Assembly (NCBI GenBank): GCA_039933875.1
Contig: JBDTNF010000005.1
Location: 2,373-66,372 of the forward strand
Length of the DNA: 64,000 nucleotides
Direction of reading: 5' to 3'
From: Flavobacteriales bacterium
Lineage (GTDB): Bacteria > Bacteroidota > Bacteroidia > Flavobacteriales_F > PHOS-HE28
Both the position numbers and the translations under genes were made by a program. The notes under the pieces were generated by a model. The model was given only the letters and a program-made list of their open reading frames with translations. It searched no databases and was not told the origin of the DNA. Shown here in pieces: positions 1 through 64,000 of this stretch. Numbering within the stretch: the first letter of the stretch is position 1; the number at the start of each line of letters is the position of its first letter.

Positions 1-18
1 GGGACGCTCTGGTCTGTC

Positions 19-396
19 TCACTTCCTATCCTCCCGATCCCTGCGCGCGAGCACCGCGTATTCTTCGCGGATCCGGTCCAGTTCCTTGTCGTCCATTTCC
101 TCCAGGTCGAGCAGCGAGTTGTTGGCCGTCTCCACCGCGCGGATCAATTCATCGAGCTTGATCTGAAGTGCCTCCGTATCGCGGTTCTGGGTGTTCTGGA
201 TCAGGAACACCATGAGGAAAGTGATGATGGTGGTGCTGGTGTTGATCACCAATTGCCAGGTATCGCTGTAGTCGAAGAGGGGGCCCGTGCACGCCCATAC
301 AACGATCACCAGCACGGCGATGATGAACGTGGCTGGCCTTCCGGTATAGGTGGAGGTCTTCTTGGCGAAGCGGGTGAAGGGAGAGTTGATGGGCAT
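19..396 (-). CDS. low-affinity iron permease family membrane protein (125 aa)
   Basis: ORF 19..630 was trimmed to the Met at 394-396 (MPINSPFTRF...). The core DTWQLVINTSTTIITFLMVFLIQNTQNRD...KLDELIRA matches my memory of the low-affinity iron permease family. Hydrophobic helices are present. Confidence 0.75.
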   Translation of the reverse strand: MPINSPFTRFAKKTSTYTGRPATFIIAVLVIVVWACTGPLFDYSDTWQLVINTSTTIITFLMVFLIQNTQNRDTEALQIKLDELIRAVETANNSLLDLEEMDDKELDRIREEYAVLARRDREDRK

Positions 397-446
397 GGCT
401 TGAGGTGTTCCCCTCAAACCTACCCAAGGCAACCGGCGATCGACAC

Positions 447-1199
447 CTACGGCACCGCCACCTTCTTCACCCACCGCTGTTCCTCCGCTTGTACCCGCAC
501 GAGGTAAACCCCTGCGGCCATAACGCTGAGATGAACGGGCAAGCCATCCCAATCGCGTGCGAGGCATGAACGCCCCATCGCATCCGTGATGGTGAGATGC
601 GCACGCTGCTTCGCATTCAACACCAACCATGGCCCGCCTTCCCCATCAATGACCCGCAGGCCGTTCTCTGACGGGGCCGTCGGAATAGCAGTGAAAAGGC
701 ATTCCTCCATCGCAGCCCAGAAATTCGCAACGGTCGTGCTCGCGACACCCGGCGCGATGGGGCCGGTGACCATGCCACCGGCATAACCGAGCCAGTACGT
801 CCCGCAATTGCTGATGTGATGATCACCGGGCTGTTCCAGATCGGGTGGGAAGCCAGCGGTGATCTCGTTGCCCATGAAGTCTGTGTCATGTAGGCCCCAC
901 ACGACGGTATCGCCATCGTTCCACGTCCCCACATAGTGGCGGCACAGCGCTCCATTGTCGCCCCACACGGTCAGCGTATCACCCACCGAAACGTCCCCAT
1001 GGAAAACCTCGATGACCTTCACACGCATGCCGTAATACACTTCGTTGAGTTTGACCCCCAGAACCACAGCATGGGGTTCGTTCCATTGCGGTTCCAAGGT
1101 TTCGCAGAACGTATAGGGAAGCACCATCGAGCACTCGCACGCCTGCGAAGTGGCATGCAGCAGAAGGGTTCCGGCCAATAGGCTGTATCTGGTCTTCAT
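447..1199 (-). CDS. secreted Cys-x-Cys N-terminus protein (TIMP/NTR-like pattern) with T9SS type A C-terminal sorting domain
   Basis: A signal peptide (MKTRYSLLAGTLLLHATSQA) is followed by CECSMVLPYTFCE. There are six Cys before the tail. The C-terminal LTITDAMGRSCL...GVYLVRV...KKVAVP resembles a Por secretion tail. It is a tandem paralog of 1201..1947. Confidence 0.8.
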   Translation of the reverse strand: MKTRYSLLAGTLLLHATSQACECSMVLPYTFCETLEPQWNEPHAVVLGVKLNEVYYGMRVKVIEVFHGDVSVGDTLTVWGDNGALCRHYVGTWNDGDTVVWGLHDTDFMGNEITAGFPPDLEQPGDHHISNCGTYWLGYAGGMVTGPIAPGVASTTVANFWAAMEECLFTAIPTAPSENGLRVIDGEGGPWLVLNAKQRAHLTITDAMGRSCLARDWDGLPVHLSVMAAGVYLVRVQAEEQRWVKKVAVP

Positions 1200-1200
1200 C

Positions 1201-1947
1201 TCAGTGGAGCATTATTTTCCTTTCGAACTGCCGCTGCTCTGTCCGCACAAGCACGACATAAACCCCGGCGGCCATGCCGGTGAGTTGAAGGGGCGAACCA
1301 TCCCAATCGCGCGCGAGGCATGAGCGGCCCATCGCATCGGTAATGGTGAGATGCGAACGCTGCATCGTTGTCAGTGACAACCATGGTCCGTCCTCTCCTT
1401 CCCAATTGAGCAACCGATCCTCCTGCTCGCTCTCATTCACTCCGGTGGCCAGACACCCGCTCACAAAGTCAGCGAAGTACTCGATGGGGATCGAGGCGTT
1501 CACCCCTTCCTCCGTGAGCGCACCGGTGACCATGCCGTTGGCATAATCCAACCAATACGTACCACAGACGGAGATCAGGTAATCACCCTCCTCTTCGAGC
1601 GGACCTCCCTGATAGTCCGTCCAGCGCAAGGCCCAGACCACCGTGTCGCCCAAACCCCAGGTATCGGCGTACACGCGGCACAACAGGCCCGTATCGCCCC
1701 ATACCCGCAAGGTGTCATCCACGTGGGCCGTTCCGGAAAAGACCGTGAGCACCTTCACATCCATGCCATGCGCGATGCCGCCGACCTTCACGCCCAACAC
1801 CACGGCATCAGGGACCCACCACTCGGGGTTGGGGAACGGCGGGTGCAGCACGCCGCAGAAGGTCTGGGGGCCATAGCACGAGCAGGCCATGGAAGAACCA
1901 GTGCCCAGCAATGTGGTCCAAGCGAGGATGCGTAGTGCTGGTCTCAT
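1201..1947 (-). CDS. secreted Cys-x-Cys N-terminus protein (TIMP/NTR-like pattern) with T9SS type A C-terminal sorting domain
   Basis: A signal peptide (…GTGSSMA) is followed by CSCYGPQTFCG. It has the same six-Cys layout as 447..1199. The HLTITDAMGRSCLARDWDG block is identical to the paralog. Confidence 0.8.
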   Translation of the reverse strand: MRPALRILAWTTLLGTGSSMACSCYGPQTFCGVLHPPFPNPEWWVPDAVVLGVKVGGIAHGMDVKVLTVFSGTAHVDDTLRVWGDTGLLCRVYADTWGLGDTVVWALRWTDYQGGPLEEEGDYLISVCGTYWLDYANGMVTGALTEEGVNASIPIEYFADFVSGCLATGVNESEQEDRLLNWEGEDGPWLSLTTMQRSHLTITDAMGRSCLARDWDGSPLQLTGMAAGVYVVLVRTEQRQFERKIMLH

Positions 1948-2031
1948 GGCAACTCCTTTGGTTCAGGATGGTCAACAGCCAGCGCACGTTGTCCGCATGG
2001 TGACCGATGGTTCACAACACCACGGGCGAGA

Positions 2032-3582
2032 CTATTCTTTCACGAACCGCGTCCGCTCGACCTCGCCACCGAGCGAAAGCACAACGGTGTATAGCCCGGC
2101 CGAGATCCCGTCCAGCGGCAGTGCTTCGCGATAGGTTCCTGCTGTGCGCTGTTGATGTACGAACAGGCTGTACACCCGACGCCCTTGCACATCCCACAAT
2201 TCAAGGCTCACCGGTTGATCGGCAGAAACGGAGAACTCCAGCCACGCTTCATGCACGGCAGGGTTCGGCTGGACACTGAGGCCGCTGGTGCGCATCGCCA
2301 CAGCAGCGATCGACGTGTGGACCTCCGGCTCCAGGCGGATCACAGCGATATCGTTGGGGAAGTTCCCGCAGTCGGTGAGCCCGGTCACCATCACATCGCC
2401 ATCGGTCTGCAGGGCGATGGCATAGGCGACATCCATGGCCTGGCACCCCATGTCCACGAGCACCTTGCCGTCCCCATTGAACGAAGGATCGAGCGCGCCA
2501 TCGGGCAAATAGCGCACTGCGGTGAGATCGGCGAAGGTCGTTTCGCTGGATCCCGTTCCTGTCGCCAGGATGCGACCATCCGGCAGGTAGTAAAGGCCGA
2601 AGATCTCCGGGCAGTCCGGCGAGATCAGCGAACGCACGATCCCATCATCGTCCAGTTCCGGATCCAGCACTCCCTCGGGATCGTAGCGCATCAACTGGAA
2701 CCCCTGGCACTCCCCGTTCAGATCCAGCGGTGCACCACCGCCGATGAGCATGAAGTCGTCGGGTTGCAGCAGGAACGCATGAAAAGAGAAGTCCGCGCCC
2801 GTCAGCAGCACACCGTCCGTGCCGAACGTGGGATCCGGGGTGCCGTCCTCCTCCAGCCTAGTCAGGACAAGCCCGTTGATGGTGCTACACGCGAGCGCGA
2901 TCCTCCCATCGCTGCGCAAACCCATGCCCACATGCCCGGTCAGCGTACCCAAACCGATCGGCACCTCCTGCACGCCATCGATACCGAACGTCGGATCCAG
3001 CGAACCGTCCGGTTCGTAACGCACCACAAGGATCGATCCGCCGACATGCCCGGCACAGATGATCTGGCCAACATCGTTCAATGCCACGGCGGTGTACACT
3101 TCATTGCCATCGAGGTCCGTGATGACCACGCTGTCAACACCGAAGTCCGGATCGAGGGTGCCATCGGCGAGATAGCGCAGCACCAAAGCATCCCGCTGGA
3201 ACCCATCGGCCAGGGTGCCACCCACCAATACCACCGCGTGGTCCTGTTGTTCGACCATCGCGTTGGCGAAGAGGGAACGATCGCCGAAGGTGGTGCTGGC
3301 AATGCCCAGATGACCGAAGGCTTCATCCAATTCCCCATCAGGTCCCACCTGTGCCACAAAGGCCACGGAAAATCCCAAGTCGAATGGCGTAGCCCAACCC
3401 GAGATCAGGGTCATGCCGTCGCCGCGCACGACCATGGCGCTCACTTCATCGATGCTCTGGTCCACATCGATGATCCGGCGCCCCCCATCGCCGAACCCCG
3501 GATCGAGCATCCAGGTCTGGGCCATGGCGGGTGGTGAGGTCAGGAGCAACGAGCACAGGGAGAGCGTTAGGGCTGGTCTCAT
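2032..3582 (-). CDS. delta-60 repeat beta-propeller protein with T9SS type A C-terminal sorting domain
   Basis: A signal peptide is present. LDP(S/T/D)FG.DG motifs recur about every 55-60 aa (DPGFGDGG, LDEAFGHLG, LDPDFGVDS, LDPTFGIDG, PDPTFGTDG, LDPSFNGDG). The C-terminal tail is AGLYTVVLSLGGEVERTRFVKE. Confidence 0.85.
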   Translation of the reverse strand: MRPALTLSLCSLLLTSPPAMAQTWMLDPGFGDGGRRIIDVDQSIDEVSAMVVRGDGMTLISGWATPFDLGFSVAFVAQVGPDGELDEAFGHLGIASTTFGDRSLFANAMVEQQDHAVVLVGGTLADGFQRDALVLRYLADGTLDPDFGVDSVVITDLDGNEVYTAVALNDVGQIICAGHVGGSILVVRYEPDGSLDPTFGIDGVQEVPIGLGTLTGHVGMGLRSDGRIALACSTINGLVLTRLEEDGTPDPTFGTDGVLLTGADFSFHAFLLQPDDFMLIGGGAPLDLNGECQGFQLMRYDPEGVLDPELDDDGIVRSLISPDCPEIFGLYYLPDGRILATGTGSSETTFADLTAVRYLPDGALDPSFNGDGKVLVDMGCQAMDVAYAIALQTDGDVMVTGLTDCGNFPNDIAVIRLEPEVHTSIAAVAMRTSGLSVQPNPAVHEAWLEFSVSADQPVSLELWDVQGRRVYSLFVHQQRTAGTYREALPLDGISAGLYTVVLSLGGEVERTRFVKE

Positions 3583-3689
3583 GGGAGGGTCGTTGGGCTG
3601 CTCGGGCAGGGGAACGTGTTCAATGTAGGCAAGCCCAAGGATCGGCCGCGATGCGGGGCTTCCGGTAACTTCGCCACCCTTTCGATCCC

Positions 3690-5444
3690 ATGTACCGTAC
3701 GCACACCTGTGGCGAGCTCCGCATCGCCGACGCTGGAAAGACCGTGACCCTGGCCGGATGGGTGCAGCGCACCCGCGATCTGGGCGGCATGACCTTCGTT
3801 GACCTGCGCGACCGATATGGCCTCACACAGCTCACGTTCAATACGGACAGCGACGCATCGCTGCGCGAAACGGCTCGCACACTTGGGCGGGAGTTCGTAG
3901 TGCAGGTCACCGGTAAAGTGATCGAGCGCCAGAGCAAGAACGCCAACATGCCCACCGGCGAGGTGGAGATCTTCTGCAGCGAACTGAAGGTGTTGAACGG
4001 GGCGAAGACACCACCCTTCACCATCGAGGACGAGACCGACGGTGGTGACGAGCTACGCATGAAGTACCGCTACCTCGACTTGCGCCGCAACCAGGTGCGC
4101 AAAGGACTGGAGCTGCGCCACCGCATGGCCATCGAGGTCCGCAACTACCTTAGTGCACAGCATTTCATCGAGGTGGAAACGCCCGTGCTCATCAAGAGCA
4201 CGCCCGAAGGTGCGCGCGATTTCGTGGTGCCTAGCCGTATGAACCAGGGGGAGTTCTACGCGCTGCCGCAGAGCCCGCAAACCTTCAAACAGCTGCTGAT
4301 GGTGGCTGGCGTGGATCGCTACTTCCAGATCGTGAAGTGCTTCCGCGATGAGGACCTGCGCGCAGACCGTCAGCCGGAGTTCACGCAGATCGATTGCGAA
4401 ATGGCCTTCGTTGAACGCGAGGACATCCTGCAGGCGTTCGAGGGCATGGCGAAGCATTTGTTCAAGGCGATCCTCGGCAGGGAGTTCCACGAACCCTTCC
4501 TGCGGATGAGCTACGACGACGCGATGCGGGACTATGGCTGCGACAAGCCCGATCTGCGTTTCGGGATGCGGTTCCATGATCTGACCTCGCTCGTGCAAGG
4601 CATGGGCTTCAAGGTGTTCGATGACGCGGAACTTGTTGTAGGAATTAACGCCTCAGGCTGCGCGAATTGGAGCCGGAAACAGACCGACGCACTGATCGAC
4701 TTCGTGAAGCGTCCGCAGATCGGCGCGACGGGGATCGTGTTCCTGAAGTGGACGGAGGAGGGGTTGAAGAGCACGGTGGACAAGTTCTATTCGCCGGAGC
4801 AATTGCAAGCTTGGGCCGCCCACTTCGGCATGAAGCAAGGCGACCTGTTGTGCATCATGGCCGGTGGGGCGGACAGAACACGCAAAGCGCTGAACGAGCT
4901 GCGCCTGCGCCTCGGCGATCTGTTGAACCTGCGCGATCCGTGGAATTTCAAACCGCTGTGGGTCGTTGATTTTCCGCTGTTGGAGAAGGACGAGGCGAGC
5001 GGGCGCTGGCATGCGATGCACCATCCGTTCACCTCACCAATACCGGAGCATGCGCACCTGCTGGAGAGCGATCCCGACGCGGTGAAGGCCAATGCGTACG
5101 ACCTGGTGATCAACGGCACCGAGATCGGCGGTGGCAGTATCCGCATCCACGATCGCGCGATGCAGGAAGCGATGTTCCGCGTGCTTGGCTTCACCGATGA
5201 GGACGCGCGCTACAAATTCGGCTTCCTCCTGGATGCCTTCGAGTACGGCGCTCCCCCGCACGGTGGCGCGGCCTTCGGCTTCGACCGCTGGGTGTCGCTC
5301 TTCGGTGGCCGCAGCGATATCCGCGAGTTCATCGCCTTCCCCAAGAACAACGCCGGGCGTGATACGATGATCGACGCCCCGAGCCGCATCGACGACATCC
5401 AGTTGAAGGAACTGGGGATCGGCGTGAACGAACCGGTCCCTTGA
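3690..5444 (+). CDS. aspS: aspartate--tRNA ligase
   Basis: The 584 aa product starts [11 protein letters not shown]. It carries class II aaRS motifs ([40 protein letters not shown]-like FGFDRW). Confidence 0.97.
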
Positions 5445-5448
5445 ACCT

Positions 5449-5925
5449 ATGGACGCACGCGACACCGACTTCCTCCGCGAAGCGATCGCCATCGCGCGCG
5501 CCGGCATGGAGCGCGGCGACGGTGGCCCTTTCGGCTGTGTGATCGTGAAGGACGGCCGCGTAGTAGGGCGTGGCAATAACCGCGTCACCAGCACCAACGA
5601 CCCCACCGCACATGCGGAGGTCGTAGCGATCCGGGAGGCCTGCGCAGAGCTCGGCGATTTCCAATTGACCGGTTGTGTGCTCTACACCAGCTGCGAGCCC
5701 TGTCCCATGTGCCTCGGTGCGATCTACTGGGCACGACCCGATCGCGTCGTGTTCGCAGGCACGCGGGTGGATGCCGCCGATGGCGGATTCGACGACCAGT
5801 TGATCTACGACGAACTTCCATTGCCCTACGCCGAGCGCCGAATCCCGACCGAACACGCGTTGCGCGACGAGGCACAAGCCCTCTTCGCCGATTGGAAGAA
5901 GAAGGCGGACAAAGTGCGCTATTGA
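5449..5925 (+). CDS. guaD: guanine deaminase (GuaD-type CDA-fold nucleoside deaminase)
   Basis: GGPFGCVIVKDG...NDPTAHAEVVAIREAC...YTSCEPCPMCLGAIYWARP...GFDDQLIY aligns closely with my memory of Bacillus subtilis GuaD. The HAE and PCxxC zinc motifs are present. Confidence 0.88.
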   Translation: MDARDTDFLREAIAIARAGMERGDGGPFGCVIVKDGRVVGRGNNRVTSTNDPTAHAEVVAIREACAELGDFQLTGCVLYTSCEPCPMCLGAIYWARPDRVVFAGTRVDAADGGFDDQLIYDELPLPYAERRIPTEHALRDEAQALFADWKKKADKVRY

Positions 5926-5981
5926 TCAGCAGCCGGTTCAGCGTGTCCATCGCACTGGCACATACCTCCACAGAAGAGCCG

Positions 5982-6761
5982 ATGGAAGGGCTGTACATGG
6001 GGGTCTCGTTCTTCGTGCTGCTCGCGCTCTACGTGCTCTGGGCGGCACGTAGCGCCGGTTACCTCCGGGGTCCGAAACCGCTTAGCCGGGCACAACGCAC
6101 TGTGCTAGCCAGGTACGGCCTCCATTACCAACGGCTGCGTCCAGCACAAAAGCCACGGTACGAACGCATCGTTTCCATATTCGTGAACGACAAGGAGTGG
6201 GTCGGCGCTGGCATCGTGGTGACCGAAGAAATGAAAGTGATGATCGGTGCATGCGCGGCCCAGTTGCTCCACGGATTCGAGGACGTGGAACTGATGCACT
6301 TCGACCGGATCGTTGTGTATCCCGATAGCTACCGCTCGCACCGGAGCGGCAGGCTGCAACAAGGCGAGGTGCGGCCCAGGGTGGGCATGATCATCATCTC
6401 GTGGCACGACTTCCTGCAAGGCTACACCCACAGCGGCGACGCGCACAATGTGGGCCTGCACGAGATGGCCCACGCCATCTGGTTCGAGAACACCATCATC
6501 AATGGCGAGGACCATTTCCTGCATCCTCCTTTCCTCCAGAAGTGGAACGAACTGGCGACCATCGAGATCGCGAACATCCATGCTGGTGAACATGGCTTTT
6601 TCCGGGATTACGCCGGAACCAATGACGCCGAGTTCTTCGCTGTGGCAGTGGAATACCTGTTCGAGCGACCCTTGGAGTTCCGGGACGCCCGTCCAGAGTT
6701 GTATGCCCACCTGTGTGGCCTGTTGAAACAGGATCCCGCCACGGTGCTCTCGTTGAATTGA
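5982..6761 (+). CDS. zinc-dependent peptidase, MtfA/M90 family-like
   Basis: ORF 5673..6761 was trimmed to the Met at 5982. An N-terminal TM helix, the HEMAH zinc motif and NDAEFFAVAVEYLFERP are typical of MtfA-like proteins. Confidence 0.8.
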   Translation: MEGLYMGVSFFVLLALYVLWAARSAGYLRGPKPLSRAQRTVLARYGLHYQRLRPAQKPRYERIVSIFVNDKEWVGAGIVVTEEMKVMIGACAAQLLHGFEDVELMHFDRIVVYPDSYRSHRSGRLQQGEVRPRVGMIIISWHDFLQGYTHSGDAHNVGLHEMAHAIWFENTIINGEDHFLHPPFLQKWNELATIEIANIHAGEHGFFRDYAGTNDAEFFAVAVEYLFERPLEFRDARPELYAHLCGLLKQDPATVLSLN

Positions 6762-6769
6762 AGAAGCCT

Positions 6770-6965
6770 CGATGTGCCTGGGTGAGTTCCACCGGCCATG
6801 CCCCCGACCCTGTCGTGTTCGGCAGCATGCGCGGATGCTGCGAATGCGGGTTTGGATGACCAGTTGATCCACAACCAGCTTCCCCTGCGTTACGGGAAGC
6901 GGCGTATCGCCACAGACCACTCCCCGCTTGAAGAGGGCCTGGCCCCTTCGCCCCCTATCGCCAGC
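6770..6965 (+). pseudogene. decayed duplicate of the 3' third of the guanine deaminase gene
   Basis: By-eye nucleotide alignment to 5706..5895 shares atgtgcct, gtcgtgttcg, gaccagttgatc and other blocks. The fragment is frameshifted after MCLG. A translated remnant ...DDQLIHNQLPLRYGKRRI matches ...DDQLIYDELPLPYAERRI. Confidence 0.7.
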
Positions 6966-7090
6966 GACAAGACGACCTGGTCGTGCTGCATTCCCCATCG
7001 GCAGTGCAGCCGGGGCGATCCAAAAGCCCAAGCTCCCGGACGGACGGAACCCGGACCACCAAAACGCGTTGAAGGGGACCGCTGATCCCA

Positions 7091-7939
7091 GTGGCACGAC
7101 CGATGAGAACCACGCTGCTCTTCCTTCTTGCTCTTGCCGGGGCCGGGACCGTCCAGGCACAAACCTCGACATGGGACGTTCATCCCCTGAACACAACCCC
7201 CTGCCCGGAGTGGATCTACCCCGCCCCCGGATGTGGAGGGTGTTCATCCTGTCGCATGGCGATCGATACCGATGCCAACTTGATGGACGGGGGGCTTTTG
7301 CGCTGGAGTGATGATCTGGTGATCTGCCCCCATCCGATCGATAACCAAGGCAACAACGTGGTGCTGACCACCGGGTGGCCCATTGAAGCGGATCCCCATT
7401 CATTCCTCTACGGGCGGGTGGATCTGCACCAGGCCATGCACATCGACACGCTGGAGGTGATCTGCGCACGCGGGAATGGTGGTCCTGACTCCATCGACGT
7501 GGCGGTTCAATTCAATGTGACCGACTCGCTTCACACCACCACCGTCCTGCAAGGTGCTTTGACCAATGAATTCATCACGTACACAGCGACCGATCTTGGC
7601 TGTGCCCCGATGATCGACCAACAGTCCGGCTGGATGAACGTCTACCTGCAGGCCCATGGGGGCGATCTGGGGTTCCTTCTCAAACAAATACGCGTGGTCG
7701 CCTCACCCTGCGCCTTCACCCCGGTCGAGGACATGGGTCAGGAAGCCATCCTCTTTTTACCCACAGCGGGTGGTGTGAACATCACGGTCATCCAGCCGAC
7801 GGATGTGGTCATCGCCGATGCTCTGGGTAGGCGGACTTTCCAAAAGAGATCCGCTGCTGGAACGGAGTTCATTCCCCTGAACCAAGGCCTGAACATCGTT
7901 CGCGTAGGCGGGGTGACGAGGAAGTTCATCGGCGAGTGA
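7091..7939 (+). CDS. secreted hypothetical protein with probable T9SS type A C-terminal sorting domain
   Basis: The signal peptide is MARPMRTTLLFLLALAGAGTVQAQ. The N-terminal region is Cys-rich. The C-terminal tail is VNITVIQPTDVVIADALGRR...GLNIVRVGGVTRKFI. Confidence 0.7.
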   Translation: MARPMRTTLLFLLALAGAGTVQAQTSTWDVHPLNTTPCPEWIYPAPGCGGCSSCRMAIDTDANLMDGGLLRWSDDLVICPHPIDNQGNNVVLTTGWPIEADPHSFLYGRVDLHQAMHIDTLEVICARGNGGPDSIDVAVQFNVTDSLHTTTVLQGALTNEFITYTATDLGCAPMIDQQSGWMNVYLQAHGGDLGFLLKQIRVVASPCAFTPVEDMGQEAILFLPTAGGVNITVIQPTDVVIADALGRRTFQKRSAAGTEFIPLNQGLNIVRVGGVTRKFIGE

Positions 7940-8029
7940 TCGAAGTTCCCCTCACCACGAAAGGGGAAACAGGTTAACACAACCCGATTTTAAGCCCCGC
8001 AGGGCATTTCGCCGCTTTCCCAAAAAGTC

Positions 8030-8049
8030 GAAGCCCCTTCCGGGGCTTC
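8030..8049 (-). terminator. intrinsic terminator downstream of tRNA-Gln
   Basis: The hairpin is gaagcccc-ttcc-ggggcttc. On the minus strand it is followed by GACTTTTTG. Confidence 0.7.
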
Positions 8050-8056
8050 GTTCACT

Positions 8057-8132
8057 TGGTTGACCGACCAGGGCTCGAACCTGGACTCTTCTGAACCAAA
8101 ATCAGACGTGTTGCCAGTTACACCATCGGTCA
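8057..8132 (-). tRNA. tRNA-Gln (anticodon UUG), CCA encoded
   Basis: A manual cloverleaf fold gives acceptor TGACCGA/TCGGTCA with U1:A72, D arm GTGT..ACAC, anticodon arm TCTGA-TTTTGGT-TCAGA and T arm CCAGG-TTCGAGC-CCTGG. Total length is 76 nt. Confidence 0.9.
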
Positions 8133-8256
8133 CTACCGCCCTGCTCTCGCAAAGCGCGGCAAAAGTAACAACCTGCGCCGTTCCGCAACAAACCCGCACC
8201 ACCTTCGGCCAAGGACTTTCGGTATTTTCGCCGCTTCCCGCACCGCACCCCCGCAC

Positions 8257-11200
8257 ATGGACTACAAGAAGCTGAACATCATCACCGGTTGGTTGGTGTT
8301 CCTGGTGGCCACTTGGACCTACGTCACGACCATCGAACCCACGGCGAGCTTCTGGGATTGCGGCGAATTCCTGGCGACCGCCAACAAACTGGAGGTGGGC
8401 CACCCCCCGGGGGCGCCTCTCTTCATGATGATCACCCGCGTGTTCAGCGCGTTCGTATCGACCGAGAACGTGCCGGTGGCCATCAATATCGCCAGTGCGT
8501 TGTGCAGTTCGTTCACCATCCTGTTCCTGTTCTGGAGCATTACCCACCTGGCCCTCAAACTGGCCACCCGCAAAGGCGATGAGGAACTGACCACGGGCAA
8601 GGTGATCGCCGTGATCGGCAGTGGCGTGGTGGGCGCCCTGGCCTACACCTGGAGCGACTCGTTCTGGTTCAGCGCTGTTGAGGCCGAGGTCTACAGCATG
8701 TCGTCCCTGTTCACCGCCATGGTGTTCTGGGCCATCCTCAAATGGGAGAGCGAAGCGGATGAGGCCCACAGCACCCGCTGGCTCATCCTCATCTGCTACC
8801 TCATCGGCCTGAGCATCGGTGTCCAGCTCCTCGGCCTGTTGTGCATCCCGGCCATCACGCTGGTCTACTACTTCCGCAAGTACGAGCCCACGGCGAAGGG
8901 CATCATCTACACCTTGATCATCGGGGCTGTGATCCTGGGCACCATCCAGGCCATCATCATTCCCGGCCTGGTGAAGGTGGCCGGCTGGTTCGAACTGCTG
9001 TTCGTGAACGACATGGGCCTGTCCTTCAATACCGGCAACCTGGTCTATACCCTGTTGGTGATCGGGGCCGTCGTCTGGGGCCTGCGCTGGACACAGCGCA
9101 ACGACAAGGTACTCTGGAACACGGTGATCCTCGGCGTGGCCGTGATCCTGGTGGGGTACAGCACCTATGCCATGATCGTGGTGCGTAGCACGGCCAATCC
9201 GCCCATCGATGAGAACAATCCGGAGAACGTCTTCAACCTGGTGAGCTACCTGAACCGTGAACAGTACGGCGATCGGCCGCTGCTGGTGGGCCAGTTCTGG
9301 GACAGCCCTACTTCCGCCGAGCGCAAGGATGGAACACCGGTGTACACCGCCACCTACCAGATCCAGAAGGGCGGCCGCACGGTGAAGAATTTCTACGACC
9401 GCTGGAGCGCCCAGCACTTCGTGGATGAGAACCCGGGCCATACCATCGAACACAAGTACATCATCACCGATGCACGCAAAGGCACCGAAGTGGTGTACGA
9501 TCCGGATTTCACGGTGCTGTTCCCGCGCATGTACAGCTCACAGCGCAATCACATCGATGCGTACAAGAGCTGGAGCGATTTCAAGGGCAAGCCCATGCGC
9601 ACCACCGACCGGGAGGGCAAACCCACGATCATCTACAAGCCGACCTTCATGGAGAACATGCGGTTCTTCTTCTCCTACCAGGTGGACTTCATGTACTGGC
9701 GCTACTTCATGTGGAATTTCGCCGGACGCCAGAACGACGTCCAGGGCGGCGGTTCCATCACCGATGGCAATTGGCTCACCGGTATCAAGGCCATCGACGC
9801 GCAGCGCCTCGGCAACCAGGACCAGTTGCCGCCGAGCATGACGGAGAACAAAGGCTACAACCGGTTCTATCTCCTGCCCCTGCTGCTTGGTGCGATCGGC
9901 TTCATTTACCAACTCGTTCGGCATACGAAGGACTGGACCGTGGTCGGCCTCCTGTTCTTTTTCACCGGCGCGGCGATCGTGGTCTACCTGAACCAGACGC
10001 CTTACCAGCCACGTGAGCGTGACTACGCCTACGTCGGCTCGTTCTACGCCTTCGCGATCTGGATCGGTCTGGGTGTGTACGCATTGTTCGATGCCGCACG
10101 GTCCCTCACTCAACGTGAACTGGCCTACGCCGTGGGCGGGGCCTTTGGTCTCGGTGTGTTGAAGTTCCTGGTGGAATCCCTGGGTGATGGCGGCCACGCC
10201 GTCTCTTACATCGTGTTCCTCATGGCCGCGCTTGGCGGTGCCGGGCTCGCGCTGTTCTATGGGTTGGGTCGAGCGATGAAGAACGATACCGTGGCCGGTG
10301 CGCTGGCCATGGTCCTGGGCCTGATCATTCCCGCTGTGATGGTGGCCGATGGTTGGGATGACCATGACCGTGGCAACCGCACGCCCGCGCGCGATCTGGC
10401 GGGCGACTACCTCAACAGCTGCGCACCCAATGCCATCCTCTTCACCAATGGCGACAACGACACCTTCCCGCTCTGGTACGCGCAGGAAGTGGAGGGCATC
10501 CGCACGGACGTGCGCGTGGTGAACCTGAGCCTGCTGAACACCGACTGGTACATCGACCAGATGCGACGCAAGGCGTACGAGAGCGATCCCGTGCCGTTCG
10601 GCCTGGCACCCGAGAAATACCGCCAGGGCACTCGTGATGTGGTGGCCTTGATCCCACAAGGACGCAAGGGCTACCGCGACCTCAAGGAGATGATGGGCTT
10701 CGTGGCCAACGACCGCAACATGCAGGTGCTGTTCCAGCGTGGGGTGAAGGACGCGTACTTCCCGACGGACAAGTTCAGCATCCCGGTGGACAGCGCCACG
10801 GTGTTCGGCAATGGCACCTTGAGCGCCAAGGACACCACGTGGGTGGATCATGTCACCTGGCAGATCGACCGGCAGGTGTTGTTGAAGAACCACCTCATGG
10901 TGATGGACCTGCTGGCCAACAACAACTGGGAACGCCCGATCTATTTCGCCGTGACCACCGGACCGGACAGCTACATCAACCTGCAGGACTATTTCCAACT
11001 GGAAGGCCTCACCTATCGTGTGGTCCCGGTGTACACCCCGCCGGATGAGACCAACCCGAACTTGAACGGCCGCGTAGGCACCGATGTCATGTTCCACAAT
11101 GTGACCGAGAAATTCAAGTGGGGCAACATGGATACCGAGGGGGATATCTACCTCGACGAGAACATCCTGCGCATGACCACCAACCTGCGCCTGCAACTGA

Positions 11201-11631
11201 GCAGCCTCGCCGAAGCCTTGATCGACGAGGGTCGGAAAGAGGACGCCCGCACGGTGCTGGACCTCTCTTTGGAACGTATGCCGGAGCGTAACGTGCCGTA
11301 CGATCGCATCCTGCTACCCACGGTGGAGGCTTACTACGCCATCGGCGATACCGCGAAAGGCAACAAGCTGAGCGAACGGATCTTCACCATCATGGAGGAG
11401 AACCTCACCTATTACATGAGCCTCGAACCCAAGTTCATCAGCAAGCAGGTCGACCAGGAGATGGCGATCTCACACGCCGTGATGGGTAGACTGATGAGCA
11501 CCACCGCGCGAGCGGACAGCACGTTGGGCGATAAGTTGCGCGAGCGTTTCCAGGTGGCCGATGACCTTTACCAGGGCAAGACGCAGGAGGTTCAGAGCAC
11601 CGGGCGGAAGATGACCCGCATGCGGTTCTGA
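8257..11631 (+). CDS. DUF2723 domain-containing multi-pass membrane protein (TMEM260/GT-C-like)
   Basis: The 1124 aa product has N-terminal TASFWDCGEFLATANKLEVGHPPGAPLFMM, which is characteristic of DUF2723. Many TM helices are followed by a large soluble C-terminal part with TPR-like helices. Confidence 0.9.
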   Translation: MDYKKLNIITGWLVFLVATWTYVTTIEPTASFWDCGEFLATANKLEVGHPPGAPLFMMITRVFSAFVSTENVPVAINIASALCSSFTILFLFWSITHLALKLATRKGDEELTTGKVIAVIGSGVVGALAYTWSDSFWFSAVEAEVYSMSSLFTAMVFWAILKWESEADEAHSTRWLILICYLIGLSIGVQLLGLLCIPAITLVYYFRKYEPTAKGIIYTLIIGAVILGTIQAIIIPGLVKVAGWFELLFVNDMGLSFNTGNLVYTLLVIGAVVWGLRWTQRNDKVLWNTVILGVAVILVGYSTYAMIVVRSTANPPIDENNPENVFNLVSYLNREQYGDRPLLVGQFWDSPTSAERKDGTPVYTATYQIQKGGRTVKNFYDRWSAQHFVDENPGHTIEHKYIITDARKGTEVVYDPDFTVLFPRMYSSQRNHIDAYKSWSDFKGKPMRTTDREGKPTIIYKPTFMENMRFFFSYQVDFMYWRYFMWNFAGRQNDVQGGGSITDGNWLTGIKAIDAQRLGNQDQLPPSMTENKGYNRFYLLPLLLGAIGFIYQLVRHTKDWTVVGLLFFFTGAAIVVYLNQTPYQPRERDYAYVGSFYAFAIWIGLGVYALFDAARSLTQRELAYAVGGAFGLGVLKFLVESLGDGGHAVSYIVFLMAALGGAGLALFYGLGRAMKNDTVAGALAMVLGLIIPAVMVADGWDDHDRGNRTPARDLAGDYLNSCAPNAILFTNGDNDTFPLWYAQEVEGIRTDVRVVNLSLLNTDWYIDQMRRKAYESDPVPFGLAPEKYRQGTRDVVALIPQGRKGYRDLKEMMGFVANDRNMQVLFQRGVKDAYFPTDKFSIPVDSATVFGNGTLSAKDTTWVDHVTWQIDRQVLLKNHLMVMDLLANNNWERPIYFAVTTGPDSYINLQDYFQLEGLTYRVVPVYTPPDETNPNLNGRVGTDVMFHNVTEKFKWGNMDTEGDIYLDENILRMTTNLRLQLSSLAEALIDEGRKEDARTVLDLSLERMPERNVPYDRILLPTVEAYYAIGDTAKGNKLSERIFTIMEENLTYYMSLEPKFISKQVDQEMAISHAVMGRLMSTTARADSTLGDKLRERFQVADDLYQGKTQEVQSTGRKMTRMRF

Positions 11632-11643
11632 TGCACTGATGCG

Positions 11644-12273
11644 ATGTACGTGGCGCGCACACCCGCGCTGGTGAAGCCCCTTTTCAAGGAGCTGGTCTGG
11701 AACATCCCCGGTGAAGGCCGGGATCTGTACCTCACCTTCGATGATGGACCCATCCCGGAGGTGACCCCATGGGTGTTGGATACCCTTGCGGCGCACGATG
11801 CGAAGGCCAGCTTCTTCGTGATCGGGCGGAACGCAGCCGCGAACCCGGAGATCCTCGCGCGCATAAAGGCCGAAGGACACAGCGTGGGCAACCACACCTG
11901 GGACCACTGCAACGGCTGGAACACGAACACCTTCGTCTACCTGCGCAATGTGATGCGCTGCCAGCACCTCACCGGAACGCGCCTCTTCCGGCCACCCTAT
12001 GGCAGGCTCACACGCGGACAGGCCCGTGCCCTTGGCGCGCGGTTCAACGTCGTGATGTGGGAGGTGCTCAGCGCCGACTTCGATACCAGCATCACTGGCG
12101 AGCGGTGCCTGCGCAACGTGGTGCGTAACGCGAAACCCGGGTCCATCATCGTGTTCCACGACAGCGTGAAGGCCGATCCTCGTCTTCGCTACGCACTGCC
12201 AAAGGTGCTGGAACACTTCGACTCCATGGGCTACACCTTCAAGGCACTGCCTGAAGCACCTGCGCGGTCTTGA
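11644..12273 (+). CDS. polysaccharide deacetylase (NodB homology) family protein
   Basis: LTFDDGP, GHSVGNHTWDH and FRPPYG motifs are present. Confidence 0.88.
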   Translation: MYVARTPALVKPLFKELVWNIPGEGRDLYLTFDDGPIPEVTPWVLDTLAAHDAKASFFVIGRNAAANPEILARIKAEGHSVGNHTWDHCNGWNTNTFVYLRNVMRCQHLTGTRLFRPPYGRLTRGQARALGARFNVVMWEVLSADFDTSITGERCLRNVVRNAKPGSIIVFHDSVKADPRLRYALPKVLEHFDSMGYTFKALPEAPARS

Positions 12274-12276
12274 CGC

Positions 12277-14481
12277 TCAGGGCTGTACGGCGGTCACCGT
12301 GTACTCGGTGCGACGGTTCACGGCGTGTTCCTCCTCGCTGCATTGCACACCGGGTGCGCAATGGTTCAGCAACCGCGAATTGCCATACCCCTTTGCGGTG
12401 AGTCGTTCCTTGAAGATGCCCTTGCCCTTGAGGTAGGTGGCCATGGCGTCCGCCCGCCGCTGGGTGAGCTTTTGCTGCTCGGCACCATCGCCACGCGCAT
12501 CGCTGTGCACGGCCACTTCGATCGAAACACCGGGGTTCACCGTCAGGCGCTCGGCCAACGCGTCCAGTTCGACACGTGCCGTGGGATCCAACTGTGCGCT
12601 GCCCTCGGCCCAACGAATATGCTTCAATCCGATGGCCTGGCCAATGACGATCTCCTCCAGCGCGAGATCACGGGCGTCGTTCAGGTCGATGATGCCCTGC
12701 TTCATCCCGATCGTGGCCACCGCCACGCTCTGGCTGTAGTAGCCTGGCTTCTCGATCAACACTTCGAACTCCTCGTTGCTCTGCAACCTGAAACTGAAGT
12801 CACCGCCGTCCCCGGTGTGCTGGCTCTCGGAGAAGAAACTGCTCAGGTTGACCACGCTCACCGTTGCCCCCGGCACGAACGCCAGACGGTCCTTAAGGCG
12901 GAGCGCACCACGTAGCCAGATACCCGCATCGGGGACCAGGTGGATATCGCGTGCCAGGATCTGCTGTTGCTCGATATGTTCCGTGCTGAAGTGTTGCTCA
13001 CCATCATAACGCCCGCGCATCTTCGCCACCAGCCGATAGCCCAGGTCCTTCTGCACGGTGAACGAATACTCACCGCGCGCATCGGTACGCGTCGTGGAGA
13101 CAAGGTGCTTGTCCATGTCGTAGAGCATCACCTCGGCATCCACCACAGGCGTCTCGTTCTCGTCATCGATCACTGTGCCGGTGCAGAGGAAGCGCTGCTC
13201 AAGGGGAGCGAGCATATCGAACGCGTAGATGTCATCATCGCCCTGCCCGCCGGGACGGTTGCTCGAGAAATACCCGCGCTTCTTGGTCGCATCGATGATG
13301 AAAGCGAAATCGTCCTTCGTACCGTTCACCGGCGCACCGATGTTCATCGCTGTGGCGAAACCTTCGGCGTTGCGAACCGACATGAACACATCCAAACCTC
13401 CCAAGCCGGGATGCCCATTGCTGGCGAAATAGAGCGTGCCATCAGCACCAACGAACGGGAACACTTCGCTGTGGGGCGTATTGATGGCGGCGCCCAGGTT
13501 CTCGGGCTCACCCCACTGGCCGCTCTGATCATGGCAGACGTAGATATCCGTGCCGCCGAAGCCACCGGGCATATCGCTCACGAAATAGAGATCGCGGCCG
13601 TCAGGCGAAAGCGCCGGGTGCATGAGCGAGATCTCGCTATTGCTGAAGAGGAACTGCTCAACCTCGCCCCAGCTTGATCCATCGCGCCGGGCTTTGTAGA
13701 TGCTGAGTCGACTGACGCCCTGCTGGCTTTTTTGCGAACGGCCCTGGAAGTAGTTGTTGCGGGTGAACCAGAGGACATCACCTGATGCACTGGCGCTCGC
13801 TGGACCCTCGTGGTATTTCGTGTTCACCGATCCTTCAAGGGATCTCGCGTTCACCAAGTCCCCGCCCGGTGAAACATCGGCGGTGAACACATCAAGGAAA
13901 GGCTGATCGTTCCATGCTGCGCGGCGTTGGATACCCACGGTCTCATGACGCGCCGAGGCGAACGTGACCTGTGTGGTACCCAGCCAGGCGGTGCCGAAAT
14001 CAGAGTATGGCGTATTGATGCTCACGGGGCGCACACTGAAACGCTCGGCATCTTGGGAGAACTTGCGCGCGAACCCGGTGATATTACTCCGACGCTCCCC
14101 GCCCTCCGGTTGCACCAGCGCGAGGTAGCGGTCCATCCATTCCTCCGCCTCTTCATAACGACCATTGCTCTTGAGCGCCTCCGCGTAGTTGTAGAGATCG
14201 CTTGGCTCCCTGTTCAGGAACTTCACCACCACGGCGTACCACCGCTCGGCTTCGGTGGTGTTCCCCAGGCGCATGTAACAATCGGCGAGGCGCTTGGTCA
14301 CGTGCTCGTTCACCGCACCCAGTTCAGCGGCCACCTGGTATTCGGAGACGGCGCGCGCGTAGGCCATCTGCCCGTAATACCGATCACCTTCCCGCACGTA
14401 GGGATCCGCGTTGCCCTGCGCACGCACCAGCGCGATGCTGGAACAGACAAGCACAAGAACGGTGAGGCAGCGCGCGAACAT
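12277..14481 (-). CDS. OmpA family protein (TPR + PD40/TolB-like + carboxypeptidase-regulatory-like + OmpA C-terminal domain)
   Basis: A signal peptide and TPR-like N-terminus are present. The SPDGRDLYFVSD...GGTDIYV motif is PD40-like. The C-terminal OmpA-like peptidoglycan-binding block is HSDARGD...NRRTEYTV. It is the last gene of the T9SS cargo cluster. Confidence 0.9.
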   Translation of the reverse strand: MFARCLTVLVLVCSSIALVRAQGNADPYVREGDRYYGQMAYARAVSEYQVAAELGAVNEHVTKRLADCYMRLGNTTEAERWYAVVVKFLNREPSDLYNYAEALKSNGRYEEAEEWMDRYLALVQPEGGERRSNITGFARKFSQDAERFSVRPVSINTPYSDFGTAWLGTTQVTFASARHETVGIQRRAAWNDQPFLDVFTADVSPGGDLVNARSLEGSVNTKYHEGPASASASGDVLWFTRNNYFQGRSQKSQQGVSRLSIYKARRDGSSWGEVEQFLFSNSEISLMHPALSPDGRDLYFVSDMPGGFGGTDIYVCHDQSGQWGEPENLGAAINTPHSEVFPFVGADGTLYFASNGHPGLGGLDVFMSVRNAEGFATAMNIGAPVNGTKDDFAFIIDATKKRGYFSSNRPGGQGDDDIYAFDMLAPLEQRFLCTGTVIDDENETPVVDAEVMLYDMDKHLVSTTRTDARGEYSFTVQKDLGYRLVAKMRGRYDGEQHFSTEHIEQQQILARDIHLVPDAGIWLRGALRLKDRLAFVPGATVSVVNLSSFFSESQHTGDGGDFSFRLQSNEEFEVLIEKPGYYSQSVAVATIGMKQGIIDLNDARDLALEEIVIGQAIGLKHIRWAEGSAQLDPTARVELDALAERLTVNPGVSIEVAVHSDARGDGAEQQKLTQRRADAMATYLKGKGIFKERLTAKGYGNSRLLNHCAPGVQCSEEEHAVNRRTEYTVTAVQP

Positions 14482-14484
14482 GCT

Positions 14485-15417
14485 CTAGAAGTAGCGGGGT
14501 GAGATGGTACGACCCTTCACGAAACGGAGGTCGTAGTTCAACATGATCTCGTGCGTACCCGCGTTGTAGGCGCCCATCTGGGTGGTCGTCAGATCGAACG
14601 CATAGCCGATGCGGAACTGGTCGTTCACCTGGTACTGCCCAAGCAGACCGAACGCGTTACCCAACCTGTACATGGCGCCCAACCAGATGCGATCGCGCAA
14701 CAGGAAATTGGCGTTCAGGTCCAGTGACAAGGGCGCACCCTCCACCACACGCAACATCATCGAAGGTTTGAATTTCAAGTGACGGTCCAGGTCCATCACA
14801 TAGCCCCCCATGAGGTAATAGTGCCGCACTTCCGTCGCGGTCACGAGGCCGTCCACGTTGGCGGCGTCGATGTCGTTCTCGAGCAACTTCGGAACACTCA
14901 CCCCGGCGTAGTAGCGCGGCCCTTGCCAGAACATGCCAAAGCCGAAGTTGGGGAGCACGGTGCCCTTGATGTTCACGCTCGCATTGTCAGGGTCGACACT
15001 CGTGAGGGTGGCCAGATCGGCTTGGTACAGATTGATCCCGCCTTTCAGGCCGAAGGCGAGGCGCGTATCCCTGCCGGTCCGGATGCGATAGGCATAGTCA
15101 GCGTATGCCGAGGTCTGCCGCGTCGGGCCGATCTTGTCGGTGAGCACCGAAAGGCCGAGGGCCATGTGCTCATTGGGCAATGGGGAATGGGCCAACAAGG
15201 TCTGCGTGGAGGGCGCACCTTCGAAGCCTACCCACTGGTGGCGGCTCAACGCCATCACTGTGAACACGTTCGCGCCGCCCGCATAAGCCGGGTTGAAGGC
15301 GAGCGTATTGAACATGTACTGGCTGTAGATCGGATCCTGTTGCGCCGAGCAGGTGAGCGTAACGAAGGCCAATGCCACCGAGCAGACAGAACGTGTGATA
15401 TGCCGACGCATCCTCAT
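14485..15417 (-). CDS. PorP/SprF family type IX secretion system membrane protein
   Basis: ORF trimmed to the Met at 15417. A signal peptide is followed by QQDPIYSQYMFNTLAFNPAYAGG, the hallmark SprF N-terminus. Its ATG overlaps the stop of the upstream giant gene (ATGA at 15414-15417). Confidence 0.9.
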   Translation of the reverse strand: MRMRRHITRSVCSVALAFVTLTCSAQQDPIYSQYMFNTLAFNPAYAGGANVFTVMALSRHQWVGFEGAPSTQTLLAHSPLPNEHMALGLSVLTDKIGPTRQTSAYADYAYRIRTGRDTRLAFGLKGGINLYQADLATLTSVDPDNASVNIKGTVLPNFGFGMFWQGPRYYAGVSVPKLLENDIDAANVDGLVTATEVRHYYLMGGYVMDLDRHLKFKPSMMLRVVEGAPLSLDLNANFLLRDRIWLGAMYRLGNAFGLLGQYQVNDQFRIGYAFDLTTTQMGAYNAGTHEIMLNYDLRFVKGRTISPRYF

Positions 15418-18400
15418 CGGTTCAAGTACACATAGCCTGTCAACGCTTCCTTGCCGTTGCCGAGGTCGAGGATGTAGAAGTAGGTGCCTGCAGGCGCAGG
15501 ACCGGCAAGAGCCGCGTTCGGCGATGTGCCATCCCACACCACGGTCCGGTTGTCGTAGCCGACCCCGTCATAGATCTCCCCGCCCCAGCGGTTGAAGATC
15601 ACCAAGGTGTTGTTCGGATAGCCTTCGATCCCGGGGATCAGGAACGTTTCGTTCACGCCATCGCCGTTCGGTGAGAAGGTCTCTGGAACGAACACATCGT
15701 CCTCGAACACGCAGGGCGTTCCGCCAACAACGTGGACCACACCGCAGGAGTACTGATCCTGCACGAACGCTTCGAAATCCTGGCTGGTGAAAAGCGGAAT
15801 GCTTGTGAACACATACACCGGTCCGGGTGAAATGACGCCATCAAGGCCGGTGACCTGGTAGGTGGCGGCGTCGCCCTGTTCGATGGTGAAGCTCACCACA
15901 TACGTGCGGTCCTCCTCATTGCATGTGCCAACCACATCGATCACATGAACACTGCTCACCACGACCACGTTCACCTGGGCTGACGCGTTACCACAACCGG
16001 ACGCGGAAACCGTGTAGCTGAAGTCGTACTCACCCGGAGCCACACCGGTGGTGTTCAACATCCCGCCGGTCAATCCGCCCGCACCATCAAGATCCACCCA
16101 TGTGCCGCCCACTTGCGGCGCGCCGAGCAGACCCGTGAAAAGATCCAGCGCGACGACTGTATCGCATGCCAGCAACTCTCCGTCCGCACCAGCGTCAGGC
16201 GGCTCATTAATGGTGATGTCGACCACTGCCGTGGCATCAGGGCATGCGGTGTTGCCCGCTACCGTATAGGTGTATTCCCCGGAAGGATCCACGCCGGGAT
16301 CGAACGTCGCGGAGTGCGGACCACCGGGTCCTGTCCAAACCCCACCGGTCTGCGGACCGCCCGTGAGTTGCGCGAACAGATCGATACTCGCGGCGGTTGA
16401 ACAAAGCGTCAAGCTCGTCCCCGTTCCAGCAACAGGATAAGCAGCTGCTGTGACCAACACTGTGGCGAACGCGGTGCCGCACCCCGGATCGATGATGGTG
16501 TACACGAACGGAGAAGAACCACCGATGGGTAGCGCTGACACATCCAGAATACCATCCGCCAGCAATGCCCCCGTGCCGGTGGGGTCACTCCAGGAACCAC
16601 CCACGGCCGGGCTACCAGCGAGCGCATCGAACAGCGCGTAGGCCGTCTCGGAACCGCACACGGTCACGGTGCTGTCGCCACCCGCGCTTGACCCCGAACC
16701 CACATGGACGATAACCTCGGTGGTGGCACCCACACAAGGACCATTCGAGGGCAGGGCATAGGTGAAGTTCCATGTTCCATTACCCGCGACCGATGGGGTG
16801 AAGATGTCACCGACCAGCGCACCGGATCCGTCCACGTCGGTCCACACACCACCGGTTTGGGCGCCGGTGCCCAAGGAGTCAAAGAGGTTCAGTGGGGCTT
16901 GGTCAAGGCACGCGAAGATCTCTGCATCCTCGCCGGCGTTAACCGCGGGCGTTACGCTGATGGTCAATTCCGCTGTGGCGTCTTCGCAAGGAGCAATACC
17001 ATCGACGGTGTATGTGTAAACACCTGGCTCGTCAACCGCAGGATCGAAGAAATTCCCGTGCGGTCCGCTGGGGCCCATCCACGTCCCATTGGTCTGCGGC
17101 GAACAACCCAGGAAGCTGCGCAGGAGGACCGGATCCTGATCCGAGCAGACGGTGAGCACCCCGTCGCAACCCGCGTTCGGCGCTGGATGCTCGGTGACCG
17201 TGACGAACGCCGCGTCATTGGCACAAGGTGGTGCCCCCATGACGGTGTAACGATAGGTGCCTTGAACGTCGATCGCAGGGTTGTAGAAATTGCTGTGGAC
17301 AGGCGGGTTCGGCCCCCCTCCGAAAGTCCATACACCGCCCGCTTCAGCGTTCGGACCGAGCAAGGTGAACATATCCACCGCACCATCGCTGGAACAGATC
17401 GCCAGATCCGCATCGTTACCCGCGTTCGGTGGCTGGGTGACACCAACCGTTACTTCCGACGTATCGGACGGGCATGTTCCAATGCCGGGGACCACATAGC
17501 TATATGTACCAGGGGCACCGGTGGCTGGAAGGAATGTCCCGACGGGGAGCAATACACCGAACGGATCCAACCAGAATCCACCAGGATCCGGATCACAACC
17601 CAGCGCATTGGCAAGTTGCACAGGCGCCGAGTTCGCGCAAAGGTTCATGAACCCATCACAACCCGCACTGGGGCCGTCGAGAACCGTGATCGTTACACGA
17701 GCCGTATCGCTTTCGCACTGTCCGGAAGCTGGAAGCACATAGTCGAAGCGCCATGTCGTTCCCTCCGCCACTGTCGACGCATCGAACGCGCATCCGACCA
17801 AGGCTCCACTATTGTCCACATCGACCCAGATGCCTCCGGCTTGTGCGTCCGGCCCGAGCAGATCGAAAAGGCAGGGCAGTTCGCTCTCACACACCGAAGC
17901 CGTCGAATCGACACCCGCGAAAAGTGCTTCGGCGATGTTCACGGTGACCGTCGTGCTGCTGCTGCCGCATGGGCTGATACCAACGACCGTGTAGGTGAAA
18001 TGGTAGGTCCCGGCAGGCAGGCCCACGGCGTTGAAGACCGCGCCGTTCAATTGGCCCGTGCCATCGTCGTCGTTCCAGATGCCGCCGCCGTTGGGTGAAC
18101 CCCCGAGGCCCAGGGCAAGCGATATGGCGGGGTCATCGATACACGACGCGATGGCACCGCCATTCCCGGCGTTCGGCGCCGGAACCCTGGTGATCTGCAC
18201 CTGCGCGAATGCATCGATACACGGTGCTGCACCACTCACGGTATACACATAAGCCCCGCTGATATCCACCGTCGGATCGAACACCGGACCATGCAGGTTG
18301 CTATTGAACGTCCACGTCCCGTTGAGGTCAGGCGTTCCACCCAGAAGATCGGCCAGCGGGAACGCCACGGTATCCGAACAAACCAAGGCGACCGTGCTGA

Positions 18401-21400
18401 TCCCGGCATCCGGTGCGATGTTCTCGATCACGGTGACGGTGGCCGAATCGTCCGCGCAAGGCGCAACGCCTTCGACACGATAGGTATACTCACCTGGTTC
18501 CGATGTACCAGGAATGTAGGTGCTGCCAACAAGAGGAGATCCATCGGGCGCATACCAGTCACCCCCGCTATCCGGTGTGTCGGTCAAGTGGTCGAAGAGG
18601 TTGAACGGGACCGCACTGCTGCACACGGCGATCACACCGTTCTGTCCAGCATCGGTCGCCTCGTTCTGGATGATGGTCGCCTGCGCCGTGGCATTGGAAC
18701 ACGGCGCGGTTCCGCTCACGGTATAGGTGTACACACCGGCCTGGTTGGTACCCGGTAGGAAAATGCCCGAATGCGGGGCGGTGCTCGGAGCAGGTCCCAT
18801 CCATGTACCACCTGGGGCCGGACTTCCATTGAGCACGTCGATCAATGGGAAGGGGAACTCGCTGCTACAGATGATGAGCAATCCATTCGAACCCGCGATG
18901 GGCGCTGTGTTCACCACAACTGTCACAACCGCTTGGTCGTTCGCACAAGGGGGAAGGCCCGGTACCGTGTACACGTATGGGCCCGGGGTGTCCGTACCGG
19001 GCAGGAACGTACCCGAGTGGGCCCCGCCGGGCCCTGTCCATGATCCGCCCACTTGCGCGTTCGGTCCGAGCAAGAGGAAAAGATCCTGAACACCGCTTGT
19101 GTTGCACAACGTCAGGGTCGCATCGTTCCCCGCATTAGCGGCCGGGTTCACCGTAATGTTCAACGTGGCCGTCGCGTTCGCGCAGGGGGGGGTACCCGTC
19201 ACCGTATAAGTGTAGAGCCCGGGTGCGGTGGTACCGGGTATGAAAAAGCCGTTGGAAGGTGGGTTACCTGGCGCGGGACCCACCCAGGTCCCATTGAACG
19301 CTGGTGTGCCCAGGAGGAAGTCCACCATCGGGAACCCGGGGTTGTTGCTGCAACGGGTGATCGCATTGCTCAACCCGGCATTGGGCGGCGTGCTGACGGC
19401 AACGGTCACCGTACTCATGTCGGACACGCAAGGAGCCGCTCCCGTTACCACATAGGTATAGGTGCCAGGCGCACTGGTACCCGGAACGAACAGACCGCTG
19501 AACGGCGGGTTGGTCGGTGCCGGACCAACCCAAGTGCCACTCGCATCAGGTGTGCCACCCAAGAAGGTCAGCAGGTTCACATTACCCCCACCGAGACAAA
19601 GCGTGATCGTGGAAGAGATCCCCGCATCGGGCGCCTCGTTCTCGAAGATCGAGACAACGGACACATCCGCTGTACAAGGCGTTACTCCGGCGACGGTATA
19701 GATGTAATCCCCGGGATCACTTGTTCCTGGTATGTAGACACCGTTATGTGGTGAACTGTCGGGGGCTGTCCAAGTACCTCCCGCCTGCGCACCGCCACCC
19801 AATAGGCCGAAGAGCAGGAAGGGCGTGTCCGAACTACATACCGTGGCCGATGCGTTGGTTCCTGCGTTCGACGCCGGAACTATGGAGATCGTAAGGGTGG
19901 CCACCGCCGGCCCACAAGGGAAGGTTCCAGTAACGGTGTAGATATAGATGCCCTGGGCATCGACACTGGGATCGAAGATGGCACTGTGCGGTTGACCATT
20001 GAAGGTCCACACCCCAACTTGAGGACTGCCGCCCAATTGCAAGGTCATATTGAACGGACCGCTGTTGGAGCAGACGGTGATCAGGTTGTTCGACCCCGCA
20101 TTAGGAGCTGGCACTTCGGTCACCGTAACCGTGGACACAGCGTTCGGGCATGGCGCCGTACCATTCACTGTGTAGGTGAAGGCGCAAGGTGTTTGCGTGG
20201 GTGGAGAATAGATGTTGGAGACCGTGGTGGGTCCGCAGCGCCAGATACCAGCGCCTTGTGGATTTCCGCCCAGCGCGGTGAAGAGGTTGAAGGAAGCGCC
20301 ATTGCTGCACGCTGTCACAGACGCGCTGGTACCCGCGTTCGGAGCGGCCACGACGTTCACCGTCACGACAGCGGAATCAGCGAGACAGGAAACTGTGCCA
20401 TTCAGCCGGTAACGGAATTGATACGACCCCGGTGGAACGAGTGTGGCGTCCAGGACCTGTCCGGTCACAGCCGAGGTGCCGCTCAATTCGATCCACACCC
20501 CGCCGGGTTGAGGCGAACCACCAAGACCGAGGAACAAGTTGACAGCGGTCGTGCTGTTACAGACCGTCAGGTTGCCGTCATTGCCTGCATCGAGCCCGGC
20601 TACGATGGTCACCGTCACTTCGGCACTGGCGTCGCCACATTGGCCCGAGCCGGGTACCGTATAGGTGAAGTGATAGTCGCCGGGTGGAAGGCCCAGCGGG
20701 CTGAAAAGATTACCGCTCAACTGACCCGTATTGTCATCATCGCTCCAGATACCCGTGCCATCCGGTGTTCCGCCGAGCCCGGTCATCAGATCGACCACGC
20801 TCTGATCACCACACACGGTAAGATCCCCGTCCGTGCCTGCGTTCGGCGCGAGGTTCACCGTCGCGGTAACGGTAGCCGTAACGTTCGTGCAGGGCGCGGT
20901 GCCTGTGACGGTGTAGGTATACACACCGGGCAGGCTTGTTCCCGGGATGAAGATCCCAGAGCTGGCTCCTCCCGGGCCGGACCATGCGCCGCCCGCATCG
21001 GGCACACCACCCAGTATGGTAAAGAGGTCCACAGGCCCATCGGTGGAACAACGTTGGAAAGCCGCGTTCGTACCCGCAACGGGTTGGCGATTCTCGCTGA
21101 CCACCACAACGGCCGATGCATCAAGACACGGAGTCGTTCCGGACACGATGTAGGTATAACCTCCTGCGGAGGACACACCTGGTGTGTATGTGCCTGTGCT
21201 TGGGGTGCCGTTCGGCCGCGTCCACGATCCACCCACGCCCGGTGTACCACCCAACAGCGGGAACAGGTTGAAGGGCGCTGCGCTGCTGCACACCGTGGTC
21301 GCACCATTGGTACCGGCGTTCGGCGCGATGTTCACAGCCACGGTCACAAAGGCCGTGTCATTCCCGCATGGAACCGCCCCTGTCACCACGTATGCGTACA

Positions 21401-24005
21401 CTCCAGGTGCGCTCGTTCCGGGAACAAAGGTCCCGGAGAACACAGCGTTCGACGGATCGCGCCACGTTCCTGTTCCACTGGGTGTGCCGCCGAGCAGGCC
21501 GAGCAAGGCGAAGGCACTGTTGGTGCTGCACACCGTGGTGTTGCCGTTCGTTCCTGCGTTCGGCGCGATCACCCGAACGATCTGCACAGTGGCGGTTGCA
21601 TTGGCGCAAGGTGCCGCACCCACCACCGTGTAGGTGTAGGTCCCACCCACTTCGGTACCGGGCAGATAGGTCCCCGAATGAGCCGTGCCGTTCGGTCGTG
21701 TCCAGGAACCGCCAGCGGTCGGGCTACCGCCTAACAAGGCAAAGAGATCCACCGGTGGGGCATCACTGCACACGGTGAGAGAGGCGTTGGTGCCAGCGCT
21801 GGGTGGCTGGACAACGGTGACCTGTACCGTGGCCAGATCATTCGCGCATGGCGACTGGCCCGGCACGGTGTAGGTGTAAGTCCCCGGTGTGGAAGTGCCC
21901 GGAACGAACGTACCGTTGTTCGCGCCAGCTGGGCCTGTCCATGTACCGTTCGCGTCGGGCGACCCGGTGAGGAAGCCGGCCAGGCCGAACGGTGCGTCCG
22001 TGCTGCAAACCGTTGTAGCCCCGTTGATCCCAGCGTTGGGGGCGCTTACCACCGAGACGTTAAGCACGGAAGTCGCGTTCGAGCAGGGTGCCTGACCTGC
22101 AACGAGGTAGGTGTAAACGCCTGCGGGATCGGTACCCGGAGTGAACGTCGCCCCGTGGGCTCCGGAAGGTCCCGTCCAAGTACCCCCGGAAGTGGGACTT
22201 CCGCCCAACTGCGTGAAGAGTGAGAAGGCAGCGTCGTTCGAGCAGCGGACCACCGTGCCTCCCGTACCTGCGTTCGGTGCCGTGTTCACCGTGACGATGA
22301 CGGTGGCGACATCGGGTAAGCAGGGTGACTGCCCGGTAACCGTGTATGTGTATGTCCCGGATTGATCGGTGCCGGGCACGAACGTGCCTGAGTGGACCTG
22401 GCTGTTCGGCGCTGTCCAAGTGCCTCCCACATCGGGCGTGCCCCCGATCAGCGCGAACAGCGCAAAACTGCCGTCCGTGCTGCACACGGTGACCAACCCA
22501 TTGGCTCCGGCGTTCGGTGCCTGCCGCAGAGTGATGTTGACCGTCGCCGTGGCGTTCGAACAGGGTGGCGTGCCAACGACCGTATAGGTATAAGCACCGC
22601 TTACATCGGTGGCCGGGTTGAAGGACGGACCATGCGCGCCGACGGGGCCGATCCACGTTCCCCCGGCGTCAGGCGTCCCATTCAACCGGGAGATCAAAGG
22701 AAAGGTGGCATCGCTGCTGCAAACAGTGATGGTATTGTCGGTGCCAGCATCAGGGGCGCCCACCTGTGCAACTGTGACCGTCGCGGTCGCATTGGCGCAA
22801 GGCGGCACACCCAGTACCGCGTAGGTATAGATTCCCGCGACCGACGTTCCGGGTGTGTAGGTATCAGGAACAGGCGTTGCACCAGGACCGGTCCATGCCC
22901 CGCCTGGGTCCGGAGCACCGCCAAGCAAAGCGAACAAGGAAAAGGGCGCAGCGTTGTCGCACACGGTGATGTTCCCGTTCGTGCCGGCGCTCACCGGCTG
23001 GTTCACCGTCACGGTCACATCCGCGGAAGCGATCCCACAAGGCGGAACACCGCCGACCGTGTAGGTGTAGATGCCAGCAGGGTCAGTGGCGGGATCGAAC
23101 ATGTTCGAGTGGGGCCCCAACGGTCCTGTCCAATTCCCCCCGGCATCAGGTGCGCCACCCAGCACGAGGAACAGATCAACGGGTGCCCCGTCCGCACATA
23201 CGGAGAGTGCCGAACTGATCCCGGCGTTCGGCGCGTCGACCAGGGTGATCGAGAGTGTGGCGCTGGAATCAGGGCAAGGGGCCGGACCGCTGACGGTATA
23301 TGTCCAAATGCCCCCTGGATCGCTCGAAAGATCGAACGTCGAAGCATGCGGCGCACCTCCCGGGGCGCTCCACGAACCACCTGCATCCGGGACACCACCG
23401 AGTTGGGTCGTGAGGGTGAACGAACTTCCGTCCGTGCAAAGGGTCAAGTTCGCGTTGGATCCAGCGCTGGGTCCGGTCGTGATGTCAGCAGCATAGCCTT
23501 GGCCTGTACCACTATTGTCACTTTCCCAACGGAAGGTCAGGCAGCCGCTGGGGTTGGTCGCGACGAACGAGTCCCCAAGAAAGGGATCATCATGGTCGCC
23601 GATGGCCATGGGCGACCCTCCGGTACCGGTACCGTCGAAGATGTGCAGATGATCACCATCCCCACCACCGGCAAGATCCCATGAGGTGAAGGTCACTGAT
23701 GTGTTCGGCCCAGAGCCAGGACCACCGGTCGGACAGATCGTAACGGTGATGCTCTCATTATTACCGTAGTTCCCCCCGGGGCCACCGGAATCGGAGAAGG
23801 ATCCGGCGCAGGTTTCTACCTGGGCGTCCTCGTCACAAATGATGACCTGAGCCGACGCCCATCGCGGCAGGGTCAAAGCCAACAGGACGGCCAAGGCCCA
23901 GCGCCATGAACGGTTCCAACGGTAAAGGATCTGGTCAAGTCCCACGCACACGGTGCTTCGGCCTGGTAAAAGGGCCGACAAGGTACATCCCTTCCCGGTG
24001 CTCAT
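15414..24005 (-). CDS. giant T9SS type B (gliding motility-associated C-terminal domain) cargo protein with CUB-like N-terminal domain and ~31 tandem ~81-aa repeats
   Basis: The ORF 15414..24080 is continuous. The start is uncertain: ATG at 24005, or GTG at 23951 or 23945. The signal peptide is RSWRWALAVLLALTLPRWASAQ. The C-terminal FSPNGDGVNETF...IFNRWG...GTYFYIL is the CHU_C/type B sorting domain. Confidence 0.9.
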   Translation of the reverse strand: MSTGKGCTLSALLPGRSTVCVGLDQILYRWNRSWRWALAVLLALTLPRWASAQVIICDEDAQVETCAGSFSDSGGPGGNYGNNESITVTICPTGGPGSGPNTSVTFTSWDLAGGGDGDHLHIFDGTGTGGSPMAIGDHDDPFLGDSFVATNPSGCLTFRWESDNSGTGQGYAADITTGPSAGSNANLTLCTDGSSFTLTTQLGGVPDAGGSWSAPGGAPHASTFDLSSDPGGIWTYTVSGPAPCPDSSATLSITLVDAPNAGISSALSVCADGAPVDLFLVLGGAPDAGGNWTGPLGPHSNMFDPATDPAGIYTYTVGGVPPCGIASADVTVTVNQPVSAGTNGNITVCDNAAPFSLFALLGGAPDPGGAWTGPGATPVPDTYTPGTSVAGIYTYAVLGVPPCANATATVTVAQVGAPDAGTDNTITVCSSDATFPLISRLNGTPDAGGTWIGPVGAHGPSFNPATDVSGAYTYTVVGTPPCSNATATVNITLRQAPNAGANGLVTVCSTDGSFALFALIGGTPDVGGTWTAPNSQVHSGTFVPGTDQSGTYTYTVTGQSPCLPDVATVIVTVNTAPNAGTGGTVVRCSNDAAFSLFTQLGGSPTSGGTWTGPSGAHGATFTPGTDPAGVYTYLVAGQAPCSNATSVLNVSVVSAPNAGINGATTVCSTDAPFGLAGFLTGSPDANGTWTGPAGANNGTFVPGTSTPGTYTYTVPGQSPCANDLATVQVTVVQPPSAGTNASLTVCSDAPPVDLFALLGGSPTAGGSWTRPNGTAHSGTYLPGTEVGGTYTYTVVGAAPCANATATVQIVRVIAPNAGTNGNTTVCSTNSAFALLGLLGGTPSGTGTWRDPSNAVFSGTFVPGTSAPGVYAYVVTGAVPCGNDTAFVTVAVNIAPNAGTNGATTVCSSAAPFNLFPLLGGTPGVGGSWTRPNGTPSTGTYTPGVSSAGGYTYIVSGTTPCLDASAVVVVSENRQPVAGTNAAFQRCSTDGPVDLFTILGGVPDAGGAWSGPGGASSGIFIPGTSLPGVYTYTVTGTAPCTNVTATVTATVNLAPNAGTDGDLTVCGDQSVVDLMTGLGGTPDGTGIWSDDDNTGQLSGNLFSPLGLPPGDYHFTYTVPGSGQCGDASAEVTVTIVAGLDAGNDGNLTVCNSTTAVNLFLGLGGSPQPGGVWIELSGTSAVTGQVLDATLVPPGSYQFRYRLNGTVSCLADSAVVTVNVVAAPNAGTSASVTACSNGASFNLFTALGGNPQGAGIWRCGPTTVSNIYSPPTQTPCAFTYTVNGTAPCPNAVSTVTVTEVPAPNAGSNNLITVCSNSGPFNMTLQLGGSPQVGVWTFNGQPHSAIFDPSVDAQGIYIYTVTGTFPCGPAVATLTISIVPASNAGTNASATVCSSDTPFLLFGLLGGGAQAGGTWTAPDSSPHNGVYIPGTSDPGDYIYTVAGVTPCTADVSVVSIFENEAPDAGISSTITLCLGGGNVNLLTFLGGTPDASGTWVGPAPTNPPFSGLFVPGTSAPGTYTYVVTGAAPCVSDMSTVTVAVSTPPNAGLSNAITRCSNNPGFPMVDFLLGTPAFNGTWVGPAPGNPPSNGFFIPGTTAPGLYTYTVTGTPPCANATATLNITVNPAANAGNDATLTLCNTSGVQDLFLLLGPNAQVGGSWTGPGGAHSGTFLPGTDTPGPYVYTVPGLPPCANDQAVVTVVVNTAPIAGSNGLLIICSSEFPFPLIDVLNGSPAPGGTWMGPAPSTAPHSGIFLPGTNQAGVYTYTVSGTAPCSNATAQATIIQNEATDAGQNGVIAVCSSAVPFNLFDHLTDTPDSGGDWYAPDGSPLVGSTYIPGTSEPGEYTYRVEGVAPCADDSATVTVIENIAPDAGISTVALVCSDTVAFPLADLLGGTPDLNGTWTFNSNLHGPVFDPTVDISGAYVYTVSGAAPCIDAFAQVQITRVPAPNAGNGGAIASCIDDPAISLALGLGGSPNGGGIWNDDDGTGQLNGAVFNAVGLPAGTYHFTYTVVGISPCGSSSTTVTVNIAEALFAGVDSTASVCESELPCLFDLLGPDAQAGGIWVDVDNSGALVGCAFDASTVAEGTTWRFDYVLPASGQCESDTARVTITVLDGPSAGCDGFMNLCANSAPVQLANALGCDPDPGGFWLDPFGVLLPVGTFLPATGAPGTYSYVVPGIGTCPSDTSEVTVGVTQPPNAGNDADLAICSSDGAVDMFTLLGPNAEAGGVWTFGGGPNPPVHSNFYNPAIDVQGTYRYTVMGAPPCANDAAFVTVTEHPAPNAGCDGVLTVCSDQDPVLLRSFLGCSPQTNGTWMGPSGPHGNFFDPAVDEPGVYTYTVDGIAPCEDATAELTISVTPAVNAGEDAEIFACLDQAPLNLFDSLGTGAQTGGVWTDVDGSGALVGDIFTPSVAGNGTWNFTYALPSNGPCVGATTEVIVHVGSGSSAGGDSTVTVCGSETAYALFDALAGSPAVGGSWSDPTGTGALLADGILDVSALPIGGSSPFVYTIIDPGCGTAFATVLVTAAAYPVAGTGTSLTLCSTAASIDLFAQLTGGPQTGGVWTGPGGPHSATFDPGVDPSGEYTYTVAGNTACPDATAVVDITINEPPDAGADGELLACDTVVALDLFTGLLGAPQVGGTWVDLDGAGGLTGGMLNTTGVAPGEYDFSYTVSASGCGNASAQVNVVVVSSVHVIDVVGTCNEEDRTYVVSFTIEQGDAATYQVTGLDGVISPGPVYVFTSIPLFTSQDFEAFVQDQYSCGVVHVVGGTPCVFEDDVFVPETFSPNGDGVNETFLIPGIEGYPNNTLVIFNRWGGEIYDGVGYDNRTVVWDGTSPNAALAGPAPAGTYFYILDLGNGKEALTGYVYLNR
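15953..23474 (-). repeat. in-frame coding tandem repeat, ~31 units of ~81 aa (~243 bp)
   Basis: The units were counted by the recurring P(N/D)AG...VC...LF..LGG.P..GG.W.GP.....F.PG....G.YTYTV.G..PC...A.V.V.V pattern in the translation. Confidence 0.85.
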
Positions 24006-24012
24006 GTCAAGA

Positions 24013-24035
24013 AAAGCCCCGCCGGGCGGGGCTTT
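24013..24035 (-). terminator. intrinsic terminator after the middle PorP/SprF gene
   Basis: The 10-bp GC-rich stem is aaagccccgc/gcggggcttt. On the minus strand it is followed by TTTTCTT. Confidence 0.65.
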
Positions 24036-24145
24036 ATCGACCATGGCGCGAAAACGATCGACGGAAATTCCTGAATGCACCGGATCAAGCTGCGCACTCC
24101 ATTCAGACAGCCCTTTTGCGGGAACGGTTGCCTACAGGAACCGCC

Positions 24146-25069
24146 TCAGGGTGAGGGTGCGGCCGCTGTAGTGGCGGGCCTACCGATCGTGATCGCCAGC
24201 ATCAACTCGTGCGTGCCGGTGCTGTAGTTGTTCAGGTTGCTGGTGATGATATCGTACGAATAGCCGAACTGGAAATTCTGCTTGATCCAGCAGCCCACCA
24301 TGGCACACCATGCGTCGTTGGTCCGATAGGAGCCGCCCAACCAGAACGCATCCTTGTACCGGACCGTGGCGGTAAGGTCGATCTTGGCTGGAACGGGAGC
24401 AACGTATTTCACCATGAACGAAGGCTCCAGCTTCCAGTCCTCTCCGAGCAGGAACCGGTACCCACCTGTGATGTAGTAGTGGTTCTCCATCCGGCTAAGC
24501 GTTTCGCTCTGCGTATCGAAGAAATAGACCTTGTTGTGGAGGAGCTGAGGTGCGCATGCACCGAACCAGAAGTGCGGGTGGTACAGGTAGAAGGCGAACT
24601 TGGCGTCGGGCTCCAGCTCGCCGCGCAACTGGTCATCCATCGTCGGATCGCCTTGGTCGTGGAGATCGATCTTCGATCCATCGATAAGGAACTGGAGCAG
24701 CCCCCCGGAAACCGCAAGCGAGAGCTTGAGGTCGTCCGTGAGCCGCAGGTGGTAGGCATAGGAGAACTGGACGCCGGTGCGTCGGGTGGGCCCAACGATA
24801 TCCGTGAAGAGATATCCGCCAACACCCATGTTCTTGCCCAGCGGCGTTGTCCCGCTCAGGGTGAATGTGCGCGGCGCGTCCTGTATGCCCACCCACTGGT
24901 AGCGATGACCGCTGCGCAGTTCGAAGAAGGGACGACTGCCAGCGACCGCCGGGTTGAAGACATAGTCGTTGAACTGGTACTGCGTGAGCTGCGGCAATTG
25001 CTGCGCATGCACGGCTTGCAAGGCAAGGGTGACCGCGACGGTGAGGAGGATTCTGCGTTGCATCTCCAT
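24146..25069 (-). CDS. PorP/SprF family type IX secretion system membrane protein
   Basis: A signal peptide is followed by QQLPQLTQYQFNDYVFNPAVAGS. The product is 307 aa. The gene starts 4 nt after the stop of the upstream giant gene. Confidence 0.9.
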   Translation of the reverse strand: MEMQRRILLTVAVTLALQAVHAQQLPQLTQYQFNDYVFNPAVAGSRPFFELRSGHRYQWVGIQDAPRTFTLSGTTPLGKNMGVGGYLFTDIVGPTRRTGVQFSYAYHLRLTDDLKLSLAVSGGLLQFLIDGSKIDLHDQGDPTMDDQLRGELEPDAKFAFYLYHPHFWFGACAPQLLHNKVYFFDTQSETLSRMENHYYITGGYRFLLGEDWKLEPSFMVKYVAPVPAKIDLTATVRYKDAFWLGGSYRTNDAWCAMVGCWIKQNFQFGYSYDIITSNLNNYSTGTHELMLAITIGRPATTAAAPSP

Positions 25070-25073
25070 GGGT

Positions 25074-28000
25074 TCAGCGGATCACAGTGAGTGGCCCCGT
25101 GTACGCATCGGGGAAGCGTGGATCATTGAGCTTCACGACGTAGTAGTACGTGCCTACCGGGACGAAACCGTCATTGTAACGTCCGTCCCATGGCTGTTTG
25201 TAGCCTACACTTTGGAACAACAACTCACCCCAGCGATTGTAGACCTCCACCTCGCACAAGGGGAACAGGTCGATGTAGTCGATCACCCATACGTCGTTCC
25301 ATCCATCGCCATTGGGGGTGAACCCTGATGGGATGACCACTTCGGGGATCACCGTCACCAGCACCGAGTCGAGGTCCTGGCATCCGTTGGGTGCGGTCAC
25401 CAGCACCGTGAACCAGGTGGTCACCGATGGGTGCCCGAGCGGATTGGACACGGCACCACTGGTAAGCGCACTATCCGGGGTCCAGAGGAAGGTGCTGCCT
25501 GTAGGTCCTGTAGGTGTCCCGCCCAGCGTAACAGGCTCGCCCAATACGATGGCGTGATCGGGTCCGGCATCCGCGATCGGCAGATCGAGCACCGTGATGC
25601 TGACCTGGTCGCTGGAACTACATGGGCCATTGGTGACGGTAAGCGTGAAGGTGTGCGGTCCGGAGCTGAGTGGACCGAGCGATACCGTGGTATCCGTGCC
25701 GATCACTGCACTCTGATCATCCGTCCACGTGTAGGTCAAAGCCCCGACGCTCTGCGAGCCATCCAGCAGAATGGCCACGTTGAAGCAAACGCTTTGGTCA
25801 GGCCCAGCGTCAGCCACCACCGTGATCAAGGCGTCGACAGTGACCACCACGGTGTCGGTACAGTTGTGGCTGTCCGTCACGATGAGGGTGTAGTCTCCTG
25901 GGAGAAGTCCTGCAAGGTCCTCAAGCGCTGAATTGAACCCACCAGGGCCGGCCCATCCGAACACGTAAGGCGGTGTTCCACCGGTCGCCGTTGTTCCGAT
26001 GGAACCATCCGCAGCATCCGCGCATGTGGCCGGTGTCACCTGATCAACGGTGATCGACACCGCCGATGGTTCGGTGATCGTGAAAGTGAACGTGCTGTCG
26101 CAACCGATCACATCGCTGATGGTCACGTCATGATCACCGGGGCACAAGCCTGTGGCTGTTGCCGTGCCTTGCCCGTTCGGGGGCACTGGATTCCAGAGGT
26201 AGATGTATCCGCCTAACCCGCCGGTTGCCGCAAGCACGATACTGCCGTTGCAGTCACCATTGCATTGTACATCGCTTACGGTCGCGTTCGCCAGGATCGG
26301 ATCGAAAGGCAGGATGGTGAACGCATAGGTCGAATCACAGCCCAGCGCATCGGTGATCGTCAAGCTCCATGCACCGGCGCACAATCCCGATGCGAGCGTG
26401 GAGCCCTGTCCGACAGGCGGAGGCGGTTGCCACAACACCGTATACGGACCGGTGCCACCACTCGGTGCGATGCTCGCGGTCCCATCGCATGGCCCGAAGC
26501 ATGTTTCGTTCGTGGTCGTCAGGTTCGCCACGATCGGCGTCCCTTCGGTGATGGTGAACGGCGTGGAGAACAGACATCCGTTCGCATCGTTGACCTCGAA
26601 TGTGTAGTCGCCCGCACAAAGACCACCGATCGAATCCACACCAGCGGCGATCGTGTTGCCGCCGGCATCACGCCATACCGTGCTGTAAGGTGCGACCCCT
26701 CCTGTGATCACAGCCTCCGCGGTACCCAGGCAATCGCCGAAACAGATATTGTTCGTTGTGGTCACTGTTGCATCAAGCACAGGCGGATCCACCAGCGTGA
26801 TCGTGATCGTTGTATCACATCCGTTCGCATCGCTTACGGTAACGAGCCAATCATCAGCACAGAGACCCGTACCCGTATCGGTGCCATTGCCGTTCGGCGG
26901 TACCGGGGACCAGTTGAACACATAAGGCGCAACACCACCCTGTGGGATCACCACGATGACACCATCACAAGCACCGTTGCAGGTGATCGGTGTCACAGTT
27001 GCATCCGCTATCAACAACGGCGGCTCGGTGATCAGGACATCCACGGTGATCGAACAACCGACCGAATCGGAGATGACAACGGTCCAAACACCAGCGCACA
27101 ATCCCTGCGCTTGCGGCGTGCCCTGACCGATCGGTGGCACCGGATCCCACACGTAACCATATGGAGGGACACCGCCTGTGGGCCCAACGGTGGCTGAACC
27201 ATCGCAAGCGCCGTTGCAGGTCACCGGTGTGGTGCTCAAGTTGGGCAGGATGGGATCAGGCTCGTCCACATAAGCAGTGTCGATCGTGATGCAGCCTGTG
27301 CCGTTGATCACTTGCACCAGGTAAAGGCCTGCGCAAAGACTGTCGAGTTGGTTACCCGTTCCGTTCAAGCTGTTCCCACTGGCATCGTACCAGGAAATAG
27401 TGCATGGCGGATCCCCGCAGTTGAACACCACGTTCACCACGCCATCACAATCACCGGGACATGTGGTGAGACCATCGGTCGTAGTGGTCACTTCACCATC
27501 GATGTCGCTCACCGGAACAAGCAGCGTTGCCTGGCAGAGGTTCGCATCGGTCACCAGCACGGTGTAGAACCCAGCACAGATATTCGCCAGCGTGTCGTTC
27601 GTTCCGAACAGGTTCCCGCCGGATGTCCATGCGAAGAGGTAGGGCCCTGTTCCGCCAGAGACCATCACGTTCACCGCACCGCTGCACACACCGCACGCAC
27701 TGGGCGAGGTGTTCCCCACCAGCGAGATCGGCAGCGGCTCCATGATGGTGTACGCTACGGTCGTATCACACCCATTGGCATCCGTCAGGAGCAAGCTGTA
27801 GGCACCCGCGCAGAGATCGGTCGCGCTGTTGCCACCCTGGCCGTTCGGTGGCACCGGTGTCCAGAAGAAGAGAAATGGCCCCGTGCCGCCCGAGGGGGTC
27901 ACAACGATGCTACCATCACAGGTGCCCGCGCACGATGCGTTCTGCACGAGCGCGCTCTGCACGAGCGGTGCAGGCTCAACGATGAGCAACGCAATGGTCG

Positions 28001-31000
28001 TGTCGCAACCGAGCGAATCGGCGATGGTCACTGTGTAGATACCCGCGCAAAGACCTTGCGCTTGCGGCGTACCCTGTCCGATCGGAGGAGGAGGATCCCA
28101 TACGTACGTGTACGGGGTCACACCACCTGTCGGACCAACCGTCGCGGTCCCATCACACGCACCTGAACAACCCACCGGCGTGGTGCTCAGGTTCGGGGTG
28201 ATGATCTGCGAAGGCAGTACCGATGCATTGGCGATGCTCACACAACCGCTGCCGTTCGTCACCTGCACCGTATAGGTGCCCGTACAGAGATCGGTCAGCG
28301 TAAGCGTGTTCACAGAGATCACGTTGCCCAGCACATCCGTCCAGATCGTGCTGCACGTCGGCGAGGTGCACGTGAAACTCACACTCACGGTCCCATCGCA
28401 GTCGCTCGCGCAACTGGTTTGGCCATCCGTGATGGTGAGCACCTCAGCGTTGCTGTCGCTCAGCGGAACGATGATCGTCACCGAACAACCGTTCACATCA
28501 GAAACCGTGAGCGAGTAGAGTCCACCGCAGAGGCCTGTGGCATCCTGATCGCTGCTCACTTCCACACCACCGACGACCCAACTGAAGAGGAAGGGTCCTG
28601 TGCCACCCGTTACCACAGCGGACGCGGTTCCATCGCAATTCGGGCAGGTCGTTGGCGTGGTGTTCGCGCTCACTTGCAACACCGCTGGTTCCGTGATAGT
28701 GTACGTGTCGGTCACGCTGCAACCGTTCGCGTCGGTGACCGTCGCGGTCCAGTCCCCGGCACAGAGGCCGAAGGCCGCACTCACGCCTTGTCCGTTGGGC
28801 GGTATGGGGGCCCAGAAGAACGTGTATGGGGCGACACCACCGAACGGCGCGAGCGTGATGTTACCGTCACATTGTCCCTCGCAGGAAACATCGATCACCG
28901 TCGCTGTGACATCGAGCGGCAGGGGTTCTGTGATGAGCACCGAGGCGGTCGTGTCACAACCACCCGCATCACTTACAGTAACCGTATACACACCAGCGCA
29001 CAAGCCCGTCGCTAAAGGCGTGCCCTGCCCGCCGCCAGGAGGAGGATCCCACACGATGACGTATGGTGCGATACCGCCACTGATGCCCACCGCTGCCGTT
29101 CCATCGCAGGCACCCGCGCATGTCACCGGCGAACTGCTGATCAGAAGCACCGTGGGTGCTGGAGCGATAACCGTTGCGGTGTCGAGCGCAAGACAACCGG
29201 AAGCGTTCGTGACACCGACGAAATAGATGCCAGGGCACAATCCGGAGAGCGATGTACCGCTCTGCCCAAGATCGTTACCGGCACTGTCGTACCAAGCCAC
29301 AACACAGGAAGGATCACCGCATGTGAAATTCACACTCACCGCGCCATCGCAGGTGTTCGGACACGACGTGTTACCATCCACCGTGGTGAGCACTTCCCCG
29401 TTCGAATCCGTGATGGGCACTGCCTGTTGCGCGCTACAGCCGTTCGCGTCGGTCACTGTAACGGTATAGATGCCTGCGCAGAGATCGGTGACGTTCTCAG
29501 TAGTCCCTACGGTCGTGCCACTTGCGTTCGTCCACACCACATCGTAGGGCGACACGCCTCCAGTGATCACCGCTGTGGCCGTGCCGATGCACACCTGGCA
29601 TTGGCTGGGCGTGTTCTGCGTGACCAACGTGAGCAACGGCGGTTCGATGACCGTATAGCTGAACGGTGCGCTACATCCGTTCGCATCGGTGATGACCACA
29701 TCCCAAGTTCCCACGCACAGGTTCAACGCGCTGTTGGTGCCCTGTCCGTTCGGCGGCACCGGGGTCCAGACAATGAGATAGGGTGCGGTACCACCGGAAG
29801 GGTTCAGCACGATGCTACCGGTGCATTGTCCGGCGCACGCGACATTGATAACAGCTGGATCGTCGAGGATCGGCGTCGGCTCGGTGATGAGAATATCCTG
29901 CGTGATGCTGCAGCCCGTCGCGTCGGTGATCGTCACCGAGATCACACCTGTACAAAGACCTGTCGCTTGCGGGGTGCCCTGCCCGATCGGTGCGGGTGAC
30001 CATACGTATGTGTATGGAGCCACGCCCCCGGTCGGACCGACCGTAGCCGTACCATCGCATACACCCGCGCAACTCGCTGGTGTACTGCTGCTGTTGGCGA
30101 TGATCGCGGAGAACGGCGCGACGGTGAACGCCATCGTGGTGTCGCACGCATTGCCATCGGTCAACGTCACGGTATAGTTCGTACCAGCACAAAGTCCGGT
30201 GGCTGTATTGGTGCCCTGCCCACCGCCGGGAGGTGGTTGCCAGTCGATCACGATCGGGCCGCTACCACCAGCAGGTGTCAACGTGGCGCTTCCCGAGCAG
30301 GCGCCTAGGCAAGTCTCCGATGTGACGACCAATCCCGGTTGGATGGGCGGTGGTGTGGTGATGGCGAACGCGATCGAGGTATCGCAACCGGCCGCGTCGG
30401 TGACAAGCACCTGCCAGTTACCAATGCACAATCCACTCACCGCGCTGGTGCCTTGTCCGATCGGCGGTGTAGGGATCCACAGGAAGGTGAACGGAGGAAT
30501 GCCCCCCGTAGGTGACACGGAAGCCGAGCCACCACACTCGTTGGCGCACGGTCCGTTCAGCGCGACAAGCCCCGCGTCGATGGGCTGCTCAGGAAGAATA
30601 GTGAAGACGACCGTTGTATCGCATCCACCAGGATCCGTGATCAGCAGCGACCATATGCCCGGGCACAAGCCGGTGGCCGTGGGCAATCCCTGTCCGCTTG
30701 GGGGCACAGGTGTCCATAGATACAGGTATGGCGCCTGGCCCCCGGTCGGTGCCACCGACGCGGTGCCATCGCACGGACCATTACAACTCTCGTTCGTGGA
30801 GACGGCGTTCGGGATGATCGGTGTGGGTGAGGTGATGTCGAACACCATCACCGTGTCGCACGCGGCACCATCACTGATCACCACCGTCCATGTTCCGGGG
30901 CACAAGCCCGAAACACTTGGTGTCCCCTGTCCCACCGGAGGGCTCGGCGACCAGGTGTAGATGTAAGGTGGAAGCCCGCCGCCCGTGGAAAGGATGATGG

Positions 31001-34000
31001 TGCCATCACAAACGTCCGCGCACGACGCGTTCGTCACGGTGGGTACCGCAACGATGCCCGACGGTGTGTTCACCGTGAACAGGATCGTGGTGTCGCAACC
31101 CAGCGCATCGGTGAGCGTGAGCGTGTAAGCGCCCGGGCACAATGCGGAAGCCCCCGGTGTGCCCTGTCCGACGACCACACCCGGTCCCCAGAGGAAGTCA
31201 TACGGACCCGTTCCACCCGACGGCGTGGCGGTCGCAGTGCCATCACACAAACCACCGCAACTCGCAGGAGTGATCACGATCACAGCACTCAATGGGACCG
31301 GCGCATTGATGACGAACGCGAGCGTGGTATCACAACCCGCGACGTCGGTAACGGTCAAGGTGTAGTTCCCTGGACACAGGCCGCTCACACTTGGGGTACC
31401 CTGTCCAACAGGCGGCGCTGGAGACCAACTGTAATCGTATGGTGCCGCGCCACCCGTCACGACCACCGTCGCCGTGCCGTCGCAATCGCCAGCACAGTTC
31501 GGATCGGTAGTGACCAGCGCAGCATCGATGGGCGGTGGTTCCTGAATGGTGTAGGTAAGCGTGGTATCGCATGCACCCGAGGTGATGGTGACCTCCCAAT
31601 CGCCCGTGCACAACGCGGAGATGCTTCCCGTGCCCTGCCCCACAGGGGGCGCAGGTGCCCATAGATAGGTGAACGCCCCGTTGCCACCGGACACAGTGAG
31701 GACGATGCTGCCATCGCAATCACCATTGCACGTCGCATCGGTCACCACCGCGGTCACCGTGATCGGTGGCGGTGCTGGAACGGTGAACGCGATGGTCGTG
31801 TCGCAACCCACCGCATCCGTGATCGTGACGGTGTAGGCCTGTGGGCACAAACCTGTCACGTTGGGGGTTCCCTGTCCAGTGCCGGGAGCAGGTAACCAGT
31901 TGTAACCATATGGAGAAGTCCCCCCGGAAACGATCACACCGGCGGAGCCATCGCACACGCCCGGACAGCTCGCGGGAAGCACCTGCAAGGAGACCAGGAT
32001 CGGAGCCGGGCTTGTGATGGTGAACGGCACAGTCAGCGTGCATCCGTTCGCATCCGTGATCAACACACTGTACGCACCCGCGCACAACCCACTGATGTTA
32101 GGTGTGCCCTGGCCGGCAGGTGGTGCGGGGGTCCATACGTAGGTGTAGGGCATTGTCCCTCCGCTCACCAAAACGGAAGCCGTGCCATCGCACAGCGTAC
32201 CGCAGGTCACATTGGTCTGCGTCGGCGTCGCGATCAACGGCGGTGGCTCGCTGATCGTGAACGTCACGGTGGTATCGCAGCCGTTCGCATCGGTGATGGT
32301 CAGGCTGTAGTTCCCAGCGCACAAGCCGGTCACAGTATCCGTTCCTTGACCGACCGCCGGAGCAGGTGTCCAAACGAAACCGAACGGACCCACCCCACCG
32401 GTGACCGTGACCGTCGCGGTACCATCGCATGCACCAGCGCAGGTCACATCCGTCGTGGTCAATGTTGGATCGATCGGTGGCGGAGCACTGACCGTGAACG
32501 TCACAGTGGTATCGCAGCCACCAGCATCGGTCACGGTTACCGACCAATCGCCGGGGCACAAGCCGCTCACATTGCCCGTGCCCTGGCCCACGGGTGGCAC
32601 TGGGCTCCAGAGGAAAACGTATGGTGCCTGACCTCCGGACACGCTCAGCCCGATCGTTCCATCGCACACATCAGCACATGTCGCGTCGGTCACGGTTCCT
32701 TGTACGATGATCGCACCCGGAGAAATGATCGTCACACTCACCAGCGTATCGCAACCGGAGGTCTGATCGGTGATCAGCACCGTGTACGCACCGGCACAAA
32801 GCCCCGTGACACTTCCCGTGCCCTGCCCCGTTCCAGGCGCCGGTGCCCATACATACGTGTATGGTCCGGGCGCACCGGCGGGGAGAACGTTGGCAGTACC
32901 ATCGCATGCGCCGAAGCAACTAGCGTTGGTGAACGTCAGGTTGGGTAGTATCGGCGGTGGTGCAGTGATCGCGAACACCACCGTGGTGTCGCACCCATTG
33001 AAGTCGGTCACCGTCACACTGTAGTTGCCGGGACACAATCCGCTCGCGTTGTTCGTGCCCTGGCCGATGGGTGGTGGCGGCGTCCATACCACGGAATAGG
33101 TCGGCGTGCCGCCGCTTGGGACAACGCTGGCGGTCCCATCGCACTGCCCGAAACAGTTCGCGTTGGTGATCGTCAGGTTCGGCGATACCGGCAGCAGGTT
33201 GAAGAAGAAGGCGGTGTCGAAGGTGCACAGGTTAAAATCGGTGATGTGCAACGTGTTGTTGCCTGCGCACAGCGCGAAGAACGAGGAACCGGTTCCCGCG
33301 CCGTTGTTCCAACTGTAACTGTAAGGTGATACACCACCAACAGCGAGCGCGGTGCGCGAGCCATTGCAGACGTCAGCGCACGTGGGTGGTGTTCCCTGCC
33401 CGAAGAAGATCACGCCGAGCGGAGCCGGTTCGGTGACGTTCACCTGCACCGGGCACGAAATGCCCTGGGTGACGTCCGTGACGATCACGATCTGCGGTCC
33501 ACCGCAGGCCGCGGTCCAGGTCTGCGTTGGCGGCCCTCCGAAGAGCCAGGAGTAAGAGAAGGTCCCACTGCCTCCCGTGACGTTCACCGTCACCGTGCCA
33601 TTGCAATTGCCGCGGCAACGCACACCGTACCCGTTGAAATTGCTGACCAGCGTCGCGGTCACCACGAACGGTGTCTGTCCGGGACCTGTACCACAGACGT
33701 TCACGTCGCGGTCATCGATCGCAGGCGCATCACCGTTCCACGTCACGGGCGCACCACCCACCGAAAGGGTCGCACCGGTCGGGTCAACGATCGGGTTCAG
33801 TGCTCCCAGCGCGGGCGGCATATCGAGCATCACCACGGAACGACCTCCGATCAATCGCTTCGCACCATGTCCTTCGGTGCGCAGCGCATGCGCCTTCAAC
33901 AAATTCCCGTTCGTGATCAGCGTGCCCTCGCGCATCACCACATCACCCTGTTCCATCACCATATCGCTGAGCGCGCTCCAGCTACCACTTCCGTCCAGGA

Positions 34001-34430
34001 CCAACGAACCGCCCAAGGGTCGTCCGCATAGATCCACTTCCACCCCTTCGCGCCGCACCACCAAGCGTGTGGCACCGGCGAACGGCCATGTCACGTCCCC
34101 CACCAGGCGCCAATCGCCTGCTATGGTCAACTCTGCATTGGCTGGCCCGGTGATGCTCACCGCACCATTGGCTCCGTTCACCAGCAGACCCTTACAACGC
34201 GCGGCACCTTGTATATCAATGGAGGCACTGGCCGAAGGAGCGATCACCACGATCTCGTCCGCGCGCGGTGCACCCGCCCCACCGGGCCCGGTGGGGGTAA
34301 GGCTCCAATGCGCCCCGTCGCTCCATGCGCCTTGACCACCCGTCCAGTACTTCGTTTGCGCTAGCGCCACCGTGCACAGGCCCGCGAGGAGCATTGCCAG
34401 GGTGGTCTTGAGCGTGGCGTTGGTCAGCAT
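25074..34430 (-). CDS. giant SprB-repeat adhesin-like T9SS type B cargo protein (~3118 aa)
   Basis: ORF 25074..34502 was trimmed to the Met at 34430 (MLTNATLKTTLAMLLAGLCTVALAQ). About 33 SprB-type repeats are present (C...CDG......GG..PY...W.P.P.GQGT...GLC.G.Y.V.V.D..GC). The C-terminal FTPNGDGWNDVW...VYNRWG...GTYYYVV is the type B sorting domain. Confidence 0.92.
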   Translation of the reverse strand: MLTNATLKTTLAMLLAGLCTVALAQTKYWTGGQGAWSDGAHWSLTPTGPGGAGAPRADEIVVIAPSASASIDIQGAARCKGLLVNGANGAVSITGPANAELTIAGDWRLVGDVTWPFAGATRLVVRREGVEVDLCGRPLGGSLVLDGSGSWSALSDMVMEQGDVVMREGTLITNGNLLKAHALRTEGHGAKRLIGGRSVVMLDMPPALGALNPIVDPTGATLSVGGAPVTWNGDAPAIDDRDVNVCGTGPGQTPFVVTATLVSNFNGYGVRCRGNCNGTVTVNVTGGSGTFSYSWLFGGPPTQTWTAACGGPQIVIVTDVTQGISCPVQVNVTEPAPLGVIFFGQGTPPTCADVCNGSRTALAVGGVSPYSYSWNNGAGTGSSFFALCAGNNTLHITDFNLCTFDTAFFFNLLPVSPNLTITNANCFGQCDGTASVVPSGGTPTYSVVWTPPPPIGQGTNNASGLCPGNYSVTVTDFNGCDTTVVFAITAPPPILPNLTFTNASCFGACDGTANVLPAGAPGPYTYVWAPAPGTGQGTGSVTGLCAGAYTVLITDQTSGCDTLVSVTIISPGAIIVQGTVTDATCADVCDGTIGLSVSGGQAPYVFLWSPVPPVGQGTGNVSGLCPGDWSVTVTDAGGCDTTVTFTVSAPPPIDPTLTTTDVTCAGACDGTATVTVTGGVGPFGFVWTPAPAVGQGTDTVTGLCAGNYSLTITDANGCDTTVTFTISEPPPLIATPTQTNVTCGTLCDGTASVLVSGGTMPYTYVWTPAPPAGQGTPNISGLCAGAYSVLITDANGCTLTVPFTITSPAPILVSLQVLPASCPGVCDGSAGVIVSGGTSPYGYNWLPAPGTGQGTPNVTGLCPQAYTVTITDAVGCDTTIAFTVPAPPPITVTAVVTDATCNGDCDGSIVLTVSGGNGAFTYLWAPAPPVGQGTGSISALCTGDWEVTITSGACDTTLTYTIQEPPPIDAALVTTDPNCAGDCDGTATVVVTGGAAPYDYSWSPAPPVGQGTPSVSGLCPGNYTLTVTDVAGCDTTLAFVINAPVPLSAVIVITPASCGGLCDGTATATPSGGTGPYDFLWGPGVVVGQGTPGASALCPGAYTLTLTDALGCDTTILFTVNTPSGIVAVPTVTNASCADVCDGTIILSTGGGLPPYIYTWSPSPPVGQGTPSVSGLCPGTWTVVISDGAACDTVMVFDITSPTPIIPNAVSTNESCNGPCDGTASVAPTGGQAPYLYLWTPVPPSGQGLPTATGLCPGIWSLLITDPGGCDTTVVFTILPEQPIDAGLVALNGPCANECGGSASVSPTGGIPPFTFLWIPTPPIGQGTSAVSGLCIGNWQVLVTDAAGCDTSIAFAITTPPPIQPGLVVTSETCLGACSGSATLTPAGGSGPIVIDWQPPPGGGQGTNTATGLCAGTNYTVTLTDGNACDTTMAFTVAPFSAIIANSSSTPASCAGVCDGTATVGPTGGVAPYTYVWSPAPIGQGTPQATGLCTGVISVTITDATGCSITQDILITEPTPILDDPAVINVACAGQCTGSIVLNPSGGTAPYLIVWTPVPPNGQGTNSALNLCVGTWDVVITDANGCSAPFSYTVIEPPLLTLVTQNTPSQCQVCIGTATAVITGGVSPYDVVWTNASGTTVGTTENVTDLCAGIYTVTVTDANGCSAQQAVPITDSNGEVLTTVDGNTSCPNTCDGAVSVNFTCGDPSCVVAWYDSAGNDLGQSGTSLSGLCPGIYFVGVTNASGCLALDTATVIAPAPTVLLISSSPVTCAGACDGTAAVGISGGIAPYVIVWDPPPGGGQGTPLATGLCAGVYTVTVSDAGGCDTTASVLITEPLPLDVTATVIDVSCEGQCDGNITLAPFGGVAPYTFFWAPIPPNGQGVSAAFGLCAGDWTATVTDANGCSVTDTYTITEPAVLQVSANTTPTTCPNCDGTASAVVTGGTGPFLFSWVVGGVEVSSDQDATGLCGGLYSLTVSDVNGCSVTIIVPLSDSNAEVLTITDGQTSCASDCDGTVSVSFTCTSPTCSTIWTDVLGNVISVNTLTLTDLCTGTYTVQVTNGSGCVSIANASVLPSQIITPNLSTTPVGCSGACDGTATVGPTGGVTPYTYVWDPPPPIGQGTPQAQGLCAGIYTVTIADSLGCDTTIALLIVEPAPLVQSALVQNASCAGTCDGSIVVTPSGGTGPFLFFWTPVPPNGQGGNSATDLCAGAYSLLLTDANGCDTTVAYTIMEPLPISLVGNTSPSACGVCSGAVNVMVSGGTGPYLFAWTSGGNLFGTNDTLANICAGFYTVLVTDANLCQATLLVPVSDIDGEVTTTTDGLTTCPGDCDGVVNVVFNCGDPPCTISWYDASGNSLNGTGNQLDSLCAGLYLVQVINGTGCITIDTAYVDEPDPILPNLSTTPVTCNGACDGSATVGPTGGVPPYGYVWDPVPPIGQGTPQAQGLCAGVWTVVISDSVGCSITVDVLITEPPLLIADATVTPITCNGACDGVIVVIPQGGVAPYVFNWSPVPPNGNGTDTGTGLCADDWLVTVSDANGCDTTITITLVDPPVLDATVTTTNNICFGDCLGTAEAVITGGVAPYSTVWRDAGGNTIAAGVDSIGGLCAGDYTFEVNDANGCLFSTPFTITEGTPIVANLTTTNETCFGPCDGTASIAPSGGTGPYTVLWQPPPPVGQGSTLASGLCAGAWSLTITDALGCDSTYAFTILPFDPILANATVSDVQCNGDCNGSIVLAATGGLGGYIYLWNPVPPNGQGTATATGLCPGDHDVTISDVIGCDSTFTFTITEPSAVSITVDQVTPATCADAADGSIGTTATGGTPPYVFGWAGPGGFNSALEDLAGLLPGDYTLIVTDSHNCTDTVVVTVDALITVVADAGPDQSVCFNVAILLDGSQSVGALTYTWTDDQSAVIGTDTTVSLGPLSSGPHTFTLTVTNGPCSSSDQVSITVLDLPIADAGPDHAIVLGEPVTLGGTPTGPTGSTFLWTPDSALTSGAVSNPLGHPSVTTWFTVLVTAPNGCQDLDSVLVTVIPEVVIPSGFTPNGDGWNDVWVIDYIDLFPLCEVEVYNRWGELLFQSVGYKQPWDGRYNDGFVPVGTYYYVVKLNDPRFPDAYTGPLTVIR
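25835..33650 (-). repeat. in-frame coding tandem repeat, ~33 SprB-type units of ~77 aa, with a 4-unit super-repeat at about 26700..30110
   Basis: The units were enumerated from the translation. The boundaries are approximate and were derived from amino-acid indices. Confidence 0.85.
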
Positions 34431-34447
34431 CCTGTTGTGCTCGTGGT

Positions 34448-35389
34448 CTAATCGAAAGCCGGGCAATTGATGGCACGCCTGCCCACGCTCTCCCTGGCGC
34501 ATGGGGTGATGGCGAGGACGATCTCGTGTGTGTTGGAACTGGCCACCCGCAACTTCGAGGTGGTCACATCATAGCTGTAACCGACTTGGAAGAATTTCAT
34601 GAAGCCGATCTTCATCAGGATCGTGAGGGCATCGCCGTTGCGGTATCCCACACCCAGGGCCAATGTGCGATTGTACTCCACCATGCAATTGAGATCCGCC
34701 GCCATGGGCGCACCACCGGCGAACTTGATCAGGGCGCTGGGGATGAGGGCGGTCTTCTTGGCAAGGCGGTACTTGTATCCACCGGTGAGCATCAAATGGC
34801 GGGAGAGGTGCGAATCGACACCGATGTCCTTGTACTTGTTGCCCACCAGTTGATGCAGGGACAATCCTGCCCACATCGTCTTGCTGTAGAGCCAGATCCC
34901 CGGGGTGATCTCCGGGAACAGCATCACGGTCGCCTTTCCGGCCAAGGCTGGATCATTGAAATCCGTGGCGATCACATCACCCACGTTGAACTTCACCTGC
35001 TCGAGCCCGGCGAACGTCCCCAGGGAGAGGAAATAGTCGCGCGACATCTGGATGTGGTAGGCGTAGGCGAGCAGGAAACGCGTGTAGCCCCAGTTGCCCG
35101 CGTTGTCCGACTCCGCGAACACACCGATGCCGTGCTTGTTCGCCTGGAAGGGCTTTCCCTTTTGCCGGATCGTGCCATGCAAGCTGATCCAGCCGGTGGT
35201 TGGGGCTCCGTCGAAACCCGTCCATTGCTGGCGATAGCCCAGGCGCAGGTCTATGCAATCCTTGCTACCCGCCACACCGGGGTTCACACTGAACATGTTG
35301 AACACGTACTGCGTGTATTGCGATAGCTGCTGCGCTTGCGTCGACATCGCGATCGCGGCCAACCAGGCGGTGAGGATCCATCTTCTCAT
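34448..35389 (-). CDS. PorP/SprF family type IX secretion system membrane protein
   Basis: ORF trimmed to the Met at 35389 (MRRWILTAWLAAIAMSTQAQQLSQYTQYVFNMFSVNPGVAGS). It makes an ATGA overlap with the upstream cargo gene at 35386-35389. Confidence 0.9.
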   Translation of the reverse strand: MRRWILTAWLAAIAMSTQAQQLSQYTQYVFNMFSVNPGVAGSKDCIDLRLGYRQQWTGFDGAPTTGWISLHGTIRQKGKPFQANKHGIGVFAESDNAGNWGYTRFLLAYAYHIQMSRDYFLSLGTFAGLEQVKFNVGDVIATDFNDPALAGKATVMLFPEITPGIWLYSKTMWAGLSLHQLVGNKYKDIGVDSHLSRHLMLTGGYKYRLAKKTALIPSALIKFAGGAPMAADLNCMVEYNRTLALGVGYRNGDALTILMKIGFMKFFQVGYSYDVTTSKLRVASSNTHEIVLAITPCARESVGRRAINCPAFD

Positions 35390-36378
35390 CGGATGATGGA
35401 GATGAAACCTGTGTAAGGGGTGGACTGACCTTCGACCTGGTTCAACTGGATGTAGTAGTAGTAAGTACCCTCCGTCACCTTGTGGCCGTTGTTGGTGCCA
35501 TCCCATGGTTCGCGGTAGCCATTGCTGCGGAACACGCGCTGCCCCCACCGGTCATAGATCAACACCTCCGAGCCAGGATAATCGACGATACCAGGAACAT
35601 CCCACGTGTCATTGATCCCATCGTCGTTCGGGCTGAACGTGTTCGTGGGCTGGATCAACAAGATCACTTCCACGGTCACATCATCGCTGAACGCGCACCC
35701 GTTGATCTGCGTGGTGACCGTATAGGTGGTGCTGGAGACCGGTTGCGCGATCGGGTCGGGTATGCCGTTCCCGCTAAGACCCGAGGTAGGTGACCAGTCG
35801 TAGTTCGTTCCGCCGATGGCGTTCAGTTGGGTGCTCGCCCCCTCGGAGATCTCCACGTCCGGACCTGCATCGAAATCAACACCCACGATATCGGCACCGG
35901 CGCCCCCGATCTCGATCTGGAAACCGCACTGTGCCGCGATCGTCGAGCCGTTATCCTGCGCCCCGGCAACGATGATCCAATACTGTGTATTGGGCGCCAA
36001 TGCGAGCGTATTGAAGCTGAACGACTCGGAGTCCTGCACGCATGGTGAAACCGAGGCGAACGAGCCCGGCAGGCAACTACCATCGCCGCTCAGCACCACC
36101 ACGCTCAACTCGTTGTCCATGCCGGCGATCAACGGGCAATTGATGGAGGTGAGCTGGACATTCACCTGGCCACCCACGCTGTTGGTAGTGAAGGTGTACC
36201 ACACCAAATTGGCCGTGGATGCGCAAAAGCCGGGCAGGCCTACCGCACCGGTATTGTCCCCGCCCGCCTGTTGTTCCGCGCAAAGCGTGGCCGCCGTGGA
36301 GCAGTCGCTGTTCGGTGGTTGCGCCCAGGAAACCGTTGCTGTGAGGGGGAAGAGGGCGAGGAACGCGGTGAGGCGCAT
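35386..36378 (-). CDS. T9SS type B (gliding motility-associated C-terminal domain) cargo protein, 330 aa
   Basis: ORF trimmed to the Met at 36378 (MRLTAFLALFPLTATVSWAQ). A Cys-containing N-terminal beta domain is followed by an Ig-like segment. The C-terminal is FSPNDDGINDTW...IYDRWG...GTYYYYI. Confidence 0.88.
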   Translation of the reverse strand: MRLTAFLALFPLTATVSWAQPPNSDCSTAATLCAEQQAGGDNTGAVGLPGFCASTANLVWYTFTTNSVGGQVNVQLTSINCPLIAGMDNELSVVVLSGDGSCLPGSFASVSPCVQDSESFSFNTLALAPNTQYWIIVAGAQDNGSTIAAQCGFQIEIGGAGADIVGVDFDAGPDVEISEGASTQLNAIGGTNYDWSPTSGLSGNGIPDPIAQPVSSTTYTVTTQINGCAFSDDVTVEVILLIQPTNTFSPNDDGINDTWDVPGIVDYPGSEVLIYDRWGQRVFRSNGYREPWDGTNNGHKVTEGTYYYYIQLNQVEGQSTPYTGFISIIR

Positions 36379-36507
36379 GGTACGTGTGAACGGGCGCGCG
36401 CGCGTATGCACGCACGGCCACGCCGAAGGTAGAGGGGGCGTTTCCCGCGCCCGGTCGCGAAGAGCGGGCATTTTCACACACCATACTGTTAAGCCCGTGC
36501 GCCAGGG

Positions 36508-37065
36508 CTAGCGTGCACCGCTTCCGTCCGTGAAGTGGCGGCGCTCGGCGGGCTTCCCGAAGCGTTCGGCATTGAAGGCCTGCGATCCGCCGCGTGGGAT
36601 GGAGAGCGAGGCCCATTCCGCACCCGCGAAGGTGCGTGCCAGTAGAACGATCTGCCCGACGTGGTAGGCGTAGTGTGCCAACTGGCGATGCAGCGCTTCC
36701 TGCACCGTATGGCCTTCGTTGCGGATGAGTACCACGCGTTCCAGATCCGCATCGGTCAGCCCGTCGATCGCTGCGAAAAGGCTAGCCCAGCCACCGGACC
36801 AATCCTGCATCAGCGCTTCACGCGTGGCGTGGGGCCCGTTGAATTCGCTCTCCCGATCGCGCCACGGCTTTTCACCATCGCTGGTAAGGAAGTCCGTGAA
36901 CCGCGAGCGCATGTTGCCCGCCAGGTGCTTTGCGATGAGCGAGATCGAATTGCCGTCCTGCACCAACGTGCGAACGAGATCCTCATCCTTCACCTGCGCC
37001 ATGGCCTTGGTGCCGAGGTCCTGGTAGTAGCCGAAGAGTTTGCGGAGGGAGGTGATGGTGGACAT
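36508..37065 (-). CDS. DUF1572 / DinB-like family protein
   Basis: ORF trimmed to MSTITSLRKLFGYY. The motifs HLAGNMRSRFTDFLTSDGEKPWRDRESEF and LAHYAYHVGQIVLLAR are typical of DUF1572. Confidence 0.8.
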   Translation of the reverse strand: MSTITSLRKLFGYYQDLGTKAMAQVKDEDLVRTLVQDGNSISLIAKHLAGNMRSRFTDFLTSDGEKPWRDRESEFNGPHATREALMQDWSGGWASLFAAIDGLTDADLERVVLIRNEGHTVQEALHRQLAHYAYHVGQIVLLARTFAGAEWASLSIPRGGSQAFNAERFGKPAERRHFTDGSGAR

Positions 37066-37128
37066 TGTGCAGGGGATGTTCCGCAAAGTTGCGGAGCGCG
37101 TTCTTTGCCACCGACCCGCCGGGTCGGG

Positions 37129-38025
37129 ATGAAGCACATGCGTACCACATCGGCACAACCGCGCTGGACCGGCTATGCGAAGGCCTTGTTCGCCACACTT
37201 ATGTGGGGCTGCTCCTTCATCGCGATACGTTATGCCCTGGGCTCGGCATCGCCCTTCGGCGTGGTGTGGATGCGCAACGCGCTGGCGACCTTGCTCCTCT
37301 TCGGCATCCTGCGCCTGCGCGGCGAACCGCTACTGCCCGAGCGCGAGGACCGCGGCCGTGTGGTGCTGCTTGGCCTGCTCTTCGGCGCGCACCTCCTGGT
37401 GCAGACCTGGGCCATCGAACGCACCAGCACCATGCGCGCGGGTTGGATCATCGCGGTCATCCCGGCGGTGGTGGCCGTGGGTGCGTGGCTGTTCCAACAG
37501 CAACGTCTGCGTGCGTTGGGCTGGCTTGGCATCGGTGTCGCCTCCAGCGGGGTGTTCGTACTCACGGCCACGCGGCCCGCGCAGTTCGCGAACGCCGGCA
37601 CCGGCGACCTGCTGATGCTGGCAACCACCTTCAGCTGGGCCGCCTACACCCTGCTCAGCGCGGGTCCTGCGCGCCGCAGTGGCGGGCTTCGTGTTTCGGC
37701 CAGCGCGCTGTTGGTCTCGTTGGTGCCCAACCTGATCATGGCCCTTTTCCAAGGCTCGTGGCATGCGGCACCCGATGCGCACTCCATCACGGCATTGCTC
37801 TTTCTCGGGTTCGGTGCCAGCGGCCTCGCCATGTGGACCTACACCGATGCCGTTGCCGAGCTCGGCCCCGAACGCAGTGCGGCGTTCCAATACCTGCAAC
37901 CCTTGGTCACCATGGCAGCGGCCTACCTCCTACTCCACGAACCGGTGACCACCGGTCAACTCATCGGTGGGCCCATCGTGCTGGCCGGAGTATGGCTGGT
38001 ACAACGCGGAAAAAGGGGAGTATAA
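37129..38025 (+). CDS. DMT superfamily (EamA-like) transporter
   Basis: ORF 36661..38025 was trimmed to the Met at 37129. About 10 TM helices are present. The two-EamA-repeat architecture is suggested by FATLMWGCSFIAIRYAL and a second half containing FSWAAYTLL. Confidence 0.8.
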   Translation: MKHMRTTSAQPRWTGYAKALFATLMWGCSFIAIRYALGSASPFGVVWMRNALATLLLFGILRLRGEPLLPEREDRGRVVLLGLLFGAHLLVQTWAIERTSTMRAGWIIAVIPAVVAVGAWLFQQQRLRALGWLGIGVASSGVFVLTATRPAQFANAGTGDLLMLATTFSWAAYTLLSAGPARRSGGLRVSASALLVSLVPNLIMALFQGSWHAAPDAHSITALLFLGFGASGLAMWTYTDAVAELGPERSAAFQYLQPLVTMAAAYLLLHEPVTTGQLIGGPIVLAGVWLVQRGKRGV

Positions 38026-38057
38026 GCAGGGACTCGACCCGACGACTCAACAACGAC

Positions 38058-38089
38058 AACGCCCCCGGTGCGGCGGCACCAGGGGCGTT
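38058..38089. terminator. possible bidirectional terminator hairpin between convergent genes
   Basis: The imperfect 14-bp stem is aacgcccccggtgc / gcaccaggggcgtt with one mismatch. It lies between the stop at 38025 (+) and the stop at 38109 (-). Confidence 0.45.
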
Positions 38090-38108
38090 AGCCAATTGTA
38101 GCGTGTGC

Positions 38109-38726
38109 TTACGCAGCGGCCATCAGCAACAAGGGTTCGCAGAGGCTGGTTTCGCCGGCAGCACCGATCGCTGTTACAGCGAACCAGTACATGGTGCGCG
38201 GTTCCAGGCTGTCGGCATTGAAACGGCTTTTCGTGGTGGCCCCGATCAACTCCCATTTGAACGGGTTGTTGCTCGTGCTCATGAAGACATGGTGCAGGTC
38301 AGCACCTTCTTCACGATCCCAACGGAACGAGGCGCGCCCCGTCTTGTTGGAGAACAGTGACACGAGTTTCGTGGGCGGGTTCAGGGCACCGATGGGCGCG
38401 GGCTTTTTGCGCACTTCGAAGCCGCTGCTGAGGATGGTATCCTCATCGCCGCTAGAAGCCATTTGTACATACCCAGCCCATTCCTTCAGCGCCGCACGCA
38501 GGGCCTTGTCGGCCTCGCGCCTCGCCTGGTGTTCCACCTTTCCCCCGTTCTTGTCCACACCGGCATTGGCCGCCACCAATGCATCGATGAGCCCTTGCAA
38601 CGCCGCCGGGGTGGGCACTGCGTTCGGGAATTTCGCATTGCCCACCATGCTGTCGTGGATGCCCTGCGCCTTCGCTACCAATCCCGTAGCTGGGAGGGTG
38701 TCTACACCCATTTTTACAGTTGCCAT
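38109..38726 (-). CDS. hypothetical protein with helical N-terminal half and fibronectin type III-like C-terminal domain
   Basis: The product is 205 aa with no signal peptide. The C-terminal PPTKLVSLFSNKTGRASFRWDREEGADLHHVF...YWFAVTAIGAAGES reads like an FN3 fold. Function is unknown. Confidence 0.65.
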   Translation of the reverse strand: MATVKMGVDTLPATGLVAKAQGIHDSMVGNAKFPNAVPTPAALQGLIDALVAANAGVDKNGGKVEHQARREADKALRAALKEWAGYVQMASSGDEDTILSSGFEVRKKPAPIGALNPPTKLVSLFSNKTGRASFRWDREEGADLHHVFMSTSNNPFKWELIGATTKSRFNADSLEPRTMYWFAVTAIGAAGETSLCEPLLLMAAA

Positions 38727-38905
38727 GTGGCGTTTGGTTTTATGGCGGGGTAAGCCGCCTGGTTAATGTGGGCCTTGTACCTGTGGGGGCGAACAAGGTG
38801 GCGGTGCACCCCTCAGGATTTTCCCTAGGGGTTGGCACACCCCTCCCGGCTCGCGCACCGGCCAAGCATAGGCAGGCGGCTCCGCTGCACAACCGACCGT
38901 GTTAG

Positions 38906-39240
38906 TGGAACCACATTCCTGAATTGTGGGAACACTTTGCCCGCAACCTGTTCCACATTACAGGATCGTGGAAACACATTGCGCGCTCAGGGGATCACTT
39001 TGCCGAAATGTGGAAACACATTCCGCCCACATGGATACACATTCTTGTATCGTGGAAACAGGTTCCGCTCACATGGATGCACATCGCCGAATTGTGGGAA
39101 CACATTCGGCGCATCCGGAACCACTTTCCTGAATTGTTGAACCACATGGTGCCCACATGGAACCACATGGATGCATTGTGGAACCACATGCCGCGCACCT
39201 TGTTCCACTGTTCCGGAAAGTGGAACAACATTTCCCGACA
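38906..39240. repeat. 16 x 21-bp phased tandem repeat array (core TGGAAMCACAT)
   Basis: Unit starts were read directly at 38906, 38927, 38949, 38969, 38990, then every 21 bp to 39221. All six frames are open across the array. Confidence 0.9.
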
Positions 39241-39353
39241 ATCTGTCTGGCCGATGGGCGCAGGGGCTCATATGCCAGGGCCTGCTCACAAGTCCGCCGC
39301 TAGCGGCAGGTCAATGGCTTGTGGCCCGTTCTAGACACCGCGCTAGAAATGGC

Positions 39354-39653
39354 TCATTGCTCCTTGCCCCTCTGACACACGCACCGCACCAAACCGAATT
39401 GCACGGCCTTGCCAAGTACCTCGATGGTGCTGCCAACCCCAAGCTTGTCGTACACTTTGGCGCGGTGTGTCTCGACGGCCTTGGGGCGTAGGTCCATGTG
39501 CTCGGCCATTTCGGCCACGGTGGGCTCGGGGCAGCGGCATACCAGCACAATGTATTCGCACTCGCGCGCCGTAAGCCGGTAGCGCTCCAGAAGTGTTGCG
39601 AGGAGTGCGGGATCCACGCCCACAAACATTTGCGGCGGCATGCGCGCACACAA
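39354..39653 (-). CDS. stand-alone LuxR/GerE-type helix-turn-helix transcriptional regulator
   Basis: LTARECEYIVLVCRCPEPTVAEMAEHMDLRPKAVETHRAKVYDKLGV fits the LuxR C-terminal HTH pattern (LT.RE.E.L......S..EIA..L.IS..TV..H...I..KLGV). No receiver or ligand domain is present. The start could instead be the Met at 39629. Two other frames are also open here. Confidence 0.6.
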   Translation of the reverse strand: MCARMPPQMFVGVDPALLATLLERYRLTARECEYIVLVCRCPEPTVAEMAEHMDLRPKAVETHRAKVYDKLGVGSTIEVLGKAVQFGLVRCVCQRGKEQ

Positions 39654-39800
39654 TACCCGGAAGCCGGTAATTGTTGGGGTGTGTAACCTTGGTTCTCTAC
39701 CGGATACAGGGTAGGTGGCCGCTGGTCTAGGCTTTGACGGGGCAGAGGTTGTGCTTCCATTGGCGCAGTGGCCACACAGTAGGTATCAGGCAAAAACCAG

Positions 39801-39818
39801 AGGAGGTCGCAACCTCCT
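39801..39818 (-). terminator. intrinsic terminator next to displaced tRNA-Arg 3' fragment
   Basis: The hairpin is aggaggt-cgca-acctcct. On the minus strand it is followed by CTGGTTTTTG. Confidence 0.6.
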
Positions 39819-39824
39819 CATCTT

Positions 39825-39839
39825 GTGACCCCACCAGGA
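39825..39839 (-). repeat. 15-nt direct repeat identical to the 3' end of tRNA-Arg(CCU) (candidate distal att site)
   Basis: gtgaccccaccagga at 39825..39839 equals 49473..49487 in the same orientation. It covers the T-stem 3' strand, the acceptor 3' strand and the discriminator. Confidence 0.7.
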
Positions 39840-40093
39840 TTACCTGCCTTCAGACTCTATCCCTTGATACCCAAAGGGATCCAGCTAGCCCGGGTTTTGA
39901 TCGCGACCGGATCGCCGCCGTTTCGCTTCGGTACTGGCGAAAATGTGCAGCGCCGTTCGTGAGAGCGGGGGCTGTTCGCTTTATGCCTAGGTGAGCTTCA
40001 CCAGATGAAAAAGGGATGAAAAATGCGGTAAGGCAAGGCTGTGCGTGCTCACGCATGCAACATGACCAGTGTCGGCACGTAACACCACGCACG

Positions 40094-40723
40094 ATGCTCA
40101 GATCCGTATTTCTCGGCCTGATGGTGTCACTGATCAGTGCACCCGCCATCGGCCAGAGCTTTGGCCTGTTGGCTGGTATCCGCCACGGCGATATGCGTGC
40201 TGCGGGTTTGAACTTCGCACCATCGAATGGCCTTGCCCTGGGTGCGTTCATTCCGTTCTACATGACGAACCGTATCGTGCTGCGCGCGGAGTGTGGTGTG
40301 CTGGTGGATGGTTATGATCAGGTGAAAGAGGAAAAGGAATATTCCTCAGCCACCATGGTTTCCGCAAGTGCAGGCCTTGTAGGCCGTTTCTACATGAGCC
40401 GTTCCTTCTCCATTTCCACAGGTCTCGAGTTGCGGCTTGGCTTATCGGAGCCCTTTGTAGTGCAGAGCCCCGGTGGCGAAGGCATACCGGAACGAACCGA
40501 TTACACGCTAATGTTCGGCAGTGCGTACCGTTTCAACAAGCGCTTCGAGTTGGGCCTCCGCTATGGACAGGGCCTGCGACCGGCCATGGACACGGGGATC
40601 TATGGCCCGGCCAAACGCAGATCGTTCACGGTCATGGCCAGCTACCTCTTGAAGAACAAGCCAAAGCCACTGGCCAAGCGGCGCCGGTGCCGTATACCCC
40701 TGGCCACTGCGCCCAATTACTGA
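40094..40723 (+). CDS. outer membrane beta-barrel (porin-family/OmpW-like) protein
   Basis: ORF trimmed to MLRSVFLGLMVSLISAPAIGQ. Alternating beta-strand pattern is present, with aromatic residues near the C-terminal strand (FTVMASYLL). Confidence 0.65.
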   Translation: MLRSVFLGLMVSLISAPAIGQSFGLLAGIRHGDMRAAGLNFAPSNGLALGAFIPFYMTNRIVLRAECGVLVDGYDQVKEEKEYSSATMVSASAGLVGRFYMSRSFSISTGLELRLGLSEPFVVQSPGGEGIPERTDYTLMFGSAYRFNKRFELGLRYGQGLRPAMDTGIYGPAKRRSFTVMASYLLKNKPKPLAKRRRCRIPLATAPNY

Positions 40724-40783
40724 GTCGGCAGCGCTCCGCGTCCCGGCCTCACATTCCGATCAGGGGGCATCCGGTGAAAGTAG

Positions 40784-40808
40784 AAGGGGCACCCACGCGG
40801 TGCCCCTT
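40784..40808 (+). terminator. intrinsic terminator-like hairpin after the beta-barrel gene
   Basis: The 10-bp stem is aaggggcacc / ggtgcccctt with a 5-nt loop, followed by a short T tract. Confidence 0.5.
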
Positions 40809-40882
40809 TCGCATGCGTTGTGCCCCACCAGAGCGTTCCGGGTGCTTGACACTTTCCTGAAAGTTCTCCACATCTTCGTGCC

Positions 40883-41095
40883 ATGTCCCTCTTTCAGCGT
40901 TCGGTCCTTGAGAAATACCTGAGGCAGCAGGATGGCACGGGGATAGCCAAAGACTACGAAGCCTTCAAGACGCATTTCCACGACCTGGTAATACAGGATT
41001 GTAAGGAGAAGATGATGGACTTGCCGAAGCGGGTGACGACGGTGAGCGTGAGGACGATGGAGGTGGTGAGGGGGATGGAGGGAATTGTCAGATAG
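40883..41095 (+). pseudogene. internally deleted remnant of a type IIG restriction-modification enzyme (N-terminal ~43 aa fused to C-terminal ~25 aa)
   Basis: MSLFQRSVLEKYLRQQD...AKDYEAFKTHFHDLVIQ matches my memory of the N-terminus of Eco57I-like type IIG enzymes. KEKMMDLPKRVTTVSVRTMEVV matches their extreme C-terminus. Only 70 aa remain. Confidence 0.6.
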
Positions 41096-41106
41096 TTTAT
41101 GAGCCT

Positions 41107-41841
41107 ATGAACCTCCTCGGTTGGTGCTTCGTTTTCAAATTGATGGATTGGCTTGGGGCTATCCTCCTTTGTGTTTTTGCGGGATTAGTAATCGTGACCG
41201 TGCAGTACTTCTCTTCGCCAGCCAAGAGGAACACCTTGGCCGTCATCAGTGCAACTAAGGCCGTACGTAAGAATTGGCGGATTGCGCGCCCCACAGGGAC
41301 AGAAGAGGTTACTTCGGAAACGGGAAGGGAACAATCAATTCGAAATCACAATCGCTTCGCACTCGCGGTCTTTGTTGAGCGTATGATGAGGGCTTTCGGC
41401 ACTGAGGGCGAAATCACTGCGGCAACCTATCAAGGGCTCCCAGTCTATCCCTGCCTTGCGTGGATCAAGAATGACACAAGTGAAAGGCCTGAAGATCGAT
41501 GGCAGGGCTTCGCGGAGTGGACCAGACACCTAACAGATACAATTGAGCAGTACATTTTCCTCCGGCACTTCGGCCTGGGTTTGAGTGGTACCTACCGTAG
41601 GTCGGTTGCCCTGAACACTCTTCTCGTTCACATCGAGCAGGTGGTCAAAGTGCACGATGCTCTAGCGGCAGACAGCGCTTCAGCGGCATGCCTTCAGTAC
41701 TTGCCAAGTCACAACCATCCAAGCGAGTACTTCACTATCACCACGTTGGCTGGGCTTGTTCCATCGGAGGTTGAAGAGTTGATGACAGCCATGTCTGCTC
41801 TCAAGCAGGCATGGTACGATTGGGAATGCTTGACCCGATGA
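41107..41841 (+). CDS. hypothetical membrane-anchored protein (244 aa), no recognisable family
   Basis: Hydrophobic N-terminal helices (LLGWCFVFKLMDWLGAILLCVFAGLVIVTV) precede a soluble C-terminal part. GC is visibly lower than in flanking core genes. It sits between two RM gene fragments. Confidence 0.6.
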   Translation: MNLLGWCFVFKLMDWLGAILLCVFAGLVIVTVQYFSSPAKRNTLAVISATKAVRKNWRIARPTGTEEVTSETGREQSIRNHNRFALAVFVERMMRAFGTEGEITAATYQGLPVYPCLAWIKNDTSERPEDRWQGFAEWTRHLTDTIEQYIFLRHFGLGLSGTYRRSVALNTLLVHIEQVVKVHDALAADSASAACLQYLPSHNHPSEYFTITTLAGLVPSEVEELMTAMSALKQAWYDWECLTR

Positions 41842-41987
41842 GCGTTGTTTCCATCCCACTCGGCAACCGCACCGCCCTGGAATGGGTGCTGGACCAGTAC
41901 AAGGAGAAAACGCCGATGGACCCGACGATCCGGGAGAAGTTCAACACCTACCGCTTCGCGCGTCCTGAACGTGTAGGGCACCAATGA
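41838..41987 (+). pseudogene. fragment of a type IIG/ISP restriction-modification enzyme C-terminal region
   Basis: The hand translation is MSVVSIPLGNRTALEWVLDQYKEKTPMDPTIREKFNTYRFA.... In intact enzymes, as I recall them, this segment lies just upstream of the ...RVTTVSVxTMxIV tail. Confidence 0.55.
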
Positions 41988-42406
41988 TCGCTGGGAAGAA
42001 ACCCCTTGGCGTAACGATCCTCGGCGTGTTCCTCATCGCGTCCACGGGCATCCTCGTGGCCACCACCACCACCCTGTTGCACCCTGGCACCGTGGTGGAC
42101 CGCATCTGGGACTTCAAACGCAGCGAGTACGAACAACTCTTGCGCTACGCACCGTGGTCGGGCATCGGCTTCCTGGCGCTCGGCGTGCTGTTGGCCTTCG
42201 CGGCCTATGGCTGGTTCAAGGCGCGGCGGTGGGCGTGGTGGCTGGTGCAAGGCATCTTCGTGGCCAATGCCCTTGGTGATGTGGGGCGCATCTTCAGCGG
42301 CGATGTGTTGGGTGGGCTGGTGGGCGTGATCATCGTGGCGCTCCTGATCGTGTACGTGCGGAGCACGGGCGTACGGAGCCAGTTCATGGGAGTGAGCGAT
42401 GCGTAG
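41984..42406 (+). CDS. hypothetical 4-TM membrane protein
   Basis: The 140 aa product has four hydrophobic helices. It lies upstream of the two-component system. Confidence 0.6.
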   Translation: MIAGKKPLGVTILGVFLIASTGILVATTTTLLHPGTVVDRIWDFKRSEYEQLLRYAPWSGIGFLALGVLLAFAAYGWFKARRWAWWLVQGIFVANALGDVGRIFSGDVLGGLVGVIIVALLIVYVRSTGVRSQFMGVSDA

Positions 42407-42498
42407 ATACTTACCGCACACGCACCAGCCATGCACGATGCGCGTGTGCGCCGCAGGCTGGGAGTTCACACCGGGGAGGTTCGTCCTAGTTTTGGCCC

Positions 42499-43179
42499 AT
42501 GCGCATACTGGTGGTGGAAGATGAACCGAAGGTGGCGGCCTTTTTGAAACAAGGCCTGGAGGAGAGCGGCTACGATGTGCTAAGCGCCTACGACGGTGTG
42601 ACCGGCCAACGGCTCGCACTTGGTGAACCACTGGACCTGGTGATGCTGGATGTGGTGATGCCCGGAATGAACGGCGCGGAGGTATGCCGGGGCATACGCA
42701 AGGGCGGCGGAACCATGCCGATCCTGATGCTCACCGCGCTCGGCACCACGGAGGACAAGGTGCTGGGGCTTGATGCCGGTGCCGATGATTACCTGGTGAA
42801 GCCTTTTGAGTTCAAGGAACTGCTCGCACGCATCCGTTCGTTGACGCGCAGGGGATCGGCGATGCACGAGCAGGCTGAGAAATTGAACTACCACGACCTG
42901 GAACTGGACCTTGCCAAGAAGGAGGCGGTGCGCGGCGGCAAGCGCATCGCCCTCACCGCGAAGGAATTCGCCTTGCTCGAGTACCTGATGCGCAATTCCG
43001 ACCGCGTACTATCGCGCGCGCAGATCAGCGAGCGTGTGTGGGACATCAACTTTGACACGGGTACGAACGTGGTCGACGCGTACATAAAGCTGGTCCGTAA
43101 GAAGGTCGATCGTGACTTCGAACCCAAGCTGATACACACGCGCGTGGGTTTGGGCTACATGCTCACCGCGAAGCCATGA
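42499..43179 (+). CDS. OmpR/PhoB-type response regulator transcription factor
   Basis: The receiver domain is MRILVVEDE...DLVMLDVVMPGMNG...LTA. The winged-helix output is LTAKEFALLEYLMRN...VWD...NVVDAYIKLVRKKV. Confidence 0.95.
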   Translation: MRILVVEDEPKVAAFLKQGLEESGYDVLSAYDGVTGQRLALGEPLDLVMLDVVMPGMNGAEVCRGIRKGGGTMPILMLTALGTTEDKVLGLDAGADDYLVKPFEFKELLARIRSLTRRGSAMHEQAEKLNYHDLELDLAKKEAVRGGKRIALTAKEFALLEYLMRNSDRVLSRAQISERVWDINFDTGTNVVDAYIKLVRKKVDRDFEPKLIHTRVGLGYMLTAKP

Positions 43180-44543
43180 CCATACGCACGCGGCTCGCGT
43201 TGCAGTTCATGCTGCTTGCTTCCCTCATCCTGGGTGGCGCGTTCATCGTGGTATACGTGCTTTCCGGGGATTATCGTCGCGAGGAATTCATGACCAGGCT
43301 GAAGGACCGTGGCACCAACACCGCCAAGCTGCTCATCCAGGTGGATGAAGTGGATGAACGGCTGCTCGCGAAGATCGAGCGCAACAACCCGGTGCGCTTA
43401 CCCGAAGAAGCGATCGTGATCTACGATCACCATAACAAGGAGATCTTCAAGCTCGGCGCGGCGAGGACCAACACGGTCAATGCCGACCTGCTCGACCGTG
43501 TAAGACTGGACGGCGAGATCATACATGATCGCGGCGACAGAGAGGAAGTGGCTTTCCCTTTCATCGATCGGGACGATCGCTTCGTTGTCGTCGCATCAGG
43601 CCGCGACATTTATGGCCGCAGCAAACTGCGCAACGAAGGGCGCGTGATGATCGCCACGTTCATGACCGGACTTGTCCTGACCTTCCTGATCGGCCGGTTC
43701 TATGCGCAACGGGCACTCTCGCCAGTGCAGCGGTTGATCCATGATCTGCGGGCGATCAGTGCGGCGAGCTTGTCGCGCCGGGTGCAGACCGGCAATACGC
43801 ATGACGAGATCGCCCAACTCGCCCGATCGTTCAATGAGTTGTTGGAACGTTTGCAAACCACCTTCCGCTCGCAAAGGAACTTCATCGCCAACGCATCGCA
43901 TGAGATGCGCACGCCGCTCACCGCCATATCGGGCCAATTGGAGGTGCTCCTGCTCAAGGTGCGATCGCCCGAGGAATACGGAACCGCGGCCCGCTCCGTG
44001 CTCGAGGATATGCGCGCCTTGAACCGGCTGGCCGATCGCCTGTTGATGATGGCCCAGGCGGAGAACAAGGCACCGGCCGAGACCTTCGCGCCGGTTCGAT
44101 TGGATGAAGTATTGTGGCAATCGCAGGGCGAAGTACACCGCATCCATCCCGACTATACCGTTGAGATCGACCTGGACGGTGTGGAGGATGAGGCGGACCT
44201 GTTGGTACAGGGCAACGAGAACCTATTGCGCTCGCTGGTGACCAACCTGATGGAGAACGCGTGCAAGTATTCGAACGACCATCGCGCCCATGTGATCCTG
44301 GTACCCGTAGCGGACGAAGTGCAGGTGCACGTGGAGGATCGCGGAACGGGAATAGCGGAGCAGGATCACGAGCGGGTGTTCGAACCGTTCTACCGGGCCA
44401 ACAATACCGGCGGGGCGAAGGGCCATGGAATAGGGCTTTCGCTGGCCCGGCGCATCGCCGAGCTGCACAACGGCCATATCACACTGAAGTCGACCGTGGG
44501 CGTGGGTTCATGTTTCACCGCGCATCTTCCCAAAGCGGCTTGA
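43176..44543 (+). CDS. sensor histidine kinase (TM sensor + HAMP + HisKA + HATPase_c)
   Basis: The H-box is FIANASHEMRTPLT, the N-box is LMENACKY, and the G-boxes are DRGTGI and GHGIGLSLA. The start overlaps the regulator stop by 4 nt. Confidence 0.95.
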   Translation: MTIRTRLALQFMLLASLILGGAFIVVYVLSGDYRREEFMTRLKDRGTNTAKLLIQVDEVDERLLAKIERNNPVRLPEEAIVIYDHHNKEIFKLGAARTNTVNADLLDRVRLDGEIIHDRGDREEVAFPFIDRDDRFVVVASGRDIYGRSKLRNEGRVMIATFMTGLVLTFLIGRFYAQRALSPVQRLIHDLRAISAASLSRRVQTGNTHDEIAQLARSFNELLERLQTTFRSQRNFIANASHEMRTPLTAISGQLEVLLLKVRSPEEYGTAARSVLEDMRALNRLADRLLMMAQAENKAPAETFAPVRLDEVLWQSQGEVHRIHPDYTVEIDLDGVEDEADLLVQGNENLLRSLVTNLMENACKYSNDHRAHVILVPVADEVQVHVEDRGTGIAEQDHERVFEPFYRANNTGGAKGHGIGLSLARRIAELHNGHITLKSTVGVGSCFTAHLPKAA

Positions 44544-44595
44544 ACAGGAGACATAAGCACGCGGAAAAGCCAGCATGCTCGCCGCGCAAAAAAAG

Positions 44596-44624
44596 AAGAG
44601 GCCCACCTGAGCGGTGGGCCTCTT
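44596..44624. terminator. bidirectional intrinsic terminator between convergent genes
   Basis: The 12-bp stem is aagaggcccacc / ggtgggcctctt with a 5-nt loop. It is preceded by an A-run, which reads as a T-run on the minus strand. Confidence 0.7.
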
Positions 44625-44644
44625 GCGATGCGCTGGTCGGGAGA

Positions 44645-45514
44645 TCAGCGCAAGACGATGAATGTGGAACCCAGCGCGCGTTCGCCCGCCTTTACTTCGA
44701 TCTTGTACCTGCCTTCCTTCAGACGCTTCTTGGGGATGTATGCCAATCGCACCTGATCCTCGCCCAGTGTGGCCCCTTTCGCACCTGAAGCGAGCATGGC
44801 ACCTGGTCGGCTGTCGACGAACACGTTGACGAGAGAGTCATCGCCCCTGATGATCTGGCCATCGGGATCGGTGATGGTGTAACTCGCTTGTTTGGCCATG
44901 GAAGGTGGAAGGACCATGGAGACCTGCAGCTTGCGCGTCTTCCGGGCAAGCACTGTGAGTTTTTCATGTTTCCCACGGAAAGCCTGTGTAAGGCTCTGGT
45001 CAACTGCTGCCCGGTCAGCGGCCAACCGCTCCATTTCAGCACGTAGCGAAGCGGTTTCCTGCTCCATTGAGAGTTTGTCAGCCTTGGATAAGGTAAGTGC
45101 CGCCTGCACCTCCGCCAATTGCTGCTGAAGTCCGCTGCGCTCTGTTTTCAGGGTCTCGTTCTCCTTGCGCCATTGGGCCGCGTTGGCCTGTGCGTTGCTC
45201 TCCTGTTCCATACGAAGTTGAAGGGCATAAACTTTCTGCTCCGCGAGCACACGTTGATCTTCCTGTTCGGCGGTGGCCGCCTTGCTGGCGCTGAGTTGTT
45301 GCGCCATTCGTTCTGCACGATCGATACTCGACCGTTGCTCGGTCCGTAGTTTCTCAACGGCGCTCAGTTGCCCGTCGAGAGCGACCTGCAATTCCGTGCG
45401 TTCGTGACCGGAGTATACCTGCATCCCGATCGATCCAGCCAGGAGCAAGAGTGCAAGTGGTGCGATGAGCTTGGACCTATCGGCCCAAAATGCTCGTAGT
45501 CTTTTGTCGTTCAT
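44645..45514 (-). CDS. membrane-anchored coiled-coil hypothetical protein
   Basis: The 289 aa product has an N-terminal TM helix. A long Q/E/L/A-rich heptad-like region is followed by a beta-rich C-terminal domain. Confidence 0.65.
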   Translation of the reverse strand: MNDKRLRAFWADRSKLIAPLALLLLAGSIGMQVYSGHERTELQVALDGQLSAVEKLRTEQRSSIDRAERMAQQLSASKAATAEQEDQRVLAEQKVYALQLRMEQESNAQANAAQWRKENETLKTERSGLQQQLAEVQAALTLSKADKLSMEQETASLRAEMERLAADRAAVDQSLTQAFRGKHEKLTVLARKTRKLQVSMVLPPSMAKQASYTITDPDGQIIRGDDSLVNVFVDSRPGAMLASGAKGATLGEDQVRLAYIPKKRLKEGRYKIEVKAGERALGSTFIVLR

Positions 45515-46116
45515 GGCGCTTTCAACGGGGTGGTGTTCGCTGGGATACCGTTATTGCATGAAAAGGCCGTGAAAAAGATCACTTCCCGGAAAGAGCGATG
45601 ACCATCGGCAGGTTGCGATCCCACTATCTGGCGTGCAATGCGGAGCACCGGTCTTGCCCATCACCGAGGGTCGAGGTGGTATGCCCCCGATCCCATTTCC
45701 ATCCTTGCTCGTGTCATCGCGCTCCACACCGCCCCGAACCTTTTCATCGTTTTTTCATGCGGTTCGCTTGGGGCGTTCACGGCAGTGGCTGTGCTTTGTG
45801 GATACGTGAACTTGATCATGACGGCATTGAACGCCACTCCGACCACAACGACACCCGTAGGAAAGTATTCAGCGCGTCCTTGCCTTTCGCACATTCTGGA
45901 GTTTCGCGACGACGCCTTACTTCAGGAACGACGTTCTCAATATGATCGGAGGGCTGCACGGTGGCAAGATCGACGTGATGCCGACTGGTGGGTATTTGAA
46001 CACGGTCCCGCTTAATCTCAGGTGAAAGTGAGGTGTTCCGGTGGTGGGGGAAGTGGGGTCCGCTCTCATGAGGTGGGAGACGGATCCCCTTCTTTCCTGC
46101 TCATCGCTGCCGACGC

Positions 46117-46437
46117 ATGACACGGCTCTTCCTGCTCTACCTGGTCGTTGTAGCCGCGCCATCACTGGTCTATGCGGGTTTTGTTTGGTGGCGTACATGG
46201 TCACGCAACCGCAGGGAGGACCATTGGTGGGACCAATGGAACGATAACGAACCGATCGCCACCCATAGGGAGGATGTGGAGGAGATCCAACCCTTCGGTG
46301 CTACGGAACTGGATCATTCGCGCGATGAACCGGAAGCTGCACGCTTGTTCCGCCACATCGCGTTGCAACGCAGGTCGATACTCGATAACGCCCAGGAATC
46401 GAACGCACAACGTCAAGGTGAATGTGAACGAACATGA
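46117..46437 (+). CDS. small hypothetical membrane protein, translationally coupled to nhaD
   Basis: The 106 aa product has one N-terminal TM helix. Its stop overlaps the nhaD ATG (ATGA at 46434). Confidence 0.45.
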   Translation: MTRLFLLYLVVVAAPSLVYAGFVWWRTWSRNRREDHWWDQWNDNEPIATHREDVEEIQPFGATELDHSRDEPEAARLFRHIALQRRSILDNAQESNAQRQGECERT

Positions 46438-47714
46438 GCACGCTCCTCATCATCGTCTTCGTGCTCGGTTATGTGGCCATCGCGTTCGAGCATACCATCG
46501 GTGTGAACAAGGCCGGTGCGGCTTTGATCACAGGCGTATTATGCTGGACCGTCCTCGCTGTTTTCGCTCATGGGGCCGATCTGTCCGAAACCCTCACCCA
46601 TCACCTGGGCGGGATCGCGGGCATCGCTTTCTTCCTGTTGGGGGCGATGACCATCGTGGAACTGATCGCTGCCAACGATGGCTTCGAACTGATCACTGAA
46701 CGCATCACGGAAACGCGACGAGTGCCACTTCTCTGGACCATCGCCTTGCTGGCCTTCTTCCTCTCGGCCATACTGGACAACCTCACCACCACCATCGTCA
46801 TGGTCACCCTGACGAGGAAGTTGTTCAATGAGCAACGCGATCGCCTGTATTTCGCCTCAGCCGTGGTCATCGCGGCCAATGCCGGTGGCGCCTGGTCCCC
46901 GATCGGCGATGTCACCACCACCATGCTGTGGATCGGCGGGCAGATCAGCGCGCGTGGCGTCATCCTGTCCACGTTCGTGCCCAGTTTGGCGGCCGCGGTG
47001 TTGCCTCTGTGGGCCCTTTCGTTCCGATTCGATGGCCGCATTATGCGCACGGTTCCCGCGGCTACCAATACCGGAACAGTGAGAGCCAGCCCCCACCGCC
47101 GCACCATGCTCCTGCTCGGTATCGGCACCTTGCTTTTCGTGCCGGTCTTCAAGACACTTACACACCTGCCGCCCTACATGGGCATGTTCATAGGCTTGGG
47201 AGTTATGTGGGTCGTTACAGCCATTGTCAATCGCGACAAGAACGGTGAGGAACGGAAGGCCCTGTCCATCACCAGCGCTCTGGAGCGCACCGATACGCCG
47301 AGCCTGCTTTTCTTCGTGGGCATTCTGCTGAGCGTAGCTGCACTGCAACAAGCAGGCGTGCTCATCCACATGGCCGAATGGCTCATGCGCACCCTTCACC
47401 TGTCATCGCTCATCGCATTCAGCATGGGCCTGCTCTCCGCCGTGATCGACAATGTGCCCCTGGTGGCTGCCGTACAGGGCATGTTCACCCTGGACCAGTT
47501 CCCGACGGACCATTCCTTCTGGAGCTTCCTTGCCTATTGCGCTGGAACGGGGGGCAGCGCGCTCATTATCGGGTCGGCGGCAGGGGTGGTGGCCATGGGC
47601 ATCGAGCGCATCACCTTCTTCTGGTACCTCAAGCGCATCAGCGCATACGCACTGCTGGGATATGTGGCCGGTGCCGGAACCTATGTACTGCAAGAACTTC
47701 TGGTCCAAAGATGA
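46434..47714 (+). CDS. nhaD: Na+/H+ antiporter NhaD / ArsB-type ion transporter family
   Basis: The 426 aa polytopic membrane protein starts MSTLLIIVFVLGYVAIAFEH. It contains SAILDNLTTT, SAVIDNVPLVAA and SAAGVV motifs typical of NhaD-like permeases. Confidence 0.85.
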   Translation: MSTLLIIVFVLGYVAIAFEHTIGVNKAGAALITGVLCWTVLAVFAHGADLSETLTHHLGGIAGIAFFLLGAMTIVELIAANDGFELITERITETRRVPLLWTIALLAFFLSAILDNLTTTIVMVTLTRKLFNEQRDRLYFASAVVIAANAGGAWSPIGDVTTTMLWIGGQISARGVILSTFVPSLAAAVLPLWALSFRFDGRIMRTVPAATNTGTVRASPHRRTMLLLGIGTLLFVPVFKTLTHLPPYMGMFIGLGVMWVVTAIVNRDKNGEERKALSITSALERTDTPSLLFFVGILLSVAALQQAGVLIHMAEWLMRTLHLSSLIAFSMGLLSAVIDNVPLVAAVQGMFTLDQFPTDHSFWSFLAYCAGTGGSALIIGSAAGVVAMGIERITFFWYLKRISAYALLGYVAGAGTYVLQELLVQR

Positions 47715-47839
47715 ACGCGTCGGAGATCATGCTGTACGTGGTCATTATCGGGGTGGCGGTGTCCACCTGCGGTTACCTGCTCTACCGCATGGTCATTGGC
47801 ATCCTGAACAACGAGAACGATGAACCCCCTGTGTCATGA
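47711..47839 (+). CDS. 42-aa single-TM micro-protein, translationally coupled on both sides
   Basis: The hand translation is MNASEIMLYVVIIGVAVSTCGYLLYRMVIGILNNENDEPPVS. ATGA overlaps occur at 47711 and 47836. Confidence 0.45.
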   Translation: MNASEIMLYVVIIGVAVSTCGYLLYRMVIGILNNENDEPPVS

Positions 47840-48240
47840 AGCTCACGATCTTTTGTGCGGTATTGAACATGGCGTTCGCTGGTATGGTGAGCGCACAGGC
47901 GACGAATGAGTTCATCGTCATCAGTACACGTGGACAAGTGAGTACTTGGGTGCTTCCGTCCGATTGGGAACCACGGTTCGAAGGCGAATACGTGCGCTTC
48001 ACCGAGCGCGATCGCGTCCGCACGGAGGGCATTGCGGCTATCCGTCCCAAGCGGCCTTCCGAGTTCCCAGATCATCATGTGGTGGAACTCATCTTTCGAA
48101 CGATCACGGGTAAGATCATCACCCAGGCGTTCTGGTTAGCTGATCGATACAAGGCGCTGGACCAAGTGCCTCAGGAGGGAGGTTTTTACCGTATCGACCG
48201 GCAGACATTGGTGCGCGTGGGCAGCGCCACCGTGCAGTAG
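47836..48240 (+). CDS. secreted hypothetical protein (134 aa)
   Basis: The signal peptide is MKLTIFCAVLNMAFAGMVSAQ. No family was recognised. Confidence 0.55.
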   Translation: MKLTIFCAVLNMAFAGMVSAQATNEFIVISTRGQVSTWVLPSDWEPRFEGEYVRFTERDRVRTEGIAAIRPKRPSEFPDHHVVELIFRTITGKIITQAFWLADRYKALDQVPQEGGFYRIDRQTLVRVGSATVQ

Positions 48241-48281
48241 GCCTAGCACATGCCGCGAGAAAGGGGATCCGTTTGTAGCGC

Positions 48282-49298
48282 ATGAGCCGGGTCACACCAT
48301 GCCAACGAAGGAACAGTCGAGCGAATATGGAACGACCATCTGAACGCACACTCAAGGAGCATCACGCCTATTACAGCGCTGATGGGCCATTCGCGGCGAA
48401 CGCGCGGATGTTACAGGGGGTGTGGGCGCGCGCGCAGGGGTTACCACTCGCTGAACGTGCGTTCAAGAACGGCATGCGAAAGTTGGCCCCGCTGTGCAAC
48501 TACGTGGATCCTGAACACGCCCTGCATCAGGGTAGCAATTTTCTAACCGAGGGTATCCGGTGTGTCGTTCGCGAGGAGATGAAGGCGAACGCTGCGCGCA
48601 AAGGACCCGCGCGCAAGGTGTTCCGTGCGGATCGGTTGTACGGTGACCTGCTCAACAGCCAGTCGTTGGCGTTCAACCTCTTCGGCGAGTTGAAGTTGGA
48701 TCTGGAAATGGCCACGCGGGTCTTCAGGTATATGCGCCCCGATCACGTGGATACAGTGATCGGGCTGGAGTTCGAGCATGCCCCACGCCTTGGGGTTGCG
48801 CGTAGTAACGGTGACCGTTCCACGTTTGCCGTGTTCGTCGAATACCTGGGCCCGCGTGGGCGAGGGTTCATCGGCATGGAGGTGAAATACGCGGAGAGCT
48901 TGTCGAGCAAACCGGTTCTCTTCCGGGAACGCTACTGGGAGTTGGCAGAGGCTTCAGGGCAGTTCAGACCTGGTTCTTTGGAAACGTTAAGAACAATGCC
49001 CTTGGGGGTTGAGCAACTGTGGCGCGCGCATCTGTTGTGCCTGGAACTAGGTCCACCTGTGGGTACGACCTACGCCGCAGGATGCTTCATGTTCCTCTAT
49101 CCGCAGGACAATTTCGATTGCCAGATCGCGGTGAACCGCTACCAGAAAATGCTCTCTGGGTCCGACAGCTTCCTTCCGTTCACCATGGAAGAGTATTGCT
49201 GGGCGCTGCGCTCCGTCAAGGCAGGTGACTGGGTGGATGAACTCGTAGGCCGCTACTTATCGTTCTCCCGGAATCTAGTCCCTGTTATCATACGTTGA
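48282..49298 (+). CDS. PD-(D/E)xK nuclease-like hypothetical protein (possible orphan restriction endonuclease)
   Basis: The candidate motif is D (NGDRSTFAVFVEY) ... E-V-K (GFIGMEVKYAE), preceded by SQSLAFNLFGEL. The start could instead be the Met at 48327. Confidence 0.55.
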   Translation: MSRVTPCQRRNSRANMERPSERTLKEHHAYYSADGPFAANARMLQGVWARAQGLPLAERAFKNGMRKLAPLCNYVDPEHALHQGSNFLTEGIRCVVREEMKANAARKGPARKVFRADRLYGDLLNSQSLAFNLFGELKLDLEMATRVFRYMRPDHVDTVIGLEFEHAPRLGVARSNGDRSTFAVFVEYLGPRGRGFIGMEVKYAESLSSKPVLFRERYWELAEASGQFRPGSLETLRTMPLGVEQLWRAHLLCLELGPPVGTTYAAGCFMFLYPQDNFDCQIAVNRYQKMLSGSDSFLPFTMEEYCWALRSVKAGDWVDELVGRYLSFSRNLVPVIIR

Positions 49299-49440
49299 TT
49301 CCAAGAGGGGCGCGGTCGCGAACGCGTGACTCCAACGCACAGGTCAATTCCGTAGGCAAGCCTCTCCCAGTAAAGCCTATCGTCCCACCGCTGCCGGATA
49401 CGCTCCCGGAACTATCCGATAGCCGAAGCGATCAAAATAG

Positions 49441-49469
49441 AAGGGAGGAGCGTTTTCCGCTCCTCCCTT
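49441..49469 (-). terminator. intrinsic terminator downstream of tRNA-Arg
   Basis: The 12-bp stem is aagggaggagcg / cgctcctccctt. On the minus strand it is followed by CTATTTTG. Confidence 0.7.
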
Positions 49470-49473
49470 GCAG

Positions 49474-49545
49474 TGACCCCACCAGGAGTCGAACCTGGAT
49501 CAAGAGTTTAGGAAACTCCTATTCTATCCATTGAACTATGGGGCC
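49474..49545 (-). tRNA. tRNA-Arg (anticodon CCU), CCA not encoded
   Basis: A manual cloverleaf fold gives acceptor GGCCCCA/TGGGGTC, D arm GTTC..GAAT, anticodon arm GGAGT-TTCCTAA-ACTCT and T arm CCAGG-TTCGACT-CCTGG. Total length is 72 nt. Confidence 0.9.
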
Positions 49546-49663
49546 GGGATAGCAGCGGGCGAATTTAGCCGTAGTGAACTCAAGGAGCTGGGGGGCAGGA
49601 GCAGGAACAACGGCATTCTTTGCGCCTGCCCTGCTCCCACCCCTCTACTTTTGGTCGGTCACC

Positions 49664-51160
49664 ATGCACTTCCGCAGGATCCGCTCTCACCTCTTCGTCG
49701 GCCTGCTCGCGTTCGCTGGCGCATGGTTCTGGAACAGCTGGAACATACAAGTATTGCGGCGGGAAATGCCGGATCTGTTGCGCGAAGGTGTTACCGTGGC
49801 CACCACCGACGATGCCAGCTACCTGCGCGCGGTGGAGGATCTGGTGAACCCACCGGCTACCGATCATGTGGAGAAGCCACGCGTGGATCTGCGCGCACCG
49901 GGATATCGGTTGTGGTACCTGCTGCCACGCCTGTTCCTTCCCCCGCCCGGTGCGTTGCGGGCGCTTGTGGTGGTGCAATGCCTGCTTTTCGCCTGTTCGG
50001 TGATGCTGCTCTGGGAAGTGCTCCTCGTGTTCGGTATCGCCCCCATTGTGCGTTGGACGTGCACGCTGTTGATCGCGTTGATGCCCACCTTCCACGGCTT
50101 CCTCTTCTACACGCTCACCGAGTCGGTGACACCAGCGCTCGTGCTGGGCACGGTCTGTTGCGCGCTGCTTGGCAAGCGGCCCCAGGGGAATGGCTGGCTC
50201 GTGGCGGCTGTAGTGCTCTGGTCGCTGCTCATGGTAACGCGGCCGGTATTGACGTGGGCGGGCTTGCCGTTGTTGCAGGCGCTTTGGTCACGCTACACCG
50301 ACCGGGCCGCCTTGCTGCGGATCGTCGGTATGTGCGTGCTCGCTTTTGTGCCCACCGGGATCTGGTGGGCGTACAACATGACGATCGCGGGTGGCTATGT
50401 GGGCCTGCATCCGATCTACCGGGCGGACGAGCCAGGCATCAACCGGCCCACGCACGAAGCGTTCTGGGAACTGGCGAAAAGCTGGGGCATTGCCGGGGAC
50501 ACCTTCCACAGCGTCATGGAGCCCGCCTTCCAGAACGCGCTCACGGGTGACACTTCGCGTGCGTACGCGGAACAATTCGTTGACACCGCGCCATCCGGGG
50601 AACTCACACCAACGCAACGCGCGGCGATCATCGCGGAGTTCAATGCCTGGCAGCACTTCACCAGCGCCATCCTCGCTCCCGCATTGGCCAGGCCGGAGCG
50701 CGCATTGGGACCGCAACCCGAAGAACAGGTGATCATTGATCGCGTGGCCGCGATCACAGGCGCCTACCGAAGCGACCACGCATGGCACTATCACGTGATC
50801 GTGCCGTTGAGCGTGCTGCGGAAACTCGTGGCGCATTCCAACCTCAACCTGTTCCTCTTCCAACACACCTTGCGCGGGCGGCCATGGATGGAAGCGTTGC
50901 GCTGGTGCTCGGCCATGGTGCATGTGCTGCTCCTGCTTAGCGTATCGCTCGCCCTGTTCTGGCGCATCGACCCTACGGTGCGAAGCGCGGCACTGGGTGC
51001 GGCTGCCTATCTGCTCTACCTCGCCTACGTGCAACGCGGCGTGGAGGAACGGTATACACTTCCCGTGCTGCATATGTCCTTGCTGTGTGCCGCGTTCGTG
51101 TGCGATGCCGGGGCCCGTTGGTGGGTTGCATGGCGTGCGTCGCCCCCCACGAACAGCTGA
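49664..51160 (+). CDS. multi-pass membrane protein, possibly GT-C-fold glycosyltransferase-like
   Basis: ORF 49574..51160 was trimmed to the Met at 49664 so that it clears the tRNA. Many TM helices are present. An early-loop TTDDASYL motif is reminiscent of GT-C enzymes. The functional call is weak. Confidence 0.6.
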   Translation: MHFRRIRSHLFVGLLAFAGAWFWNSWNIQVLRREMPDLLREGVTVATTDDASYLRAVEDLVNPPATDHVEKPRVDLRAPGYRLWYLLPRLFLPPPGALRALVVVQCLLFACSVMLLWEVLLVFGIAPIVRWTCTLLIALMPTFHGFLFYTLTESVTPALVLGTVCCALLGKRPQGNGWLVAAVVLWSLLMVTRPVLTWAGLPLLQALWSRYTDRAALLRIVGMCVLAFVPTGIWWAYNMTIAGGYVGLHPIYRADEPGINRPTHEAFWELAKSWGIAGDTFHSVMEPAFQNALTGDTSRAYAEQFVDTAPSGELTPTQRAAIIAEFNAWQHFTSAILAPALARPERALGPQPEEQVIIDRVAAITGAYRSDHAWHYHVIVPLSVLRKLVAHSNLNLFLFQHTLRGRPWMEALRWCSAMVHVLLLLSVSLALFWRIDPTVRSAALGAAAYLLYLAYVQRGVEERYTLPVLHMSLLCAAFVCDAGARWWVAWRASPPTNS

Positions 51161-51250
51161 TCGTGGACCCGTTGTGCACATCGTGTGCATGCAGGATCTT
51201 GGCCGACACCCGCCGAACACCTAGTTTTCCATACCCAACCCCAACCAACC

Positions 51251-52792
51251 ATGCGCCGCATCCTTACCCTTCTCGGGCTCGTCCTCCTGATCGCCTGCCG
51301 CAAGGAGGAACTCGCACCCGTCTCCGACGGTGCCCAAGGTCCGGTACTGCAGGAACGCAGCGATCCTTCGCCCGCACCCATTGGCGATCCGCTCTCGCAG
51401 GAGTCGCTGGACCGGGCAGTGATCGCCACGCTGGAGCAACGCAACGACTTCCATTGGGAATGGATGGACCTGCGGACCTTGTGGAGCGCTGTGCAATACA
51501 ATGACCACAGCCTGGCCATCGGCTACCAGCCCGCGCAAATGGGCGACATCAGCGACATCATCCACACCATCGACATCAAGAAGCCTGAATGGCGGGCCGT
51601 GCATGATGCGTTGATCGACTTGGTCCTGGCCGAACTGAACGGCACGAAAGGCGCACCTGTCACCTTGCGCGACATCCTTGTGGAGGATGATCCCGTGCTG
51701 CCGATCCTTACGCTGCGCATCACTGACAAGAACGTGATCACACGCCTGCACAACCTGCGCAACGTGCGCTACCTGGAGCCACTGGATTACTGGCCGGCGG
51801 TGGCGAACGACGAGCGTAGCACCTCGGGCTGCAGCCCATCAACCTACGCACTGAACGCGGCGGACTACACCACCATCACGCCGAACGCCAAACTGCCCTG
51901 GAACTTCAACAACCACGGGATCCCTGCCGCGTGGGCTGTTTCGCAAGGCCAGGGCATCACCGTCGGTGTGATCGACGGAGGCATCAGCGCTTCACAGTCA
52001 CTGCTCGGCAGTGATTTCAACAACGGCGACAGCAACGTGGGCCGCACCATCACCACGGGTGCAACACTGGGCACTTCCGCTTACACGACCTGCTCGCACG
52101 GCAACAGCATGTGCGGCCTCGCCACGGGTCCGCGCAACAACAGCGGGGCCACCACCGGCGTCGCGTACAAGAGCAACCTCCGGTTCATCCGTGCCTGCGA
52201 GGATGTGCTGCTCGACGCGAGCAGCGAGAAGACCGCCGTGAAGAACGCGTTGATCGCCATGGGCAACGACCCGGCTGTGCGTGTGATCAGCATGAGCATC
52301 GGTGCACCCTTCGCGAGCGGCGTGCTGGAGGATGGTGTGAACTACGCGTACGGCACCGGCAAGATGATCATGGCCGCGGCGGGCACCAGCTTCAGTTGGA
52401 CCAGCTGGTGGGGCGTGATCTATCCAGCGGCGCTCACCAAGTGCGTGGCCGTGACCGGTGTGAAGGAGAACGGCAGCAAATGCGCCAGTTGCCACGACGG
52501 CTCGCAGGTGGACCTCACCATCTGCATGGAACGCACCAGCAACAGCTCACGCAATTCGCTTTCGCTCGCACCGAGCGGGTATGCCCCAAGCTATATCGGT
52601 GGCAGCAGCGCGGCGACATCGACGGCCGCAGGCATAGCAGCGGTGGTGTGGAGCGTGAGGCCCACCGCCACGCGCGAGCAGATCTTGCAGTGCTTGAAGA
52701 GCACCGCGCAGTTCGCTGCCAGCCCGAGCAGCAGCAAGGGCTATGGCAACATCAACGCGGGTCCCGCGGTGAACTGCGCGCTGGCGCTGTAG
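51251..52792 (+). CDS. S8 family (subtilisin-like) serine peptidase lipoprotein
   Basis: ORF trimmed to MRRILTLLGLVLLIAC, a lipobox-like signal. The putative catalytic triad contexts are VGVIDGGIS (Asp), SHGNSMCGL (His) and GGSSAATSTAAG (Ser). Confidence 0.8.
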   Translation: MRRILTLLGLVLLIACRKEELAPVSDGAQGPVLQERSDPSPAPIGDPLSQESLDRAVIATLEQRNDFHWEWMDLRTLWSAVQYNDHSLAIGYQPAQMGDISDIIHTIDIKKPEWRAVHDALIDLVLAELNGTKGAPVTLRDILVEDDPVLPILTLRITDKNVITRLHNLRNVRYLEPLDYWPAVANDERSTSGCSPSTYALNAADYTTITPNAKLPWNFNNHGIPAAWAVSQGQGITVGVIDGGISASQSLLGSDFNNGDSNVGRTITTGATLGTSAYTTCSHGNSMCGLATGPRNNSGATTGVAYKSNLRFIRACEDVLLDASSEKTAVKNALIAMGNDPAVRVISMSIGAPFASGVLEDGVNYAYGTGKMIMAAAGTSFSWTSWWGVIYPAALTKCVAVTGVKENGSKCASCHDGSQVDLTICMERTSNSSRNSLSLAPSGYAPSYIGGSSAATSTAAGIAAVVWSVRPTATREQILQCLKSTAQFAASPSSSKGYGNINAGPAVNCALAL

Positions 52793-52895
52793 CCAGAAGC
52801 AGGGGCAGGGGCAATTCGCATTGCTTGCGCCTGCCCCGCCCCTTGAGCTCCCCGCACCTCGGTACCTTCACGCCCCCCAAACTTGGGTAGGGTAA

Positions 52896-54326
52896 GTGGC
52901 GTCCATGAAGAGGATCGGCATCATAGGTGGAGGGTTCACAGGCACGATGACGGCCGTGCAGCTCATCGAGCGCGCGAACGGCCCGTTGGCGATCACGATC
53001 GTGAACGACCGCGGCACCTTCAACAAAGGCGTCGCGTACGACCCCTACTCAAAGGGTCATTTGCTGAACGTGACGGCGGCGAAGATGAGCGCCTATCCCG
53101 ATCGCCCCAACCACTTCATGGACTGGGTGATGGCCCGGCCGTCGTTCGCGCATACCGAGCGCATCCTTGTCGCGAACGCCTTCCTGCCCCGCGACCTCTA
53201 CGGTGAATACCTCACCAGTGTATGGAACAACGCAGAGGCGATCGCGGTGCGCAAGAAGATCAAGGTGCGTGTGATCGAGGACACCGTGGCCGACCTGGAC
53301 GTGACCGACGACGCTGTTGACCTCATCCTCCGCAGTGGCCAACGGATCACCCTGGACCGCTGTGTGATCGCCACCGGCAACCATGCCCCCCGCGATCCGG
53401 GCATAAGGCAACCTGCGTTCTACCAAAACCCACGCTACTTCCGGAACCCTTGGAACGTGGCCTCCGTGAGCGGTGCTGACAGCGCACTGCCGATCCTGAT
53501 CATCGGCAACGGCCTCACCATGGTGGATACGGTCCTCGGCCTGTTGGAACACGGCTTCACCAATACGATCTGGTCCATCTCACCGAACGGCTACAACATC
53601 CTGCCACACCGCCACAATGGGCTGGCCTATACCAAGTTGACCGAGGAACTGCGCGACACCATGACATTGCGCGAACTGGTCGCCTTGGTGAACAAGCACA
53701 TCCGATCGGTGCGCGAGTTCGGTGTCTCTGCCGAACCGGTCATCGATTCCATCCGGCCGCACGTGCAGCGCATCTGGAAGCGCCTGACACCGGCCGAGCG
53801 CCGGATCTTCATGGCGCGGTTGCGACACTTGTGGGGTGTGGCGCGGCACCGCGTCCCCTTGCACATCCATGATCGATTGCAACAGTTGCGCATCGACGGG
53901 CGGTTGCGGATCCTCTCCGGCAGGTTGATCGACATCAGCGAGGAGAACGGAGCGGTCCATGTGGAGCATTTCGATCACAAGCGCCAGGCAACGGCGACGC
54001 TCCAGGTGTGCCGTGTGATCAACTGCACCGGCCCGGAAACGGACCTGATGAGGCTGGAGGAGGGTTTCCTCAAGAACGCGTTGTTGAAGGGATCGATCGC
54101 ACAGGATGAATTGAAGTTGGGAATCCGTACGGATACCGAAACGTTCGCGGTGCTCGATGCGACCGGTCGACCGCATGAACGCTTGTTCACGCTCGGTTCG
54201 AACTTGAAAGGTGAACTGTGGGAAAGCACCGCGGTGAACGAACTGCGCGCCCAGGCTGAATTGCTTGCGAAGGACCTCCTGCTGCTACCGAGCGGACGAA
54301 AGGTCGCCACCGCTCCTGCGCGCTAG
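52896..54326 (+). CDS. FAD/NAD(P)-binding protein
   Basis: The N-terminal Rossmann motif is KRIGIIGGGFTGT and a second dinucleotide motif is ILIIGNGLTMVD. The product is 476 aa. Confidence 0.8.
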   Translation: MASMKRIGIIGGGFTGTMTAVQLIERANGPLAITIVNDRGTFNKGVAYDPYSKGHLLNVTAAKMSAYPDRPNHFMDWVMARPSFAHTERILVANAFLPRDLYGEYLTSVWNNAEAIAVRKKIKVRVIEDTVADLDVTDDAVDLILRSGQRITLDRCVIATGNHAPRDPGIRQPAFYQNPRYFRNPWNVASVSGADSALPILIIGNGLTMVDTVLGLLEHGFTNTIWSISPNGYNILPHRHNGLAYTKLTEELRDTMTLRELVALVNKHIRSVREFGVSAEPVIDSIRPHVQRIWKRLTPAERRIFMARLRHLWGVARHRVPLHIHDRLQQLRIDGRLRILSGRLIDISEENGAVHVEHFDHKRQATATLQVCRVINCTGPETDLMRLEEGFLKNALLKGSIAQDELKLGIRTDTETFAVLDATGRPHERLFTLGSNLKGELWESTAVNELRAQAELLAKDLLLLPSGRKVATAPAR

Positions 54327-54327
54327 T

Positions 54328-56421
54328 TCAGCGCACGCCGCTCCCGTTCGGCATCGCCTCGTCGGGCCGCACGAAGCGCAACTTCCCTTCAGAATCCTCG
54401 GCCATCAGGACCATGCCTTGGCTCTCGATGCCCTTGAGCTTGCGCGGCTCCAGGTTGCACAGCAACAACACTTGTTGTCCGGGTAACGCCTCCACTGCGA
54501 AGTGCAGCGCGATGCCACTGACGACCGTGCGCGGCTGTGCATCACCGATGTCGATGGTGAGCTTCAGCAATTTGTCGGCCTTCGCCACTTTCTCCGCTGC
54601 GATGATGCTGCCGATGCGCAGATCCAGCGCACTGAATTGATCGAAGTTGATGTTCGCTTTGGGCGCGGCAGGTGTTACGTTCTTGGGCTGATCGGCGGAT
54701 GGTGCTTGTTCCACGGGCTTGTTGGCGTGTAGGCGCTCGACCTCGGCAGCGATCGCCGCATCATCGATCGGTTTGAATAGGTGTTCGGGCTTGCCTAATT
54801 GCGAACCGGGCTTGATCAGGTCGGCGCGCAGGGCTTCATCCCACTTCAGATCGCCGAGACCGAGCATGGTCCGGAGTTTCGCGGTGGTGTGCGGTAGGAA
54901 CGGTTCAAGCACAACGCTCAACGCAGCAGTGACGCGCAAGCTGTTGAAGAGCACCGTGCGCACCCGCTCGGGGTCGGTCTTCTCCAGCTTCCACGGCTCG
55001 GTATCGGTGAGGTACTTGTTGCCCAGGCGTGCGGCTTGCATCGCGCTGGCCAGCGCATCGCGGAAGCGGAACCGGTCGATCTCTTCGGAGATCTTCCCGG
55101 GCAGCACGTTCAGTTCGCTCCAGAGCAACAGGTCCTGTTCATTCCCGCCAGCCGGCTCAGGCACCTTCCCATCGTAATACTTGTGGCATAACACGAACAC
55201 GCGCTGCACGAAATTCCCCAGGATGCTGACGAGCTCGTTGTTGTTCTTGTCCTGGAAGTCCTTCCATGTGAACTCGCTGTCCTTGAACTCCGGCAGGATC
55301 GAAGCGAGCGCGTAGCGCAACTCGTCCTGTCGGTTCGGCCAGCGCTCGATGTACTCGTGCAGCCACACCGCCCAATTGCGGCTGGTGCTCAGTTTCTGCC
55401 CTTCGAGGTTCAGGAACTCGTTGGCAGGCACGTTCTGCGGCAGGATGAATCCACCGTGCATCTTCAGCAGGATCGGGAAGATGATGCAGTGGAACACGAT
55501 GTTGTCCTTGCCGATGAAATGCAGCAGGCGCGTGTCATCGGCCTTCCACCACTTCTCCCAATCGACACCTTTTTCCGCCGCCCACTTTTTCGTGGCGGTG
55601 ATGTAGCCGATCGGCGCATCCAGCCACACATAGAGCACCTTGCCCTCCGCGCCGGGCAGCGGCACAGGTACACCCCAATCCAGGTCGCGGGTCATCGCGC
55701 GCGGCCGCAGGCCGTCCTTCAGCCAGCTGTTGCATTGGCCAAGCACTTGCGGCTTCCACTCGGTGGCATCGTGTTGCTGTTCACCGTCCAGCACACCCGT
55801 GTTGATCCACTCCTCCACCCACTGCTGGCTGCGCTCCATGGGCAGGTACCAGTGCTTTGTTGGACGCAACACGGGCTTGCTCCCGCTCAACGTACTGCGC
55901 GGGTCGATCAGGTCCTTTGGGCTCAGGGCACTGCCGCACTTCTCACATTGGTCGCCGTACGCGTTCGGATTCGCACAGTTGGGGCAGGTGCCGATGATGT
56001 ACCGGTCGGCCAGGAATTGCTTCGCCTCCTCGTCGTAGTACTGCTGCTCCTCCTGCTCCGTGAAGGCGCCGTTCGCATGCAACTGGAGGAAGAAATCCTG
56101 CGAAGTCTTCTTGTGCAGCTCCGAACTGGTACGGTCGTAGATGTCGAACTCGATACCGAAGTCCACGAAGGCCGTACCCATCATCGCGTGATACTTGTCC
56201 ACGATGGCGCGGGGCGTAGTGCCTTCCTTCAGCGCCCGGATGGTGATCGCCGCCCCATGTTCATCACTTCCGCAGATGAACAGCACCTCCTTACCACGGG
56301 CCCGCAAGGAGCGCACATAGATGTCCGCCGGCAGGTAGGCGCCGGCGATATGCCCGATGTGCAGAGGGCCGTTCGCATAGGGCAATGCGGCGGTAACCGT
56401 GGTGCGTTTAGTCTCCTTCAC
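54328..56421 (-). CDS. metG: methionine--tRNA ligase with C-terminal tRNA-binding (EMAP/Trbp111-like) domain
   Basis: TVTAALPYANGPLHIGH (HIGH), KLSTSRN (KMSKS variant), the zinc knuckle CPNC...CEKCG and the C-terminal LDLRIGSIIAAEKV are present. The start is ambiguous: GTG at 56421 (697 aa) or the upstream ATG at 56496 (722 aa). Confidence 0.95.
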   Translation of the reverse strand: MKETKRTTVTAALPYANGPLHIGHIAGAYLPADIYVRSLRARGKEVLFICGSDEHGAAITIRALKEGTTPRAIVDKYHAMMGTAFVDFGIEFDIYDRTSSELHKKTSQDFFLQLHANGAFTEQEEQQYYDEEAKQFLADRYIIGTCPNCANPNAYGDQCEKCGSALSPKDLIDPRSTLSGSKPVLRPTKHWYLPMERSQQWVEEWINTGVLDGEQQHDATEWKPQVLGQCNSWLKDGLRPRAMTRDLDWGVPVPLPGAEGKVLYVWLDAPIGYITATKKWAAEKGVDWEKWWKADDTRLLHFIGKDNIVFHCIIFPILLKMHGGFILPQNVPANEFLNLEGQKLSTSRNWAVWLHEYIERWPNRQDELRYALASILPEFKDSEFTWKDFQDKNNNELVSILGNFVQRVFVLCHKYYDGKVPEPAGGNEQDLLLWSELNVLPGKISEEIDRFRFRDALASAMQAARLGNKYLTDTEPWKLEKTDPERVRTVLFNSLRVTAALSVVLEPFLPHTTAKLRTMLGLGDLKWDEALRADLIKPGSQLGKPEHLFKPIDDAAIAAEVERLHANKPVEQAPSADQPKNVTPAAPKANINFDQFSALDLRIGSIIAAEKVAKADKLLKLTIDIGDAQPRTVVSGIALHFAVEALPGQQVLLLCNLEPRKLKGIESQGMVLMAEDSEGKLRFVRPDEAMPNGSGVR

Positions 56422-56581
56422 GTTGCTCTGATGGCTGCTTTCCGGGCAGGCGCGAAAGTACCTCGCGCGACGCGCCCCACACGGGATCCCGACCACACGT
56501 CACAAGGCACCGATTTTTCTTGGATGGGATGGCTGCTGCTGCCCACCTTCACGCCCCCTTTCCCGAAGCCTGCCCTGCCGT

Positions 56582-57526
56582 ATGGATCCCTTGCTGCGCC
56601 CACCCGCCCTTCGCCCCGGCGACACCATCGCCATTGTACCCACGGCACGCGCCATCGTTCCCGATGAACTCCGCGAAGGGATCGCCCTCGCCGAAAGCTG
56701 GGGGCTGCGGGTTAGGCTCGGCTCTTGCGTGGGTCGCAAGCATTTCCAGCAGGCCGGCACGTCCAGGCAACGCGCTGCCGATCTGCAAGCCGCGTTCGAT
56801 GATCCCGATGTGAAAGCGATCTGGTGCGCGCGTGGCGGATACGGCACGGTGCACCTGTTGAAACACATGGACCTCGAGGCCGTCCGCCGCAACCCGAAGT
56901 GGCTGGTGGGGTTCAGCGATGTCACCGTGTTACACAACACCTTGCACAAACTGGGCATCGCCTCGCTGCACGCCCAGATGCCCTTCAACGTCGGTGCGAA
57001 GAGCGACACGGCGCGGGAGACCTTGCGCAGGGCGCTATTCGGCGATCCGCTAAGCTTGATCAGCATGCGCGAACTGGGCTTGGAGCCCACGACGATGAAC
57101 CGCCCCGGCGAGAGCGAAGGTGTGCTGGTGGGGGGCAACCTTTCCCTGCTTTTCGCGCTGCGAGGCACACCCTACGACCTGGACCCCACCGGCAAGATCC
57201 TGTTCATCGAGGACTTGGACGAACTCCTCTATCACTTGGACCGCATGATCATGAACCTGAAGCTCGGGGGCTGGTTCGAGCGCATCGCGGGGTTGGTGGT
57301 GGGGGGGCTCACGGAGATGAAGGACAAGGACCCAGCGGATCCATTCGGCCTCAGTGCTGAGCAGATCGTGGAGAAGGCCGTGGGGCCGGTGAGTTACCCG
57401 GTGTGCTACGGCTTTCCGGCAGGCCACATCACGGACAACCGGGCGATGATGATGGGCCGAAAAGCGAAACTCAGCGTGACCCCGGAGGGTGCTACGCTGA
57501 GTTTCGAAGAGGAAGAGAACGTCTAG
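56582..57526 (+). CDS. LD-carboxypeptidase (peptidase S66 family)
   Basis: GDTIAIVPTA..., ARGGYG, GFSDVT (nucleophile Ser) and the C-terminal GHI...N are typical of LdcA/MccF-like enzymes. Confidence 0.85.
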   Translation: MDPLLRPPALRPGDTIAIVPTARAIVPDELREGIALAESWGLRVRLGSCVGRKHFQQAGTSRQRAADLQAAFDDPDVKAIWCARGGYGTVHLLKHMDLEAVRRNPKWLVGFSDVTVLHNTLHKLGIASLHAQMPFNVGAKSDTARETLRRALFGDPLSLISMRELGLEPTTMNRPGESEGVLVGGNLSLLFALRGTPYDLDPTGKILFIEDLDELLYHLDRMIMNLKLGGWFERIAGLVVGGLTEMKDKDPADPFGLSAEQIVEKAVGPVSYPVCYGFPAGHITDNRAMMMGRKAKLSVTPEGATLSFEEEENV

Positions 57527-57529
57527 CGG

Positions 57530-58171
57530 CTAGTTGCGCTCGAACTTGTTGAACCCGGCGGGGATCTCGAATAGGGTGGGCTTCTGCACGCCCTTGGTCA
57601 CCTTGGTCACCTCCAGGCGGCTCACTTCGGCACCGTCCATCTTCTGCTCGATGCCCAACATGGGGAACACGCCGCCGCCGTCCTTGATCTCCAGGAAGAA
57701 CACGGCTTGCTCATCCTTGCGGTTCAAGGTTTCCAGCAGGGGAACGAAGAAGTTGAACTCATCGGCCGCCACCCAATAGGTCAACTGGCGGTCCTCTTTG
57801 GGGCCCTTCACCAGCCATTTCTCACACTTGTACCCGGCGATGTCCTTCATCTCCGCGGTCTTCTGGATCGTGGTCTCCACGTCCTTGGGCAGGCGCATGT
57901 TCGGCACGTCCATGTAAAGTTTGCGCTCAGGGCTCACGGCGGTCACCGTCTTGTCGCGTGTGTCCACCAGCATGATGCCCTGCACCTCACCGCGCGCGCT
58001 GATCTCCTCGATCCGCACACGGTCGCCCTTGACGTAGTACTTGTAACTCGTCACCACGGGGCCCGTGGTTTTGGTGAACTCGATGATGCCCTCGAACGAC
58101 TGTGCGTGGAGCGGGGCGAAAGAACCGGCCACCAGGCCGATAAGACAGAGGGAACGGGTGATCGCTTGCAT
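57530..58171 (-). CDS. secreted hypothetical protein (DUF4412-like)
   Basis: ORF trimmed to MQAITRSLCLIGLVAGSFAPLHAQ. The SFEGIIEF start and overall beta-rich pattern resemble DUF4412 as I recall it. The family call is tentative. Confidence 0.6.
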   Translation of the reverse strand: MQAITRSLCLIGLVAGSFAPLHAQSFEGIIEFTKTTGPVVTSYKYYVKGDRVRIEEISARGEVQGIMLVDTRDKTVTAVSPERKLYMDVPNMRLPKDVETTIQKTAEMKDIAGYKCEKWLVKGPKEDRQLTYWVAADEFNFFVPLLETLNRKDEQAVFFLEIKDGGGVFPMLGIEQKMDGAEVSRLEVTKVTKGVQKPTLFEIPAGFNKFERN

Positions 58172-58301
58172 GTTCGGTCTCGTTTCCGGATGAGGATGGC
58201 CGGTATTCGTGTGAAAGCCGGATCGAAAGGGCGGAAAGTTCCTCAATTTTAGGCCTTCAACGGTGCGCCCTGTCGATGGTTACGCCGTGATCTTTCCACA
58301 C

Positions 58302-58679
58302 ATGGCCGAGCACAACCTCATCGGTGACCGCGGAGAGCAACTGGCGTGCCGGTTCCTCCAGGAGCATGGCTTGGAGGTGCTCGAGCGCAACTGGCGCCAT
58401 GGCAGGCACGAGCTTGATATCATCGCCAGACAAGGCCCCGAGTTGGTGATCGTCGAGGTGAAGACCCGCAGCACCGACCAGCATGGCCAGCCCGCCGAGG
58501 CGGTGAAAAAGGGCAAGCGCGGCCTGATGGTGAAGGCCGCCAATGCTTACGTGCAAGCCACCGGCTGCGCACTGGGGCTGCGGTTCGACATCGTCAGTGT
58601 CATCATGCACCCCAACAAGCCGTACATCCACCACATCAAGGACGCCTTCTACCCCACCCTACATGAACGACCGTACTAA
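58302..58679 (+). CDS. yraN: YraN family (UPF0102) endonuclease-like protein
   Basis: GEQLACRFLQEHGLEVLERNWRHGRHELDIIARQGPELVIVEVKTR carries the family's D...E.K core. Confidence 0.85.
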   Translation: MAEHNLIGDRGEQLACRFLQEHGLEVLERNWRHGRHELDIIARQGPELVIVEVKTRSTDQHGQPAEAVKKGKRGLMVKAANAYVQATGCALGLRFDIVSVIMHPNKPYIHHIKDAFYPTLHERPY

Positions 58680-60105
58680 AGGACCGCGTGGCCGCGGTGG
58701 CCGACCCAGCCGCCCCAGTGGCAACAAAAGCACCGGCAGCGGACCGCGTCCTGAGCGCCGTGAATCACGCCCGGACGACCGGGGCACCGGCCGCGGCGAT
58801 CGGGAAGAACGTCCGCGTGCGGGGGCTGGCCCACGTACCGGGCGGCCCGCGCCAGATCGTTCTGCACGACCCGATAGCCGTGGAGAGCGTGATGAGCGAT
58901 CGCGCTCCAGCGCCGCCCCACGACAAGGGCGGCCCGCATCAAGTCGCGCCGCGCGTCCCGATAATCGCAGCGAAAGCCGCGAGGAACGTCCACGTTCGGG
59001 CCGGCCGACGTCCAGCCGCCCCTCGCGGCCCGACAGTCGCACCGAAGGCCGTGGTGAGCGAGAAGAACGCCCACGTACCGGCGGGCCTTCCAAGCGTGCA
59101 GGTAAACGTCCGCCCAAGGCGATGCGCGACGGACGCCCCGAGGACAGTCGCCCAAGTGGTGAGCGCCCCGCCTCACGCGGTGGCCGACCTACTCGACCGG
59201 GTAGCACAAGGCCCGGTGCACGACCCGACGACCGCGGCGAGCGTCCTGCACGCCCGGCTCGGCCCTATGCGGGGCGTCCAAGCGGAGGGCGACCTGATCG
59301 CTTAGCCCCGGAATATGGTGCCAAACGCCACACCGGCCGTGGCCCCGATCGCAACAGCAAACGTGGCCGCGAAGCCGAAGAGGGCACCGGCGATGGACGG
59401 ATCCGTTTGAACCGCTACCTGTCCAATGCGGGCGTGGCCAGTCGCCGCGAAGCCGATGATCTCATCAAAGCGGGTGTGGTGCAAGTGAACGGCGTCACCG
59501 TTACCGAAATGGGCACCAAGGTTGGTCCGGGCGACCGCGTGCATTATGGCGGGCAACGCCTCAGCACCGAGAAGAAACGCTACGTCCTCGTGAACAAGCC
59601 CAAGGACTTCATCACCACCACCGACGATCCGCACGACCGCCGCACGGTGATGGCCCTGATCGACGACGCCTGCACCGAGCGCCTTTACCCCGTTGGCCGC
59701 CTCGATCGCAACACCACCGGCCTCTTGCTTATGACCAACGACGGCGACCTCGCCAAGAAACTCACCCACCCCAGCCACGGCGCCGAGAAGCTTTACTACG
59801 TCACTTTGGACAAGAGCGTGACCCAGGCCGATCTGGAGAAACTCGTCGAAGGCGTTGAGTTGGACGATGGCATCGCCACGGCCGATGAGGCCGCCTACGT
59901 GCAGGGTGCCACCAAGCGCGAAGTGGGCCTCAAGCTGCACATGGGCCGCAACCGTGTTGTGCGCCGCATGTTCGAAGAGCTCGGCTACGATGTGGTGAAG
60001 CTTGATCGCGTTGCCTTCGCCGGCCTTACCAAGCGCGATCTGCCGCGCGGCAACTGGCGGCACCTCACCGAAAAGGAAGTGCTGTTCCTGAGCAAGCGGA
60101 AGTAG
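58663..60105 (+). CDS. RluB/RsuA-type pseudouridine synthase with ~230-aa Arg/Pro/Gly/Glu-rich N-terminal extension
   Basis: The S4 domain is IRLNRYLSNAGVASRREADDLIKAG. The catalytic motif is VGRLDRNTTGLLLMTNDG. ORF trimmed to the Met at 58663, which overlaps the yraN end by 17 nt. Confidence 0.88.
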   Translation: MNDRTKGPRGRGGRPSRPSGNKSTGSGPRPERRESRPDDRGTGRGDREERPRAGAGPRTGRPAPDRSARPDSRGERDERSRSSAAPRQGRPASSRAARPDNRSESREERPRSGRPTSSRPSRPDSRTEGRGEREERPRTGGPSKRAGKRPPKAMRDGRPEDSRPSGERPASRGGRPTRPGSTRPGARPDDRGERPARPARPYAGRPSGGRPDRLAPEYGAKRHTGRGPDRNSKRGREAEEGTGDGRIRLNRYLSNAGVASRREADDLIKAGVVQVNGVTVTEMGTKVGPGDRVHYGGQRLSTEKKRYVLVNKPKDFITTTDDPHDRRTVMALIDDACTERLYPVGRLDRNTTGLLLMTNDGDLAKKLTHPSHGAEKLYYVTLDKSVTQADLEKLVEGVELDDGIATADEAAYVQGATKREVGLKLHMGRNRVVRRMFEELGYDVVKLDRVAFAGLTKRDLPRGNWRHLTEKEVLFLSKRK

Positions 60106-60292
60106 GCGGCTGGGCTAATCCCTTCCGCACTGTCTCCTTTGCCCATCGAGGGATTAAGGGGGGCCCGTGCGTGATCAGTCCCGTGCTAAATGACGCACCG
60201 GTCGGTCATGTATACACGGCTAGGATAATTGCCGGTGCGTTTTAGGAAAGACCACTTCCCCGGGTTAGGTTCACTATCCCAACCCGTCCACC

Positions 60293-61612
60293 ATGACCTT
60301 GTACATACCCACTCGTAGGTCCCTTTATTCGCTTTTCCTTATCACGCTGCTATCGCGCAGTGTAGTGGTCGCGCAAGGCCCCACCATCAGCCTCACCCCC
60401 TCCATTTTCAACGGCTATAACATCAGTTGCTTCGGCGCAAGGAACGGGGCCATTGATGCCACCGTAACAGGCGGCACCACGCCTTACACTTACTCATGGT
60501 CGAATGGTGCGGCAACGCAGGACCTTGCCAACCTCGCCTCTGGTTACTACAAGCTCACAGTTACGGACGCGAGCCTTGTTGTGGTAGAGGCGGATATCAC
60601 GTTAACTGAACCAACGACGGTCAAGATCACGACCACAGCAAGCTCGTATCCCAACGGCTTCAATGTCAGTTGCTATGATTGTTACAACGGCAGTATTGGC
60701 GCAACGGTGACAGGTGGTGTATTGCCATATGCATATAGCTGGCTCGATGGACCTACGACCGAAGATCGTTCGAGCTTGGGGGCCAACAAGTACAAGCTGA
60801 AGGTCACCGACGCGAACGGGTGCATTTACTGGTCTGAGATGGTTTTTCTTACTCAGCCCGATCGGAACGACTGGACAATGAGCGGCAACGCCAATACTGA
60901 TCCTGCTACACAATACCTCGGCAGCAGCGATGCGAAGGATGTGGTGTTCAAGAGCAATGGCACTGAGGCATTGCGACTGAAGAGCAACGGGGACATTAAA
61001 TTGCTTGGCTCGCTGAATACCAGCGGCTTCGTCTATCGGTTGACTGACGGCACATTACGCGCAGGCATATTCCATGCGCCGCCGAACCCCCCGGGGCTAT
61101 GCAATGATCTGAGCGGTATTCCCTTTTGGGAAACACAGGGCAATACATTCGTGGACCCACTGTGCGACGATCCTCGGCTCGGCACTTTGAGCAGCCATTC
61201 TCTCCGTGTGGTAACCGATGGCATTGAGCGAATGATCGTGACAACCACTGGTAAGGTCGGTATCGGCACCGACCCCCCAAGTGGGCCGATCGATGGGTAC
61301 AGGCTGTTCGTTGAGGACGGCATTGCCACCCGCGATGTGCTGGTGAAACTGGGTGCCTGGCCGGATTATGTCTTCAAAGAGGGTTACCACTTGCTCGACC
61401 TCGCCGAGTTGAAGGACTACCTGCACGCGAACGGGCACCTTCCCGGCATACCCTCCGCAGCCGCTGTGGCTGAGAAGGGCGGGGTAGAACTGGGGGATCT
61501 ACAGAGGCGCATGCTCGAGACCATCGAACAACAAACGCTCTATATCCTGCAAATGGAGGAGCGGATGAAAGCGATGGAGCAGCGGATGCGGGCACTCGAA
61601 ACGTCCAAGTGA
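60293..61612 (+). CDS. secreted protein with two SprB-type repeats, a tail-fibre-like middle region and a conserved coiled C-terminal module
   Basis: A signal peptide is present. The SprB-type repeats are ISCFGARNGAIDATVTGGTTPYTYSW and VSCYDCYNGSIGATVTGGVLPYAYSW. The middle reads NDWTMSGNANTDPATQYLGSSDAKDVVFKSNGTEALRL. The C-terminal is WPDYVFKEGYHLLDLAELKDYLHANGHLPGIPSA...LYILQMEE. Confidence 0.8.
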   Translation: MTLYIPTRRSLYSLFLITLLSRSVVVAQGPTISLTPSIFNGYNISCFGARNGAIDATVTGGTTPYTYSWSNGAATQDLANLASGYYKLTVTDASLVVVEADITLTEPTTVKITTTASSYPNGFNVSCYDCYNGSIGATVTGGVLPYAYSWLDGPTTEDRSSLGANKYKLKVTDANGCIYWSEMVFLTQPDRNDWTMSGNANTDPATQYLGSSDAKDVVFKSNGTEALRLKSNGDIKLLGSLNTSGFVYRLTDGTLRAGIFHAPPNPPGLCNDLSGIPFWETQGNTFVDPLCDDPRLGTLSSHSLRVVTDGIERMIVTTTGKVGIGTDPPSGPIDGYRLFVEDGIATRDVLVKLGAWPDYVFKEGYHLLDLAELKDYLHANGHLPGIPSAAAVAEKGGVELGDLQRRMLETIEQQTLYILQMEERMKAMEQRMRALETSK

Positions 61613-64000
61613 TGCTGGTGCGCAAGATCCATCGGCTGCTTCCGGCGGCCTTCGCCATGGTGATCTGCTCCCACGCGATCGCACAAGTGGCCTACCCTGA
61701 TGTGTACATAAACGATGTCGATTGGACGAGCGGCACGCGTTTCTTCACCGTCCCACAGCGCATCATCTCACCGGGCGATGCGAACCTGCCCGCTTCCACC
61801 ACGGAAGCTGCACACACGGAGTTCATTTCCGGCACCGAAATAAGGCTCACGCCCGGATTCCACGGTGGGGACCTCACAGGCGATGGCCGATTCAGGGCGT
61901 GGATCGATCAGGGCCTCGGCGTTCCTGAAGATGTGATCGCGATCAGCCCTGACCCTACTACCCATGTTGTTGAGAACGTGATGCATGTGGAGAAGTGGGA
62001 GAAACTCGAACTGGCTTTGAAGCTGCCGCAGGAGTATCGGGATGCGATTGACCAGTTTTTCGGCAACTATTACTCAAACGGGGTGACGAACGCTTCCACT
62101 CCGGGCAACATCGACGACGTTCACGACCTCAACCCTTTCGCCGATGATTCTTTGCAACTGGTCATGCACCTTACCAGCCCCTCGGGCGCACAGCGCATCA
62201 AGTGGGGCTTCTACATGACAGAAGCGATGTGGACTGTTGAGCCCCCAACCCCTGATGCGTTGTTGGTCGATGACACGAGCGACCCTTTGCTTTCGCATAA
62301 CATCCATTTCCGGTTCGCTCCCGATGAGGAGGGTACTTGGCAGTTCGCACTCTCAATAAAGGCCCCGCATACTGTGAACATGGCTAATGAGGCATTGGCT
62401 GAGGTGCACTACAATGGTTACACCTTCATTTGCGACCCGCCGCTAGCCGATAACAAGGGCTACTTGAGCGTTAACCCCAACAACAGGCGGTCATTATGGT
62501 TCAAGACTACTGAGGAACCCTTTATGGGGTTGGGCACCAACATCGCCCATCCGCTTGTGTCGACACCGGGTGAGCTCAAGTTCAAAAACTTTGATTTGAT
62601 GCGACGATCCATTGAGGACTTGCACTCTGGTGGAGGCAACTACGCTCGCATATTTATGATGGGCGGGGCCTTCGCTACGGAGTGGCAGAACTTGGGGGTT
62701 TATGATCACTATAGGGCACCGCAATGTTATGATAACGCCGTGCACATTGGCAATTGTCAAAATCAAAACTGGGCGTTGGATCGTGTCATAGACCAGGCCC
62801 ATACGAACGGTATATATGTTCAACTCTGCATCGACCCGTACCCGCCCATCAAGGTTTACGAAAATACGAACTGGCATTCTCACGCGTATGTGGATGCTTT
62901 CCTTGAACCCTCGCGGATTCCACAGGGGTCCGGCACCTATGACATGAAGCAGTTTTTCTATTCGATTGATCAATCCGATCCCCAAAACCCTGTGCGCCTC
63001 TACGACAGCGGCGTTTTCTATTACTGGAAGCGGAAGTACAAATACATCATGTCTCGCTGGGGCTATTCGGTGAACCTCGCCGTAATTGAACCTTTCAATG
63101 AGATTGACCAGATACTTACCTATGCGCCAACCAATATTAGCGACCCCAACTTTCCTGAGTACAATACAACTTGCCCGGAAAACCGCTTGAACTGGCTGGA
63201 GGATCCATACTTGCAAACAACGATCAAAGACTGGCTGACCGACATCGCACATTATGTCAGAGGTCCAGTCACCGATCCGGTTTCATCCTCATTGGGTGAC
63301 ACAACTAAGTTGTTCCTTCTGAGTTATGCTCTCGCCGATCCTAGCCAACTTGCCCACTATATCCCATTCACTAGTCCGGGGGTCGACTTAATCGATGCTC
63401 ATAAGGGATATGGCTCCGATGTGATAGCAGACCAAGGCCAGCCTGACGGAAAGATGAACGATGCTTACGATAGTGCCCACGATTTCTGGAACTCATTTCC
63501 AGAGTTGAACTCCCCTTTGGGCGAAAGAAAGCCTTTCAATCATGGCGAGTTCAGTCACAACACCCGTGTGAATTTGGGTACGTTCCACGACGATCTCGAA
63601 AAGATATTTCTCAATTACGATGTTTCTTTCCATAACGAGATTTGGGCGTCAGCCTTCTCTGGAAAATTTGCGGCAGGTACTTCTTGGAATTGGTACCGTA
63701 TTTTCTGGTGGCAAGATGCCCTGCCGCGCCCCCCAGCTAATCCGTTTAGCCCAGTCTTTCAACAACACCATCCCCAAGGCTACTACTCAAATGTTCTTGG
63801 AGGAACTGATCTGGACCCAAATGGGGCATCAAACTACATTGACGTCGGCGGCCTTGCGATTGCGATTCCTAACCGCAAGCTGACCCACCACTTCAAACCG
63901 CTCGCCGATCTGCTTATGCTTCCAGGGGTCCAGAACTTTCAGTTCTTTACATGGGATTATACGCCGCATAAATTGTACAGTGCAAGTGATCAAATCGAAT
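61612..64000 (+). CDS. large secreted hypothetical protein, 3' end outside the window (possible GH5-like TIM-barrel glycoside hydrolase region)
   Basis: This ORF is not in the supplied track because it lacks a stop. Hand translation of frame 1 from the ATG at 61612 gave no stop codon to 64000 (more than 796 codons). The signal peptide is MLVRKIHRLLPAAFAMVICSHAIAQ. ALDRVIDQAHTNGIYVQLCID and LAVIEPFNEID are GH5-like, but that functional hint is weak. Confidence 0.8.
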   Translation, partial: MLVRKIHRLLPAAFAMVICSHAIAQVAYPDVYINDVDWTSGTRFFTVPQRIISPGDANLPASTTEAAHTEFISGTEIRLTPGFHGGDLTGDGRFRAWIDQGLGVPEDVIAISPDPTTHVVENVMHVEKWEKLELALKLPQEYRDAIDQFFGNYYSNGVTNASTPGNIDDVHDLNPFADDSLQLVMHLTSPSGAQRIKWGFYMTEAMWTVEPPTPDALLVDDTSDPLLSHNIHFRFAPDEEGTWQFALSIKAPHTVNMANEALAEVHYNGYTFICDPPLADNKGYLSVNPNNRRSLWFKTTEEPFMGLGTNIAHPLVSTPGELKFKNFDLMRRSIEDLHSGGGNYARIFMMGGAFATEWQNLGVYDHYRAPQCYDNAVHIGNCQNQNWALDRVIDQAHTNGIYVQLCIDPYPPIKVYENTNWHSHAYVDAFLEPSRIPQGSGTYDMKQFFYSIDQSDPQNPVRLYDSGVFYYWKRKYKYIMSRWGYSVNLAVIEPFNEIDQILTYAPTNISDPNFPEYNTTCPENRLNWLEDPYLQTTIKDWLTDIAHYVRGPVTDPVSSSLGDTTKLFLLSYALADPSQLAHYIPFTSPGVDLIDAHKGYGSDVIADQGQPDGKMNDAYDSAHDFWNSFPELNSPLGERKPFNHGEFSHNTRVNLGTFHDDLEKIFLNYDVSFHNEIWASAFSGKFAAGTSWNWYRIFWWQDALPRPPANPFSPVFQQHHPQGYYSNVLGGTDLDPNGASNYIDVGGLAIAIPNRKLTHHFKPLADLLMLPGVQNFQFFTWDYTPHKLYSASDQIE

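Follow-up and report, generated by a model that had tools for sequence, protein, structure and literature searches.

A helically phased array of sixteen 21-bp repeats beside an FN3-domain gene in Flavobacteriales: a candidate multi-site operator

The array and its immediate surroundings

The question raised by this locus is what purpose is served by a long, evenly spaced array of short repeats that lies between a small HTH gene and a gene for an FN3-domain protein. In the window (the whole stretch of 64,000 nucleotides analysed), 16 tandem units of 21 bp occupy positions 38906..39241, with no strand assigned; the unit starts listed in an earlier note made from the sequence alone (38906, 38927, 38949, 38969 and 38990, then every 21 bp to 39221) were confirmed. 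The 21-bp period given in that note is real, with a self-match of 0.49 at lag 21 over a background of ~0.25, but it is not the strongest; 42 bp scores higher (0.65, with 0.50 at lag 63) because two unit types alternate, so that the array can also be described as eight higher-order units of 42 bp, and a repeat search recovered seven in-register copies at a spacing of 42 bp. The sequence TGTGGAAMCACAT has 11 matches in the window at up to two mismatches, nine of which fall inside the array, and none of 100 shuffles reached 11. The core TGGAAMCACAT, which had been ascribed to every unit, is present with zero to two mismatches in 13 of the 16; units 3 and 15 carry it reversed (TGTTCCACA), and the array core forms a partial dyad, ATGTGG-AA-CCACAT. 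Tandem Repeats Finder, proposed earlier as a check, does not report the array because its copies are less than 70% alike. The units are contiguous and have no spacers, in agreement with the original statement that this is not a CRISPR array; cas9 adjoins the module in two related loci (L035 and L042), where a CRISPR array would be on the far side of the cas genes. Rfam gave no match in the window at gathering threshold or E ≤ 5, and none in 12 related loci.

Both flanking genes are as they had been described. The array lies ~180 bp upstream of a 205-aa FN3 gene (38109..38726, minus strand) and 113 bp downstream of the stop codon of a small GerE/LuxR-type HTH gene (39354..39653, minus strand), the product of which is the candidate binder; this 99-aa ORF matches Pfam GerE (PF00196, E 2e-6), and the database version of the protein (P0105) has 87 aa and would start at ~39617. 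The other neighbours are an EamA transporter and an OMP barrel, and the wider surroundings, which include type IX secretion system (T9SS) genes and tRNAs, are chromosomal. The FN3-gene protein has a confidently predicted fold (pLDDT 89), in which a domain of three helices at the N-terminus is joined to an FN3 domain at the C-terminus, with a conserved ...MAAA/ARAA tail. FN3 domains were its only matches by Foldseek, its N-terminal half matches no family, and comparison with PHROGs, NCBIfam and PADLOC returned nothing; a profile search over 1.84 billion representative proteins was dominated by giant proteins with many FN3 domains. The FN3 protein is itself unlikely to be a sequence-specific binder: proteins that are 85–86% identical accompany arrays with almost no 8-mers in common, and the N-terminal domain is modelled as long helices and not as an HTH.

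Most of the gap between the array and the FN3 start codon is occupied by a conserved structured leader, read on the minus strand. The hairpin HP1 (CCCCTAGG-GAAAAT-CCTGAGGGG, 38809..38831) is found in most related leaders with covarying stems; in segments that were picked and aligned by hand, five of six pairs change on both sides and none of 500 shuffles reaches the observed score. RNAalifold predicts no pairs from the MAFFT leader alignment because that alignment is poor. The motif GGTACAAGGCCCACATTAACC (38761..38781) is the best-conserved block in an alignment of 15 leaders, and after the hairpin HP2 (GGCGG-CTTACC-CCGCC, 38744..38759) come an A-rich stretch and then the start codon. The stems of HP2 vary by locus with their complementarity kept (GGCGG/CCGCC, GGGAC/GTCCC, GCCGG/CCGGC and GCGC/GCGC, as read off and not formally counted), and the leader possibly folds into a pseudoknot. 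A terminator-like hairpin of 15 pairs (38057..38090, minus strand) lies just 3′ of the gene; no T-run terminator was found between the array and the gene. A scan for sigma-70-type promoters gave nothing useful, and no canonical Bacteroidota TAnnTTTG promoter was found near the FN3 gene, as would be expected of a factor-dependent promoter.

A degenerate copy of an AT-rich box is located at 38863..38885 (plus strand), ~20 bp off the array and pointing into it; the box reads TATACCATACTATATAGGG(GAGC) in relatives and CAAGCATAGGCAGGCGGCTCCGC in the window, where it is weak and was identified by eye against the boxes of L008 and L034. The box is clear in L005, L006, L008, L024, L026, L028, L038, L040 and L041; at most loci where it is recognisable it lies 22–110 bp outside one array end and is directed inward, the box of L005 being directed away. 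Its 18-mer TATACCATACTATATAGG is identical in L005 and L024. An nhmmer model of the box was too weak, and an exact 18-mer scan of IMG/VR gave no match.

Conserved geometry and rapid sequence turnover

The comparison covers about 28 related loci, which come from Flavobacteriales MAGs (about 30 genomes) with the exception of one Verrucomicrobiae locus (L033). In ~28 loci an array occupies this position beside an FN3-gene homologue; period and approximate number of units agree, almost no sequence is shared, and the FN3 gene is always found beside such arrays. The base period is 21 bp in ~26 arrays; L031 has 22 bp, and L027, whose array is degenerate, has ~22 bp, its autocorrelation peaking at 44 and 88 bp alone. 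Higher-order periods differ among the arrays (twofold, threefold or fourfold), so only the two-turn unit is conserved. The number of units is similarly constant (median 16, mean 16.2, SD 2.2, in 28 arrays), and the distance from array to start codon is 154–317 bp in all but two loci, namely L027 (389 bp) and L033 (~1.2 kb).

The sequence, by contrast with this geometry, turns over rapidly. Between L038, which lies inside a 3.9-Mb chromosome, and L039, the array and adjacent leader are 6–8% diverged while synonymous sites of the gene differ by 0.6%; in two strains with an identical FN3 protein, the array and proximal leader diverge ~tenfold more than the gene. Two FN3-gene loci apiece are present in six MAGs, and arrays stand at both loci in four of these (L008/L026, L013/L014, L011/L015 and L006/L032, the L032 array being shorter); the two arrays of L013 and L014, from one MAG, are unrelated in sequence. 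A weak profile is common to the arrays (6.2 bits, against 3.7 ± 0.3 in shuffles), but a common orientation cannot be assigned from it because the core is partly palindromic. Counting only inversions with BLAST support, the array of L040 is turned round with respect to the two genes that flank it, and that of L041 with respect to the FN3 gene, the position being unchanged in each; the orientation of the array relative to the FN3 gene is thus immaterial to its conserved placement. Strong dyads are found in L031, L014, L029, L028, L008 and L004, with cores such as GGGCAC-T-GTGCCC (L031), GCAACCAGGCCTGGTTGC (L014), GTTGATCAAC (L029) and GTGCGCAC (L028); the arrays of L005, L024, L025 and L033 have no dyad above chance.

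The sole recurrent neighbour is a small HTH gene, which is encoded on the same strand and stops 24–114 bp short of the array. Such a gene is directly upstream in 11 loci, ten times of GerE type and once of XRE type; GerE homologues hold this position in L006, L007, L008, L011, L013, L026, L036, L040 and L044, and L008 and L026 have an additional ORF between the HTH gene and the array. The XRE/HTH_3-type gene (E 1.5e-10) belongs to L031, the single clear 22-bp array, so that the HTH family switches where the array type switches. No HTH gene was found in about two thirds of the related loci within the 1–8 kb of upstream DNA available. A reverse search from the GerE protein returned only two proteins and one short metagenome locus. 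Genes for cas9, type I and III restriction-modification, prokaryotic STING, HNH nucleases and transposases are frequent neighbours of the module; these defence-type and mobile neighbours suggest defence or variable islands as the carriers of the module.

Weighing the possible functions

It was considered whether the array encodes a heptad-repeat protein of W-x-H-[IMF]-P-E-L units through ORF 38924..39334 on the plus strand. This is the single frame open across the array; the claim that no frame carries a stop did not survive, as the other five frames each have one or two stops in 38906–39240. The strand opposite the FN3 gene has an open frame in each of the first 17 loci examined, the window, L041 and L034 have W[DE]H[FI]PE-like units in common, and ORFs are annotated over the arrays by gene callers; however, these callers choose different frames and strands, and by chance an open frame per strand is expected in ~88% of GC-rich repeats of this kind. 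In L031, with its 22-bp array, stops recur at intervals of no more than 21 codons in each frame on the strand opposite the FN3 gene, the strand that holds the ORF in the window; no three-base periodicity is seen either in the positions that vary from copy to copy or in the profile across arrays (2.22, 2.22 and 1.75 bits at the three codon positions). In L006 and L044 the homologous frame gives MSDDMDLFPRN, against MSDNKDKMRGNKAL in L040, with two synonymous and eight mostly radical changes, and the repeat ORF has no conserved N- or C-terminus, no family match and, here, a TTG start within the first repeat. The coding reading is therefore largely refuted and is given very little credence; the array's designation as non-coding stands. 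Genes for Rep, ParA/ParM/TubZ, DnaA or DnaN are lacking near the array, and none is conserved in the related loci, which argues against the plasmid-type iteron origin, ParR/SopB-type centromere or part of oriC that had been entertained. Such a role would account for a spacing of 21–22 bp, which is typical of iterons, for the AT-rich box that adjoins the array in relatives, and for the shift in gene orientation and shallow cumulative GC-skew minimum at ~39–40 kb. That minimum, which the earlier note had suggested looking for, is only local, the lowest point of the window being elsewhere; the likeness of the core to a DnaA box is not above chance, with 10 matches to TTATCCACA in the window (up to one mismatch) against 8.2 expected and none in the array. 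Furthermore, the module occurs twice in several MAGs in unrelated contexts, 72,556 plasmids hold no match to the FN3 protein or the array DNA, and the protein has no relative in 50,697 phage records or IMG/VR. An origin, centromere or oriC role is disfavoured and considered highly improbable.

The AT-rich box, if it is a promoter, implies that the array is transcribed; the product would be a repetitive non-coding RNA of ~350–450 nt acting on or with the FN3 protein, e.g., as a multi-site scaffold, a sponge or a ToxI/ToxN-like antitoxin. Consistent with this are the inward direction of the box, the joint flip of box side and array orientation in L040 and L041, the identity of TATACCATACTATATAGG in L005 and L024 despite FN3 proteins each only ~36–60% identical to that of the window, and the strand along the box direction, which is the usual choice of the gene callers; tandem repeats immediately before a small gene, rapid co-evolution and frequent defence or mobile neighbours also recall type III TA. 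However, the strict period of 21–22 nt through full sequence turnover is explained by helical phasing of DNA and not by an RNA, and several cores are loop-less palindromes in which hairpins are impossible. The box fits no known promoter consensus and points away in L005, and the missing T-run terminator, the FN3 protein's lack of a ToxN-like fold or PADLOC match and the absence of an Rfam family in the window and 12 related loci also count against a repeat RNA, which is considered unlikely. The conservation of period and length without conservation of sequence could instead reflect a DNA element that acts independently of sequence, either as a phased spacer or architectural element bound by a general nucleoid protein or as a hypervariable repeat that tunes FN3 expression by copy number or inversion (contingency or phase variation); the ~tenfold divergence of array and proximal leader beside an identical FN3 protein, the inversion of the cassette in two lineages and the inverted units within the array here point the same way. 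Against it, the wedge-model estimate of intrinsic curvature is no higher than in column-shuffled arrays and the array of the window is predicted to be straight; the arrays share a weak profile above shuffled expectation, no inverted repeats flanking the cassette were found at the window locus, and the loci provide no sign of length variation within populations. This sequence-independent role is judged distinctly improbable.

The reading favoured here, held tentatively and with slightly less than even confidence, is that the array does not code but provides a helically phased track of many protein-binding sites, i.e., an operator or upstream activating array, of the adjoining FN3 gene. Of the three architectures proposed in the earlier note, the comparative data agree best with the cooperative multi-site operator, for which the neighbouring HTH protein is the candidate binder: the 21–22 bp period is conserved, the sequence is not, dyad cores are many and an HTH neighbour, of a family that changes with the array type, is present in 11 loci. 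The even-length, perfect, loop-less palindromes suit binding by a dimer and not RNA hairpins, and the LuxR-family protein BvgA is a precedent for binding in this geometry. From these comparisons we infer binding, the binder's identity and the direction of regulation. Each 21-bp unit (two helix turns) would hold one site, often dyad-symmetric, and ~16 dimers of a small HTH protein, here possibly the GerE/LuxR-type protein encoded 113 bp away, would bind cooperatively, lined up on a single face of the helix. The outcome would be a switch-like nucleoprotein filament ending beside the FN3-gene promoter and structured 5′ leader, thereby controlling expression; the geometry of protein and array would hold period and unit number constant, while the sequence could drift fast by concerted evolution alongside its binder, and such drift would prevent cross-talk between paralogous modules in one genome. 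Several observations count against an operator: the array and leader change faster than synonymous sites, which exceeds expectation for a simple conserved operator; four arrays have no dyad above chance; L006 and L008 have a common array but differ in their GerE recognition helices; about two thirds of loci have no HTH gene in the available upstream DNA; and the AT-rich box, which may stand on either side, is directed into the array. To our knowledge, 16 sites would also be far beyond any described LuxR-type promoter.

If the operator reading is true, no natural helically phased operator array so far described for a bacterial gene would be as long, and the family would provide a natural experiment on the co-evolution of a binding-site array with its binder, in which period and ~16 units stay constant and sequence is replaced faster than synonymous sites. 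A broader proposal, considered doubtful, is that array, AT-rich box, structured leader, helix-plus-FN3 protein and often an HTH gene form an undescribed self-contained module of Flavobacteriales variable or defence islands; in it a hypervariable "bacterial satellite" of ~16 units, conserved in length and phase, would scaffold, as DNA or as transcript, a filament that sets or senses the level of a tightly controlled and possibly unstable effector protein. Were this so, it would be a new repeat-based regulatory or defence system, beyond an unusually long operator. The three-helix plus FN3 protein family with its conserved Ala-Ala C-terminus, the conserved 5′ leader with covarying hairpins and possible pseudoknot, and the AT-rich box all fall outside the family libraries searched (Rfam, Pfam, NCBIfam, PHROGs, PADLOC). 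For annotation, the practical point is that gene callers put spurious ORFs on such arrays, on either strand.

Comparison with known repeat systems

Type III TA systems (toxI/toxN) consist of RNA repeats of 34–45 nt in two to six copies, always in the same direction as the toxin gene and with a terminator after them. The array resembles them in its place directly before a small protein gene, its fast evolution and its frequent occurrence among defence genes; it differs in having ~16 units of 21–22 bp, an orientation that flips and no T-run terminator, and its protein is not ToxN-like, combining an FN3 fold with helices and having no PADLOC match. Plasmid iterons, in the origins of P1, F, RK2, R6K and pSC101 and their control arrays, are direct sites of 17–22 bp placed about two helical turns apart, usually three to nine units per set; they adjoin an AT-rich stretch and the gene of their binding protein, and their copies are homogenised within a replicon. 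The direct repeats about two turns apart, the AT-rich stretch, the neighbouring gene for a candidate binder and the homogenised copies are all paralleled here; however, the module has neither Rep gene nor DnaA boxes, is chromosomal at one or two copies per genome and has no plasmid relatives. In tandem-repeat centromeres (R1 parC/ParR, pSK41 parC, F sopC with 12 × 43 bp, tubC/TubR), a small dimeric protein coats the sites into a filament or ring, and the centromere is just upstream of the partition operon and doubles as its operator. The 43-bp unit of F sopC, with its internal inverted repeat, is close to the 42-bp super-unit of the window; the array, unlike these centromeres, has no partition NTPase gene beside it, is partnered by an FN3-domain protein and belongs to a module that is not on a plasmid or phage.

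The nearest known geometry is that of the BvgA promoter array. BvgA is a NarL/FixJ regulator, with an HTH of LuxR type, of the Bordetella promoters Pfha and Pptx. [quoted passage not shown] The present array differs in that it has ~16 sites where BvgA arrays have 3–6, and in that its candidate protein of 87–99 aa is HTH only where BvgA has a receiver domain; the arrays here are also true tandem repeats, homogenised per locus, unrelated between loci and sometimes inverted, and their binding is putative. The spacing is nevertheless the same as that of the BvgA sites, and the candidate regulator belongs to the same HTH family.

The repeat array and the FN3-gene module

The array lying between the small GerE/LuxR HTH gene and the gene for an FN3-domain protein (the FN3 gene) is real, non-coding and conserved. 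The sixteen units of the earlier note are recovered when 38906-39241 is printed in its register, and the core TGGAAMCACAT is found with zero to two mismatches in 13 of them; TGTGGAAMCACAT (up to two mismatches) has eleven matches in the window, nine inside the array, and eleven matches were reached in none of 100 shuffles. Self-match of the array is 0.49 at a lag of 21, 0.65 at 42 and 0.50 at 63, against about 0.25 elsewhere, and a repeat search finds seven in-register copies spaced exactly 42 bp; this makes it an array of 8 x 42 bp in which two 21-bp unit types alternate. Tandem Repeats Finder, proposed earlier as a check, does not report the array because its copies are less than 70% alike. 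The unit core, ATGTGG-AA-CCACAT, has partial dyad symmetry and is reversed in units 3 and 15.

In minus-strand order the module contains a terminator-like hairpin (39819..39800), the HTH gene (39653..39354; Pfam E 2e-6; 87 aa in its database version), a 113-bp spacer, the array, a 180-bp leader (within 38727-38905), the 205-aa FN3 gene (38726..38109) and a second terminator-like hairpin of 15 pairs (38090..38057). The FN3 protein is predicted (pLDDT 89) to have three long helices followed by the FN3 domain; its Foldseek matches are FN3 domains only, and the whole protein has no counterpart in Pfam, NCBIfam, PHROGs or PADLOC. It belongs to about 100 homologue clusters, every named one from Flavobacteriales MAGs. 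An alignment of the family shows a C-terminal tail, ...MAAA or ...ARAA, that is kept and that may resemble ssrA-like C-terminal degradation signals.

The leader, between array and start codon, is structured and conserved among the related loci (within L001-L044) but matches no Rfam family; it features a hairpin HP1, the GGTACAAAGGNCCACAAACC motif, a second hairpin HP2 and an A-rich stretch preceding the ATG. HP1 has an AT-rich loop and a covarying stem, with both-side changes in five of six pairs and a score reached by none of 500 shuffles (hand-picked 18-mers); the HP2 stem varies in sequence by locus yet stays complementary. In one subgroup (L006, L008, L001, L005, L009, L004, L002) the HP2 loop is complementary to a stretch that immediately precedes the start codon, and the pairs, read by eye, covary (GGATAC/GTATCC, GGACAC/GTGTCC, GGGG/CCCC, GTAGGCC/GGCTTAC), which suggests a putative pseudoknot. 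Given this structured leader, transcription in the window-type arrangement should begin a short way past the array.

Conservation and turnover among related loci

Comparison among related loci, which carries the most weight, drew on a genome-collection scan (33 loci), exact-protein look-ups (a further ten) and a metagenome scan (one more). Essentially all that have sufficient upstream DNA carry a periodic array ahead of the FN3 gene, 154-317 bp from the start codon with two exceptions, and it is kept even for homologues only 30-36% identical. A Verrucomicrobiae MAG (L033) features about 20 near-perfect 21-bp units of CTTCATCGGAGCTTGCCTCGC (3363-3788) 1.2 kb upstream of an FN3-family homologue (4908-5534), so the link between gene and array could span phyla, perhaps through transfer.

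About 26 arrays have a base period of 21 bp, and that of L031 has one of 22 bp; the degenerate array of L027 has a period of about 22 bp, its only peaks falling at 44 and 88 bp. Higher-order periods differ among loci, at two, three or four times the base unit; the 42-bp period of the window is local history, and the conserved thing is the two-turn unit. Unit number is kept, though approximately (median 16.0, mean 16.2, SD 2.2 in 28 arrays); it ranges from 14 to 21.5 in long-read assemblies, so short-read collapse is not responsible. The sequence itself turns over rapidly: FN3 proteins 85-86% identical have arrays with almost no 8-mers in common, and a weak profile common to arrays reaches 6.2 bits versus 3.7 +/- 0.3 in column-shuffled controls. 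Two strains with an identical FN3 protein (L038 7580-8000 vs L039 1-421) differ by only 0.6% in the gene, yet by 6.1% across the array and 7.8% in the leader beside it; judged from this pair, the regulatory region appears to outpace synonymous sites.

Candidate roles of the array

Coding and origin or centromere readings are largely excluded. The earlier note held that no frame has a stop across the array; inside 38906-39240 five of six frames are interrupted by stops, and the sole open one is that of ORF 38924..39334, on the strand opposite the FN3 gene. On the equivalent strand of L031, none of the three frames through the 22-bp array runs beyond 21 codons without a stop, which speaks against a repeat protein, and a homologous frame reads MSDDMDLFPRN in L006 and L044 versus MSDNKDKMRGNKAL in L040. 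Three-base periodicity of variable positions among copies is absent in every array examined, the cross-array profile lacks codon periodicity (2.22, 2.22 and 1.75 bits by codon position), the repeat ORFs compared share neither a conserved N- nor C-terminus, and gene callers disagree on frame and strand over the arrays; open frames in related arrays carry no weight, since the chance expectation is about 88% per strand. As to replication, the DnaA-box likeness raised earlier does not hold up, with matches at chance level in the window and none inside the array, and the dip in GC skew near 39-40 kb is a shallow, local minimum due to gene orientation. Rep, Par and DnaA genes are neither present in the window region nor conserved at related loci, FN3-protein relatives are absent from IMG/VR, INPHARED and PLSDB, and the array DNA has no PLSDB match. 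Six MAGs each have two FN3-gene loci, with arrays at both in four, and the contexts differ.

The best explanation, held tentatively and at a little under an even chance, is that a small HTH protein uses the array as a helically phased multi-operator to control the adjacent FN3-domain gene; the HTH protein would bind the phased units and, once bound, would control the gene. The period of two helical turns outlasts complete sequence replacement, and many arrays have dyad cores, including the loop-less perfect palindromes GTTGATCAAC, GTGCGCAC and GCAACCAGGCCTGGTTGC; dyads are absent from some. The lone recurrent neighbour is a small same-strand HTH gene, ending 24-114 bp before the array, which is of GerE type in the window, L006, L007, L008, L011, L013, L026, L036, L040 and L044. 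It is replaced by an XRE/HTH_3 gene preceding the single clear 22-bp array, that of L031 (742-1080 and 1141-1524; about 17 units; FN3 homologue 30% identical), with its perfect palindrome GGGCAC-T-GTGCCC. Two modules of one MAG (L013 and L014) have unrelated arrays, which fits insulated regulator-site pairs, and no canonical Bacteroidota promoter was found near the FN3 gene, as a factor-dependent promoter would lead one to expect. Other observations fit less well: about two-thirds of loci have no HTH gene within the upstream DNA available, and L006 and L008 share an array although the recognition helices of their GerE proteins differ. A wedge-model test, with assumed parameters, gives no sign of intrinsic curvature as a conserved property. 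In one subgroup the GerE gene and the array are separated by a further conserved ORF, about 130-170 aa long (L008 3867-4382, L026, L037 898-1055, L044 436-822), which matches no family.

Orientation and a nearby element also bear on these readings. The L040 array (7495-7829) is inverted relative to both the FN3 and GerE genes when compared with L006 (1958-2292), L008 and L026, whose genes are colinear with it (147 bits inverted versus 38 in the same orientation); that of L041 is inverted versus L009, L034, L018 and the window, where no flanking inverted repeats were found around the array. Array function is probably independent of orientation, working either way round, which favours a protein-binding track. 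An AT-rich box, TATACCATACTATATAGGG(GAGC), lies 22-110 bp off one array end and is mostly directed into the array (in L005, away from it); its 18-mer TATACCATACTATATAGG is identical in L005 (4843-4860) and L024 (4275-4292) despite distant FN3 proteins. The box is between array and gene on the opposite strand in L006, L008 (4849-4865, minus), L026, L034 and L035, as is the degenerate plus-strand box of the window (about 38863-38885), and on the gene strand, ahead of the array, in L024, L028 (4369-4384), L038 (7298-7311), L040 and L041 (7355-7373). In L040 and L041 box side and array orientation flip jointly, and box and array were therefore inverted as one cassette. The box, if a promoter, would transcribe the array, and for this reason a transcribed repeat RNA is retained as a less likely but live rival; the box matches none of the promoter consensuses tested. 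A sequence-independent or hypervariable DNA role is also a live rival, slightly less likely again.

Genomic setting and known counterparts

The window is Bacteroidota-like chromosomal DNA of 60% G+C with two tRNAs, a two-component system and type IX secretion system (T9SS) genes for PorP/SprF and CHU_C cargo. Two giant minus-strand ORFs (15414-24080 and 25074-34502; 2888 and 3142 aa), each followed by a PorP/SprF gene, and a nearby CHU_C-tailed protein (35386-36477) form a T9SS cargo cluster; such a cluster also adjoins the FN3 module in L043. G+C is lower across about 39-49 kb, a stretch that contains a REase-ARP nuclease (48282-49298) and has a tRNA near its end (49474-49545). On the plus strand, two short pieces (40883-41095 and 41811-41987) are split by an unrelated 244-aa ORF (41107-41841) and resemble the two termini of a Type ISP/IIG restriction enzyme, the N-terminal piece presumably and the C-terminal piece through a weak Type_ISP_C match whose E value of 1e-4 misses the Pfam cut-off; the arrangement suggests a disrupted gene.

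Defence or mobile genes surround the module at many related loci. It lies immediately upstream of, and divergent from, type II cas9 in L035 (1-3125) and L042 (2177-7493), with cas1 and cas2 after cas9 in the latter; other neighbours are type I restriction-modification genes and DUF3800 (L038), type III restriction-modification genes (L040), a DNA methylase and rve integrase (L041), prokaryotic STING (L018), a transposase (L020) and HNH nucleases (L024, L028). This suggests that the module is an accessory element of variable islands.

For the combination of a kept count of about 16 units, extreme turnover, cassette inversion and an uncharacterised partner, we could find no described counterpart. 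[quoted passage not shown]
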